Shown here: piece by piece, positions 1-40,692 of the stretch
How positions within the stretch are numbered: the first letter of the stretch is position 1
Layout of the letters: each line of letters begins with the position of its first letter
UHGV virus genome: UHGV-0390076
Strand: one strand, 5' to 3'
DNA: 40,692 nt
Source of the DNA: a virus
The notes under the pieces: model-generated
Database searches by the model: none
Seen by the model: the letters and a program-made list of their open reading frames with translations, nothing else
What the model was told of the DNA's origin: nothing
Made by a program: the position numbers and the translations under genes

Positions 1-36
1 GGGAGGGGAGAAAACACAAGGAAAGGAGAAAAAAGT

Positions 37-195
37 ATGGAAGCAAAGACAACAGAAGAGAAAAGGACAGAAGCCATAACAGAGATGGTAGAAAAGATGA
101 AGCAGATGGACATGAACAGTCTGGCAATCATGCAGTCAGCGACCACGGTTCTGATCGCTAAGGAGCGTTTAGACCGGGAAACAAGGATTGCGTAG
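37..195 (+). CDS. small hypothetical protein (52 aa)
   Basis: ATG at 37 preceded by AAAGGAG; open to TAG at 193-195; not in the ORF track (<60 aa). Confidence 0.3.
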   Translation: MEAKTTEEKRTEAITEMVEKMKQMDMNSLAIMQSATTVLIAKERLDRETRIA

Positions 196-233
196 TGCCG
201 GAGTATATCAGGGGGGAGAGAAGGTGAGAAGCT

Positions 234-1103
234 GTGACAGGTATAGAGTTTTATAGCCAGATAGAAAAACTATATGGGGAACTCAGCTTATTTGATGCAA
301 TCGGGCTTGTAGGGCATCAGATCAGAGAAAAGATAGAAGCGGCATTACAAGAAGGTGCAGACTGTAAAACGCTGGCGGTAGAGACTGCATCATTATTGAA
401 ACTTGAAAATGCCGCATCAAAGATGCTTGATGAAGAAAAATTGGAACCGGAACAGAGGATTATGTTTTCGGTGATATTTTCCAAGGACTTAAAGGATGTG
501 AAGCACTTCCTGCTACAAAGCCAGAATCGGGATGAGATACCGCAGGAGGAAAAAGAGAAAGCAGAACTGTATTTAATGCAGCTCAGCATGATCTTAAAGG
601 ACGTGTTGACAGATAAATATCTTCCCAAACCTGTTGCAGTTGATATCTGCGATAAAGACAAACCCTACATGAAGGATTTGGTAGTTCGCAGTCTGATGTA
701 TGTAATGAGGAAGCTGGCTGATGGTCTTAATCTTGACGAAACTCTGGAACATACTCTGATCCTGTTTGAATCGGATTTGGAGCGATTTGGCTATGTTTTG
801 AGAAAGAATGATAGTTACAAATTGACAGAGCAGGATTTACAGGAAGCCCTTAATGAAGAATTTCCAACGGATCCCCAGACACTGCAATGTCATTCTGAAA
901 CGATACAAGGACTGATTGTTAATCTCATCATGGGTGCAGGCTTAAATCAGTTTGATATCAATAAGCAGACAAGAATGTTTTTGATATCAGCGCTGATGTA
1001 TGGAAGAGCCGCACTGATGGCGGCTCCGGATCTTAGTCATGAAATAGAAAGAGAGATAGAGGCTCTTCGTGACTTTTGTAAACGATACTACGATCCTGAA
1101 TAA
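234..1103 (+). CDS. hypothetical protein (289 aa, GTG start)
   Basis: Long ORF; purine-rich RBS-like stretch upstream; no recognisable motif. Confidence 0.45.
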   Translation: MTGIEFYSQIEKLYGELSLFDAIGLVGHQIREKIEAALQEGADCKTLAVETASLLKLENAASKMLDEEKLEPEQRIMFSVIFSKDLKDVKHFLLQSQNRDEIPQEEKEKAELYLMQLSMILKDVLTDKYLPKPVAVDICDKDKPYMKDLVVRSLMYVMRKLADGLNLDETLEHTLILFESDLERFGYVLRKNDSYKLTEQDLQEALNEEFPTDPQTLQCHSETIQGLIVNLIMGAGLNQFDINKQTRMFLISALMYGRAALMAAPDLSHEIEREIEALRDFCKRYYDPE

Positions 1104-1267
1104 TCATACTTTGTAGTGTATGTACACAAGTTTCACATGGAGCGCATCCATTGGAAAAATCGCAGGTATTTTGAACAACAGCAAGGGTATTAGTCATTCC
1201 TATTGGAACCTTACATATGCGTCCGTTATGTGGACAATACACTTTGATATATGTTTGTTCAACAGCC

Positions 1268-1341
1268 ATATTATTTTCCCTCCCTTCATACTGTACTCGG
1301 CCTTGGCAGAGGCCTGTAAATTCAGTATAGGACGGGAGGGG
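1268..1341 (+). repeat. structured ~60-nt repeat, copy 1 (three nested helices: ccctccc/gggaggg, atactg/cagtat, ggcct/aggcc)
   Basis: Nested inverted repeats seen directly; a second ~89% identical copy lies at 40627-40692. Confidence 0.6.
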
Positions 1342-1589
1342 AAAGAAAACAAGCAAGATGTACAAGCAGTAATACATACAATGCCAGAGAAAGGAGTGGT
1401 AAGAGTGGAGAAAAAGGGGATTACATATTCAAACTGGGTAAAAATTGGGGATAAAGGGGTGAAGATGGAAGAGCTTCCGCAGGAAGAGCGAGAGAAGATT
1501 GCGAATAGCTTGATTTACCGTCCATTAGCAACCATTCCCAATATAAAAATAACAAAAATCGCCTGAGAGCGGGCAAGGAGGAACACAAG

Positions 1590-1781
1590 ATGAGTGACGA
1601 AGTAAAAAGAGAGTACCACATTGGGGAGTATGCCATTAAGCCTTATGAGACAGAAGATGCATGGGATCTGGAGACGATCTCAGACGATCTGCGCTGGGCT
1701 GTTAAATGGGCTGAAGGAATGAGCTTTATGTGGGGCTTTACGTTGGTATTGTTGTTGCTAACATGGTACGGCGTAATATAG
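1590..1781 (+). CDS. small protein with C-terminal transmembrane helix (63 aa)
   Basis: AAGGAGG 7 nt upstream of ATG; hydrophobic C-terminus FTLVLLLLTWYGVI. Confidence 0.5.
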   Translation: MSDEVKREYHIGEYAIKPYETEDAWDLETISDDLRWAVKWAEGMSFMWGFTLVLLLLTWYGVI

Positions 1782-1794
1782 GAGGCATACTGCA

Positions 1795-1947
1795 ATGAGA
1801 GGATGGAATAGATGTCGGAAATGTAATTGCTTATTGGATCCGGGAGAAGGAAGGCTGTGCGATGAATGCAAAGAAGAGCAGAGGAAAGGTGTAAAAATCC
1901 ATGTGGAACCTGTACATATCCCAGTAAAGAATCCAAGACAGCAGTAA
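1795..1947 (+). CDS. small Cys-rich zinc-ribbon-like protein (50 aa)
   Basis: AGGAGG 8 nt upstream of ATG at 1795; CxxC...CxxC pattern; not in the ORF track. Confidence 0.3.
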   Translation: MRGWNRCRKCNCLLDPGEGRLCDECKEEQRKGVKIHVEPVHIPVKNPRQQ

Positions 1948-2062
1948 AGCCCTGCAATGATCTCACAAACCATCAGGGCTTTACACAACGTACATTTCGG
2001 ATTAAATCCACCTCTATTGTAGCAGATACTACAGAGAAATACAAGCATAATGGAGGAACATC

Positions 2063-2380
2063 ATGAAAAAAGAAGGAATTGTAACCAAGTATAACCATAA
2101 CTGTCTGTTCTGTGGCCGTCCGCTGGAGGCCACCCACCACCTGATCGGAGGCACATCCAAGAGAAAGCAGTCCGATCAGGATGGGCTCACAATCCCCTGC
2201 TGTAATGACTGCCACAACATGGGTGAGCTGTCCCGCCGGATCCATGGAAATCCCATAGCAGAGGCAATGTCTAAGATCATAGGGCAGCTTGCCTGGGAGA
2301 AGCGGGCGGTAGCTGAGGGCCAGACAGAGGAGGAAGCAAGGGAAGCCTTCCGCAAGAGATACGGGGAAAGCTACCTGTGA
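2063..2380 (+). CDS. HNH endonuclease
   Basis: CLFCGR...HH...CCNDCH layout typical of the HNH/zinc-finger nuclease motif. Confidence 0.6.
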   Translation: MKKEGIVTKYNHNCLFCGRPLEATHHLIGGTSKRKQSDQDGLTIPCCNDCHNMGELSRRIHGNPIAEAMSKIIGQLAWEKRAVAEGQTEEEAREAFRKRYGESYL

Positions 2381-2390
2381 AAGGAGTTTT

Positions 2391-2663
2391 ATGGACCATA
2401 AGGAAAAGAAACAGTACATGGAAGCAGGTACGCGTCGGAGATTAGAGAAGCTGATAGATATGGAGAGGAATCCCTCACCTATGACAGATGCATTCCGGCG
2501 GCCTGCATACGCAGGGACAAGTCTGTGTCCGGAAAGGAAAAAGAATGAGGATAATATCGATCATAAATTTAAAGGGCGGATGTGGGAAGACCACCACGGC
2601 GGCAGCCATGGCAGAGATTCTGGTGGTAAGACACGGAAAGAGAGTGATCCTGCTGGACAATGA
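2391..2663 (+). CDS. hypothetical basic protein overlapping the parA start in another frame
   Basis: Strong AAAGGAG RBS 6 nt before ATG 2391; overlaps parA by ~119 nt, so extent is uncertain. Confidence 0.3.
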   Translation: MDHKEKKQYMEAGTRRRLEKLIDMERNPSPMTDAFRRPAYAGTSLCPERKKNEDNIDHKFKGRMWEDHHGGSHGRDSGGKTRKESDPAGQ

Positions 2664-3315
2664 TAAGCAGGGGAATGCATCACGGCTGTACCAGAGGTAT
2701 AACCAGAACAGCAGAAGGGGAACTCTGGATATGATCCATAGCAGGAGCATAATCGGGAATATCATGGAAACAGGAATAGAGGGGCTGAGCCTGATCCCAT
2801 GCAATTATTACATGAAACAGGCAGAGATTGAAATACTCATGGATTCCAGGACTACACAGCATGACCGTTACCGGGAAGCGCTGGCGCAGGTGGAGGGGGA
2901 ATATGATTACTGTATTATAGATAATCCCCCTGACATTGGGATGAATGTGGTTAATGCGCTGAGTGCGTCTCAGGAGGTCATTATTCCGATCAATCTGGAC
3001 AATTATTCTCTTGACGGTTTGGAGATGCTGATGGAACAGGTGAGATCTATCAGCCGTCTGAATCCAAATATGGAAGAGGTATGGGGGCTTGTGACGGATT
3101 ATGAGCGGAGTGCTACCAGTGAGTCAGCAGAGAAATGGCTTCGGGAGCAGCCGCATTTCAAGGTATTTTCTCAGCATATCCGTCATTCCAGAAAGGCCAA
3201 AGACGCTACATTTTACCATAGGAGCGTTGTAGCCCATAGCCCACGATCGGGGGCGGCTTTGGATTACAGAAGATTTGTGGATGAGTATTTGAGGAGGGCT
3301 GGGGATGGCATTTGA
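2545..3315 (+). CDS. parA: ParA/Soj-family partition ATPase
   Basis: Deviant Walker A KGGCGKTT near the N-terminus (MRIISIINLKGGCGKTT); the track start at 2488 is probably too early. Confidence 0.85.
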   Translation: MRIISIINLKGGCGKTTTAAAMAEILVVRHGKRVILLDNDKQGNASRLYQRYNQNSRRGTLDMIHSRSIIGNIMETGIEGLSLIPCNYYMKQAEIEILMDSRTTQHDRYREALAQVEGEYDYCIIDNPPDIGMNVVNALSASQEVIIPINLDNYSLDGLEMLMEQVRSISRLNPNMEEVWGLVTDYERSATSESAEKWLREQPHFKVFSQHIRHSRKAKDATFYHRSVVAHSPRSGAALDYRRFVDEYLRRAGDGI

Positions 3316-4267
3316 CATATTAAGCATCCTGAACGGGGCTACCTTAGCAGAAACAGAGCGGACAGAGGAGTATCAGGATATCGTGTTGGATTATCGGGAC
3401 ATTGTAGTCACCAATCATAATAAATACAGCATGGTGGAAATTCAGGAGCTGGCAACAGGGATTCTGATGACCGGAGGCCTGCAGGCCCCGCTGGTAGTCG
3501 GCAGGGTATCCGGGGAGTATTGGCTCTTATCGGGACACAGGAGGTATTCAGCCCTCAGGCAGTTGATACAGGAAGGAAATAGGGAGTATGAAAAGATACC
3601 ATGCCGATACAAGGATATGGACAAGCTGCAGTTCCGGATGGAACTTTTATGCGGGAATACGTTTAACCGGAAGTTGTCTGATTATGACCTGATGATGCAG
3701 GCTCAGGAGTGGAAGGAAATCCTGACTGAAATGAAAACAAGTGGAGCGCTTGTCCTGAATAAGGGAGAGCGGATCCGGGACTATGTGGCTCAGATATTGG
3801 GAGAATCCAGTGGGAAGATAGGGCAGCTGAATGCGATATATAAGAGTGCTCCGGAGGAAGTCAAGGAGAAATTCCAGTCTGGTGAGATGGGAATTACATC
3901 GGCTTATGAAGCTTCCCGGACGGTAGAGCCACAGGAAGAACCCCAGCCGGATGAAAAGAGCCTGGAAATACAGAAAAAGGCAGAGGAAAAACGTGTGTCA
4001 GAATCTGACACAAAGGGGCAGAGGGACGAGCTCTATCATGAGCCGGATATGGAGGCGGTGGAAACACCAGAAAAATCTGTGGAATATGACAGGGATACTC
4101 TGCTGTGGATGATTAGGGATGCGGAGGAAACCATGGAGCAGATGAAGGAATATTGGATTTCTAATGATCCTGAAATCTATACAAAGAATGCCATGAAGAT
4201 ACAGGCATACAAGCTGTTATTGGAGCAGCATGACAGGGGTATTATCTCCTGCCCCCACAGGAGTTGA
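3305..4267 (+). CDS. parB: ParB-like nuclease/partition domain protein
   Basis: ParB N-terminal domain motif GGLQAPLVV...LLSGHRRYSA; overlaps the parA stop. Confidence 0.75.
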   Translation: MAFDILSILNGATLAETERTEEYQDIVLDYRDIVVTNHNKYSMVEIQELATGILMTGGLQAPLVVGRVSGEYWLLSGHRRYSALRQLIQEGNREYEKIPCRYKDMDKLQFRMELLCGNTFNRKLSDYDLMMQAQEWKEILTEMKTSGALVLNKGERIRDYVAQILGESSGKIGQLNAIYKSAPEEVKEKFQSGEMGITSAYEASRTVEPQEEPQPDEKSLEIQKKAEEKRVSESDTKGQRDELYHEPDMEAVETPEKSVEYDRDTLLWMIRDAEETMEQMKEYWISNDPEIYTKNAMKIQAYKLLLEQHDRGIISCPHRS

Positions 4268-4324
4268 TACATATATAAAACAACGGTTCAGATTGCGGTA
4301 TGTCACAAATACCTTTTGACCGAT

Positions 4325-4369
4325 CAGGCCGGGGCCTATCAACCTCCTTTTCCCGGCCTGGAAAGGAGG
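4325..4369 (+). promoter_or_regulatory. alternative hairpins with an anti-SD segment upstream of ORF 4374
   Basis: 9-bp stem caggccggg/cccggcctg (4325-4360); loop segment cctcctttt (4343-4351) is complementary to the downstream SD aaaggagg (4362-4369). Confidence 0.35.
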
Positions 4370-4458
4370 GATCATGGAAGACTGGATTAAGAAGCTGGAA
4401 AACTATGAGTGTGACGGTCAGATGGAATTGAGTGACTTTCTGCCAATGAATCAGAAAG

Positions 4459-4995
4459 ATGAGGAAGACCATGGGAAAAGACAAAAAGATATATGCAGCC
4501 CGGATGCAGGGGCTTGCATATGCATTAGATATTGTAAAAAAAGGTGGAATAGAAGCTCTGGAAAAGGAGATTAAAGCAAGGGGAGCGTATTACGTTCCTA
4601 TGGAAATATCGTATGAGCAGGTGATGGAGTTAAAAAACTTGATTGCAGACCGGATATTGTCAACGTTTGCTCCTGCTGTAATGTTTACTCTGCACGATAC
4701 ATTCGGTTTTGGAAAGGATCGTTTGCTACGGTGGAAGAATGCTTTTATGAAGCGTTGTGATATGATGTCGACTTTTGATCCATTTGGAGTTCCATATGAA
4801 AAGGTTATGGATTATGCGACGATTTTAACCGAAAAATACGGAATACAATTTGAGTGGGACAAGATAGAGGACGTAGAGCAGGATAATAAGCAATCAAAAA
4901 AACAGTTATGTGATATTGATTATGTAATTCAGTTTCTAGAAGAGAGGGGACAGGCAGAGGCGGCGGAGCTGTTGAGGGAGTATGGGGAGGTATAA
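4459..4995 (+). CDS. hypothetical protein (178 aa)
   Basis: ORF; start uncertain (4459 or 4471); an overlapping 4374-4574 ORF has a strong RBS. Confidence 0.45.
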   Translation: MRKTMGKDKKIYAARMQGLAYALDIVKKGGIEALEKEIKARGAYYVPMEISYEQVMELKNLIADRILSTFAPAVMFTLHDTFGFGKDRLLRWKNAFMKRCDMMSTFDPFGVPYEKVMDYATILTEKYGIQFEWDKIEDVEQDNKQSKKQLCDIDYVIQFLEERGQAEAAELLREYGEV

Positions 4996-4997
4996 AG

Positions 4998-5258
4998 GTG
5001 GACAAAAGAGAGGCTATAGAGATATTGCAAAAGCATATTGATACATATAGATACCAAATTACAGATGGTGGCTGGGAACGGATGGTTCAGGTTGGGATTG
5101 CCAGAGATAACCTATATGATAAGCTGGCGTATCGTGCTGATGCAGAGAAACAGATGCAGGCATATGGTATGGCTATTCAGGCATTAGAGAACAGCAATCC
5201 AGAGGATTGGGTAGACAGGTGCTATTTGGGGAGCCCGTGTCCATATCAGCGTAATTAA
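4998..5258 (+). CDS. hypothetical protein (GTG start)
   Basis: GGAGG upstream of GTG. Confidence 0.4.
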   Translation: MDKREAIEILQKHIDTYRYQITDGGWERMVQVGIARDNLYDKLAYRADAEKQMQAYGMAIQALENSNPEDWVDRCYLGSPCPYQRN

Positions 5259-5277
5259 GGTTTAAAGGAGTTAAAAA

Positions 5278-5631
5278 ATGCAAAAAGTGATAGAGAAAGC
5301 TATGTTAAAGATAATACAGGAGATGGAGAAGAATCGCTTGGCGTATAATGATGCGCAGGGAAGCTATAATGATACCGGCTTTGATAGGTATTATAACAAA
5401 ATGGAGCGCCTTGACAAAGAATATGAGGAGCTGAAAGCATTCCTTGGATTAGACAAAATAGAATCCTCCAGCATTATCGAATCTGAAAATATAAGGCTTT
5501 GTAATGAGAATCAGGAACTGAAAAAGTTTATCAGTGACGCCAAAAGTCTAATGACTTACATCCATGCGGATTATTGGAGTGACCCGCAGGTGACAAGGCT
5601 TTACGAAAAATTCAAGGATTTTAATCCGTAA
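5278..5631 (+). CDS. hypothetical protein (117 aa)
   Basis: AAAGGAG RBS; ORF. Confidence 0.5.
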   Translation: MQKVIEKAMLKIIQEMEKNRLAYNDAQGSYNDTGFDRYYNKMERLDKEYEELKAFLGLDKIESSSIIESENIRLCNENQELKKFISDAKSLMTYIHADYWSDPQVTRLYEKFKDFNP

Positions 5632-5698
5632 AATTAAAATTTTAAGAAAGGAGACCGGAGCCGCGCGCAAAAGGATATCCTGGCTCCTTTTGAGAAAA

Positions 5699-6322
5699 AT
5701 GAGAATTTTAGTAGCGTGCGAAGAAAGTCAGGCTGTAACAATGGAGCTTAGAAAGTTGGGCCATGAAGCATATAGTTGCGACATAGACCCCTGTTCTGGC
5801 GGGCATCCAGAGTGGCATTTACAGGTGGATGCCTTGGAGTTGCTAAAAATGCAGTGGGATATGATTATCGCTTTTCCGCCGTGTACATATTTAAGCAATG
5901 CAGGGGCTTGCCGCTTATATCCTAAGAAGGGACAGCTTGACCAAGAACGATATAAAAAGGGGCTGGCGGCAAAAGAATTTTTTTTACGCTTTTTGAATGC
6001 TGACTGTCCGAAGATAGCTGTGGAAAATCCAGTGTCAAGTACAGTATTCCGTATGCCTCCACATAGTCAGGAAATTCAACCTTGGCAGTTCGGACATCCT
6101 TACACAAAGAAAACGAGGTTGTGGTTACGGGGGCTTCCGCCGTTAGAGCCAACAGATATTGTAACTCCGATGGGACCATATGTGCCGGCAGGAACTGGCA
6201 GAAAAGACAGGAGCAAATACGGGGCAGCAAAACGCGGAAAGGATGCTAAAAACAGAGCAAAGACGTTTCAGGGGATAGCTCATGCAATGGCAGAGCAATG
6301 GGCTGGACAGAGCGTAAATTAA
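5699..6322 (+). CDS. C5-cytosine-methyltransferase-like catalytic-core protein (PC, ENV and K-x-T-R-x-x-x-R-G motifs present; no AdoMet motif I and no TRD seen)
   Basis: AFPPCTYLSNAG (motif IV-like), IAVENPV (motif VI-like) and KKTRLWLRG (motif VIII-like) in canonical order; only ~205 aa; ATG 5699 preferred over the TTG at 5690. Confidence 0.45.
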   Translation: MRILVACEESQAVTMELRKLGHEAYSCDIDPCSGGHPEWHLQVDALELLKMQWDMIIAFPPCTYLSNAGACRLYPKKGQLDQERYKKGLAAKEFFLRFLNADCPKIAVENPVSSTVFRMPPHSQEIQPWQFGHPYTKKTRLWLRGLPPLEPTDIVTPMGPYVPAGTGRKDRSKYGAAKRGKDAKNRAKTFQGIAHAMAEQWAGQSVN

Positions 6323-7503
6323 AATCTAAGAAAGGAGCTGGAACCTCCGGCCGGGGTAATGCTATAGCAGGTTCCTTTCGGAAAATGGAAAAGAAAGAAT
6401 TAACTACAGAAGAGTGGAAGACCGAAAAGAAGAAAAAGAAAGCGCAGATGACCGCCATGCAGGCCCTGCCTTACGAGGTAAAGGTGAGAAGAGCAGAGCT
6501 GCGGGCCCGAGAGTACATAGACAAGCTGGATGAAATGGGGCTGAATGCCCATGTCAGTGTGGGTGGGCTGGACAGCATTGTGCTCCTGATGTTCCTCCGG
6601 AAGATTGGGATTGATGTTCCAGCCATATCTGTATCAGCTTTGGAGGACAGAAGTATTCAGAAGATACATAGGGACTTGGGAGTAATATCTATCATGCCAG
6701 GGAAGCCCAAAGTACAGATTTTGCAGGAATATGGCTTCCCGGTAATTTCAAAGAAAATTGCTGGACGGATTGATACACTGCAGCATCCTACGGAGAAAAA
6801 CAAAACTGTCCGTCATGCAATCATTACAGGAGAGTGTGGAGCTCAGGGACATTATGCCAAGAACAGTCGAATGAAACTGCCGCAGAAGTGGCTGGAGCTG
6901 TTTGCAGGTTATGAGAATGATAATGAGGGAGTGAACTACCAGATAGCCCCGTTCTTGGTATCGAATAAATGTTGCCTGTACATAAAGGAAAAGCCTTGTG
7001 ATCGTTGGGCGAAAGAGCACAAAAGCCGGCCATTTTTGGGACTGATGGCATCAGAGGGTGGGCAGAGAGAAGAGGCACTTACAGAACACGGCTGCAACTA
7101 TTTTGGCAAGGGAGTAATCCGATCTGCGCCATTTGCCCCGTTCCTGCGGCAGGATCTGTTGCAGCTGGCTCTTGATCTGAATGCTCCAGTACCGGAGATT
7201 TACGGAGAGATTGCCAGAAAAATGGATGGAACCCTATACACCACAGGGGCACAGAGAACTGGATGCAGTATGTGCGGATTTGGAGTCCATATGGAGAAGA
7301 GACCCCACAGGTTTGACCAGTTGCGTGTAAGGAATCCTAAGGAATGGGAGTTCTGGATGTACCGCTGCTGTACGGATCCGGAGACTGGCGAAAAGTTTGG
7401 TTGGGGCCGGGTGCTGGATTACATTGGAGTTGAATGGGAAAACGTACCAGACGGCGTAGATCTGCCTGGGCAGATGGATTTCTTTGCAGATGGATTTATT
7501 TGA
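6298..7503 (+). CDS. PAPS-reductase / PP-loop ATPase family protein (DndC-like)
   Basis: PP-loop SGGxDS motif as VSVGGLDS; C-terminal Cys cluster TGCSMCGF; start may be ATG 6385. Confidence 0.55.
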   Translation: MGWTERKLKSKKGAGTSGRGNAIAGSFRKMEKKELTTEEWKTEKKKKKAQMTAMQALPYEVKVRRAELRAREYIDKLDEMGLNAHVSVGGLDSIVLLMFLRKIGIDVPAISVSALEDRSIQKIHRDLGVISIMPGKPKVQILQEYGFPVISKKIAGRIDTLQHPTEKNKTVRHAIITGECGAQGHYAKNSRMKLPQKWLELFAGYENDNEGVNYQIAPFLVSNKCCLYIKEKPCDRWAKEHKSRPFLGLMASEGGQREEALTEHGCNYFGKGVIRSAPFAPFLRQDLLQLALDLNAPVPEIYGEIARKMDGTLYTTGAQRTGCSMCGFGVHMEKRPHRFDQLRVRNPKEWEFWMYRCCTDPETGEKFGWGRVLDYIGVEWENVPDGVDLPGQMDFFADGFI

Positions 7504-7529
7504 GAAAATTAAGGTTTAGGAGATCAGCT

Positions 7530-7760
7530 ATGAATTTTATCAAAAAGTTGTTTTGCAAGCATAAAAACAGTGAAGTTATTTGTTGGCATTGGACACATGG
7601 GCCAAATGGTAATGATATCAGATATTTAGAAATCCAGAGGAAATGTTCAGACTGTGGGAGATTTTTCTTTTCGTACATAGAAAATCGGAATGATTGTGAA
7701 AAATTTGTTTCAAAATATCCAGATAAACAGTGGTCAAATAAATGCAAACCAGTTTTGTAA
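7530..7760 (+). CDS. small Cys/His-rich zinc-finger-like protein in a low-GC island
   Basis: AGGAG RBS before ATG 7530; CxH...CxxC pattern; GC visibly lower than neighbouring genes. Confidence 0.4.
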   Translation: MNFIKKLFCKHKNSEVICWHWTHGPNGNDIRYLEIQRKCSDCGRFFFSYIENRNDCEKFVSKYPDKQWSNKCKPVL

Positions 7761-7926
7761 AACTGACATTTAGCATAGGAGGGGATACCAATGCAGCCAG
7801 AAAATACTAAGCAACTAGACATAAAAAGAGGCAGATCACCAACCGCCCAAGGTCCTGTGATCCGCCGTTTTGCTTAAGATAAGTATATCATATATACCCT
7901 TCTTAAGCAAGGATAAGGAGGATATT

Positions 7927-8961
7927 ATGAACGATAATATAAAAAGCCAGGTTATAAATGATGTAATCGTTGCCATGACAATGTATATCAGTTCAGAGGC
8001 CTTACAGATTTTAGAGAAGGTTATAACGGAAGAACTGGTAAATGTATCCATTGAAAAAATGAATACATTGCCAATGGAAATGAAGGACAGTATTGACCAG
8101 CAAAACGAATACATAATCAAACTCTTCCTATATAAAAAGAAAAAGCTGAGTGAAGGAACGAAGTACGGCTATATGAGTGCGGTCAAACGTCTGATTACCT
8201 TATTATATAAGCCATTGACCCAGATGGATGAGCAGGACATATTTTATTATCTTGATTGGTATGAGCACAGGAATGAAAAAGATACTGGAAAAAGGAACCT
8301 GCCGCAGACGATCAATAATGAAAGGCGCTTTCTTTCAGCGTTTTTTACTTGGATGCGGAAGGAAAAAATGATTGCCGTGAATCCAGTAGAAGCCATTGAA
8401 CCGTTAAAAGTGCAGAGGAAACCAATAGATTTTTTCTCAGCGGAGGAAATGGCCCGTCTGAAAGATGGCTGCCAGACACTGCGGGAGAGGGCACTGATTG
8501 AGGTACTGCGCAGCACTGGCGCCAGAGTGGGAGAAATTGTCCAGATAACCATAGATCAGCTTGATTGGGAAACAGGGGATATCCTGATTCTGGGAGAAAA
8601 AGGAAATAAGTACCGCACAATATATCTGGATGCAGATGCTCTATATCATTACCGGAAATACTGGGAATCTCGGACTGACAATACGGAACATATGTTTGTT
8701 ACTGAAAGAAAGCCGTATCATTCGATCAGTACAAGCTCTGTAAGGTCAATCATGAAAGCAGTGGCTGCCAGAGTGGGAGTCACTAACAGATGCTATCCCC
8801 ATAAAATGCGTAAAACATTGGGAATGGATCTGAAAAATAAAGGTGTGGATATTGGTACAATACAGGAAGTAATGGGACATGCTGATTCGAGGGTGACAAG
8901 CCAGTATTATGCTCAGTCAACACCCGATACTCTTAGGATGGTAAGAAAACGTGCAGCATAA
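7927..8961 (+). CDS. tyrosine site-specific recombinase (phage-integrase / Xer-like family)
   Basis: C-terminal catalytic signature ...HKMRKT...LGH...SQYY (R-H-R-Y family); AAGGAGG RBS before ATG 7927. Confidence 0.8.
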   Translation: MNDNIKSQVINDVIVAMTMYISSEALQILEKVITEELVNVSIEKMNTLPMEMKDSIDQQNEYIIKLFLYKKKKLSEGTKYGYMSAVKRLITLLYKPLTQMDEQDIFYYLDWYEHRNEKDTGKRNLPQTINNERRFLSAFFTWMRKEKMIAVNPVEAIEPLKVQRKPIDFFSAEEMARLKDGCQTLRERALIEVLRSTGARVGEIVQITIDQLDWETGDILILGEKGNKYRTIYLDADALYHYRKYWESRTDNTEHMFVTERKPYHSISTSSVRSIMKAVAARVGVTNRCYPHKMRKTLGMDLKNKGVDIGTIQEVMGHADSRVTSQYYAQSTPDTLRMVRKRAA

Positions 8962-9096
8962 TTTCATTATTATATAGCGGGACCCGTCTGGATCCCGCTA
9001 AAAAAAGAACCGGGGACAAGTCCTCTTATCCGTCCTTGTAATGGGTATTAGCAAATGGACGATAAAATAAATCATTAGATACTAAGGGGTAAACAG

Positions 9097-10041
9097 ATGA
9101 GACATTACGATGATTATGATCTGGAACAGGCATATGATGAGCAGGCAGATAAGCTCCAGGAATGGGAAATAGAAAAACTGGTGTCGCAGCAGGGATTAAG
9201 CTGTCTGTATCGGACTACTACCAATAGGGCAAAGAACATAATCAGCGGGAATGAGCTTCTGGAATCCCAGGTGTATCCGTCATTTTTCAGAAAGTCAGAT
9301 ATGCCTGTAACTGTGAAGAGACGGGAAACCAAGCCGTCACAAAAGAATCTGAATGATAAAAATTCCCGGAGATACTGCATCCGGCTGGCGTGTATTAACT
9401 TTGGGGAGGGTGACATTTGGGCTACCTTTGGCTGGAATGAGGAGAATATACCCGCAGATATCAAAGCAGCACAGAAGGATATAAGGAATTTTATACGACG
9501 GGTCAATTACTGGAGAAAGAAAAAGGGGATGGGGAATATTAAGTATATCTATATTCTGGCATTTGATGGGAAGGTGCGTCCTCATTTCCACATCCTGCTG
9601 ACAGGAGAAGGTATGGATCGGGATGAGCTGGAAGATATGTGGGAGAAATGCGACCGGAAGAATACACGCCGGATCAAGCCTGATGAAAACTTTCTGATTA
9701 CCGGCCTTGCTACATACATTACCCAAAACCCACGTGGGACAAAAAGATGGTGTGCTTCCAAAAATCTGAAAAAGCCGCCTGAGCCTACTAGGAGCTATAG
9801 CAAATTCCGGAAAAGACGGGTAAATTTGATGGTGCAGTCCCACGAAGCCATGAAGGAGGAGATGGAAAAGGCATATCCGGGATATACATTTCTGGATGCA
9901 GAGGTCAAATATAACAAAGAGCTGGCATTATTTTACATATATGCCCGGCTTATTAAGCATGGCAGCGGCCCGAAAAAGGCCGCTTGTAAGAGTACAAAAA
10001 AATATGTCAGGAAGCCGGAGGTGGGGAAGAATGCAGGATGA
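9097..10041 (+). CDS. putative HUH-motif replication initiator / relaxase-like protein
   Basis: HUH-type motif PHFHILL followed ~45 aa later by a Tyr-containing LATYITQ; position expected for a replication gene; weak. Confidence 0.3.
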   Translation: MRHYDDYDLEQAYDEQADKLQEWEIEKLVSQQGLSCLYRTTTNRAKNIISGNELLESQVYPSFFRKSDMPVTVKRRETKPSQKNLNDKNSRRYCIRLACINFGEGDIWATFGWNEENIPADIKAAQKDIRNFIRRVNYWRKKKGMGNIKYIYILAFDGKVRPHFHILLTGEGMDRDELEDMWEKCDRKNTRRIKPDENFLITGLATYITQNPRGTKRWCASKNLKKPPEPTRSYSKFRKRRVNLMVQSHEAMKEEMEKAYPGYTFLDAEVKYNKELALFYIYARLIKHGSGPKKAACKSTKKYVRKPEVGKNAG

Positions 10042-10267
10042 TAGTCAAATAAAATGCCCGTACTATGTGACAAAATCCAGACATGAAAAGAAAATGGCAA
10101 CGATCACCTGTGATAATATGGAGAAGAGGCTGGGGTTTGATGTAAAAAACCAGCTCTTATTTGTGAGCCATAAAGAAAAAGAGGATTACTGTGATATCTT
10201 CTGTAAAGATCGGTTTGAAAACTGCCCGTATTATGAGGGGATTTATGGCAGGGAAGGTAAGAAATGA
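10028..10267 (+). CDS. small Cys-rich protein (CPYY...C...C...CPYY)
   Basis: In-frame internal start of ORF 9896-10267 chosen to avoid overlap; start uncertain. Confidence 0.3.
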   Translation, partial: RMQDDSQIKCPYYVTKSRHEKKMATITCDNMEKRLGFDVKNQLLFVSHKEKEDYCDIFCKDRFENCPYYEGIYGREGKK

Positions 10268-10299
10268 ATTTTGAAAAGTTAAGAAAATGAAAGATATGG

Positions 10300-10334
10300 C
10301 GGAGTGCTCGGTATATAAGAGCCTCCGTTTTTTT
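10300..10334 (+). terminator. rho-independent terminator ending the early block
   Basis: Stem cggag-gctc / gagc-ctccg with a 9-nt loop, followed by TTTTTTT (10328-10334). Confidence 0.7.
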
Positions 10335-10494
10335 GTGTACTGAACCGGACAGGCCTACACATGCGCATATACGCGCGCGCGTTAGGTTAGTAGGGACAGG
10401 TTAGGGAACCATACAGGAAGCCTGCAAAACCGGACAATGGTGGGGTGGGAGTAAATAATAGGGAAATATGGTAGAATCGCATTGAGGTGGTGAT

Positions 10495-11019
10495 ATGGCG
10501 AGACCAAAATGGACAGAGTGGGAGAACAGGAAAGACAATCTGAATGTGCTGAGCGCATGGGCAAGGGCAGGACTTACAGACGAACAGATTGCAAAGCATA
10601 TAGGGATAAGCAGATCAACCCTGTCAGAATGGAAAAAGAAATATCCCAATATTGCGGAGGCCCTCAATACGGGGGAAGAATTTTCTAACAGACTGGTAGA
10701 ACACAGCCTGTATAAGATGACCCAGGGCTTCCATGTCTCAGTGAAGAAAGCAATTAAAGTTAAAAAGATAGAGTATGATCCTTCTGGAAAGAAGATATCA
10801 GAAAAAGAGGAGATAGAGCTGGCAGAGGAAACAGAATATATCAAGCCGGATATAAAGGCGATTATATTCTATGCAAAAAACAGAATGCCGGAGAGTTGGA
10901 AAGAGCGTGTGACTACTGAGCCGGAAGAAAATGAAAATGGAATTATTGTGTTGACTCCTGCCAAAGTGACAGAATTGAAGGAGATGATAAAGGATGAGGA
11001 AGAAAAAGGAAACGGATAA
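10495..11019 (+). CDS. terminase small subunit (putative)
   Basis: N-terminal HTH (LTDEQIAKHIGISRSTLSEW); immediately upstream of and overlapping the large terminase. Confidence 0.55.
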   Translation: MARPKWTEWENRKDNLNVLSAWARAGLTDEQIAKHIGISRSTLSEWKKKYPNIAEALNTGEEFSNRLVEHSLYKMTQGFHVSVKKAIKVKKIEYDPSGKKISEKEEIELAEETEYIKPDIKAIIFYAKNRMPESWKERVTTEPEENENGIIVLTPAKVTELKEMIKDEEEKGNG

Positions 11020-12466
11020 AAAAATACCGCATATTGTGTGGGAGCCACTGCCCAAACAATCCCTTATGATGTCTCGGATGGAATTTGAAGCACTATATGG
11101 CGGAGCGGCAGGCGGTGGAAAAAGTGATTACCTTCTGGTTGAAGCATTGCGTCAAGTCCATATTTCTCATTACAGGGCGGTTATTTTCCGAAAAACGTAC
11201 CCTGAAACGGAAGATCTGATAAGCAGAAGTCAGGAGCTATATGGAGCAGCATTTCCAAAAGCTACCTACAATAAATCAAGCCATGTGTGGACTTTTCCAA
11301 GTGGAGCAAAGATCTATTTTGGTTCCATGCAGCATACAAAGGACCGGCTGAAATATCAGGGCCGCCATTTTGATTTTGTCGGGTTCGATGAATTGACCCA
11401 TTTTGCAAAAGAAGAGTATGAATATATGTTTTCCCGTACCCGGTCATCAGGCCCAGGATTAAGGACGTATATCCGTTCTACTGCAAACCCAGGTGGCCCA
11501 GGTCATGCATGGGTCAAGGCACGTTTTGTTTCTCCGGCGCCTCCAGGCACACCGATTATAGCAGAAACAGAGATACATGTCCCCGGAGGGGAAGTTGAAA
11601 AGCACCCATATGAGCGGATTTTTATTCCCAGCAGTGTATTTGATAACCCGATTCTGTTGAAAAACAACCCCAATTATGTTGTGGGTCTGGCTATGATGTC
11701 AGAGGCTGAAAAGAAAGCTTTGTTGTATGGTGACTGGGATTCCTTTATGGGTCAGGTATTTACGGAATGGAGCAATGATCCAGAGAATTATGATACTAGG
11801 GAATGGACACATGTAATTGAGCCATTTAAGATTCCTGATGGGTGGATCATAGGGCGCAGCTATGATTTTGGTTACGCAAAACCATTCTCTGTAGGGTGGT
11901 ATGCGGTGGATTATGAAGGGTGTGTATACCGGATCAGGGAATTGTATGGCTGCAAGGAAGGAGAAGCGAATGTGGGACTTAAACTTGATCCGGCGGAACA
12001 GGCGAGGATGATCCGTGAGGTAGAAGAAACAGATGAAAATCTGAAAGGCCGGAAGATAACAGGGATTGCTGACCCTTCCATTTTCGCATCGGACAGGGGA
12101 AAATCCATTGCGGATATTATGGCGGAACAGGGAGTGTACTGGGAACCGGGGGATAACCACCGGATTGCGGGAAAGATGCAGTATCATTACCGGTTGGCAT
12201 TTAACAAGGACGGTCATCCTCTCTTTTATGTGTTTAATACCTGCAAAGGATTCATAAGGACAATCCCGTCCTTGGTATATGACGAAAAGCATGTTGAGGA
12301 TATTGATACCACTCAGGAAGACCATATTTATGATGAGTGCCGTTATTATCTCATGGACCATCCAATTGCAAAAAGGGAAAATACAGTGCGAAAGCCTCCT
12401 ATGGAAGATCCGCTTGACCTTTACAAAGAGGAGCGGAAGAGGGCTTATAAATTTATCAGGATATAG
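10994..12466 (+). CDS. terL: terminase large subunit
   Basis: Walker A GGAAGGGKS, Walker B-like VGFDELTHF, nuclease-like C-terminal half; 490 aa. Confidence 0.85.
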   Translation: MRKKKETDKKIPHIVWEPLPKQSLMMSRMEFEALYGGAAGGGKSDYLLVEALRQVHISHYRAVIFRKTYPETEDLISRSQELYGAAFPKATYNKSSHVWTFPSGAKIYFGSMQHTKDRLKYQGRHFDFVGFDELTHFAKEEYEYMFSRTRSSGPGLRTYIRSTANPGGPGHAWVKARFVSPAPPGTPIIAETEIHVPGGEVEKHPYERIFIPSSVFDNPILLKNNPNYVVGLAMMSEAEKKALLYGDWDSFMGQVFTEWSNDPENYDTREWTHVIEPFKIPDGWIIGRSYDFGYAKPFSVGWYAVDYEGCVYRIRELYGCKEGEANVGLKLDPAEQARMIREVEETDENLKGRKITGIADPSIFASDRGKSIADIMAEQGVYWEPGDNHRIAGKMQYHYRLAFNKDGHPLFYVFNTCKGFIRTIPSLVYDEKHVEDIDTTQEDHIYDECRYYLMDHPIAKRENTVRKPPMEDPLDLYKEERKRAYKFIRI

Positions 12467-12475
12467 GAGAAGAAT

Positions 12476-14353
12476 ATGGATCTGGCAGAGGTAAAGAAAC
12501 AAAGAATTGAAAAGAAAGAGATTGATGATGCATATGCAAGGCTTCAGGAGTATAAGAAAGGGAAATCATCCCTTGAAAAGAGGATTGTTAATGCGGAAGA
12601 ATGGTGGAAGCAGAATCATTGGGAACGTTTTGCTTCCGACAGCACGAACCCCAATGATACAAAACCAGTAAGTGCCTGGTTATTTAACAGTTTGATCAAT
12701 AAACACGCAGACTTTATGGATAATTACCCATGTCCGGCAATCCTTCCCAGAGAGGAATCAGATGAGGAAGCAGCCAAAATCCTTTCAGAAGTTGTGCCGG
12801 TTATTTTGGAACAGAATGATTTTGAAAAAACTTACAGCCTGTGCTCTTGGGATAAACCTAAAACAGGAACGGCTATATATGGCGTTTTTTGGAACAGGGA
12901 TAAGGAAAACGGTCTGGGGGATGTGGATATAGAAGTACAGGATATCATGAATATCTATTGGGAGCCAGGAATCCGGGATATACAGGAATCCAGAGAGATT
13001 TTTACTACAAGCCTGGTTGATATTGACATATTAAAACAGCTGTATCCACATGCCCAGGAAGAAATTAAGGGAACAGGGGAGCTGATCCATTCAGAGTATA
13101 TCCATGAGGACACCATAGACACATCAAAGAAAGTTCAGGTGATCGACTGGTATTATAAGCGCAGGATGCCCTTAAAAAACAGCGGTGTAAGGAATGTACT
13201 GCATTACTGCAAGTTTATACCAGGTGTGGTACTGTACGCATCAGAAAATGATAAGGAACTGATGCACAAAGGATGGTATGACCATGGAAAATATCCTTTT
13301 GTGTTTGATGTCATGTTTCCTGAAAAGGCAAGCCCGGCAGGGTTTGGATATCTGGATGTGATGGTTAATCCGCAGGAGTACATAGATAAACTGGATGGGG
13401 TGATTTTAAAAGCAGCATCCTTAAACCGTCCCAGATACTTTGTAAGCAGTGGAGTGAATACAGATGATTTTACTGACCTGACAAGGGATATCATAGAGGT
13501 GGGAGGTGCAGTTGATGAGACGCGGATCAGGCAGATCCAGCCGCCACAGCTATCTGAGTATGTCATCAATATGCGAACCCAGAAGATTGAGGAATTAAAA
13601 GAGACCAGTGGAAACCGGGACTTTTCACAGGGATCTACAACCTCAGGAGTAACAGCAGCATCTGCGATAGCGGCGCTGCAGGAGGCAGGGAGCAAGTTGA
13701 GCCGTGATATGATAAAGGCAAGCTATACGGCCCATGCAGAGGTTGTGACCTTTGTGGTGGAGCTGATCCGTCAGTTTTATACTCTTCCCCGAAGTTACCG
13801 AATCACACAGCCGAACGGGACAGCAGAGTATGTTATGCTGGATAACAGCATATTGGGAGAAGAACATATTACCATGCTGGATAATGAAATTATGACCCGT
13901 AAACCAGTGTTTGATATCAAAATATCTGCACAGAAAGCAAGCCCATATAGCCGTATTGCAACCAATGAGCTGGCAAAAGAACTCTTTGGTCTGGGGGTAT
14001 TCAATCCACAGATTGCCGATCAGGCGAAAGCAGTAGTGTCTATGATGGATTTTGACCGGAAGGATGAGGTTTTAAAGAAGATTGAAGAAAACGGAACCAT
14101 GTACCAACAGATTCAGCAGATGAAGCAGCTGTTGATTCAGCTGGCGGGTATGGTGTCTGATTTCAGCGGAAGGCCGGATCTTATGGAAGCGGTCAATGCC
14201 ATGGTAGGACAAGATACAATCGCCATGACAGGGGTTAATGTAAACAGTAGTGATATTAAGACTAACAGCTTGGGGCAGGCAGTAGATACAGGGAACGGGA
14301 CAGCCGGAAAGGCAAGAAGAAGGGTACAGGAATCCACGGAGGTAGCACGGTGA
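12476..14353 (+). CDS. portal protein (putative)
   Basis: 625-aa ORF directly after terL and before the protease/scaffold/capsid genes; GGAG RBS. Confidence 0.6.
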   Translation: MDLAEVKKQRIEKKEIDDAYARLQEYKKGKSSLEKRIVNAEEWWKQNHWERFASDSTNPNDTKPVSAWLFNSLINKHADFMDNYPCPAILPREESDEEAAKILSEVVPVILEQNDFEKTYSLCSWDKPKTGTAIYGVFWNRDKENGLGDVDIEVQDIMNIYWEPGIRDIQESREIFTTSLVDIDILKQLYPHAQEEIKGTGELIHSEYIHEDTIDTSKKVQVIDWYYKRRMPLKNSGVRNVLHYCKFIPGVVLYASENDKELMHKGWYDHGKYPFVFDVMFPEKASPAGFGYLDVMVNPQEYIDKLDGVILKAASLNRPRYFVSSGVNTDDFTDLTRDIIEVGGAVDETRIRQIQPPQLSEYVINMRTQKIEELKETSGNRDFSQGSTTSGVTAASAIAALQEAGSKLSRDMIKASYTAHAEVVTFVVELIRQFYTLPRSYRITQPNGTAEYVMLDNSILGEEHITMLDNEIMTRKPVFDIKISAQKASPYSRIATNELAKELFGLGVFNPQIADQAKAVVSMMDFDRKDEVLKKIEENGTMYQQIQQMKQLLIQLAGMVSDFSGRPDLMEAVNAMVGQDTIAMTGVNVNSSDIKTNSLGQAVDTGNGTAGKARRRVQESTEVAR

Positions 14354-14715
14354 CAAAGGTAGATATAAGCATAAAAGAAAATAAATTCTGGATGCATTCT
14401 GAGGGACACGCAGGATGGGGAAAAGCGAACGGGCTTGAAGATGGGCATGATATTGTATGTGCTGCTATATCTATCCTGACACAGACAGCAGCACAGCGCC
14501 TGATGGATATGGAAGCAGAGGGAAACGTACGTCTGGTCAGCCTTAGAGTGGAACCGGGGATTGTAGATATGGAGGCAGAGGCTTATGGGACAGAAGACAG
14601 GGTGAAAGAGCTGGCAGAAACCATGAAAACAGGTTTTGATTTGATCCATAAAGCATATGAATTCTATGTGATTCTGGGGTGGGAGAAAAATGATTTTGAA
14701 TGTGATACAGTATAA
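14350..14715 (+). CDS. prp: Prp-family cysteine protease (ribosomal-processing protease homologue)
   Basis: Conserved SEGHAGW...GHDIVCAAIS motif with catalytic His/Cys; GTG start overlaps the portal stop (GTGA). Confidence 0.8.
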   Translation: MTKVDISIKENKFWMHSEGHAGWGKANGLEDGHDIVCAAISILTQTAAQRLMDMEAEGNVRLVSLRVEPGIVDMEAEAYGTEDRVKELAETMKTGFDLIHKAYEFYVILGWEKNDFECDTV

Positions 14716-14783
14716 ATAAGACACGCGGGAGAGACCGCAGGGAAAGACAAGACGCGCGGGAAAGACCGCAGGAAGGAGACTTC

Positions 14784-15635
14784 ATGAAAAGAGTCAGACT
14801 GAATTTGAGATTATTTGAAGGAGAAGGCGGAGAAGCGGGAGCAGGCTCATCAGCAGAACAAACGGGAGAAAATGTCCAGAACACCACTGGAAGCGATGCG
14901 GCAGAGGAATCCCATGAAGAAACGCCGGAAGAACGGAAAGCGGCATATGACCAGTTTAAAATCCAGTATAAGGATCTGTACAGCGCAGATGTAAAGGAGC
15001 AGGTAGGCAGAAGGTTTAAATCTGAACAGCAGATGCAGAAACAGCTTGATTCATATAGTCCTTTGATGTCTATGCTTGGGATGCGTTACGGAATTAAGGA
15101 GCCGGATGTTACAAATGTGATGGAAGCAATCGAAGCTGATAACTCATTCTGGGAAGAGCAGGCCATGAAAGAAAACATGACTGTGGATCAGCTCAAACAT
15201 ATGCGAAAGCTGGAAGCAGAAAACCAGCGACTTGTGGAAGCTGGACGGAATGCAGAACAGATTAGGCAGCGTGATGATACATATGAGCGGTGGGATAGGG
15301 AAAGTGAACAGTGTAAACAGTTATTCCCGCAGTTTGATATGAGATCTGAATGTAACAATCCCCAGTTTGTAAAGCTCCTTGGAGCGGGATTTGACATCAC
15401 AAGCGCCTATAAAGCAGTTCACTTTGATGAGATCACCAGAGGAATGATGCAGCAGACCGAAAAAGACACAAAGAAACGAGTAGCAGACAGTATCCGTTCA
15501 GGAAGCAGCCGTCCGGCAGAGAATGGTGCTTCCGGCCCTGCCAATGCAGCAAAGATGGATGTATGGTCCCTTTCAAAAGAGGAATTTCATAAAATGCTTG
15601 ATAGGGTAAAGCAGGGGGAACGGATTGAGATTTAA
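14784..15635 (+). CDS. scaffolding protein with a Prp-cleavable N-terminal leader
   Basis: N-terminus MKRVRLNLRLFEG; acidic, helical, Glu/Gln-rich; sits between protease and capsid genes. Confidence 0.65.
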   Translation: MKRVRLNLRLFEGEGGEAGAGSSAEQTGENVQNTTGSDAAEESHEETPEERKAAYDQFKIQYKDLYSADVKEQVGRRFKSEQQMQKQLDSYSPLMSMLGMRYGIKEPDVTNVMEAIEADNSFWEEQAMKENMTVDQLKHMRKLEAENQRLVEAGRNAEQIRQRDDTYERWDRESEQCKQLFPQFDMRSECNNPQFVKLLGAGFDITSAYKAVHFDEITRGMMQQTEKDTKKRVADSIRSGSSRPAENGASGPANAAKMDVWSLSKEEFHKMLDRVKQGERIEI

Positions 15636-15648
15636 TGGAGGAACATGA

Positions 15649-16656
15649 ATGAAGGAAATGCTGGTATTAAATTTACGGCTTTTTGAAGGCCCGGAAAATG
15701 TGACTACATCTTCAGGAATGAAGGTGGAGATGAAAGTTGTCTATGACCGTACATTGTTGGAAAATGCACAGCCTGCATTAGTACATGACCAGTTTGCACA
15801 GACCAGAAACATTCCACGTAATGGTGGTAAGACTATTGAGTTTAGAAAATATGATGAGTTTGGTAAGGCATTAACACCGTTAACGGAGGGAGTAACGCCA
15901 GATGGTCAGACCCTGAATGTAACAAAGTTGGAGGCAACGGTAAAGCAGTATGGCGGATATGTTGCATTGTCTGATCTGTTAGAGCTGACGGCAATAGATA
16001 ATAACATTGTTGAGGCTAGCCAACTTCTGGGGAATCAGGCAGGAAAAACACTGGATACTGTCAGCCGTGAAGTATTAAATGCTGGAACAAACGTGCAGTA
16101 TGCAGATGGACAGGTTAAATCCAGAGCTGCACTGACAAAAGACCACAAACTGACAGTAACGGCAGTCAAGAAAGCAGTTAGATTCCTGAAAAAGCAGAAT
16201 GCAAAGAAGATCAATGGATATTATTACGCAATCATACATCCAGACTGCTCCTATGATCTGAGGGAAGATGACCGTTTTATTGATGCTGTCAAATACAAGA
16301 ATCCTGAACGGATCTACCAGGGTGAGATTGGTGAGATCGAGGGTGTGCGTTTTATTGAGACTACAGAGGCTAAGATCTGGGCCAAAGCCGGGGCAGAAGA
16401 TGCCGGTAATGATAATCAGAAGATTGATGTGTACTCCACGCTTATTTTTGGAGCGAATGCATACGGAACTACTACTGTGGAGGGGAACGGACTGGAAACC
16501 ATTATTAAGCAGCTTGGAAGTTCCGGATCAGCGGATCCATTAAACCAGAGAGCAACGGTAGGCTGGAAGGCTCTTAAAGCGACAGAGATCCTTTCACAGC
16601 CGTATATGATAAGAATTGAGAGCGCTTCAACGTTCAGCGACGGACAGGCTAACTAA
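15649..16656 (+). CDS. major capsid protein (HK97-like) with a Prp-cleavable N-terminal leader
   Basis: N-terminus MKEMLVLNLRLFEG; 335 aa; follows the scaffold gene. Confidence 0.7.
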   Translation: MKEMLVLNLRLFEGPENVTTSSGMKVEMKVVYDRTLLENAQPALVHDQFAQTRNIPRNGGKTIEFRKYDEFGKALTPLTEGVTPDGQTLNVTKLEATVKQYGGYVALSDLLELTAIDNNIVEASQLLGNQAGKTLDTVSREVLNAGTNVQYADGQVKSRAALTKDHKLTVTAVKKAVRFLKKQNAKKINGYYYAIIHPDCSYDLREDDRFIDAVKYKNPERIYQGEIGEIEGVRFIETTEAKIWAKAGAEDAGNDNQKIDVYSTLIFGANAYGTTTVEGNGLETIIKQLGSSGSADPLNQRATVGWKALKATEILSQPYMIRIESASTFSDGQAN

Positions 16657-16666
16657 GGAGGCAATT

Positions 16667-16984
16667 ATGGCAGGAAAGAAAGAACCAGTGGTTAATGAGG
16701 AAACTATGGTAGAAGAGAAAGAACCAGTAGTTAATGAGGAAATTATGGCAGAAAAAAAGGTAGCAGTTGCTAATGATTTAGTGCGATTCAGAATTGCGAA
16801 AGGATCTTCGGACAAGGAGCGGGGAGATGTGTTTGTCGCAGTGAATGGGAAATCCTATCTTATCAAGCGTGGCGTAACAGTGGAGATGCCCAAAGAAGTG
16901 GTGGAGGTATTAGAGAATGCATCAAATCAGATGGATTATGCGATCAGTTATCAGGAAATGAATGTCAATCAATCCATTGAGTGA
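16667..16984 (+). CDS. small acidic protein with a tandem KEPVVNEE(T/I)M repeat
   Basis: AAGGAGG RBS before ATG 16667; 39-bp tandem DNA repeat at 16677-16754. Confidence 0.5.
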   Translation: MAGKKEPVVNEETMVEEKEPVVNEEIMAEKKVAVANDLVRFRIAKGSSDKERGDVFVAVNGKSYLIKRGVTVEMPKEVVEVLENASNQMDYAISYQEMNVNQSIE

Positions 16985-18273
16985 TGAAGGGAGGGGCTGA
17001 CTTGATTACTGTACGGGGAAGAGAGCTGATTATACCAGAAAGCGAAAGACAGATCGGGACACAATATGACAGCAACTCAGAAGTACGGCAGATCAAGGTC
17101 AGCCGCCTTACTGCTGGTGGAGTAGATATTTCCCATCTGGATTTCAGGCTGGATTTGCGGTATGGAAATGAAAAGAAGGATACGGCTCTGCTGGATAAGG
17201 AAATTACAGATGATGAAGTAATACTTACATGGACTGTAGGCCCAAACAGCGTAAAAGGAGTAGGAACCGTATGGATTGCTGTTCGAGGATCAGATGATTT
17301 CGGGACAGTAAAATGGGCCACAAATCAGGGGTATCTGTATGTAGGGAAAACCATTGACACGCCTTCCGGAGAGGGTGTTGATCTGACAGAAATGGAAGCC
17401 CTGGAAAAGCGTCTCGACCAGAAAACAGCAGAGCTCGACACGGCAGAGAAGAAACGTGTAGAGGCTGAGAATATCAGAGAAGAGAATGAACAGCAGAGGC
17501 TGAATAATGAAAGAGAGTGGCAGGTACAGGGAGAAAAGGCTGTACAGGCAGCAAAAGATGCACAGGCGGCAGCATCTGCCGCAGAGAAAGAAAAAACAGT
17601 AGCAATGGAATATGCCACTGCTGCAGGTGGTTCGGCAGATGATGCAAGGCAATATGCAGAGGCGGCTTCAACAAGTGCTGTTAATGCAGACGCAAGTGCA
17701 AAAAGGGCAGAGGAGATTGCAGAAGGATTAGGTAGTTATGACGGTACTGCCGCCAGTGTGACGGCAGTAGATACTCATAATTTCACTGGCACAGGAGCTG
17801 GAAAGAAATCTACAGTGCAGGCATTACTGGATAAGATCGCACAGAAGCTGATTGAGAAGGTAGTCACTTCTGACACCTTCCAGACAGTGCTCGCTAAATA
17901 TCTGGTTAATAACGGACTTACTACAGAGGCAGGAAAGTTTGGTCTGGATGCGGCGTTTGGAAAGAACCTTCAGGATCAGATTACTGAACAAAATAGCAAT
18001 ATTCCAAGTATTACATTTACAATTCGACCTGGTCTAAAAGACATTTTAGATCCATTAAATAAAAGTGGTGTGTACGATACTAATCCAGAGACCATAAACC
18101 TTCCACTCCATATTTACGGACGAGCAATTATATCAAAAAATCCTGAAGGCTTATGGGTTTTTGTAGAATTTCTGCCTACTGATTTGAGCGCAATATACTT
18201 TTGTTTCTACAACGGTTACTCAGAGCCGGCTGGTTGGTCGGAATGGAAAAAGATACCTTCGCAATCAATATAA
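16981..18273 (+). CDS. structural protein with a central coiled-coil / Ala-rich segment (head-fibre or tail-fibre-like)
   Basis: 430 aa; heptad-rich and AAKDAQAAASAAEKEK segment; start may be TTG 17002 after a GGGAGGGG RBS. Confidence 0.45.
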   Translation: MMKGGADLITVRGRELIIPESERQIGTQYDSNSEVRQIKVSRLTAGGVDISHLDFRLDLRYGNEKKDTALLDKEITDDEVILTWTVGPNSVKGVGTVWIAVRGSDDFGTVKWATNQGYLYVGKTIDTPSGEGVDLTEMEALEKRLDQKTAELDTAEKKRVEAENIREENEQQRLNNEREWQVQGEKAVQAAKDAQAAASAAEKEKTVAMEYATAAGGSADDARQYAEAASTSAVNADASAKRAEEIAEGLGSYDGTAASVTAVDTHNFTGTGAGKKSTVQALLDKIAQKLIEKVVTSDTFQTVLAKYLVNNGLTTEAGKFGLDAAFGKNLQDQITEQNSNIPSITFTIRPGLKDILDPLNKSGVYDTNPETINLPLHIYGRAIISKNPEGLWVFVEFLPTDLSAIYFCFYNGYSEPAGWSEWKKIPSQSI

Positions 18274-18277
18274 TTAA

Positions 18278-18511
18278 TTATTCCACTGAAATTGGAGCTA
18301 TGTTTGTAAGATTGATATCGCCAATCCATTTATCGTTCTCCACGATAATCAACCTTTTTGCTCCACCATCTTCTACACTAAGAGATAATTTAAGTTTTTT
18401 GTCCCAATTCGTATTCTCTACGAATTTGCTATTTTGCTCAGTAATTCTAAGAAAGGAAAATTCAATGAATATAATAAGACAACCGACAAAACAAGGAGAA
18501 AAATTAACATA
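18278..18511 (-). CDS. small antisense-oriented protein with an N-terminal TM helix (77 aa); moron-like
   Basis: Open - strand frame with ATG, absent from the supplied track; low-GC segment; contains the 19-nt repeat shared with 36074-36092. Confidence 0.3.
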   Translation of the reverse strand, partial: YVNFSPCFVGCLIIFIEFSFLRITEQNSKFVENTNWDKKLKLSLSVEDGGAKRLIIVENDKWIGDINLTNIAPISVE

Positions 18512-18743
18512 TAAATTCCCTGTAAAAGGAAGTAAATTTTTGGTAAAAAATTTTACGGATGGAGATATAGAGGTGACTTTCGATTCAGGGGATAAGACAG
18601 GTATATTAATACCTGAAAATGCAGCTCAGATATGTATGATTGGAGAAAGCTCTGGTTGGGGATTATATGTGCGAGATACTCTATATATAACAGCAAAGGT
18701 GGAATCTGAAAAAGGGGTTGAAGTACAATGTCTCAGGTGGTAG
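18466..18743 (+). CDS. hypothetical protein (92 aa)
   Basis: Internal ATG of ORF 18201-18743; upstream part of that ORF is low-complexity. Confidence 0.4.
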
Positions 18744-20029
18744 GAGAAGACATGATGGTAGGAATGGGATATATTGGCTTAGATTCAGGCCGATTGTACC
18801 GTATGCGCCGAGGCCCTAAGCTGATTGAGGCAGTTGCTTCCGGTACCACAATCATCATCAATGATGCCACAGAAGGCCGTCCGTTCCGGGGGCTGAGGGT
18901 GTTTGGGAAGAGTACGCAGGATGGGGCACCGACACCAGAGGCACCAGTGCCGATAGTGAGTGCTGGTGAGAGTGGGAACATTACGGTGGAGGTGGGTGGA
19001 AAGAACCTGTTAACAGGGAGACTGTACTTCACAAACTATTCAAATGGTATTTCGTATGTTTACAACGAGGATGAAGTCACTTTACCTTATACACCATCAA
19101 TAGAGACTCGTGGAATTGGTTATGTTGTTCCGTGTAAGCCTGGTGTGCAGTATACCTTTTCTGTCACAAACCCAAACAAAAACTGGTGGCTGGGAATTGC
19201 AGAATACGAAAATTTCGAACAGGCAAAAAGCTCTTTAAATAAGATAGGGTATCAGCAGGGGGGTGAAAAGAGCAGTATCAAATACACTGCTGTCGGAAAT
19301 GGTGTTTTGGTATGTGTGATAGCAGGAAAATGGACGGACGGAAAAACAACTATCCATGAATGCACAGAATCCGAGCTATTGCAACTTGAAATCGGTTCTG
19401 AAGCAACCACCTACGAGCCACCACGCATTCCTCAATCCCTCACCCTTCAGACCCCTAACGGTTTACCCGGAATTCCAGTGACGAAAGATGGCAACTACAC
19501 AGATGCAGACGGTCAGCAGTGGGTGTGTGATGAGATTGACTTGGAGAGGGGTAAGTATGTGCAGAGGGTTGCAATTGAAAAAAATAATGGTGGTTTAGAA
19601 TTGAAACCTTCACCAGATACACAAGGAAGGTTTTTTCAGCATAATAAACTCACTAATATTTTTTCAATCGCATTAAAAAAGTCATTATGTAACATTGCGA
19701 GTTTTACCAGTTGGGGGGCACCTGTGAATGATAAGTATGCATTTGCATTAAATGGTCATAGCATTTATTTTTCGCCTCCAAAAGGTGCGGAAATAACAGC
19801 AGAAGAACTCAATGCAAAGCTTAATTCACTCTCATTTCCTGTGGTGTTTGTAGGCGAGTTAGCCACCCCCATCGAGCGGAATCTCACCCCCGAAGAGATT
19901 GCTGCTTACAAGGCCCTGCGGACATATGGCCCGACTACCGTAATTACCAATGACGCGGGGGCAGAGATGGAAATTGCATATAGGAAGGATAAGAAAAATG
20001 AGAAAATACATTGGAACAAAGTTGATTGA
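18728..20029 (+). CDS. structural protein (433 aa), function unknown
   Basis: Large ORF in the morphogenesis operon. Confidence 0.45.
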   Translation: MSQVVGEDMMVGMGYIGLDSGRLYRMRRGPKLIEAVASGTTIIINDATEGRPFRGLRVFGKSTQDGAPTPEAPVPIVSAGESGNITVEVGGKNLLTGRLYFTNYSNGISYVYNEDEVTLPYTPSIETRGIGYVVPCKPGVQYTFSVTNPNKNWWLGIAEYENFEQAKSSLNKIGYQQGGEKSSIKYTAVGNGVLVCVIAGKWTDGKTTIHECTESELLQLEIGSEATTYEPPRIPQSLTLQTPNGLPGIPVTKDGNYTDADGQQWVCDEIDLERGKYVQRVAIEKNNGGLELKPSPDTQGRFFQHNKLTNIFSIALKKSLCNIASFTSWGAPVNDKYAFALNGHSIYFSPPKGAEITAEELNAKLNSLSFPVVFVGELATPIERNLTPEEIAAYKALRTYGPTTVITNDAGAEMEIAYRKDKKNEKIHWNKVD

Positions 20030-20462
20030 AGCAGAGCCGATGACTTGGGGACAGTACAGCGAGGTAAAGGCATTGGATAGTAAAGTTGGTCTGTGCCCAC
20101 ATGAAGAAGGATACATGGTGAAGTATTCAGATGGATATACATCATGGTCCCCTAAGGAAGTTTTTGAGAGTGCATATTTGCCTGTAGATGATAATAAGAA
20201 TCTTCCATCTGGTGTAAGTATCGGGTCTAAGATGGTAGATGAATTTATCGCATTTACAGAAACACAGACAATGGGAGATAGAACTACAGTAGTACGCTGT
20301 GTTCTCCGAAATGGATTTGAAATTGTAGAGTCTAGCTCCTGCGTAGATCCGAAGAATTATTCAGAGGATATGGGACATGAAATCTGTATGAATAAAATTA
20401 AGGATAAAATCTGGGAGCTGTTAGGTTTTCTGTTGCAGACAGCATGGCATGGAATTAAGTAG
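19998..20462 (+). CDS. hypothetical structural protein (154 aa)
   Basis: ATG 19998 with an AAGGA RBS; the track start at 19950 overlaps more. Confidence 0.45.
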   Translation: MRKYIGTKLIEAEPMTWGQYSEVKALDSKVGLCPHEEGYMVKYSDGYTSWSPKEVFESAYLPVDDNKNLPSGVSIGSKMVDEFIAFTETQTMGDRTTVVRCVLRNGFEIVESSSCVDPKNYSEDMGHEICMNKIKDKIWELLGFLLQTAWHGIK

Positions 20463-20473
20463 AGGAGTAGCAG

Positions 20474-20866
20474 ATGGATAAAGACAAGCTTATTTTGAGG
20501 GATGGAGCCGCCATTGAATTGGAAGCAGGAGCATCTCTTGGCGCAATCCAAGTATCGGCAAGCGACCGATCAGTTATGTTGCAGATCTGGGAGAAGTTGA
20601 CTGAGGGGAATCTGGCAGAGGTAAATATCCAGAATGGAAGCGGGCTGACAGTGGGAATCTATAAGAATTTGGTACTGGTATCTGAAACTTCCATAGTGAA
20701 GAAAGACGGGACAGTAATTACCACATATTGCTTACGTGAGAAGACAGACATGGAGAAACGTCTGGATAACGTGGAGGCTGGTCAGGCAATCCAGGACGGA
20801 GCTATTGCTGATCTTGGAGAAGTATCCAGCCTGCTTGCAGGACAGATGGATGGAGGAAAGGAATAA
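20474..20866 (+). CDS. hypothetical protein (130 aa)
   Basis: GGAG RBS; ORF. Confidence 0.45.
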   Translation: MDKDKLILRDGAAIELEAGASLGAIQVSASDRSVMLQIWEKLTEGNLAEVNIQNGSGLTVGIYKNLVLVSETSIVKKDGTVITTYCLREKTDMEKRLDNVEAGQAIQDGAIADLGEVSSLLAGQMDGGKE

Positions 20867-20979
20867 TGGCAGCTTTCTACGGTAATCGGATTCGTTCTGG
20901 GCTTATGACACTGGAAGAAGTACCTAAGCTGTGGCGTAAGAAAACAGAGCTGTGGTTACAGAAGAATCCGGAGGTATAA
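20866..20979 (+). CDS. XkdX-like small phage protein (37 aa)
   Basis: TAATG overlap with the previous gene; FYG...GLMTLEEV...W pattern resembles the XkdX family found next to lysis genes; not in the track. Confidence 0.35.
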   Translation: MAAFYGNRIRSGLMTLEEVPKLWRKKTELWLQKNPEV

Positions 20980-20982
20980 GCA

Positions 20983-21315
20983 GTGAGTGATATTTTACAG
21001 TACATTGCTACGCATTGGGTGGCATGGATGTTTGTAATATTATCAGGTCTGTTAGGTCAACTATTCCGTCAGATGAAAGTACAGCGTAGTAAGACACAAG
21101 CTATCAATGAAGGGGTTCTTGCCTTATTACATGACCGATTGTACCAGGCTTGTCAATATTACATCAAGCTAGGTTATTGCCCTATAGATGGTCGGGATAA
21201 TCTTGAATATATGTTCCGACCATATAAAGCTTTAGGAGGAAATGGAACTGGAGAAGAGTTATATAACAGATGTTTGGCTCTTCCGTATGAGCCTGAATTA
21301 GAAAAGGAGGATTAA
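20983..21315 (+). CDS. membrane protein with one N-terminal TM helix (possible holin or lysis accessory protein)
   Basis: GTG start; hydrophobic segment VAWMFVILSGLLGQLF; adjacent to holin-like and amidase genes. Confidence 0.4.
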   Translation: MSDILQYIATHWVAWMFVILSGLLGQLFRQMKVQRSKTQAINEGVLALLHDRLYQACQYYIKLGYCPIDGRDNLEYMFRPYKALGGNGTGEELYNRCLALPYEPELEKED

Positions 21316-21318
21316 AAG

Positions 21319-21645
21319 ATGGATATAAATGTAATCATGCAGTATGGGTCATATGTGCTTATTGCTATTGGGGTGATGGCTTTTGTAGTATCTGTAATTA
21401 CGCAGGTTATTAAGTCATGGCCTGGCTTAGACAAACTGCCTACGGCAGCAGTGGTTATTGTGCTTTCTTTGGTGTTGTGTCCCATATCAATGATTGCCCT
21501 TATGGAATGGATGGGACAACCAGTAACATGGTATATGTGCTTTGCTTGTATGATTGCAGCTTTTGTTGTGGCTTTGGTTGCTATGGATGGCTGGGAGAGA
21601 GTAAATGAAATTTGGGGACGTACACAGCATAAGAAAGTGACATAG
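21319..21645 (+). CDS. holin-like membrane protein (three predicted TM helices, charged C-terminus)
   Basis: Hydrophobic profile; 108 aa; lies before the endolysin. Confidence 0.55.
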   Translation: MDINVIMQYGSYVLIAIGVMAFVVSVITQVIKSWPGLDKLPTAAVVIVLSLVLCPISMIALMEWMGQPVTWYMCFACMIAAFVVALVAMDGWERVNEIWGRTQHKKVT

Positions 21646-21729
21646 GAGGAGGTGATCCATCTATCTCCCGATCTGGTCAGGGTTAGAGCCAGAATCACTA
21701 TCAACAATTAAAACTAAGGAGGAGCAATC

Positions 21730-21963
21730 ATGAAAAAAGATTACAAAAACAGAACACTCACATTTGACAGCCCAGAGGAAGAAGCAAAGCATAATAAGCA
21801 TATGGCACAGTTTGGACCTGGTACAGAAAATGGTTCCCACCCAGATGACTGCCCTTACTGCAAGAGACATGGCTGGGACACGTTCCCCGGAACCACTTTT
21901 GAAGAAGAGTGTGATAAGTGGGCTGCCGAACATCCGGAAGAGGTAGAAAGGTTGCCGGATTGA
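21730..21963 (+). CDS. hypothetical protein (77 aa)
   Basis: AAGGAGG RBS. Confidence 0.45.
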   Translation: MKKDYKNRTLTFDSPEEEAKHNKHMAQFGPGTENGSHPDDCPYCKRHGWDTFPGTTFEEECDKWAAEHPEEVERLPD

Positions 21964-22064
21964 ACATAAGGCAGCTGTAGAATATGGCCTTGATATTATT
22001 TACGAGGCTTAGGACTTTAAGAGCCTGGGAGAAGATCCTGGGCTTTTTATTTTAGGAGGATACA

Positions 22065-22805
22065 ATGGAGATAAGAAAAGAAATCAAGCAGATTAATTGT
22101 TATGCAGGAAAGAATCGCCCAGTATGGATCGTGATCCATGAAACGGATAATTATGATTGGGGAGCAGGAGCAGAAACGCATGCAAAAGCTCACAAAAACG
22201 GAAACTTATCCACATCTGTGCATTGGTATGTGGATGATAAAGCAGCAGTCCAGACACTGGATTACAGTGACGGGGCCTATGCAGTTGGTAAGCAGTACGG
22301 TACCCCGGTTATTCCAGGAGTAACCAATACGAACAGCATAAATATTGAAATCTGTGTTAATGAAGATTCGATTTACAGTAAAGCAGTCTCTAATTGTGCG
22401 GAACTTGTAAGAATGATCATGTTACAGACCGGAATCAAGATAGATCATGTGATCCGGCATTATGATGCCAAGCGTAAATATTGCCCCAGAAAGATGATGG
22501 ATAATCTAACACTATGGGAAGAGTTCAAGAAAAATCTTAATCAATATGCAGTAGGATGGCATCATGATAATAACGGATGGTGGTATGCGGATACACCGCA
22601 CAGTTATTACAGGTCATGCTGGCAGACGATTAACCACCATAAATATTACTTTAATTCTGACGGTTATGCTTTGACAGACTGGCACCAGATTGACGGCAAA
22701 TGGTACTATTTTGAGCCTACATCCGGTCATCCCTTAGAATGTGCTCTGTATGTGACGGATGCAGATGGTGTACAGGGGCCGGGCGAATTTAAGGAGGACG
22801 AATGA
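22065..22805 (+). CDS. endolysin: N-acetylmuramoyl-L-alanine amidase (Amidase_2/PGRP type) with C-terminal choline-binding-type wall repeats
   Basis: N-terminal VWIVIHETDN...H motifs; C-terminal GWxxDNNGWWY...KYYFNSDGY...GKWYYF repeats. Confidence 0.8.
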   Translation: MEIRKEIKQINCYAGKNRPVWIVIHETDNYDWGAGAETHAKAHKNGNLSTSVHWYVDDKAAVQTLDYSDGAYAVGKQYGTPVIPGVTNTNSINIEICVNEDSIYSKAVSNCAELVRMIMLQTGIKIDHVIRHYDAKRKYCPRKMMDNLTLWEEFKKNLNQYAVGWHHDNNGWWYADTPHSYYRSCWQTINHHKYYFNSDGYALTDWHQIDGKWYYFEPTSGHPLECALYVTDADGVQGPGEFKEDE

Positions 22806-23173
22806 AATTAAATGACCTGATAGAAAAGATTACGGCTCTGAGGGGGCAGCAGTACAGCACCCATATGATCATGGGATGGGTCAATGAAATCGAGGGCCAG
22901 GTAGTAGAAGAGATCATAAACCGGGCAGAGGGATTTGATATAGATTTTAAACCTCTGGATTATCAGCTGGATTATGATACGGAATTGAGCATCCCTAATC
23001 GCTTTCAGGATGTGTATATCAACTATCTGCTCTCAAAGATTGATTTTCACAATGAGGAAACAGAACGCTATAACAATGATGTGATCATGTACAACTCGGC
23101 CTATGAATCGTTTGCTGCCTGGTTCCGCAGGCAACACAGGGCAAAGCAGACGGCTATGTTTTCAAGATTTTGA
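22802..23173 (+). CDS. hypothetical protein (123 aa)
   Basis: ORF overlapping the endolysin stop. Confidence 0.4.
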   Translation: MKLNDLIEKITALRGQQYSTHMIMGWVNEIEGQVVEEIINRAEGFDIDFKPLDYQLDYDTELSIPNRFQDVYINYLLSKIDFHNEETERYNNDVIMYNSAYESFAAWFRRQHRAKQTAMFSRF

Positions 23174-23182
23174 GGTGGAACT

Positions 23183-24751
23183 ATGGGAAGATTACCAATG
23201 CTGTCAATGACCCCCAAAGGGAGTAATAAGCAACTGGGCGCCTTTGGGGGGCTGAATAAGGGGCTTGTGATCGGGGATAATGAGTTTTCTGATATGAAAA
23301 ATATGTGCTCCGATCAGTTCCCAGCTATTGCCGTGAGGAAGCCGCGGGGGGAGATCATAAAGAAACTGGAAAAGCCTCATGGGCTGTTCTGGAAAAATGG
23401 ACTGGCCTACGCAGATGGTACAAAGCTGTACTATCAGGACAAAGAAATTGGAACCGTCACAGATACGGATAAGCAGATGGTTGGAATGGGCGCTTACATT
23501 GTTATATTCCCGGATAAGCTGATGTATAACACATCCACAGGGGAGCTGAAAGGATTGGAGGCATCCTGGACACAGGGAGCAGCCGCCACATTCGCGCAGA
23601 CAACCACAGGAAGCACCATGGTGAAAATCAGCTGTACGGGAATCGGAAGCGGCTTTTCTCAGTTTGACGGGGTAGAGATTTCGGGATGTACCAATGCTGA
23701 ATTTAATAAAACCACAGTGATCCAGGAGCTGGCAGCTGATTACATCATCATTGTAGGAAACCTGAAAGAGACGTTCACCCAGGATTCAGGTCTTAAAATC
23801 ACCCGTAAAACCCCCGATATGGATTATATCTGTGAGAATGGGAACCGGATCTGGGGCTGCTCCAGCAAAAACCATGAAGTTTATTCCAGTAAGCTGGGGG
23901 ACCCTACGAACTGGCAGGCATATGAGGGGATAAGCACGGATTCCTACGCCGCTACTGTGGGGAGTGACGGGGATTTCACAGGCTGTCTGTCCCATATGGG
24001 CTACGTTTTATTCTTCAAGGAAGATGTAATACATAAAGTCTTTGGAGATAAGCCAAGCAATTACCAGATCAATACTACTTCCCCAGTGCGTGGAATTGCC
24101 AAAGGCTGTGAGAAAACAGCCTGCATCGTAAATGAAACACTGCTGTATGTGTCACGGAATAATGTGTGCAGCTATGATGGGGCCTATCCAGAATCTGTAT
24201 CGGATGCACTGGCAGAGACCCGTTTCTCCGGCGGTGTAGCCGGGCAGTATAACGGAAAATACTACGCTTCCCTGAGTGATGCATCCGGTAACTGGAACCT
24301 GTATGTATATGATCTCAAAAAGGGGATGTGGCACAGGGAAGACAACCTTCATGCACTTTTTATGGTCTATGGGGAAGGACAGCTCTATTGTATTGACGCG
24401 AATCATAACCTGTTTACCATTTCAGGAACCCGCGACGAATACATTGAATGGATGATAGAGAGCGGGGATATGATGGACGGGACCGTTGAATTTAAATATC
24501 TGAGGCGGCTGTTGTTCAACCTTCTGTTGGAGCCGGGAAGTGAAGTGGATGTATTCCTGAAATGTGACGGGGAACCGGAATTTCGGAAGAAGATTTCTTT
24601 TACTTCTACTGGATATAGAACGCAGACCCTGAATGTGATACCGGACCGGTGCCAGCGTTACCGTTTCCGTCTGGAGGGAAACGGACCGGCGGCATTGATC
24701 GCATTGAGCAAATATATAGGCTACGGGAGTGATATTCATGGCTGTATATAA
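23183..24751 (+). CDS. putative tail/baseplate structural protein (522 aa)
   Basis: Large ORF immediately upstream of the tail-fibre genes. Confidence 0.4.
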   Translation: MGRLPMLSMTPKGSNKQLGAFGGLNKGLVIGDNEFSDMKNMCSDQFPAIAVRKPRGEIIKKLEKPHGLFWKNGLAYADGTKLYYQDKEIGTVTDTDKQMVGMGAYIVIFPDKLMYNTSTGELKGLEASWTQGAAATFAQTTTGSTMVKISCTGIGSGFSQFDGVEISGCTNAEFNKTTVIQELAADYIIIVGNLKETFTQDSGLKITRKTPDMDYICENGNRIWGCSSKNHEVYSSKLGDPTNWQAYEGISTDSYAATVGSDGDFTGCLSHMGYVLFFKEDVIHKVFGDKPSNYQINTTSPVRGIAKGCEKTACIVNETLLYVSRNNVCSYDGAYPESVSDALAETRFSGGVAGQYNGKYYASLSDASGNWNLYVYDLKKGMWHREDNLHALFMVYGEGQLYCIDANHNLFTISGTRDEYIEWMIESGDMMDGTVEFKYLRRLLFNLLLEPGSEVDVFLKCDGEPEFRKKISFTSTGYRTQTLNVIPDRCQRYRFRLEGNGPAALIALSKYIGYGSDIHGCI

Positions 24752-25712
24752 GCCTTTGGTAATTGAAAAGAATGAAACCGATATAAAAAAGATCATGAGG
24801 CAGCTATACCGGTTCAGTGAGGACTTGAAATTTACCATCTCAAACCTGTCATTGGATGATAATTTTTCCAAGGAATCTCTGGATGCGATCACGGAGAGAG
24901 GAGAGACCGTCCGGAAGATCAAATTTGATACAGACGGTTTTTCGATAGAGTATGAAAATTATAAGACAGGAGTGCTTACAAGGCTGGGTCAGACAGAGGA
25001 TACCATTTCTTTTCTGGTTGATTCTGGGAGTGTGGTAAAAGAAATGCTGACCCGGATGGAGCTTCATGGGGAATATATACGCCTTACCAGCGGCCATATC
25101 CTTATCAACGCCCAGAATATGACACTGGATGCTGCAGGCAATGCCGTGTTTTCGGGAGCAATCAACGGCGGTTCTATCAATATTAACAACAGGTTTATTG
25201 TATATCCCAATGGGGACTGTTATGTAGATGATTCCCTGAAAACAGAGACCCTGAATCCGGCGCAAGGCGTGACAGCGGCAGATATGGAGGTATACAACGA
25301 TAATGATTATATCAATACCATAGGCCGGACAGTGACCTGCTCAGAAGCATATATTTCAGAAACGCTTTCATGCAACCGGGTGAGATACACATCAGATCAG
25401 CGGAAAAAGAGGGAGATTCATCCGCTTCCGGATGTATCCATGCTGATCCGGAATCTCAGGCCGGTACGTTACTGTATCAATGGCAGGGATACGATTGGGT
25501 ACATTGCTCAGGAAGTGCAAAAGTATGCTGTGTCAGAATCTGACACATATGAGTCAGACTGCATCCCGGCTGTGGGGCAGTCTAGGGAGTATATGGAATT
25601 GCCGTATTCCATGTACACTGCGGTTTACGCCAGAGCCATACAGGAACATCAGAAACGTTTGGACAGAATGAAGAGAGAACTTAAGGAGATGGGAGAGGAT
25701 GTCAAGTTTTAA
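24729..25712 (+). CDS. tail fibre/spike protein with a C-terminal S74 intramolecular-chaperone domain
   Basis: C-terminal SDQRKKREI... motif (Ser-Lys dyad of Peptidase_S74); central block is paralogous to the next gene. Confidence 0.7.
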   Translation: MIFMAVYKPLVIEKNETDIKKIMRQLYRFSEDLKFTISNLSLDDNFSKESLDAITERGETVRKIKFDTDGFSIEYENYKTGVLTRLGQTEDTISFLVDSGSVVKEMLTRMELHGEYIRLTSGHILINAQNMTLDAAGNAVFSGAINGGSININNRFIVYPNGDCYVDDSLKTETLNPAQGVTAADMEVYNDNDYINTIGRTVTCSEAYISETLSCNRVRYTSDQRKKREIHPLPDVSMLIRNLRPVRYCINGRDTIGYIAQEVQKYAVSESDTYESDCIPAVGQSREYMELPYSMYTAVYARAIQEHQKRLDRMKRELKEMGEDVKF

Positions 25713-26655
25713 TGTGCCTATGCTGGGAGGCCAGAATCCGGATATAAAAAAAGTATACAACTACATACAGCTTTTGAATGACCAGCTCCGCTACAGTCTG
25801 TCCAATATCACACCAGAGGATAATTTTGACCAGCAGTCATTTTTGAAATATCAGGAAACAGAAACCCATATAGCCCAGCTGGAAGTTACTATGAAGGGGT
25901 TTTTATCAGAGTTCCAGAACCTTCAGGACAATGTTTCTACCAGCATCAAAGTGCTGGACGGACAAATTGCATTAAAGGTAAGTAAAGACAAGCTGTGTTC
26001 GGAAATATCCGCTACGACAGAAGCAATCAATTTCAAAACCGGTTATCTAATCATTGATGCCAATAATTTTAAGCTGAATAAGGATGGGACGGCTACATTC
26101 AGCGGTACGATCAACGGCGGATCCATCAATATCAATAACCGGTTTGTGGTTACTTCTGCGGGGCAGGTCACGATTGATTCCATTACTTTTGCACAGGGTA
26201 TTGTGACCAATGGGCTGCTGTACACCAATTACATCCGCATATCTGGAAATGCAGATGTAGAAGGGACACTGACAGCTAAGACAATGAATGTAACGGGGGA
26301 TGTATCCTGCGAAACTCTGTTTGAGCGTTCAGACCGGAGGTTAAAAAACAATATCCGGGATATTCCGGATCAGACGGCGCTTAAGCTTGTGCTGGGGATG
26401 CGTCCCGTGACGTTCCGGTTCAGGGATACCGGGCAGAGGTCCATGGGGCTGATCGCTCAGGAAGTAGATGAGCTCCAGAAACGTCTGGGAACAGATCTTC
26501 CACTGGTGGATCATAGTGGAGAGTATCTGGCAATCCCATATGGAAACAACAGTGTGCTGTTTTCCGGGGCGATTCGGCAGCAGGGACGGGAAATAGAAGC
26601 ATTGGAAAAAGCTATAAGGAAAATAAAGGAGGCGCAAAATGAAAATTGTATATGA
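25699..26655 (+). CDS. tail fibre/spike protein paralogue with a C-terminal S74 intramolecular-chaperone domain
   Basis: SDRRLKNNI...LIAQEV motif; shares ...FSG(A/T)INGGSININNRF(I/V)V... with the previous gene. Confidence 0.7.
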   Translation: MSSFNVPMLGGQNPDIKKVYNYIQLLNDQLRYSLSNITPEDNFDQQSFLKYQETETHIAQLEVTMKGFLSEFQNLQDNVSTSIKVLDGQIALKVSKDKLCSEISATTEAINFKTGYLIIDANNFKLNKDGTATFSGTINGGSININNRFVVTSAGQVTIDSITFAQGIVTNGLLYTNYIRISGNADVEGTLTAKTMNVTGDVSCETLFERSDRRLKNNIRDIPDQTALKLVLGMRPVTFRFRDTGQRSMGLIAQEVDELQKRLGTDLPLVDHSGEYLAIPYGNNSVLFSGAIRQQGREIEALEKAIRKIKEAQNENCI

Positions 26656-26815
26656 AGAAAGTGATATCGGAATGGCATTGATGGCGCTTAACCAGCTGAA
26701 AGTGGAGGGAGTACAGCAGGCGGGACTTTTAATTACAATTAATAATACTCTCAATAAGGGAGTAAAGGTAGAAGAACGCAAAATAGAGAATCCGGAAGTA
26801 AAGGGGGAAAAATAG
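26639..26815 (+). CDS. small protein (58 aa) between the fibre genes and the next gene
   Basis: Strong AAGGAGG RBS 7 nt before ATG 26639; not in the track. Confidence 0.4.
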   Translation: MKIVYEESDIGMALMALNQLKVEGVQQAGLLITINNTLNKGVKVEERKIENPEVKGEK

Positions 26816-28168
26816 ATGGCAGTAGCAAGTATCGTTGATTATTTAAAAAGCCGGGGCATGGACAGCTCCTTTAATGCAAGAAAAAATCTGGCAAATCAAT
26901 ATGGAATATCAAACTACAGCGGGACAGCCAAGCAGAATACCTCGCTTCTTAAGACCATGCAGCAGCAGTCCCAGCCGAAACAGCAGACTCAACCGGCTTC
27001 CAATGGCCAGAATGTAACGATCACACCTGTTCAGGATTCTAAGGCAGGTAATCCAGCATCCAGTTATCTTACAGACTATACCTATTCCAGATTCCAGAAG
27101 TCAGACCGCACACAGGATTATGCAGACCGTCTGGATGAACTGGAAAATAACCGCCCGGATGAGTATAACAGCAAATATCAGGGAACCATTGACAGCATTA
27201 TAGACAGCATCCTGAACAGGGAGGATTTCAAGACAGATGATGTGTATGAAAGCGATCTGTATAAGAATTACAGGGATCAGTACATACAGCAGGGGCAGAA
27301 GGCTATGAGGGATACCATGGGAGCCGCACAGGCAGCCACAGGCGGCTATGGATCCACTTATGCATCCGCAGTAGGGCAGCAGGCGTATGACAGCTATATG
27401 AGCCAACTGAGCGATAAGAGCCTGGACATTTATGACCGGGTATACCAGCAGTACCTTAATGAGGGACAGGAGCTGTATAACCGTCTGAACATGGTCAATA
27501 ATCAGGACAGCATTGATTATGGACGGTATAGGGATACAGTGAGTGATTATTATAATGACCTTAATTATTACGCCGGGCGGTATGACAGTTCGTATAATCA
27601 GGACTTTGGGGAGTATCAGACGGATCTTTCTGCAAAGCAGTGGGCGGAACAGTATGCTTACCAGAAAACCCAGGATGCACTTGCACAGCAGAACTGGCAG
27701 ACACAGTTTGATTACCAGAAGGAGCAGGATGCTTTACAGCTGGATTTGCAGAGGCAGCAGCTGGAGCTTCAGAGGCAGAACGCAGCCAGGAGATCTTCGG
27801 GGGGATCTGGGGGAAGTAAGAAAAAAAGCAGTAATAATGCATATCTTACAAAAGCTAAAAACATGCTGAATGGTACAGATGGAAATGATACGCACAAATA
27901 TCAGAGTGCTACGGTATCAAAATATTTGAGTAAACAATATGGTTTATCAAAAGAAGAGGCAGAATATATAACTTCTCAGGCAAGTGATGACTTAAGAGAG
28001 ACGTCAAATAAAAATATTGATAAATATTATAAATATGCTCAGAATTATGCAGATGATACCGGAGCAGATGGAGATGCATTATTTGAATATTTAAATCGTT
28101 TCTATCAAAATGGTTCAATCAGTAAAGAAGATGCAGATGAAATTTTCCGCAGAATGGGAATGGATTAA
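26816..28168 (+). CDS. Q/Y/D-rich protein with an N-terminal Cpl-7-like (CW_7) wall-binding-type motif
   Basis: N-terminus SIVDYLKSRG...R..LANQYGISNYSGTAKQNTSLL resembles the CW_7 repeat consensus; remainder is low complexity. Confidence 0.35.
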   Translation: MAVASIVDYLKSRGMDSSFNARKNLANQYGISNYSGTAKQNTSLLKTMQQQSQPKQQTQPASNGQNVTITPVQDSKAGNPASSYLTDYTYSRFQKSDRTQDYADRLDELENNRPDEYNSKYQGTIDSIIDSILNREDFKTDDVYESDLYKNYRDQYIQQGQKAMRDTMGAAQAATGGYGSTYASAVGQQAYDSYMSQLSDKSLDIYDRVYQQYLNEGQELYNRLNMVNNQDSIDYGRYRDTVSDYYNDLNYYAGRYDSSYNQDFGEYQTDLSAKQWAEQYAYQKTQDALAQQNWQTQFDYQKEQDALQLDLQRQQLELQRQNAARRSSGGSGGSKKKSSNNAYLTKAKNMLNGTDGNDTHKYQSATVSKYLSKQYGLSKEEAEYITSQASDDLRETSNKNIDKYYKYAQNYADDTGADGDALFEYLNRFYQNGSISKEDADEIFRRMGMD

Positions 28169-28180
28169 ACGGGAGGATAT

Positions 28181-31100
28181 ATGTCATTTAGCAGCAGACT
28201 AAAAGAGAAGGAAAAAGAGGGCATTAAAGAAAGCCGGGATTATCGTACACGAGGCTCATATGCTGAAAAAACGGAAGGCGCATTCTCAAAACGGATTGCA
28301 CAAAAGGAAAAAGGGAACAATATACAGAAAATACCACAGCCGGAAAAAAGTATTTTTTCAGAAATATCAAAACCGGAGATATCAAAAATTAAATCCATTC
28401 AGCCAGTATCTTCATATTTGTCCGGTTCTGCATCTTCTTCTAATAATATTCCATACGCCGCAGCACATCAGGATCAGAAGATGCATCAGAACATTGAGCA
28501 GAAGACGCAGGATTCAGCTCAGAAAAAGTGGGAAAATGCAAAGAAGCAGTATGAGCTGGATAAAATAGGTTTTCAGTCTGGAAAACGTTTTATCAATTAC
28601 AGTACCATTCCGCAAAGATCAGATTATGAAACTGGAATCAAGGAAGGAATGGATAAACCGAATCTGTTCAGCAATGAGATATACGGTCTGATGGATTATC
28701 TTGATCCAGAAAAGAGAGAAGTTTCCAAAGCGAGTAAATATAACTTCACCCGCATGAATGAGGATGAAAAGAATATATACTATTATCTGAATGGAAGATT
28801 CGGGGCAGAGGCAGCTGGAAACTATATTAAGTCGATCAACAGGGAGCTGAATGAAAGAAATATAGAGGCTGTAGTGGGGAGTGCAAAAGAACTGGGGAAA
28901 GAGCATCCGGTATTTTCTTCTGTTCTGGATGCGGCTATTGCTCCGGTTACAGCGGGAGCATATCCGGCTGTGCTTGCTGGACAGGCAGCAAATACAATTA
29001 GCGGGAAATATGAACCAATGGATCCAAATGATAAGTATTTAGGGCAGGCTGCCATATTGGAAGGCTTGCGTGCTGGCGTTGCGGAAAACGAGGGGATTAA
29101 GAATGTAATCCCCAATCAAACCGCCCGTGAGTTCCTAGTAGGGACGGGAATGTCCATAGGTGAAAATATAGCCCGTCTGCCATTTGGAGCATACGGCCTT
29201 GCGGCGGCAGCCGGAAGTGCCGGCCTGTCAGGGACACGGGATGCAGCTGAAAGAGGGGGAACAACCGGACAGGCTGTAGCCTCAGGTGCAGTTAATGCGG
29301 CGGCAGAGGCGTTTTTTGAAAAATTCTCTCTGGATGGACTGGAACGGTTTAAGGTATCACCGGGCAGAGGCGTTAAGGAGTTCCTTAAAAATGTGGGGAA
29401 ACAGGCTATTACAGAAGGATCAGAAGAGACAGCAACGGAAATTGTCAATACATTATCGGATGCTGTGATTATGAAGGAACTCTCTCAGTACAATCAGGCA
29501 TACCAGGAGTATAAGAAAGCTGGTGCAGATGATGGGACTGCAAAGAGGGAGGCTTTTATGGGTCTACTGAAAAATGTAGGGCTGGCAGGTCTGGGCGGTG
29601 CCATATCCGGCGGGATTATGGGCGGAGGAAGTCAGGCTCTGGGAAATGTAGGTCTCAGCTATTATGGCAGTAAGATTGATCAGGATTACAGAGACTACGC
29701 AGATTCGATAGATACAGATCCGGCGTATTATGTCCGCCTGGAGGATGCCAGGGAAGCACAGGAATTACAAAGGACAGCTCAGGAATACGCAGAATTACAG
29801 CGCCAGGGCAGGTATGTGCCGAACCGGGATAAGGCAGAATATGATATCCGTATGAATCGGTTCATGGATAATTTACAGACCCGCTCACAGGAGCCCGTAC
29901 GCCCTCAGGATACAGTTGAAGTACCTATGGATGATAAAACTACCGTTGAGCCTGAAATAACCAGTACAGAGCCAGTAAATCGTCAGCTTGCGGAAAACCA
30001 TGTGATGTCGGAAACAGTATCAAAAGTAAACAAAAGCGTATCAAAATCACAGGAAAGTATCTCTCAATCCACACAGCCTGTACAGTCACAGACAACGGAG
30101 GATATAAAACAAAGCGGGGCTTATAAAGGCGCTTATGGAAAATATGGGAGAGAGGCGCTGTTGGATACCTATGACGGAACGGTAGAGGTATCGGTGTATA
30201 ATAAAGCCTTTGGTCGCGCCTATGATGCCGGATACCATAACATGGACCTGGACATGGCAGAACATTCCGCCATTATGTCTGTATTGACAGATAAGCAGAT
30301 CAAAGCAGCATATCGGGCAGGTATACAGGATTATAATGCTGATAATAAGGTGATTCCTCAGTATACACAGGGGGAAGCCAGAAATGGCGGTCTTGGCAGT
30401 GTGTCAGAGCTGGCAGGACAGGATCAGCGCAGAGTAGCAGACTATATAGGAAAAAAGACCGGGCTTAAAATCAATCTGATAGACAGCATGGAGGATGGAG
30501 CCACAGCATCCTATAAAAGCGGTGAGATTACCATAGATGTAGGCTCAAAAGACTTCAATGGAGCTATGTCTCATGAATTAACGCATTTCATCAAGGAACA
30601 GGTCCCAAAAGCATATGAAGCCTATCAGACCACTGTAGTAGAGGCGGAAATGAAAGCCTCCGGCAGATCATGGGAAGATTTGATAGAATCCTATGAAAGA
30701 AGATACGCAGAAGCAGGACAGGAGCTAACACGTCAGGAGGTCATTGAGGAGATTGTGGCAGATGCTACACAGAAATTTTTTAATGATCCCCAATTTATTG
30801 ATGCCGTAATTAAAAAGGATAAAAAGCTTGCCCAGCGCATTATAGATTTCCTTACAGATATAGTGGATTCAATTAAGAACTTAATCCAGACCGGAAGCAC
30901 CAGAGCAGCAGCTAAGAATCTGGAGGAAAATGCGAAGCTGTATGAAGAAGCACGTGATATTTGGATGTATGGGCTGGAAAAGGCAGGAGAAAGTTATAAG
31001 AGCGGACAGAGCAGGGAACGCTCTTCTGTGCCATCAACATCAGAAAAACAGTCAGAGGTAGAAAGTAGTGGTATAATCTTGAAGGATGTCCGCTTTCAGT

Positions 31101-34100
31101 TGGATGATATAGACGAAACTGATGAAAACAGGATAGAGGCATTAATCTATGCCAATAAATCTTTACAGGAGGCTTATGATCTTCTGGAACAGCAGTTTAA
31201 GCTTACATCAAAAGATGCGGTTCGTTTGGAAGATATTCGAAAAGTATCGAAAGAATTTCTTAAAAAATATAACAGTAAATATTCTCAGGAAATTCTGGAA
31301 AAGAATCTTTCTAAATTGTATTCTTATATCCGAGGTTCTGATCAAATAGATGGAAAAGCTGTTACGGAAGCAGCCACAAGTATTGCCAAAAGTATTCTAA
31401 AGCAATCACAGCAGATGGATACAGAACTGACAGAGCAATACCGTGATTTTCGTAAACAGATCCGTGATACTAAGATATCAATCACGGATCAGGATAAGGC
31501 AGATCTGGCGGCAGTAGGAGGATATAATAGCTTCAGAAAACAGTATTTTGGAAAAATGAAGTTGGGGAAAGACGGTATTTCTGTTGATTCTCTCTATCAG
31601 GAATTACAGTCACAGTATCCGGAATTATTCCCGGAAGATATTACTCATCCAGCAGACGAGTTAATAGCCATTGCTTCCGCTCTGGATCAGACAGAACCAC
31701 AGGTTAAAAATCCATACCATGCTGATATGGATGAAATGTCCTATATACTCGGTCAGGATATTATGCAGGCATATTTTGATGTTAGAAGTCCCAGAGCCAC
31801 ATTTGCGGATAAAAAAGAAGCCCAGCTTCAAAAAGTACGTTGGCAGTATCAGCAAAAGATGAGAGGATATAAGGATGACTTGAAAAAACAGTATCAAGAT
31901 GCTTTGGATCAAGTACGTAAAGAAAAGATAGAAGAAAGTGAGCGGTTGGCAGAGTCATATAGAAACCTGGCAGAGGCAGAACGCCAGGAGATGAAGGATT
32001 ATTATAAATCCAAAATGGAGAGGGTCAGGAATGAAAAATGGCAGGCCATAGATGCGATAACGAGGAAGCATCAAATTAAAACCAAATCAATGAGAGACCG
32101 GCAGCAGGCACAATATGATAAAAAGATTATCTTGAAGGAAATAAAGCGGTTGCAGAATTGGCTTTTGAAACCTACAGATAGCCGTCATATTCCGGAAGGG
32201 CTGCGTACTTATGTGGCAGAGTTCCTGAATAATATTGATTACTCAACGAATGATCGAACTCTCATGGTAAAAATAGGTGACGATCTGGTTGAATCAACAA
32301 TTAAGAGCCAGAGAACCAGAGCATGGGAAGAGGTTCAGGGCTTTTTTAGGGAAATATTAGACCATGGTGGTGTATATGAAGATCCTCAGACCGGAGCAAC
32401 TACTGCTGTAGAAGTAGATCCGGACATGGTAAGCAAATTAAAAGACTTGATTCAAAAAACCAAGGATATAGATAAGCTGGATGATCTTGATGCATATACG
32501 ATGAGAGAGCTGAAAGAGACTGTATATTCTATGAAAAAAATGATTATGGAAGTAAATTCTCTTAAAAGCAATCAGAAATCAAGAGAAGTCAGCCAACTGG
32601 CAGAGGGAATATTTGAGGATCTTTCGAAGCGTGGGGACAGAACAGAATATTCTGGAGCCGTTTTCGGTACAGGTGATAAAATGCTGAATTATGATATGCT
32701 GGATCCTCAGACAATGTTTGGGCTGATGGGAAACAATATGAAGTCACTGTATGATTCTCTGCGTACTGGTCTGGATAAGAAGACTTTAAAATTAAAAGAG
32801 GCCCAGGATTATATTCACGGTATATTGAAGGAGCAGGAAATAACGCCAAGACAGTTAAGGGAGTGGACTGGCCCAGATGCTAAACGAAAGGTTTTTGAGA
32901 CATCTGGAGGAACGATTGAATTAAGTGTGGCAGAGGTAATGTCATTATACGAATTAGATAAGCGGAATCAGGCGAAAGGTCATATGTATGATAAAAATGG
33001 GGGAATTAAACGCGAACCCAAGTCACAGAAGGCTGGTATAAAAGGAAAAAGACTTGAGCCAGCTAAAATAGTGAAAAATTATCGAACAGTGAAGGTAAAG
33101 CCTGCGGATGTAATTAAAATCACCAGTAGTTTAACAGAGGAACAAAAGATTTTGGCAGATGCTATGCAGCGCTTTATGGGGGATCAGTGCGCAGCCTGGG
33201 GAAATGAAGTTACAATGGATATGTACGGATACCAGAAGTTTACAGCTAGAAATTATTTTCCTATAGTAACGGACCGTGATTATATATCTACCAAACAGGG
33301 AGAGGCACAGAACCAAAAGACAACTATTAAAAACATGGGAATTACCAAGAGCACCACACCACACGCTCATAATCCGATCATTATACAAGATATCTTTGAT
33401 GTATATACGCAGCAGGTGGATAAAATGAGCACATATAATGCTTACGTGATCCCTCTGTCGGATCTTAATAAGGTGTTTAATTATCGGGATGCAAGAGATA
33501 CTGTGGGAAGAATCAGCATAAAAGAAGAAATTGATCGGGCATTTGGAAAAAAAGGAAATGCATACATTGATAGGCTGGTACAAGATATCAATGGAGGAAT
33601 TATACAGGATCAAGGGATAACAGATAATCTTGTAGCGGCTTGGAAAACATCGGCAATAGCAGGGAATTTAAGGGTGGCAATACAGCAGCCTACGGCGATA
33701 CTGAGAGCCATGTCGGAAATAAATCCAAAGTATTTGCTACGCGGAATAATAACAAATACAAGGAAGGGGCAGTGGAGGCAAATGACTAACTATGCCCCGA
33801 TTGTGCTGTGGAAGGATTGGGGATTCTACAAAATGGATACTAGCCGTCAAATGAAGGAAGTGATCTTTGATACAGATTCTCTGTTGCATCGGATTAACAA
33901 TGTAGCTATGATTCCGGCAGAAATGGGGGACAAAATTGCATGGAATAGGATATGGAGGGCCTGTGAATTTGAGTGTATGGATAAGCATAAGGAATTAAAA
34001 GAAGGAAGTGAGGAGTTTTACCAAGAGGTTGGACGGCGCTTTGGAGAAATCATTGATAGAACTCAGGTAGTTGATTCGGTATTACATCGAACACAAATTA

Positions 34101-35464
34101 TGCGTAGCCAAAATGCAGCAGTAAAGATGGCTACCAGTTTCATGGCAGAACCATTAAAAAGTTATGATATGTTATATCGTGCCTATGCAAGCGTAAAATA
34201 TAAAACTCCAGGAGCTTCAAAAGCGGCAGCAGCAGCAACAGGGGCCTATGTGATTTCCACAGTGGCTACTGCGTTGGCTGCTTCTGTGATGGATGCAATG
34301 AGGGATGATGATAGAGAAAAGGGATTTACAGAAAAGTATGTAGATAACGTAAAAGGAAATCTTATGGAAGCAGCAATGCTGATTAATAATATTCCCTATG
34401 CAAAGGATATCTGGGCTACATTGTCAGGAGATACGCCTGTACGTTCCGACATGGCAGGTATACAGGATCTTGCATATGCCATACGAGAAATCGGAAAATA
34501 TAAAAAGGGGAGCAGCAAATATACCCCTCAGTATGTAGCACTGTATGCCATGGAACATGTATCTAAAACATTTGGAACTCCCTTAGGAAATGTGATTAGG
34601 GACGTTAGATCCATAGCAGATACTATAGTACATGCGAGTGATAGAAGAGAGCAGGATTACTTGTGGATAAAAAATAAGTATAGCATGAAAAATCAAGCAA
34701 ATTTGTCATTATATACAGGGATGATGATTGAGGCCCAGAGAGCAGGAGATTTGGAGTTTCAAAGCAAGGTAAAACGCGATCTTAATAAGGCAGGAATCGA
34801 AAATGATAAAATCATATCCAGAATAAATGCATTAATTAAGGAAGAATTGGTGACAGATGAATATGTAGACCCACGCATTGATGCAGCAGCACAGGCCAGA
34901 ATTGCATTTGACACAGAAGCTTATAAGACCGCAGTGGAACAGTTAAAACAGGAGGGGTATGCAGAAAAAATGATAAGCTCTGCGGTAGGTACCAGGATAA
35001 AGGAACTCACAGGAAAAGAGGAAATTGACTGGGAGGCAGAGGCTGAGACAGCGGCAGATACCCTGTATGATGATATTCTGGGTAATGATGCAGATTTGGA
35101 AAATGATAAGGAAAAGGTTACCTATAAACCCAGTTATAGCAGCACGGATATTATACGGTCAGTGGAAGAAATAAAAGAAGGGGATATAAATTCCCTGAAA
35201 GCTTTCAACGTAGTGGCAGAGGATTATTATGAAACTAAAAAGAAGAATGGAGTGAAGAAGAAAGAAGCCATTGGAGATTTAAGATCCATTATAACCCGTA
35301 AATATAAGAAGGAATGGATATCAGCTTACAATTCCGGAAACACCGCAGCGTGTGAAGCAATCCAGAACAGATTAAAACATCTTAAGATGAACGGGAGCTA
35401 TCTGTATAGTGGGAAAGATTGGGCAGACTGGCGGAAGGAAGCTAAAGAGAAGAAAGAAGATTAG
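28181..35464 (+). CDS. giant 2427-aa protein with a Gly/Ala-rich hydrophobic region, an HEXXH zincin-like motif and long helical regions (virion-associated ejection or polyvalent protein?)
   Basis: Uninterrupted 7.3-kb ORF; HELTH at about residue 800; A/G-rich hydrophobic segments at residues ~240-500. Confidence 0.6.
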   Translation: MSFSSRLKEKEKEGIKESRDYRTRGSYAEKTEGAFSKRIAQKEKGNNIQKIPQPEKSIFSEISKPEISKIKSIQPVSSYLSGSASSSNNIPYAAAHQDQKMHQNIEQKTQDSAQKKWENAKKQYELDKIGFQSGKRFINYSTIPQRSDYETGIKEGMDKPNLFSNEIYGLMDYLDPEKREVSKASKYNFTRMNEDEKNIYYYLNGRFGAEAAGNYIKSINRELNERNIEAVVGSAKELGKEHPVFSSVLDAAIAPVTAGAYPAVLAGQAANTISGKYEPMDPNDKYLGQAAILEGLRAGVAENEGIKNVIPNQTAREFLVGTGMSIGENIARLPFGAYGLAAAAGSAGLSGTRDAAERGGTTGQAVASGAVNAAAEAFFEKFSLDGLERFKVSPGRGVKEFLKNVGKQAITEGSEETATEIVNTLSDAVIMKELSQYNQAYQEYKKAGADDGTAKREAFMGLLKNVGLAGLGGAISGGIMGGGSQALGNVGLSYYGSKIDQDYRDYADSIDTDPAYYVRLEDAREAQELQRTAQEYAELQRQGRYVPNRDKAEYDIRMNRFMDNLQTRSQEPVRPQDTVEVPMDDKTTVEPEITSTEPVNRQLAENHVMSETVSKVNKSVSKSQESISQSTQPVQSQTTEDIKQSGAYKGAYGKYGREALLDTYDGTVEVSVYNKAFGRAYDAGYHNMDLDMAEHSAIMSVLTDKQIKAAYRAGIQDYNADNKVIPQYTQGEARNGGLGSVSELAGQDQRRVADYIGKKTGLKINLIDSMEDGATASYKSGEITIDVGSKDFNGAMSHELTHFIKEQVPKAYEAYQTTVVEAEMKASGRSWEDLIESYERRYAEAGQELTRQEVIEEIVADATQKFFNDPQFIDAVIKKDKKLAQRIIDFLTDIVDSIKNLIQTGSTRAAAKNLEENAKLYEEARDIWMYGLEKAGESYKSGQSRERSSVPSTSEKQSEVESSGIILKDVRFQLDDIDETDENRIEALIYANKSLQEAYDLLEQQFKLTSKDAVRLEDIRKVSKEFLKKYNSKYSQEILEKNLSKLYSYIRGSDQIDGKAVTEAATSIAKSILKQSQQMDTELTEQYRDFRKQIRDTKISITDQDKADLAAVGGYNSFRKQYFGKMKLGKDGISVDSLYQELQSQYPELFPEDITHPADELIAIASALDQTEPQVKNPYHADMDEMSYILGQDIMQAYFDVRSPRATFADKKEAQLQKVRWQYQQKMRGYKDDLKKQYQDALDQVRKEKIEESERLAESYRNLAEAERQEMKDYYKSKMERVRNEKWQAIDAITRKHQIKTKSMRDRQQAQYDKKIILKEIKRLQNWLLKPTDSRHIPEGLRTYVAEFLNNIDYSTNDRTLMVKIGDDLVESTIKSQRTRAWEEVQGFFREILDHGGVYEDPQTGATTAVEVDPDMVSKLKDLIQKTKDIDKLDDLDAYTMRELKETVYSMKKMIMEVNSLKSNQKSREVSQLAEGIFEDLSKRGDRTEYSGAVFGTGDKMLNYDMLDPQTMFGLMGNNMKSLYDSLRTGLDKKTLKLKEAQDYIHGILKEQEITPRQLREWTGPDAKRKVFETSGGTIELSVAEVMSLYELDKRNQAKGHMYDKNGGIKREPKSQKAGIKGKRLEPAKIVKNYRTVKVKPADVIKITSSLTEEQKILADAMQRFMGDQCAAWGNEVTMDMYGYQKFTARNYFPIVTDRDYISTKQGEAQNQKTTIKNMGITKSTTPHAHNPIIIQDIFDVYTQQVDKMSTYNAYVIPLSDLNKVFNYRDARDTVGRISIKEEIDRAFGKKGNAYIDRLVQDINGGIIQDQGITDNLVAAWKTSAIAGNLRVAIQQPTAILRAMSEINPKYLLRGIITNTRKGQWRQMTNYAPIVLWKDWGFYKMDTSRQMKEVIFDTDSLLHRINNVAMIPAEMGDKIAWNRIWRACEFECMDKHKELKEGSEEFYQEVGRRFGEIIDRTQVVDSVLHRTQIMRSQNAAVKMATSFMAEPLKSYDMLYRAYASVKYKTPGASKAAAAATGAYVISTVATALAASVMDAMRDDDREKGFTEKYVDNVKGNLMEAAMLINNIPYAKDIWATLSGDTPVRSDMAGIQDLAYAIREIGKYKKGSSKYTPQYVALYAMEHVSKTFGTPLGNVIRDVRSIADTIVHASDRREQDYLWIKNKYSMKNQANLSLYTGMMIEAQRAGDLEFQSKVKRDLNKAGIENDKIISRINALIKEELVTDEYVDPRIDAAAQARIAFDTEAYKTAVEQLKQEGYAEKMISSAVGTRIKELTGKEEIDWEAEAETAADTLYDDILGNDADLENDKEKVTYKPSYSSTDIIRSVEEIKEGDINSLKAFNVVAEDYYETKKKNGVKKKEAIGDLRSIITRKYKKEWISAYNSGNTAACEAIQNRLKHLKMNGSYLYSGKDWADWRKEAKEKKED

Positions 35465-35538
35465 TAGAACCGGCAGCGTTGAATGATACGCTGCCAGTTT
35501 TTTAACAAAATAGCAATATTTTTGGTGAAAGATTATCT

Positions 35539-35799
35539 GTGGAATCAACATCAACATCTGTATCAGATATTCAGCAATGGATTATCAGTAATATAAAAAG
35601 CGGACTGAAATATTTGAATGTTTTCAATGATAAGTCAACTGTCTTTGCTGGTGAACAAGGAAATTTTAATATTATTGTATTTGGACAAAATTCCAATGAA
35701 GCAACAATGATTATTATCAATCATTGGAATGCACACATATGGGCTGTATCGTGTGGTACAGATTTAGGAACTTGGAAATGGATGCAATTATATAAATAA
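35539..35799 (+). CDS. hypothetical protein (86 aa) in a low-GC segment
   Basis: ORF. Confidence 0.35.
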   Translation: MESTSTSVSDIQQWIISNIKSGLKYLNVFNDKSTVFAGEQGNFNIIVFGQNSNEATMIIINHWNAHIWAVSCGTDLGTWKWMQLYK

Positions 35800-36093
35800 T
35801 TATTTCCAGCTTAATGAAGTGATGGGTTCAGAGTTCCACCCGCCCCAAATATACTGCTGTTTATTACTGTCAACAATTTCTATTGACGTAAATAGTCCCA
35901 TATTTTTTATAGTAAGAAGCCCTGTGCCAATCATTGCATCTGGAATATTTTGTACCGTGTCTTTGCTGATTAAATAAACTTTTTGAGTGTTCATATCAAG
36001 GGATTGATTTCTAAGATTATTGATATCACCAGTAAACTGTACGGCAGTTAAACCATTTTTAATAGCTTCGATATTGCTATTTTGCTCAGTAAA
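35800..36093 (-). pseudogene. 5'-truncated paralogue of the 18278-18511 small ORF (no start codon upstream of the shared TEQNS segment)
   Basis: - strand frame open from 36093 to 35800 with an in-frame stop at 36094-36096; shares a 19-nt identity and a GDIN motif with the 18278-18511 ORF. Confidence 0.35.
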
Positions 36094-36166
36094 TCAAATA
36101 CGCACTTACAATAAGGCTGACCAAACCGAAAGAGGGTATGAGCCAAGGGCAAAGCCCCGGAGAGCC

Positions 36167-37684
36167 TTATTTTACAAGGTTTTCCGGGGCTTTCATCATG
36201 TAATAATACACATCAATATGGTTCTGTTCTTTATCATATATAATTTTGTCAATGATACTTTTAAGGGCTGAGTTCTTTTCCGAAACGCTGAATTTATCAG
36301 AATGCAGGATATCCAGCACATTAGATATCCGGTCTAACATCACTGTATCGTCATATCCTTTTTGCGGTAAGTCCTCCAGCTGTGAGATACGTTCGGTCAG
36401 CTCTTCACGTTCCCTGTTCAGCAGTTCTTTATTTTTTCGATAATCCTCTTTTGTGTCAATTCCTTCCATATAGGCTTCTCTGGCCCGCAGTTCTTTCTGA
36501 TCCACCCGTTCCAGACGGCGTTTCAAAGATTGAATTTCATCCTGTGATTGATCCTGTATTGAATCCGTCTGTTTCAGGTCATACTTGACAGTACCGCAGG
36601 CCAGAGCTTCTTCCAGAGCATTCAAAACAGCAGGCACAAGGGATTCTGCACGAACATAACAGTTATGATAACATTTTCCTTTCAGGTATCCGCCGCACTG
36701 AAAAGAAAATGTATCTGGAAGGCTTTTTCGGTGCATCACGCAGGATGAAAGGGAACGGCCACAGGAAGGACACTTTACCAGTCCGGCCAGCCAATGTTTG
36801 GTGACTTCACTGGGTTTTGCATTTCTGGGTTTATATTCGCTCTTCCAACGGGCCTGAGCTTTTTCATACAGTTCCTTGCTTATAATAGCCGGATGGTGGC
36901 CGGAACGCACGATCCATTCAGATGGATCGCGGATTTCCTTTGTTGTATTGTTGCACCGGTTCCATCGAATATCCCCGGCATAGGCGGGGTTTTGCAGGAT
37001 ATACTCCAGACTGCGCTTTTCAAAAAGTTTTCCATGACTGGTTTTAAATCCGTGGCTGTTAAGATATTTGGTTAAGGCAAAAATACTCATCCCATTGACA
37101 TATTTTTCAAAGATAAGCCGTACAATTTCAGCCTCCTCCGGTACAATTTCCGGGGTAGCTTTATGATATGGGATACGATATCCCAGCGGAGGCCTGCACT
37201 GATATGAACCGCGCAGGGCATTTTCGGTCATTCCGCGGGTAACATCTCCAGAAAGCCGAATGGAATAAAATTCATCCATCCATTCAATGATTCTTTCAAT
37301 CAGACCGCCGAATGGACCTTCAATCAGAGGCTCAGAGATACTGACAACATCCACATGGCATTTATTCCGGAGCATGGATTTATAGACGATACTTTCCTCC
37401 TGATTGCGGGCAAAACGAGAAAATTTCCATACCAAAATTACATCAAAGGGATGGGAACTTAGTTTTGCAGCAGAGATCATCTGCTGGAATTTGGGACGTT
37501 TGTCTGCGCGCCGACCGGATATTCCATTTTCCATGTAGATGTGTTCCGGAGGAACAACCATATTGTGATTCCTGGCATATTCTAATAGCAGCCGCTTTTG
37601 AGAATCCGGGGAAAGTTCTTCCTGCTTGTCCGTGGATACCCGGATGTAGAGGGCAGCAGTTTTCAAAACATTTTCATGCATCAT
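36167..37684 (-). CDS. large serine recombinase (integrase)
   Basis: N-terminal resolvase catalytic motif YIRVSTDKQ; recombinase and zinc-ribbon/coiled-coil C-terminal regions; 505 aa. Confidence 0.9.
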   Translation of the reverse strand: MMHENVLKTAALYIRVSTDKQEELSPDSQKRLLLEYARNHNMVVPPEHIYMENGISGRRADKRPKFQQMISAAKLSSHPFDVILVWKFSRFARNQEESIVYKSMLRNKCHVDVVSISEPLIEGPFGGLIERIIEWMDEFYSIRLSGDVTRGMTENALRGSYQCRPPLGYRIPYHKATPEIVPEEAEIVRLIFEKYVNGMSIFALTKYLNSHGFKTSHGKLFEKRSLEYILQNPAYAGDIRWNRCNNTTKEIRDPSEWIVRSGHHPAIISKELYEKAQARWKSEYKPRNAKPSEVTKHWLAGLVKCPSCGRSLSSCVMHRKSLPDTFSFQCGGYLKGKCYHNCYVRAESLVPAVLNALEEALACGTVKYDLKQTDSIQDQSQDEIQSLKRRLERVDQKELRAREAYMEGIDTKEDYRKNKELLNREREELTERISQLEDLPQKGYDDTVMLDRISNVLDILHSDKFSVSEKNSALKSIIDKIIYDKEQNHIDVYYYMMKAPENLVK

Positions 37685-37734
37685 ATCATCTCCTGTGTCA
37701 ATCTATATGATTTTTAGGTACAAAAAATACGCCC

Positions 37735-37763
37735 CTTGCCAGAACGTACCGAAAATGATATAA
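37735..37763 (+). promoter_or_regulatory. sigma-70-type promoter (TTGCCA, 17-nt spacer, TATAAT) reading rightward between int and hicB
   Basis: -35 at 37735-37740 and -10 at 37758-37763, read directly. Confidence 0.55.
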
Positions 37764-37768
37764 TGCAG

Positions 37769-37927
37769 GTGATTTGATTGATTGTATCTTTCCGGTATAT
37801 TCTGGTAAGAGATAATCTGAGTGAGGCCGTTCGGTGCTGGTAACACCGGGCGGCTCTTGCATTTTATGGCTGAATATGCTATTGAAACCGACCGTCACTA
37901 TTGGGAGTAGTGGCGGCTATTTTTTTG
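37769..37927 (+). ncRNA. candidate ~160-nt small RNA, cis-antisense to the int leader
   Basis: Promoter above; internal 11-bp hairpin at 37826-37854; terminator stem ccgtcacta/tagtggcgg followed by TTTTTT (37892-37926); no credible ORF. Confidence 0.4.
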
Positions 37928-37932
37928 ATTCA

Positions 37933-38346
37933 TCAACGCATCTGAACCTTTTCCATTAAAGCCTCCTGAAGCACCTGGGAGAAATTTAAGCCCATCTCCA
38001 TAGCAGCCTCATTCAACCACTCAGGAATACTGAGAGTTTTTTTGACAGCGCGGGCATTTGTACGTTTCTTATATGCCAGCATATCAAATTCGATAACTAC
38101 AAGAAATGAGTCTGCTTCCAGAGAAATGGCAGAGGGATCAGAAGCAGGAGGGATGGGCTGTTTCTCCTCTTCACGGCTGGTAATGGCAAGCCCCAGTGCT
38201 TCGATTGCCATTTCATAGGCCTCTGTCATATCCTCGCCTTGTGTAAGGCATTCAGGGATATCTGGAAATGAGATCCAGAAGCCGCCTTCTTCAGCTTTGT
38301 GGAATACTGCTGGATAAAATAACTTATTCATATTTGGCACCTCCAT
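37933..38346 (-). CDS. hicB: HicB-family antitoxin
   Basis: N-terminus YPAVFHKAEEGGFWISFPDIPECLTQGEDMTEAYEMAIEAL typical of HicB; C-terminal RHH-like region. Confidence 0.85.
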   Translation of the reverse strand: MEVPNMNKLFYPAVFHKAEEGGFWISFPDIPECLTQGEDMTEAYEMAIEALGLAITSREEEKQPIPPASDPSAISLEADSFLVVIEFDMLAYKKRTNARAVKKTLSIPEWLNEAAMEMGLNFSQVLQEALMEKVQMR

Positions 38347-38362
38347 TTTGGAAAGGTGGGGC

Positions 38363-38551
38363 TTATTTCAGCCCCGCCTGTTTTAATATAGCCTGCTCAA
38401 GTCCTTTTTTCAGGTCTTTGCAGTGATAAGGAACTTCGGTTTGGCGTCCAGTTATGTCGTTTCTGAGTTTTATATGCGAACCGTTCTGACTGACTTCCCG
38501 AAAACCATTTTTTTTGAGATGCTTTATCATCTCGCGTGGTGTCATTGGCAT
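38363..38551 (-). CDS. hicA: HicA-family mRNA-interferase toxin
   Basis: KKNGF...NGSHIKL...ILKQAGL signature; 62 aa. Confidence 0.9.
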   Translation of the reverse strand: MPMTPREMIKHLKKNGFREVSQNGSHIKLRNDITGRQTEVPYHCKDLKKGLEQAILKQAGLK

Positions 38552-38587
38552 CCTATGTAACTCCTTTCCTTATCATGTCTATATTGT

Positions 38588-38636
38588 AACACGTAATAAT
38601 ACGTATGTCAATATAAAATATGTATTATTACGTGTT
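38588..38636. promoter_or_regulatory. 15-bp perfect inverted repeat (aacacgtaataatac / gtattattacgtgtt); putative hicAB operator
   Basis: Palindrome read directly; lies ~40 nt upstream of the hicA start. Confidence 0.5.
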
Positions 38637-38902
38637 CTTGTTACCTGCACAAATATGGAAAATAATACCAGATAATTTCCAATAATTACATATTATAATC
38701 ATACTGCACCCAATCTTCCGAAAGAAAGGTCGTGGTGAAGTGACAAAGAAGTACATACATTACAAAGGGAAAAATATATATGCAGTATATTACCGCAGTC
38801 ATAATATTATCTACTATAATTTAGACTTCTCAGGAACGACACAATTTATATTGCTGTTCTAAAACTCAACACAGTTTCCTTATGGCTATTGGGTGCCATG
38901 GA

Positions 38903-39427
38903 TCAGATTGCCTTGTGATTTTCACGGGTACAAGCCTGATCCATGCTTTCAGGGGTACGGGGGCACTCTTCAAATTCTTCTCTGAGCATCGTTGCAGAAT
39001 TTCTTTCCATCTTTTCAGATTCATGCTGCTGTTTTTTCTGGTTGTTAAGAATATTATCAGCTAACTCATTTAAGGCCTGCTGAGAAGTTGGGCTAAGCTG
39101 CTGGTATCCTTTGATTACTTCCAGAATGATATCATAGAATTTATTTTTATCAGGTTCAAGTAGTGAAGAAACTAAAGTTTTTACTTGATTTTCTTCAGAA
39201 TCTTTTAAGAACATATCTCCGGTTCCTTTAAGTAACCAGCTTTCATTTACCGTTTTACCATTCCAGTTTTCTAAGCAAATCAATTTGATAGTTCGATCAG
39301 AAAGGTTTTTTCGTCCGTTTTCAATATCAGATATGTGCCCTTGTGTGGTTGATATTTTTTTTGCAAAGTCTCCCTGCTTTATGTTTAAAGCTTTACGAAG
39401 GAATTTGAGTCTTTCTCCTTCGGTCAT
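38903..39427 (-). CDS. XRE-family HTH transcriptional regulator (cI-like repressor)
   Basis: N-terminal HTH LKFLRKALNIKQGDFAKKISTTQGHISDIENGRK; divergent from the cro-like gene. Confidence 0.8.
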   Translation of the reverse strand: MTEGERLKFLRKALNIKQGDFAKKISTTQGHISDIENGRKNLSDRTIKLICLENWNGKTVNESWLLKGTGDMFLKDSEENQVKTLVSSLLEPDKNKFYDIILEVIKGYQQLSPTSQQALNELADNILNNQKKQQHESEKMERNSATMLREEFEECPRTPESMDQACTRENHKAI

Positions 39428-39454
39428 GGTGTATCACCTCCTACATTTAATGTC

Positions 39455-39483
39455 ATCATAGCACAAAAAATATCACTTTGCAA
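39455..39483 (-). promoter_or_regulatory. repressor promoter (TTGCAA, 17-nt spacer, TATGAT on the - strand)
   Basis: -35 at 39478-39483 and -10 at 39455-39460 (- strand); GGAGGTG RBS before the repressor ATG. Confidence 0.6.
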
Positions 39484-39502
39484 CAAAAAATAAAATAACA
39501 TA

Positions 39503-39530
39503 TTGACAAAAATAATCTAAGAGATATAAT
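39503..39530 (+). promoter_or_regulatory. cro-side promoter (TTGACA, 16-nt spacer, TATAAT), flanked by direct repeats ATCAC(ttt/aaa)GCAACAAAAA at 39470-39491 and 39533-39554
   Basis: Consensus hexamers read directly; repeats are candidate operators. Confidence 0.65.
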
Positions 39531-39571
39531 TAAATCACAAAGCAACAAAAATAGGAGGTGAAACAGAAACA

Positions 39572-39796
39572 ATGAAAGAACTGCAGGAATCAATATTTCC
39601 AAATTTAGATAAAATTCTGGATCAGAAACATATATCTCAAAAGGAGCTGAATATCCGATTGGGAATTTCTGAAAAATCCCTCTGGAATAAAAAACGTGGG
39701 AGGACAGAGTTTACCTTAGAAGAGGTAGAAAAGATTTGTGAAATGATTCCGGAGTACCGGTTAGAGTACATTTTTAAAAGAGTATCGAATCAATAA
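39572..39796 (+). CDS. Cro-like small HTH regulator
   Basis: HTH ISQKELNIRLGISEKSLWN; AGGAGGTG RBS; divergent from the repressor. Confidence 0.65.
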   Translation: MKELQESIFPNLDKILDQKHISQKELNIRLGISEKSLWNKKRGRTEFTLEEVEKICEMIPEYRLEYIFKRVSNQ

Positions 39797-40235
39797 GCTG
39801 TCAGGAGCGCTATTCCTGCCAGCTAATTGCCAAATTTGTTTACCCTATAATCCTTGCAGGCTTTCGCCGCAATGGATAGCGCCCAGTGCTTCTTTAGGAG
39901 TTGTGTCACTTTAGCAGTATGGTTCTGCAGATTGCCTGATAGCTGACACAATACGAAATGGCATGATCCCGGTGAAGCATTTTAAAGGTGAGTGCCGTCT
40001 CACAATTTTTTTACATAGTCTCATATCTATGGATTGTACGCCGGATCAGTAGCCAATCTTTAATACGCCAATGTTTAACGTGTATGGGTCCACGAGACAA
40101 ATCCGTATTAAGGGAGCAGGCAAAGACAAAAGTTTGGTCAAAGTAACCACTCCTTCCTTGCCATAAAATAGGCAGGAACAGTATAGCATAATCGGTAAAA
40201 TATTACAACATTTAAAACTGGAGGTGAAACAGACT

Positions 40236-40403
40236 ATGGAAATCATAATTAAAGGAACCATAGACGAGATAGCTGGCCTTGTAACAGAATTACAGGGCCA
40301 GCAAAAAGAAACTATAAAATTATCGCGGGACGTAGAAGAACTGCAAAAGTATATTTTAGCAGCCAGAGAAGAATGGTTAAAGAAGGTACTGAAAGATAAT
40401 TGA
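40236..40403 (+). CDS. small hypothetical protein (55 aa)
   Basis: GGAGGTGAAACAGA RBS identical to that of the cro-like gene; not in the track. Confidence 0.35.
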   Translation: MEIIIKGTIDEIAGLVTELQGQQKETIKLSRDVEELQKYILAAREEWLKKVLKDN

Positions 40404-40404
40404 G

Positions 40405-40629
40405 TTATGCTTTAGGACCATGCGCAGATTGGTAAAGTTTTTTGACTTTCTTTAAAGCAGATTCGGATATCTGGATTTCACCAACTATTTTTACATCATC
40501 AGAAACATTCAATTTTTTTAGAGTTTCTATATATTGTGATAGTGCAGTATCTAAAACTGCTAATTCCAAAAGGTTAAAAGTACCATCAGCATTTGCTAAG
40601 TGCATATACAGTTGTTTGTAAGAACTCAC
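40405..40629 (-). CDS. hypothetical protein (74 aa)
   Basis: ORF whose ATG abuts the structured repeat. Confidence 0.4.
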   Translation of the reverse strand: MSSYKQLYMHLANADGTFNLLELAVLDTALSQYIETLKKLNVSDDVKIVGEIQISESALKKVKKLYQSAHGPKA

Positions 40630-40692
40630 ATTATTACCCTCCCTTCATGCTGTACTCGGCCCTGGCGGGGGCCTGTAAATCCAGTATAGAAC
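40627..40692 (+). repeat. structured repeat, copy 2 (cut off by the window end)
   Basis: ~89% identical to 1268-1333; all six substitutions are transitions that preserve the helices. Confidence 0.6.

Follow-up and report, generated by a model that had tools for sequence, protein, structure and literature searches.

The locus described here raises the question of whether a phage can own a protease of the family that matures ribosomal protein L27 in bacteria, and use it on its own head proteins. To our knowledge, Staphylococcus phage 80alpha is the only phage whose head proteins are known to be trimmed by Prp. The original prediction, made from the sequence, placed a Prp-type protease gene just upstream of scaffold and capsid genes that both start with an L27-like leader, and took this to be the arrangement of 80alpha. 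The DNA analysed (the window, meaning the whole stretch of 40,692 nucleotides) comes from a temperate phage or prophage of gut Clostridia, with Lachnospiraceae probably being the host group. Its head module has the order terminase, P22-like portal, Prp, scaffold and N4-type capsid (Table 1), and the Prp gene lying within this module is indeed phage-encoded.

Table 1. Features of the head module and their positions in the window
Feature	Coordinates	Strand	Evidence
P22-like portal gene	12476..14353	+	PF16510, 105.8 bits; phrog_156 portal
Predicted Prp-family cysteine protease gene, 121 aa	14350..14715	+	PF04327; phrog_4478 'peptidase'; PDB profile; Foldseek
Prp active-site segment G19-H20 ... 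C37 (predicted)	14404..14460	+	His20 codon 14407-14409; Cys37 codon 14458-14460
Two ACGCGGGARAGACCGCAGG copies, Prp-scaffold spacer	14723..14772	+	copies at 14723-14741, 14754-14772
Putative scaffolding protein gene, 283 aa	14784..15635	+	position and composition; phrog_13908, no assigned function
Scaffold leader MKRVRLNLRLF, aa 1-11	14784..14816	+	sequence; co-varying leaders in relatives
Major capsid protein gene, N4-gp56 family (HK97 fold), 335 aa	15649..16656	+	TIGR04387; phrog_1357
Capsid leader MKEMLVLNLRLF, aa 1-12	15649..15684	+	sequence; leaderless relatives in alignment

The ORF downstream of the portal gene encodes a Prp-family protein

Portal stop and Prp start (GTG) overlap in the sequence GTGA, which suggests that the two genes are translationally coupled, and a GGAGG motif lies 7 nt 5' of the GTG. 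The translation of the ORF, which includes SEGHAGWGKANGLEDGHDIVCAAIS, matched the Pfam family PF04327 over residues 1-107 with 49.5 bits (gathering score 27; E 5.2e-13). In a profile search against the PDB, the ORF matched Prp of S. aureus (4peo/7kld; E 1e-8), with H20 aligned on His22 and C37 on Cys34, so that the His/Cys signature read from the sequence is in register with the known dyad. Alignment of the ORF to Prp, which the original prediction had set as a check, found both residues conserved; G19, H20, G32, D34, V36, C37 and S41 were invariant across 120 homologues. The two dyad residues are separated by 16 residues, compared with 11 in S. aureus Prp, and this spacing class makes up about 20 clusters in 1.84 billion representatives.

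The Prp fold was also recovered in an AF2 model (pLDDT 90.5; elements E-E-H-E-E-H-E). The top 8 Foldseek matches of the model in the PDB were all Prp, with target-normalised TM-scores of 0.62-0.78, and the best were 7jvs, 7kld, 2g0j, 1s12 and 4peo. By family, modelled fold and aligned dyad, the product is a Prp-family protein of a long-loop subfamily, with His20/Cys37 as the predicted cysteine protease dyad (MEROPS C108).

Identity with the ribosomal-processing Prp, the bL27 enzyme, was considered and rejected. All eight NCBIfam Prp equivalog models scored far below their cut-offs (19-28 bits against 122-189; best 28.3 against 171, PRK14553), and the gene lies between portal and scaffold genes, not beside rplU and rpmA. 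The same portal-scaffold placement, and not the order rplU-prp-rpmA, was seen in the related loci. No classical prohead protease domain (S78/U35, S14 ClpP or S77) was detected by Pfam in the portal, the product of the 14350 ORF, the scaffold, the capsid or the products of the next two ORFs after the capsid gene.

Scaffold and capsid carry a variant L27-like leader

Both downstream head genes begin with an L27-like leader at the positions predicted: the N-terminus encoded by ORF 14784-15635 is MKRVRLNLRLF|EGEGG, and that encoded by ORF 15649-16656 is MKEMLVLNLRLF|EGPEN. Common to both is the octamer LNLRLFEG (nt 14799-14822 and 15667-15690), whose two copies differ at 8/24 nucleotides, all synonymous; the repeat is therefore conserved as protein sequence and did not arise by recent duplication of the DNA. 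A scan of all six frames of the window found N[LIMV][QRKH]xF at the N-terminus of the scaffold and capsid ORFs only, and LNLRLFEG was the only exact 8-mer common to different window ORFs apart from those in a 13-mer of the adjacent ORFs 24729-25712 and 25699-26655. The leader is of the 80alpha type in a variant form, since it ends LF|E and not in the host-type FF|A, as had been noted from the sequence, and additionally has Arg for Gln at P3.

The 14784-15635 product is a putative scaffold, judged from its position between portal/Prp and capsid, its size and its acidic composition (12% Glu, with a Gly/Ala/Glu-rich stretch behind the leader). The ORF gave no Pfam, NCBIfam or PDB match, and homologues occupy the same position in all related loci. 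The capsid protein matched TIGR04387 with 326.6 bits (cut-off 60), residues 19-326 covering model positions 1-323 of 324, and the family model thus begins at residue 19, past the leader; PDB capsid matches were weak. In an alignment, the capsid proteins of Bacillus phage Pascal and Paenibacillus phage API480, which have no leader, start at the position of the predicted mature N-terminus. The predicted cut F11|E12 in the scaffold would give a mature mass of 31,047 Da (32,475 Da at full length), and F12|E13 in the capsid one of 35,397 Da (36,886 Da at full length).

Leaders co-vary with the resident Prp across related phages

A related capsid protein is encoded by more than 590 loci of IMG/VR, and species-representative genomes contain more than 480 such loci. 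In all, 278 related loci were compared; Prp and leader counts refer to the 168 distinct ones for which 3 kb or more of sequence upstream of the capsid gene was available. A Prp-like ORF was present in 136/168 of these, typically 0.9-1.4 kb upstream of the capsid gene, and in 124 of the 136 Prp-bearing loci both the scaffold and the capsid protein had a leader. Hundreds of Clostridia phages and prophages keep the gene order portal, Prp, scaffold, capsid, with the Prp gene holding its position across capsid proteins down to ~50% identity. Within a genome, the two leaders resemble each other: the mean best 7-mer score was 26.6 within and 18.6 between genomes, and none of 10,000 permutations reached the observed within-genome mean. 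Examples of such pairs are LNLHLH|D with LNLHMH|D, HFHMF|D with HFHMF|D, and YFLF|G with FYLF|D.

In these sequences the P3 and P1' residues of the leader also track the His-Cys spacing of the resident Prp, as an association and not as a code. With spacing 11, capsid P3 was Gln in 53/53 and P1' Ala in 48/53. With spacing 16, P3 was Arg in 14/16 capsids and 17/17 scaffolds, and P1' was Asp or Glu in the same proportions (14/16 and 17/17). Capsid P3 was Arg in all seven phages with spacing 12 (7/7), while with spacing 7 P3 was never Gln and capsid P1' was Asp in 26/31. Among the phages with spacing 11, scaffold P3 can be Arg, His, Lys or Asn and scaffold P1' Asp or Asn, and the closest genomic relatives of the window phage (L122 and L125, spacing 16) combine the leader NLQLF|A on the capsid with NLRLF|EGEG on the scaffold. 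The related loci are non-independent samples, and a rough estimate of the number of independent transitions, by parsimony on a neighbour-joining tree of the capsid proteins, gives ~20 changes each; the host L27 motif used for comparison comes from published Lachnospiraceae sequences, not from the host of this phage. Judged by spacing and leaders together, the window phage exemplifies a Prp subfamily in which a long loop goes with P3 Arg and an acidic P1'.

Some relatives differ in gene content. No Prp ORF was found upstream of the scaffold gene in L090, L147, L152, L155, L150, L165, L168, L191 and L201, the leaders of which are canonical and host-L27-like (Q..F|A); portal adjoins scaffold in L090-type loci, L168, L191 and L201. 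The L148 to L200 group has non-canonical leaders (DLTLF|DANP) and no Prp within 4 kb, and Pagevirus Pascal and API480 have neither a Prp gene nor leaders. L142, L162, L157 and L236 were counted as Prp-less and are probably detection failures; Prp-like motifs are present in L142 and L162, and L157 gave a weak match only (E 0.054).

A phage-owned head-maturation protease is the favoured reading

We think it probable that the phage matures its head with this 121-aa Prp of its own, which cuts both leaders behind Phe, and that enzyme and leaders form a matched set that has drifted from the host L27 motif. In the mechanism that we infer from the sequences, a catalytically active phage Prp would recognise the hydrophobic leader xLNLRLF at the N-termini of scaffold and capsid and would cut after Phe at F11|E12 and F12|E13, removing 11 and 12 residues; the timing of the cuts relative to assembly and their independence from host Prp belong to the same inferred scheme. 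This would be the same act that host Prp performs on L27 and on the scaffold and capsid of 80alpha. The set would differ from the host's in an enzyme loop 5 residues longer than the host type and in substrates with Arg for Gln at P3 and Glu for Ala at P1'. The flexible loop of S. aureus Prp is hydrogen-bonded by the P3 Gln, and P1' is limited to small residues (PMC9405229); because of these contacts, a change of the loop together with changes at P3 and P1' would be mechanistically coherent. Enzyme and two substrates would then be the phage's own, off the host motif.

Host ribosomal Prp might instead cut the leaders as in 80alpha, the phage copy being redundant, a late boost of capacity or directed at another target such as host L27. 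This precedent, the L27-like core that the leaders retain (N-L-x-L-F, with Phe at P1), the canonical capsid leader of L122 and L125 and the leaders of Prp-less relatives, presumably served by host Prp, all speak for it. We nevertheless regard it as unlikely, for P3 Arg and P1' Glu deviate at positions described as critical or size-restricted in S. aureus Prp, and non-canonical leaders occur where a Prp is resident and vary with the loop class of that Prp. With the exception of the L148-L200 group, the confirmed Prp-less phages have canonical leaders only, and the conserved position of the Prp gene and its apparent coupling to the portal gene also speak against this reading.

Less probable still is that the leaders stay on as assembly or folding tags and that the Prp-like protein is a chaperone that binds them and does not cut. 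In 80alpha, cleavage is dispensable, a point that also weighs against the favoured reading; mutants whose scaffold or capsid cannot be cleaved are viable, and the scaffold leader is important for assembly, but not through its removal (PMC5744158). Assembly needs an intact scaffold N-terminus, and Prp has been suggested to act as a chaperone (PMC5744158; PMC9261936). Against a pure binder, for which they would be superfluous, stand the His, the Cys and the motif G-H...G-D-x-V-C-A-x-x-S, invariant in the 120 phage homologues, and the leaderless relatives show that the capsid fold has no need of the extension. A chance match or a functionless remnant of local duplication, as the shortness of the motif (8 residues) might suggest, is effectively refuted by the comparative data, namely the paired leaders in more than 120 distinct relatives, along with the synonymous differences between the copies and the lack of any further 8-mer common to different window ORFs outside the 13-mer.

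Returning to a phage-owned protease, a wider generalisation can be put forward only tentatively. Phage Prps may be a natural series of very small (~95-130 aa) site-specific proteases that have co-diversified with their two head substrates, loop length (spacing 6-7, 10, 11, 12 and 16) tracking P3 and P1', the long-loop subfamily having moved to Arg at P3 and an acidic P1' and become orthogonal to host Prp and L27, with repeated capture and loss. If this is true, host Prp would leave the phage substrates alone and the phage enzyme would spare host L27, protease and tag being an orthogonal pair. One capsid lineage shows three states, in which phages have their own Prp and diversified leaders, canonical leaders and no Prp, or neither, and these would trace how phages repeatedly captured and lost an enzyme of host ribosome maturation.

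Comparison with known systems

The scaffold (gp46) and capsid (gp47) proteins of 80alpha, like those of the window phage, both start with an L27-like leader; in 80alpha this leader of 11-14 residues (..NLQxF|A) is cut off behind Phe by a Prp-family cysteine protease (PMC5744158, PMC9405229). The proposed likeness to 80alpha holds for these leaders and fails for the gene arrangement: 80alpha lacks a Prp gene and relies on the essential ribosomal enzyme of its host, and its head module is SPP1-like (SPP1-type portal and minor head protein), unlike the P22-like portal and N4-gp56-type capsid found here. P3/P1' are Gln/Ala in 80alpha and Arg/Glu in the window phage. With bacterial Prp (YsxB; MEROPS C108; 4PEO, 7KLD, 2G0J, 2IDL, 1S12) the phage protein has in common the Pfam family, the fold, the His/Cys dyad, a similar size, an acidic pI (4.66; 4.45 for bacterial Prp) and a substrate motif with Phe at P1. 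Prp enzymes are site-specific endopeptidases that cut behind Phe in motifs of the type (N/D)LQ(F/L)F|A, an activity that is predicted for the phage protein. Unlike the bacterial enzyme acting on bL27, it has phage head proteins as its predicted substrates and an active-site loop longer by 5 residues.

A phage-encoded Prp is not special to the window, being found in hundreds of related Clostridia phages and also in the cultured phages phiFL3A, TP712 and DO134P1. The gene lies just after the portal gene in Enterococcus phiFL3A (gp45, annotated 'peptidase, DUF464' or 'ribosomal protein'), Lactococcus TP712 (orf36, 'unknown') and Dorea phage DO134P1 (an ORF without annotation). Their scaffold and capsid leaders are LLNLQFF|AEKD and MNLQIF|AAKT in phiFL3A, FNLQRF|AEEG and FNLQRF|SGDV in TP712, and MANLQLF|AEGD and LGLQVF|TAPD in DO134P1. 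Unlike the window phage, all three have the host-like His-Cys spacing of 11 and canonical or near-canonical leaders with Gln at P3, and the head module of phiFL3A is SPP1/80alpha-like. Prp genes of Lactococcus garvieae PLgT-1 ('peptidase' or 'ribosomal protein') and the Oenococcus Krappator phages ('peptidase') are listed from a tblastn match and annotation only. None of these genes appears to have been studied before, and a search of the accessible literature found no paper tying them to head-protein leaders.

Streptococcus phage Cp-1 also encodes a cysteine protease, a maturation enzyme that is the one other member of MEROPS clan CR besides Prp and that trims an N-terminal extension of its capsid protein (PMC9405229, PMC9261936). 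Compared by description only, it removes ~40 residues, with no L27-like motif reported, against the 11-12 predicted here. The classical prohead proteases (HK97-type S78/U35, ClpP-type S14, T4 gp21/herpesvirus-type S77/S21) occupy the same gene position between portal and scaffold/capsid and have the same task of head trimming. They are serine proteases of ~200 aa or more, usually packaged in the prohead, which cut large delta-domains or scaffolds at many sites; the window phage, in contrast, has a predicted cysteine protease of unrelated fold and catalytic type, 121 aa long, with an 11-12-residue tag and a single site.

Phages and prophages of gut Clostridia with a Prp of their own beside two tagged substrates thus form a very large group, and some well-known phages of lactic acid bacteria have the same equipment; this would turn the isolated case of 80alpha into a general head-maturation strategy. 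These loci offer natural enzyme/substrate pairs for the study of the specificity of Prp, an antibiotic target under study, and would give a concrete function to the 'DUF464 peptidase' and 'ribosomal protein' annotations that pipelines assign in phages. Small Prps with short linear tags could become orthogonal tag-removal proteases.

A hairpin pair separates the enzyme gene from the structural genes

Each ACGCGGGARAGACCGCAGG copy in the spacer between the Prp and scaffold genes forms a GCGG-N6-CCGC hairpin, with no copy expected by chance, and the RNA fold had z = -3.3. The hairpins are kept at the same place in relatives, with one compensatory variant, GCAG..CTGC, and may be a site of regulation or RNA processing that lies between the gene for the enzyme and those for the structural proteins.

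The ORF between the portal and scaffold genes belongs to the Prp family

The ORF upstream of the scaffold gene had been proposed to encode a Prp-type protease carrying the catalytic His/Cys signature, and the database and structural comparisons bear this out. Its product matches PF04327 at 49.5 bits against a threshold of 27 and falls into PHROG 4478, annotated 'peptidase'. A profile of nine phage homologues retrieved S. aureus Prp (4peo/7kld) with E 1e-8, and also matched the Prp structures of S. mutans, S. pneumoniae and T. maritima. H20 and C37 align with the catalytic His22 and Cys34 of the S. aureus enzyme, and when their conservation was checked in an alignment of 120 homologues both were invariant, together with G19, G32, D34, V36 and S41. 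The best eight PDB matches of the AlphaFold model (pLDDT 90.5) were all Prp structures, with TM-scores, normalised to the target, of at most 0.78. By Pfam match, dyad and fold, the product is a member of the Prp family, with predicted protease activity. The phage protein and the ribosomal enzyme are not orthologues, as the former scores 19-28 bits with the NCBIfam Prp equivalogs, below their cut-offs of 122-189, and its gene does not lie in an rplU-rpmA context.

The spacing between the catalytic His and Cys is 16 residues in this protein, compared to 11 in the enzymes of S. aureus, S. mutans and S. pneumoniae. When 1.84 billion cluster representatives were searched exhaustively with HMMER, only 146 matches had E <= 1e-3 and none E <= 1e-30; all of the 12 closest are members of one coherent subfamily of about 20 clusters with a spacing of 16 and the signature GHAG[YFW][GAR]......G.D[IL]VC[AS][AS]. 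Profiles (A1, A2) found relatives where single-sequence searches proved too weak: a word-indexed homologue search returned 3 matches, IMG/VR scanned with Prp alone none, phmmer against the PDB an E of 0.56, and tblastn against phages two weak matches.

Scaffold and capsid genes open with the same leader

The Prp-scaffold-capsid region lies within the late operon; the phage is temperate. The GTG start of the Prp ORF overlaps the portal stop (GTGA), with GGAGG 7 nt upstream of the GTG, and a 68-nt spacer separates the Prp and scaffold ORFs. Searches of Pfam, NCBIfam and the PDB with the putative scaffold gave no match in any of them.

Features of the window (strand and remarks where available)
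Feature	Coordinates	Strand	Remarks
Tyrosine recombinase	7870-8961	+	Early region, adjoins 9097-10041
REP_ORF2-G2P replication-initiator-like gene	9097-10041	+	Early region
Small terminase	10495-11019		Upstream of Prp ORF
Large terminase	10994-12466		Terminase_6N
Portal, P22-like	12476-14353		PF16510, 105.8 bits
Prp ORF	14350-14715	+	121 aa
Spacer hairpin, first copy	14723-14741		ACGCGGGARAGACCGCAGG
Spacer hairpin, second copy	14754-14772		ACGCGGGARAGACCGCAGG
Putative scaffold	14784-15635	+	283 aa, acidic; phrog_13908, function unknown
Major capsid protein	15649-16656	+	TIGR04387, N4-gp56 family, 326.6 bits (cut-off 60)
Probable tail-fibre gene	24729-25712	+	Shares 13-mer INGGSININNRF with next ORF
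Probable tail-fibre gene	25699-26655	+	Shares 13-mer INGGSININNRF with previous ORF
Presumed giant tail or internal virion protein	28181-35464	+	2427 aa
Large serine recombinase	36167-37684	-	Near end of window
HicB-like antitoxin	37933-38346	-	Near serine recombinase

The sequence strings quoted in the original prediction are exact, and LNLRLFEG is present at both N-termini, as residues 6-13 of the scaffold and residues 7-14 of the capsid protein. Between the copies, 8 of the 24 nucleotides differ, always synonymously. In a six-frame scan of the window, no other ORF had the motif at its N-terminus and, besides the 13-mer of the probable tail-fibre genes, LNLRLFEG is the only exact 8-mer common to different ORFs. 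Cleavage is predicted after the Phe (LNLRLF/EG; the slash marks the predicted cut, with P1 and P3 before it and P1' after it), by the mechanism of Staphylococcus phage 80alpha and of bL27 processing by Prp. Removal of the leader from the capsid protein would yield the semi-tryptic peptide EGPENVTTSSGMK in virions. In 80alpha, cleavage is dispensable; what matters is that the scaffold carries its leader (PMC5744158). The host L27 motif that we used, NLQFF/AHKK, comes from published Lachnospiraceae sequences (PMC9405229) and may not be that of the actual host.

The two copies of ACGCGGGARAGACCGCAGG in the Prp-scaffold spacer are hairpins of the form GCGG-N6-CCGC; by chance no copy would be expected, and the z-score of the RNA fold is -3.3. 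The motif lies in the same place in relatives, where one copy, in the L002 group, has a compensatory GCAG..CTGC change, and it is also found in the divergent phages L065, L184, L102, L088 and L233. Regulation or processing at these hairpins may set expression of the enzyme apart from that of the structural genes.

Gene order and leaders are maintained across related loci

We used the capsid protein as the anchor to collect related loci. Capsid relatives number at least 593 (IMG/VR) and at least 485 (genomes); among the matches listed, 278 loci were taken from IMG/VR, GTDB genomes and metagenome contigs, giving 203 distinct capsid sequences, for 168 of which the sequence extends at least 3 kb upstream. 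Leader cleavage sites were assigned with a scored picker. The hosts are nearly all Clostridia (Lachnospiraceae, Oscillospiraceae and relatives). A Prp-like ORF was found in 136 of the 168 loci. It typically precedes the capsid gene by 0.9-1.4 kb and, in the loci examined gene by gene, lies between portal and scaffold; in 124 of these 136, a leader can be recognised on the scaffold as well as on the capsid. Gene order was unchanged even where the Prp homologue was 28-34% identical to that of the window. Together, these comparative results support the proposed pairing of Prp with a leader-bearing scaffold and capsid, for which cleavage itself is predicted.

A 95%-identical Prp occurs in 119 blocks of a public assembly index, and the contigs examined were gut metagenome assemblies. 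Among the matches listed, the nearest genomic relatives are prophages; they are carried by 'Clostridium sp.' UMGS1169, where the capsid is 88% identical, and by Clostridium sp. AM22-11AC, Lacrimispora and Enterocloster. When cultured phages were searched with the module by blastn, no nucleotide relatives emerged: only three matches turned up, weak ones that spanned 3% of the query.

His-Cys spacing is associated with leader residues

The residues at P3 and P1' vary with the His-Cys spacing of the accompanying Prp, in counts that span related sequences and are not independent samples.

Leader residues by His-Cys spacing of Prp (related sequences, not independent samples)
Spacing	Capsid P3	Capsid P1'	Scaffold P3	Scaffold P1'
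11 (host-like)	Gln 53/53	Ala 48/53	Gln 33/48	Ala 18/48
16 (class of the window)	Arg 14/16	Asp/Glu 14/16	Arg 17/17	Asp/Glu 17/17
12	Arg 7/7	Asp 5/7	Arg 6/7	Asp/Glu 7/7
7 (GHATGSxxxCAA)	Never Gln	Asp 26/31	Never Gln	Asp 28/31

In the S. aureus enzyme, a hydrogen bond links the P3 Gln to the flexible His-Cys loop, and residue size is restricted at P1' (PMC9405229), so that an altered loop alongside altered P3 and P1' residues would be mechanistically sensible. A strict code in which loop length dictates P3 and P1' is ruled out by the spacing-11 phages, in some of whose scaffolds P3 is Arg, His, Lys or Asn and P1' is Asp or Asn, and by two spacing-16 loci (L122, L125) with an NLQLF/A capsid leader beside an NLRLF/EGEG scaffold leader. 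As read from these sequences, the link between spacing and specificity is an association, not a code. Parsimony on a neighbour-joining capsid tree required about 20 changes each for loop class, P3 and P1', suggesting repeated transitions or module exchange.

Scaffold and capsid leaders also match each other within a genome. The mean best ungapped 7-mer score between the two was 26.6 within genomes compared to 18.6 between genomes, and none of 10,000 random pairings reached the observed mean. Paired variants include LNLHLH/D with LNLHMH/D, where P1 is His in both, HFHMF/D with HFHMF/D, HTLMF/DG in both genes, YFLF/G with FYLF/D, and DIQRF/A with EIQRF/A.

A P1 other than Phe in both leaders was seen in a few phages. 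The His variant belongs to L229/L099, with a spacing of 9; in L094/L169 (spacing 11), NLQLM/S accompanies NLQLL/A or FLQLM/A, leaders that recall the NLQLL/A of C. difficile L27. In two other loci (L042:5877-6971 and L043:5885-6976), the called capsid genes open with a 25-residue hydrophobic stretch (MIKFLIFLALFVVLL...) before a DFIQLF/A leader, which is probably a mis-called start and not a signal peptide.

Relatives without Prp

Relatives without a Prp ORF upstream of the scaffold carry canonical, host-L27-like Q..F/A leaders (for example KFNLQHF/AAGD, NIQHF/AEGG, SLQFF/AEGA and DLQMF/ANEV), and in most of them the portal adjoins the scaffold. The capsid leader KFNLQHF/AAGD is nearly identical to that of 80alpha. 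By analogy with 80alpha, these canonical leaders are presumably cut by host Prp, making these relatives candidates for Clostridia phages that depend on host Prp. Two cultured relatives, Bacillus phage Pascal (Pagevirus) and Paenibacillus phage API480, have neither a Prp gene nor leaders, and their capsid N-terminus aligns with the start of the predicted mature capsid protein of the window. By these patterns of presence and absence, a single capsid lineage falls into three states: phages with their own Prp and diversified leaders, phages that lack Prp and have canonical leaders, and phages with neither.

The Prp-less loci with canonical leaders are L090, L147, L152 and L155, and also L150, L165, L168, L191 and L201; in the L090 type, the leader is on the capsid only and the scaffold has none. 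Another set (L148, L149, L153, L156, L159, L161, L164, L170, L188, L193 and L200) has a non-canonical capsid leader, such as KLDLTLF/DANP, and neither portal nor Prp within 4 kb upstream; no close relatives of this set were found in IMG/VR, where the best match was 72% identical. These loci may be rearranged or degraded prophages, or their Prp may be located elsewhere. Four calls of 'no Prp' (L142, L162, L157 and L236) are probably detection failures: Prp-like motifs are present in L142 and L162, and L157 gave only a weak match (E 0.054).

Prp genes in described phages

A phage-encoded Prp already exists as a database object and is not new as such. By tblastn, Prp genes are found in Enterococcus phiFL3A/B, where gp45 is labelled 'peptidase; DUF464' or 'ribosomal protein', in Lactococcus TP712 (orf36, annotated 'unknown'), and in L. 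garvieae PLgT-1, Latilactobacillus and Oenococcus phages. Phage phiFL3A combines its own Prp with the leaders LLNLQFF/AEKD (scaffold) and MNLQIF/AAKT (capsid), and therefore the Prp/leader arrangement exists in SPP1/80alpha-like siphophage modules too. TP712, also with its own Prp, has FNLQRF/AEEG on the scaffold and FNLQRF/SGDV on the capsid.

In the cultured Dorea phage DO134P1 (OP172779; locus L280, ~3990-4290), which infects Lachnospiraceae, an unannotated Prp ORF (..ISGHANYAACGQDIICAGV..) lies in the gap between two annotated genes, followed by scaffold and capsid genes with the leaders MANLQLF/AEGD and LGLQVF/TAPD.

The literature searched, its scope not extending to the original Prp papers (Wall et al. 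2015, 2017), describes no phage-encoded Prp with cognate leaders, and its Prp papers make no mention of phage-encoded homologues. There, the term 'phage-related' traces purely to the 80alpha discovery, and the only other named member of clan CR is the Cp-1 protease. On sequence grounds, the system in the window is best classed as a long-loop Prp that belongs to the phage, its leaders bearing P3 Arg and an acidic P1', within a P22-portal/N4-capsid head module, and as one of a large, essentially unstudied class of phage Prp/leader systems. The class is not surprising in principle; it generalises the one-off 80alpha observation and supplies directly testable enzyme/substrate pairs.

Other genes of the window

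The largest ORF listed downstream of the head module had no Pfam match at E <= 0.001, and its late-operon position points to the presumed virion role. The two neighbouring ORFs that share INGGSININNRF are probably paralogous tail-fibre genes, since Peptidase_S74 domains are present in the corresponding ORFs of a near-identical contig. A 246-aa ORF corresponds in position to an amidase plus choline-binding endolysin of near-identical contigs. The element also contains two recombinases, one tyrosine and one large serine.

Follow-up and report, generated by a model that had tools for sequence, protein, structure and literature searches.

What does the short gap between hicB and the integrase gene of a phage-like genome encode, and does it take part in the control of the integrase? 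To our knowledge, the timing and limiting of integrase in the temperate phages of Gram-positive gut bacteria are largely unknown, and the lambda logic of cII/PI and sib does not transfer to them. In this work we focused on a phage-like genome of about 40.7 kb (the whole stretch of DNA that was analysed, hereafter the window), which has its lysogeny module on the - strand. This strand carries int (36167-37684), coding for a large serine recombinase with the Pfam domains Resolvase, Recombinase and Zn_ribbon_recom, followed upstream by hicB (37933-38346, Pfam HicB), hicA (38363-38551, Pfam HicA) and the gene of a cI-like helix-turn-helix repressor (38903-39427). The sequence and the ORF list place the int translation start at GGAG 37693-37690 and ATG 37684-37682, and a promoter scan of the window predicted a hicA promoter at 38611-38583. 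A scan for tRNA and tmRNA genes found none. A sequence-only reading had proposed a promoter-hairpin-terminator unit, pointing away from int, between the 3' end of hicB and the 5' end of int, both on the - strand. It is indeed located there, in the 248-bp gap from the hicB stop (37933) to the int start (37684).

Relatives of this unit were collected by two routes. A protein search with Int gave 73 viral contigs and 79 bacterial-genome loci, and in these Int-homology loci BLAST, nhmmer and a covariance model placed the element immediately 5' of int and on the other strand. The promoter and the two hairpins described below were kept where the Int of the relatives was only ~50% identical, and weakly at ~40%. 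The conserved stretch begins at GGTAYAAAAAATAC, takes in the promoter and both hairpins, and ends with a T-run. The second route was a DNA pattern, AAAAAATACRCC-N15-30-TGATATAAT, made without reference to int, which matched at least 120 viral contigs; 109 distinct complete elements were taken from the pattern matches listed. The cassette was also found in Lachnospiraceae and Oscillospiraceae genomes. On a first MAFFT alignment RNAalifold recovered the base of hairpin 2 only, because indels scramble hairpin 1, and anchor-based, alignment-free tests and a covariance-model alignment were used instead.

The promoter of the predicted small RNA (P2) lies on the + strand at 37736-37764 and is directed away from int. 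It comprises a -35 box TTGCCA (37736-37741), a 17-nt spacer, an extended -10 TG (37756-37757) and TATAAT (37759-37764), and matches the consensus at 11 of 12 positions. The near-consensus rightward promoter that had been described earlier is therefore real, its coordinates (37735-37763) having been one base too low. A -35 score of at least 4/6, at a spacing of 16-18 nt, was found in 94 of the 109 elements when these were aligned on the -10. The A-tract block GGTAC-A6-TAC (37716-37730, + strand; family consensus GGGTATAAAAAATAC) is near-invariant in the logo of the 109 elements and in the alignments. On the + strand its role in the small-RNA promoter would be UP-element-like (about -49 to -44); read on the - strand, it is the U-tract of a terminator before int. 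Both TGATATAAT and the A-tract belonged to the search pattern by which the 109 elements were selected, and their conservation was shown independently in the loci retrieved by Int homology, in which the TG and the TATAAT are invariant. A candidate additional upstream + strand promoter, with a TATAAA in the A-tract block, has no conserved -35 across the 109 elements. A conserved TG 6-7 nt past the -10 leads to a predicted start at G37771, the 7th nucleotide after the -10, and 87 of the 109 elements have a G at this +7 position.

From this start the predicted small RNA extends on the + strand to about 37867 (~97 nt) and ends in the U-rich tail which follows hairpin 2; across the family the predicted length is 65-95 nt, with a mode of ~85. 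Hairpin 1 (37780-37817, + strand), identified by folding, compensatory changes and covariation, also makes up most of the right arm of a longer hairpin considered below. Hairpin 2 (37821-37860, + strand, core 37825-37855, U-rich tail 37861-37867) appears to be the conserved intrinsic terminator of the small RNA. Its core had been described as an 11-bp hairpin with two G-U pairs at 37826-37854; the hairpin is present, with 12 pairs, three of them G-U, and can be extended to 37821-37860. A strong hairpin followed by a T-run is found 75-100 nt after the -10 in all 109 elements. The minimum free energy (MFE) of hairpin 2 is -18.1 kcal/mol on the + strand versus -10.1 kcal/mol on the - strand, the + strand being better in 109/109, and wobble pairs account for 343 among 1512 pairs. 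Compensatory changes were seen at 10 of 14 pairs in a MAFFT-only alignment, which was not fitted to the structure, and at 14 of 16 pairs in a covariance-model alignment of 63 sequences. In the window the U-tract of hairpin 2 is degraded and interrupted (CUCUUGCAUUUUAU). The stability of the RNA body as a whole favours the + strand in 101 elements and the - strand in 6, and the + strand of the window between 37770 and 37930 folds at -57.5 kcal/mol (z = -4.97), a value equalled by none of 200 shuffles. The linker between hairpins 1 and 2, AAAUCUAUGUAAAG in most members, is conserved and single-stranded.

Further along the + strand, 7 nt from the hicB stop, lies a canonical second terminator, with a stem-loop at 37892-37916 and seven T residues at 37920-37926, as the sequence-only reading had described it. 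This terminator is limited to the window, to L002 and, past an insertion of ~250 nt, to L004 and L005; it is a local back-stop between convergent units, outside the conserved cassette. The ~160-nt transcript ending at 37926 which had been proposed is thus not the conserved product, since the conserved RNA ends at hairpin 2, after about 97-98 nt. A longer form, of ~156 nt in the window, would end at 37926.

The only + strand ORFs in the unit are of 29 and 41 codons and have GTG starts. A small protein was rejected as the product, as these ORFs are not conserved and the indels of relatives are not multiples of three, in agreement with the earlier statement that the unit holds no credible ORF. 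A start-stop "AUGUAA" is seen after AAGAG in many members; the window and several subfamilies lack it. We also rejected a leader or riboswitch of a + strand gene: for 97 of 103 elements, the next ORF past hairpin 2 runs in the opposite direction, on the int strand. By sequence criteria the promoter-hairpin unit is a genuine small-RNA gene, and the transcription unit proposed earlier is upheld to the extent that a predicted promoter and a + strand-specific terminator are kept in every family member examined.

We then asked which genes accompany the cassette. The divergent ORF next to the pattern-derived elements starts ~10-70 nt from the A-tract, and in 38 of the 109 it resembles the serine recombinase of the window. 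Six of the remaining divergent ORFs were tested, and all six carry the tyrosine-recombinase domain PF00589; the other full-length divergent ORFs are of ~340-460 aa, except one of 166 aa, and several are cut by contig ends. On the far side the gene varies by locus, being hicB in the window and unrelated ORFs elsewhere. It is convergent with the small RNA, being encoded by the int strand, in 97 of 103 cases, with its stop at a median of 13 nt from hairpin 2, and the sequence past hairpin 2 is not conserved in the family. Since the far-side gene is variable and the partner may be a serine or a tyrosine integrase, the cassette is not specific to hicAB. A link to hicAB was rejected on these grounds: the gene upstream of int differs between loci, and many members adjoin tyrosine integrases. 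The cassette thus appears to be portable and tied to the integrase genes of two unrelated families. Because it travels with the integrase gene, a cis-antisense role in regulating Int is the most economical reading. This keeps one half of the earlier suggestion of an antisense regulator of int or of hicBA/int; the hicBA half falls with the variable neighbour.

The int strand carries a structure of its own, which the sequence-only reading had not described and which, together with a competing long hairpin, forms the core of the likely mechanism. A terminator scan, which also listed hairpin 2 and the second + strand terminator, detected on the - strand a stem-loop at 37749-37727 (GUACGUUCU-GGCAA-GGGGCGUAU), followed by a run of 5-6 U residues to 37722. 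This putative terminator, T-, ends 35 nt upstream of the int ATG, and its loop is the -35 box of P2. In 107 of 109 elements the arm adjoining the U-run takes part in a T- hairpin of at least 5 bp. Its MFE is -9.2 kcal/mol on the - strand versus -4.8 kcal/mol on the + strand, with the - strand better in 103 of 109, and 191 of its 781 pairs (24%) are wobble pairs, which would be A-C mismatches on the + strand. RNAalifold run on the - strand also selects T-. The presence of a - strand-specific terminator before int argues that - strand transcripts cross the small-RNA gene, to which the small RNA would then be cis-antisense.

An int promoter does not fit in the 35-nt gap between T- and the int ATG, and no conserved - strand promoter was found within the element in the 109 elements; int therefore appears to depend on read-through of T-. 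A - strand promoter-like site of the window (TTACCA-16-TACAAT, 37808-37781), which is not a feature of the family, lies in the mirror image of P2, and a transcript starting from it would be without the 5' arm of the antiterminator described below. Such a mirror-image promoter was rejected as the int promoter, because the site is promoter-like in only 16 of the 109 elements, with spacers of 12-20 nt.

Folding and covariation reveal that T- overlaps a long imperfect hairpin or palindrome (LH) of ~75 nt at 37735-37809. It spans from just past TACRCC to AAGAG beyond hairpin 1. Its left arm consists of the -35, spacer and -10 of P2, its apex lies at about 37767-37780 and the hairpin 1 region supplies its right arm. 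The pairing energy is -24.9 kcal/mol for cognate arms versus -17.8 kcal/mol for arms taken from different elements. In the alignment of 63 sequences, which was fitted to the structure by the covariance model, all 18 pairs in the three variable helices of LH show double-sided changes, as do 33 of 42 pairs overall, and the MAFFT-only alignment gave the same trend. In the same 63 sequences the structure as a whole has a covariation score of 0.456; shuffles score 0.176 and slid partners no higher than 0.105.

LH and T- compete for the same nucleotides. LH is the MFE fold of the - strand RNA, and in 94 of 106 elements it engages four or more nucleotides of the T- 5' arm; a complete T- occurs in the - strand MFE fold in only 5 of the 106. 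The alternative states are near-equal in energy, at -21.8 kcal/mol with the T- 3' arm blocked versus -21.1 kcal/mol with T- forced. The predicted small-RNA start is within the apical loop of LH in 80 of the 109 elements and 1 nt 5' of the loop in 19 more. With its start at the apex, the small RNA covers the 5' arm of the putative antiterminator and not the 3' arm. Mismatched cells in LH show no strand bias: of 1566 cells, 133 hold a + strand wobble, 111 a - strand wobble and 150 another mismatch. Because LH lacks a strand-specific excess of wobbles, use at the DNA level or on both strands is also possible. LH folds slightly better on the + strand, and a longer + strand RNA, made from the TATAAA promoter and spanning the whole of LH, would explain this slight bias.

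What can be read from the sequence, namely a conserved promoter, strand-specific terminators on both strands, mutually exclusive covarying structures, the apex geometry and the linkage to integrase, is consistent with a portable cassette that would control the integrase by a countertranscript and a terminator/antiterminator leader, in the manner of plasmid attenuation. We hold this reading with about even confidence. The promoter at 37736-37764, strong and probably constitutive, would fire from G37771 away from int and give a stable RNA of two stem-loops, ~85-100 nt long and ending at hairpin 2. Transcripts of the int strand would enter from the upstream gene, here hicAB, and cross the small-RNA gene in antisense before reaching int; as nothing is conserved past hairpin 2, the leader is probably read-through from variable upstream genes. 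Hairpin 2 may be a weak - strand terminator in the path of this read-through. In the leader LH (37809-37735) would fold first and sequester the 5' arm and loop of T-, allowing read-through into int. When the small RNA is present, it would pair perfectly with the 5' arm of LH and with all of the leader upstream of LH, and the 3' arm, not complementary to the small RNA, would be freed, so that T- could form and transcription would stop before int. Convergent transcription from the small-RNA promoter would probably add interference. We infer the synthesis of both RNAs, termination at T-, a role of LH in the - strand RNA and the triggering of this termination by the small RNA. Any control must act via termination, processing or interference and not by a block of translation, because the small RNA neither reaches the int ribosome-binding site nor shows cognate complementarity with it. 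Duplexes between the small RNA and the int translation start were predicted at -14.9 kcal/mol for cognate and -14.8 kcal/mol for non-cognate pairs, with a median rank of 37 of 90.

Several other explanations of the locus were weighed. Accessory genes commonly sit at prophage ends, the small-RNA gene is complete from promoter to terminator, and its conserved single-stranded linker resembles a seed region; the RNA could be an independent, trans-acting prophage product (a "moron"), with T- as a constitutive insulator and int expressed otherwise. This is unlikely in our view, as it does not account for the covariation, as one hairpin, of ~75 nt of promoter and transcribed region, for the overlap of LH with T- and the start at the LH apex, or for the fixed position of the cassette, 20-70 nt from the int start codon, across serine and tyrosine integrases. 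The hairpin covariation and the alternative fold of T- are not needed either if transcriptional interference acts alone, the outward promoter colliding with or occluding int-bound polymerases and the RNA structures being incidental. The selection of hairpin 1 and the RNA body on the + strand (101 versus 6 elements) also argues against such a mechanism, and we regard it as quite unlikely, even with the two units convergent over ~100 bp, a promoter whose UP-like tract, -35, TG and perfect -10 make it very strong by consensus, and a terminator that bars the antisense transcript from the upstream gene.

Other alternatives place the function in the DNA. The ~75-bp palindrome could be a symmetric site for a protein (repressor, excisionase or Int) or an extruded structure, which would control either a cryptic int promoter in mirror image or the promoter of the small RNA. 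Its arms keep Watson-Crick pairing without the strand-specific wobble excess of T- and hairpin 2, and the mirror arm in the window is promoter-like, both of which would suit a DNA element. However, arms of 30-40 bp which are bulged and variable in sequence yet complementary are atypical of operators, the mirror arm is promoter-like in only 16 of the 109 elements, its spacers ranging from 12 to 20 nt, and with unrelated integrase families served, a shared DNA-binding protein is not obvious; a DNA-level function is accordingly very unlikely. A special case is that the region is the attP of the serine integrase, with the inverted repeats as half-sites. Large serine integrases have as their attP an imperfect inverted repeat adjoining int, and a long palindrome does covary with the locus here. 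In prophages integrated in bacterial genomes, however, the cassette is intact and contiguous with int and the lysogeny genes, and the same cassette precedes tyrosine integrases. The homology of relatives breaks instead ~50 bp downstream of the int stop, at about 36115-36122 of the window; past the break L003, L009, L076 and L077 share one flank, presumably host DNA, and the window and L005 share another. This places the attachment site downstream of int, outside the cassette, and the attP reading, rejected by this break and by the tyrosine-integrase loci, is extremely improbable.

Countertranscript control of a terminator/antiterminator leader, the reading we favour, is known from the rep genes of Firmicutes plasmids, in which countertranscript-driven attenuation acts through RNAI/RNAII-repC of pT181, through RNAIII-repR of pIP501 and in pAMbeta1. 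As in pT181 and pIP501, the cassette, judged from its sequence alone, would constitutively make an antisense RNA that is short and structured and has a promoter and an intrinsic terminator of its own. This RNA would be complementary to a leader 5' of the ribosome-binding site, an intrinsic terminator would stand just before that site, and a competing antiterminator would have its 5' arm within the antisense-covered region and its 3' arm outside. For the antiterminator, 94 of 106 elements had LH on the T- 5' arm, and 99 of 109 had the start within the apical loop or adjacent to it; LH has no strand-specific excess of wobbles. Unlike in the plasmids, the target would be a phage integrase, serine or tyrosine, and not a replication initiator. 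The antisense promoter is built into the terminator/antiterminator, its -35 being the loop and its A-tract the U-tract of T-, while the spacer and -10 form the 3' arm of the putative antiterminator and the start is at the hairpin apex. The leader promoter lies outside the conserved unit, and there is no sequence or Rfam relationship to the plasmid systems, which are described here from general knowledge. The cassette is at most a functional analogue of plasmid attenuation and not a member of that group.

The antisense RNA of IS10/Tn10, RNA-OUT, offers another comparison: close to where a recombinase gene begins, a strong outward promoter gives a stable stem-loop antisense RNA, and like RNA-OUT the cassette would limit recombinase synthesis once the element is established. 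RNA-OUT covers the ribosome-binding site and start codon of RNA-IN and blocks translation, whereas the predicted cassette RNA does not; it starts ~78 nt upstream of the int ribosome-binding site, and the cassette has a terminator/antiterminator pair. With lambda sib/tI the cassette would share control of the integrase by RNA structure, a terminator hairpin contained in a longer alternative hairpin and an outcome that depends on the transcript which carries it. Lambda sib, however, is downstream of int and works by RNase III and 3' decay with no antisense RNA, and the cassette is upstream of int.

Integrase-associated RNA motifs such as Lacto-int and int-alpA have come from comparative genomics, and the cassette resembles these and FuFi-1 in being a conserved non-coding structure of prophages, near integrase or lysogeny genes, whose function is unknown. 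A FuFi-1 RNA was also detected in the window by cmscan, at 39792-39950, separate from the cassette. A search of positions 37500-38100 of the window against Rfam 15 with E-values up to 10 gave STnc240 as the best hit, at 21 bits and E = 1.6 for a gathering score of 55, and at gathering thresholds Rfam 15 had no match on the element, either in a scan of the entire window or in ten other loci. BLAST of the GenBank phage records with the window region and two other family members gave no match, and no description of the cassette was found in full-text searches of the literature or in PMC5737381. The cassette is widespread and apparently undescribed.

When would such a control be used? We speculate that Int would be made on entry into a cell without the small RNA and kept low in established lysogens. 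In a broader and more tentative form of the proposal, which we consider possible rather than probable, the cassette would be an integrase-agnostic RNA "entry timer" that has spread among the prophages of gut Clostridia, confines Int synthesis to a short interval following entry into a cell free of the small RNA, and silences Int in lysogens and from superinfecting relatives. In this form ~90 bp would be read three ways, as antisense promoter, as 3' arm of the antiterminator and as terminator, and, the palindrome being conserved strand-symmetrically, both strands or the DNA itself might make use of it as well.

If the proposed control is correct, one modular and general mechanism would serve integrases of both the serine and the tyrosine type, in at least 120 viral contigs and many genomes. 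It would extend plasmid-style countertranscript attenuation to phage integration, for which we know of no earlier case. The cassette would mark the int-proximal ends of prophages in gut metagenomes and would provide a handle on lysogeny in gut commensals. It would also offer a compact and portable repression module for recombinase tools, large serine integrases being in wide use for genome engineering. One of the loci, L079 of NZ_QUCM01000001.1, in which the element lies at 5801-5951, belongs to a cultured lysogen, Clostridium sp. AM22-11AC.

The loop of hairpin 2, the conserved intrinsic terminator of the predicted small RNA (window 37821-37860, plus strand), was found in both orientations among the relatives, reading CTGGTAA in some and TTACCAG in others, and also as TTGGTAG. 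When the two orientations were compared, for example between positions 37837-37843 of the window and the related loci L009 and L159, the loop appeared to have been flipped inside a conserved stem. A YUNR-like loop is carried by the small RNA in one orientation and, in the other, by the complementary leader, the proposed minus-strand RNA crossing the small-RNA gene before int. In several loci (L105, L227, L238, L256 and L258), which include both tyrosine- and serine-integrase types, a second conserved plus-strand promoter-like block (TTGACA...TATAAT, then ATACTTAACAAGACAGCCGGGAG) was present 10-60 nt beyond hairpin 2. The conservation of this block just past the small-RNA terminator suggests a further conserved transcript there. 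The related locus L084 carries a weak second copy of the cassette formed by the small-RNA promoter and its two hairpins (3570-3703, minus strand, 29.6 bits), located 2.3 kb upstream of the principal one, preceded by a 75-aa zinc-ribbon ORF and with no adjoining integrase. This copy may be a remnant from the insertion of cargo genes.

At window positions 38583-38640, on the minus strand, a strong hicA promoter (TTGACA-17-TACAAT with TG) was predicted inside a near-perfect palindrome (ACACGTAATAATACGTAT ... ATATGTATTATTACGTGT) which, judged by eye, is probably a HicB operator. The promoter could be a source of minus-strand read-through into the int leader.

At the other end of int, a probable attP and crossover region was placed at about 36095-36193, approximately 50 bp past the int stop codon on its downstream side. 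The relatives are conserved as far as ...TTTGGTCA (about 36118-36122), beyond which free relatives have other flanks than integrated ones. The int stop codon is spanned by an 18-nt inverted repeat (36151-36168/36176-36193), probably the int terminator. Directly ahead of the attP/int region lies a single 2427-aa ORF (28181-35464, plus strand), whose product is presumably a giant protein of the tail or for host recognition.

A full-length FuFi-1 RNA (Rfam RF02986; 39792-39950, minus strand, 131.9 bits, E = 8.6e-29) was also detected in the early region of this phage, with the cro-like gene on one side and, on the other, the small ORFs that come next. To our knowledge, no function has been described for this motif. 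Finally, an element of approximately 60 nt (CCCTCCCTTCATRCTGTACTCGGCC..GGCCTGTAAATYCAGTATAGRAC) with an internal hairpin is repeated at 1276-1333 and 40636-40692, the latter copy being cut by the end of the window, and also occurs in L009 (about 848-887); the copies are 87% identical. Its end is complementary to a GGGAGGG ribosome-binding site, so this element looks like a 5' region common to two small minus-strand ORFs.
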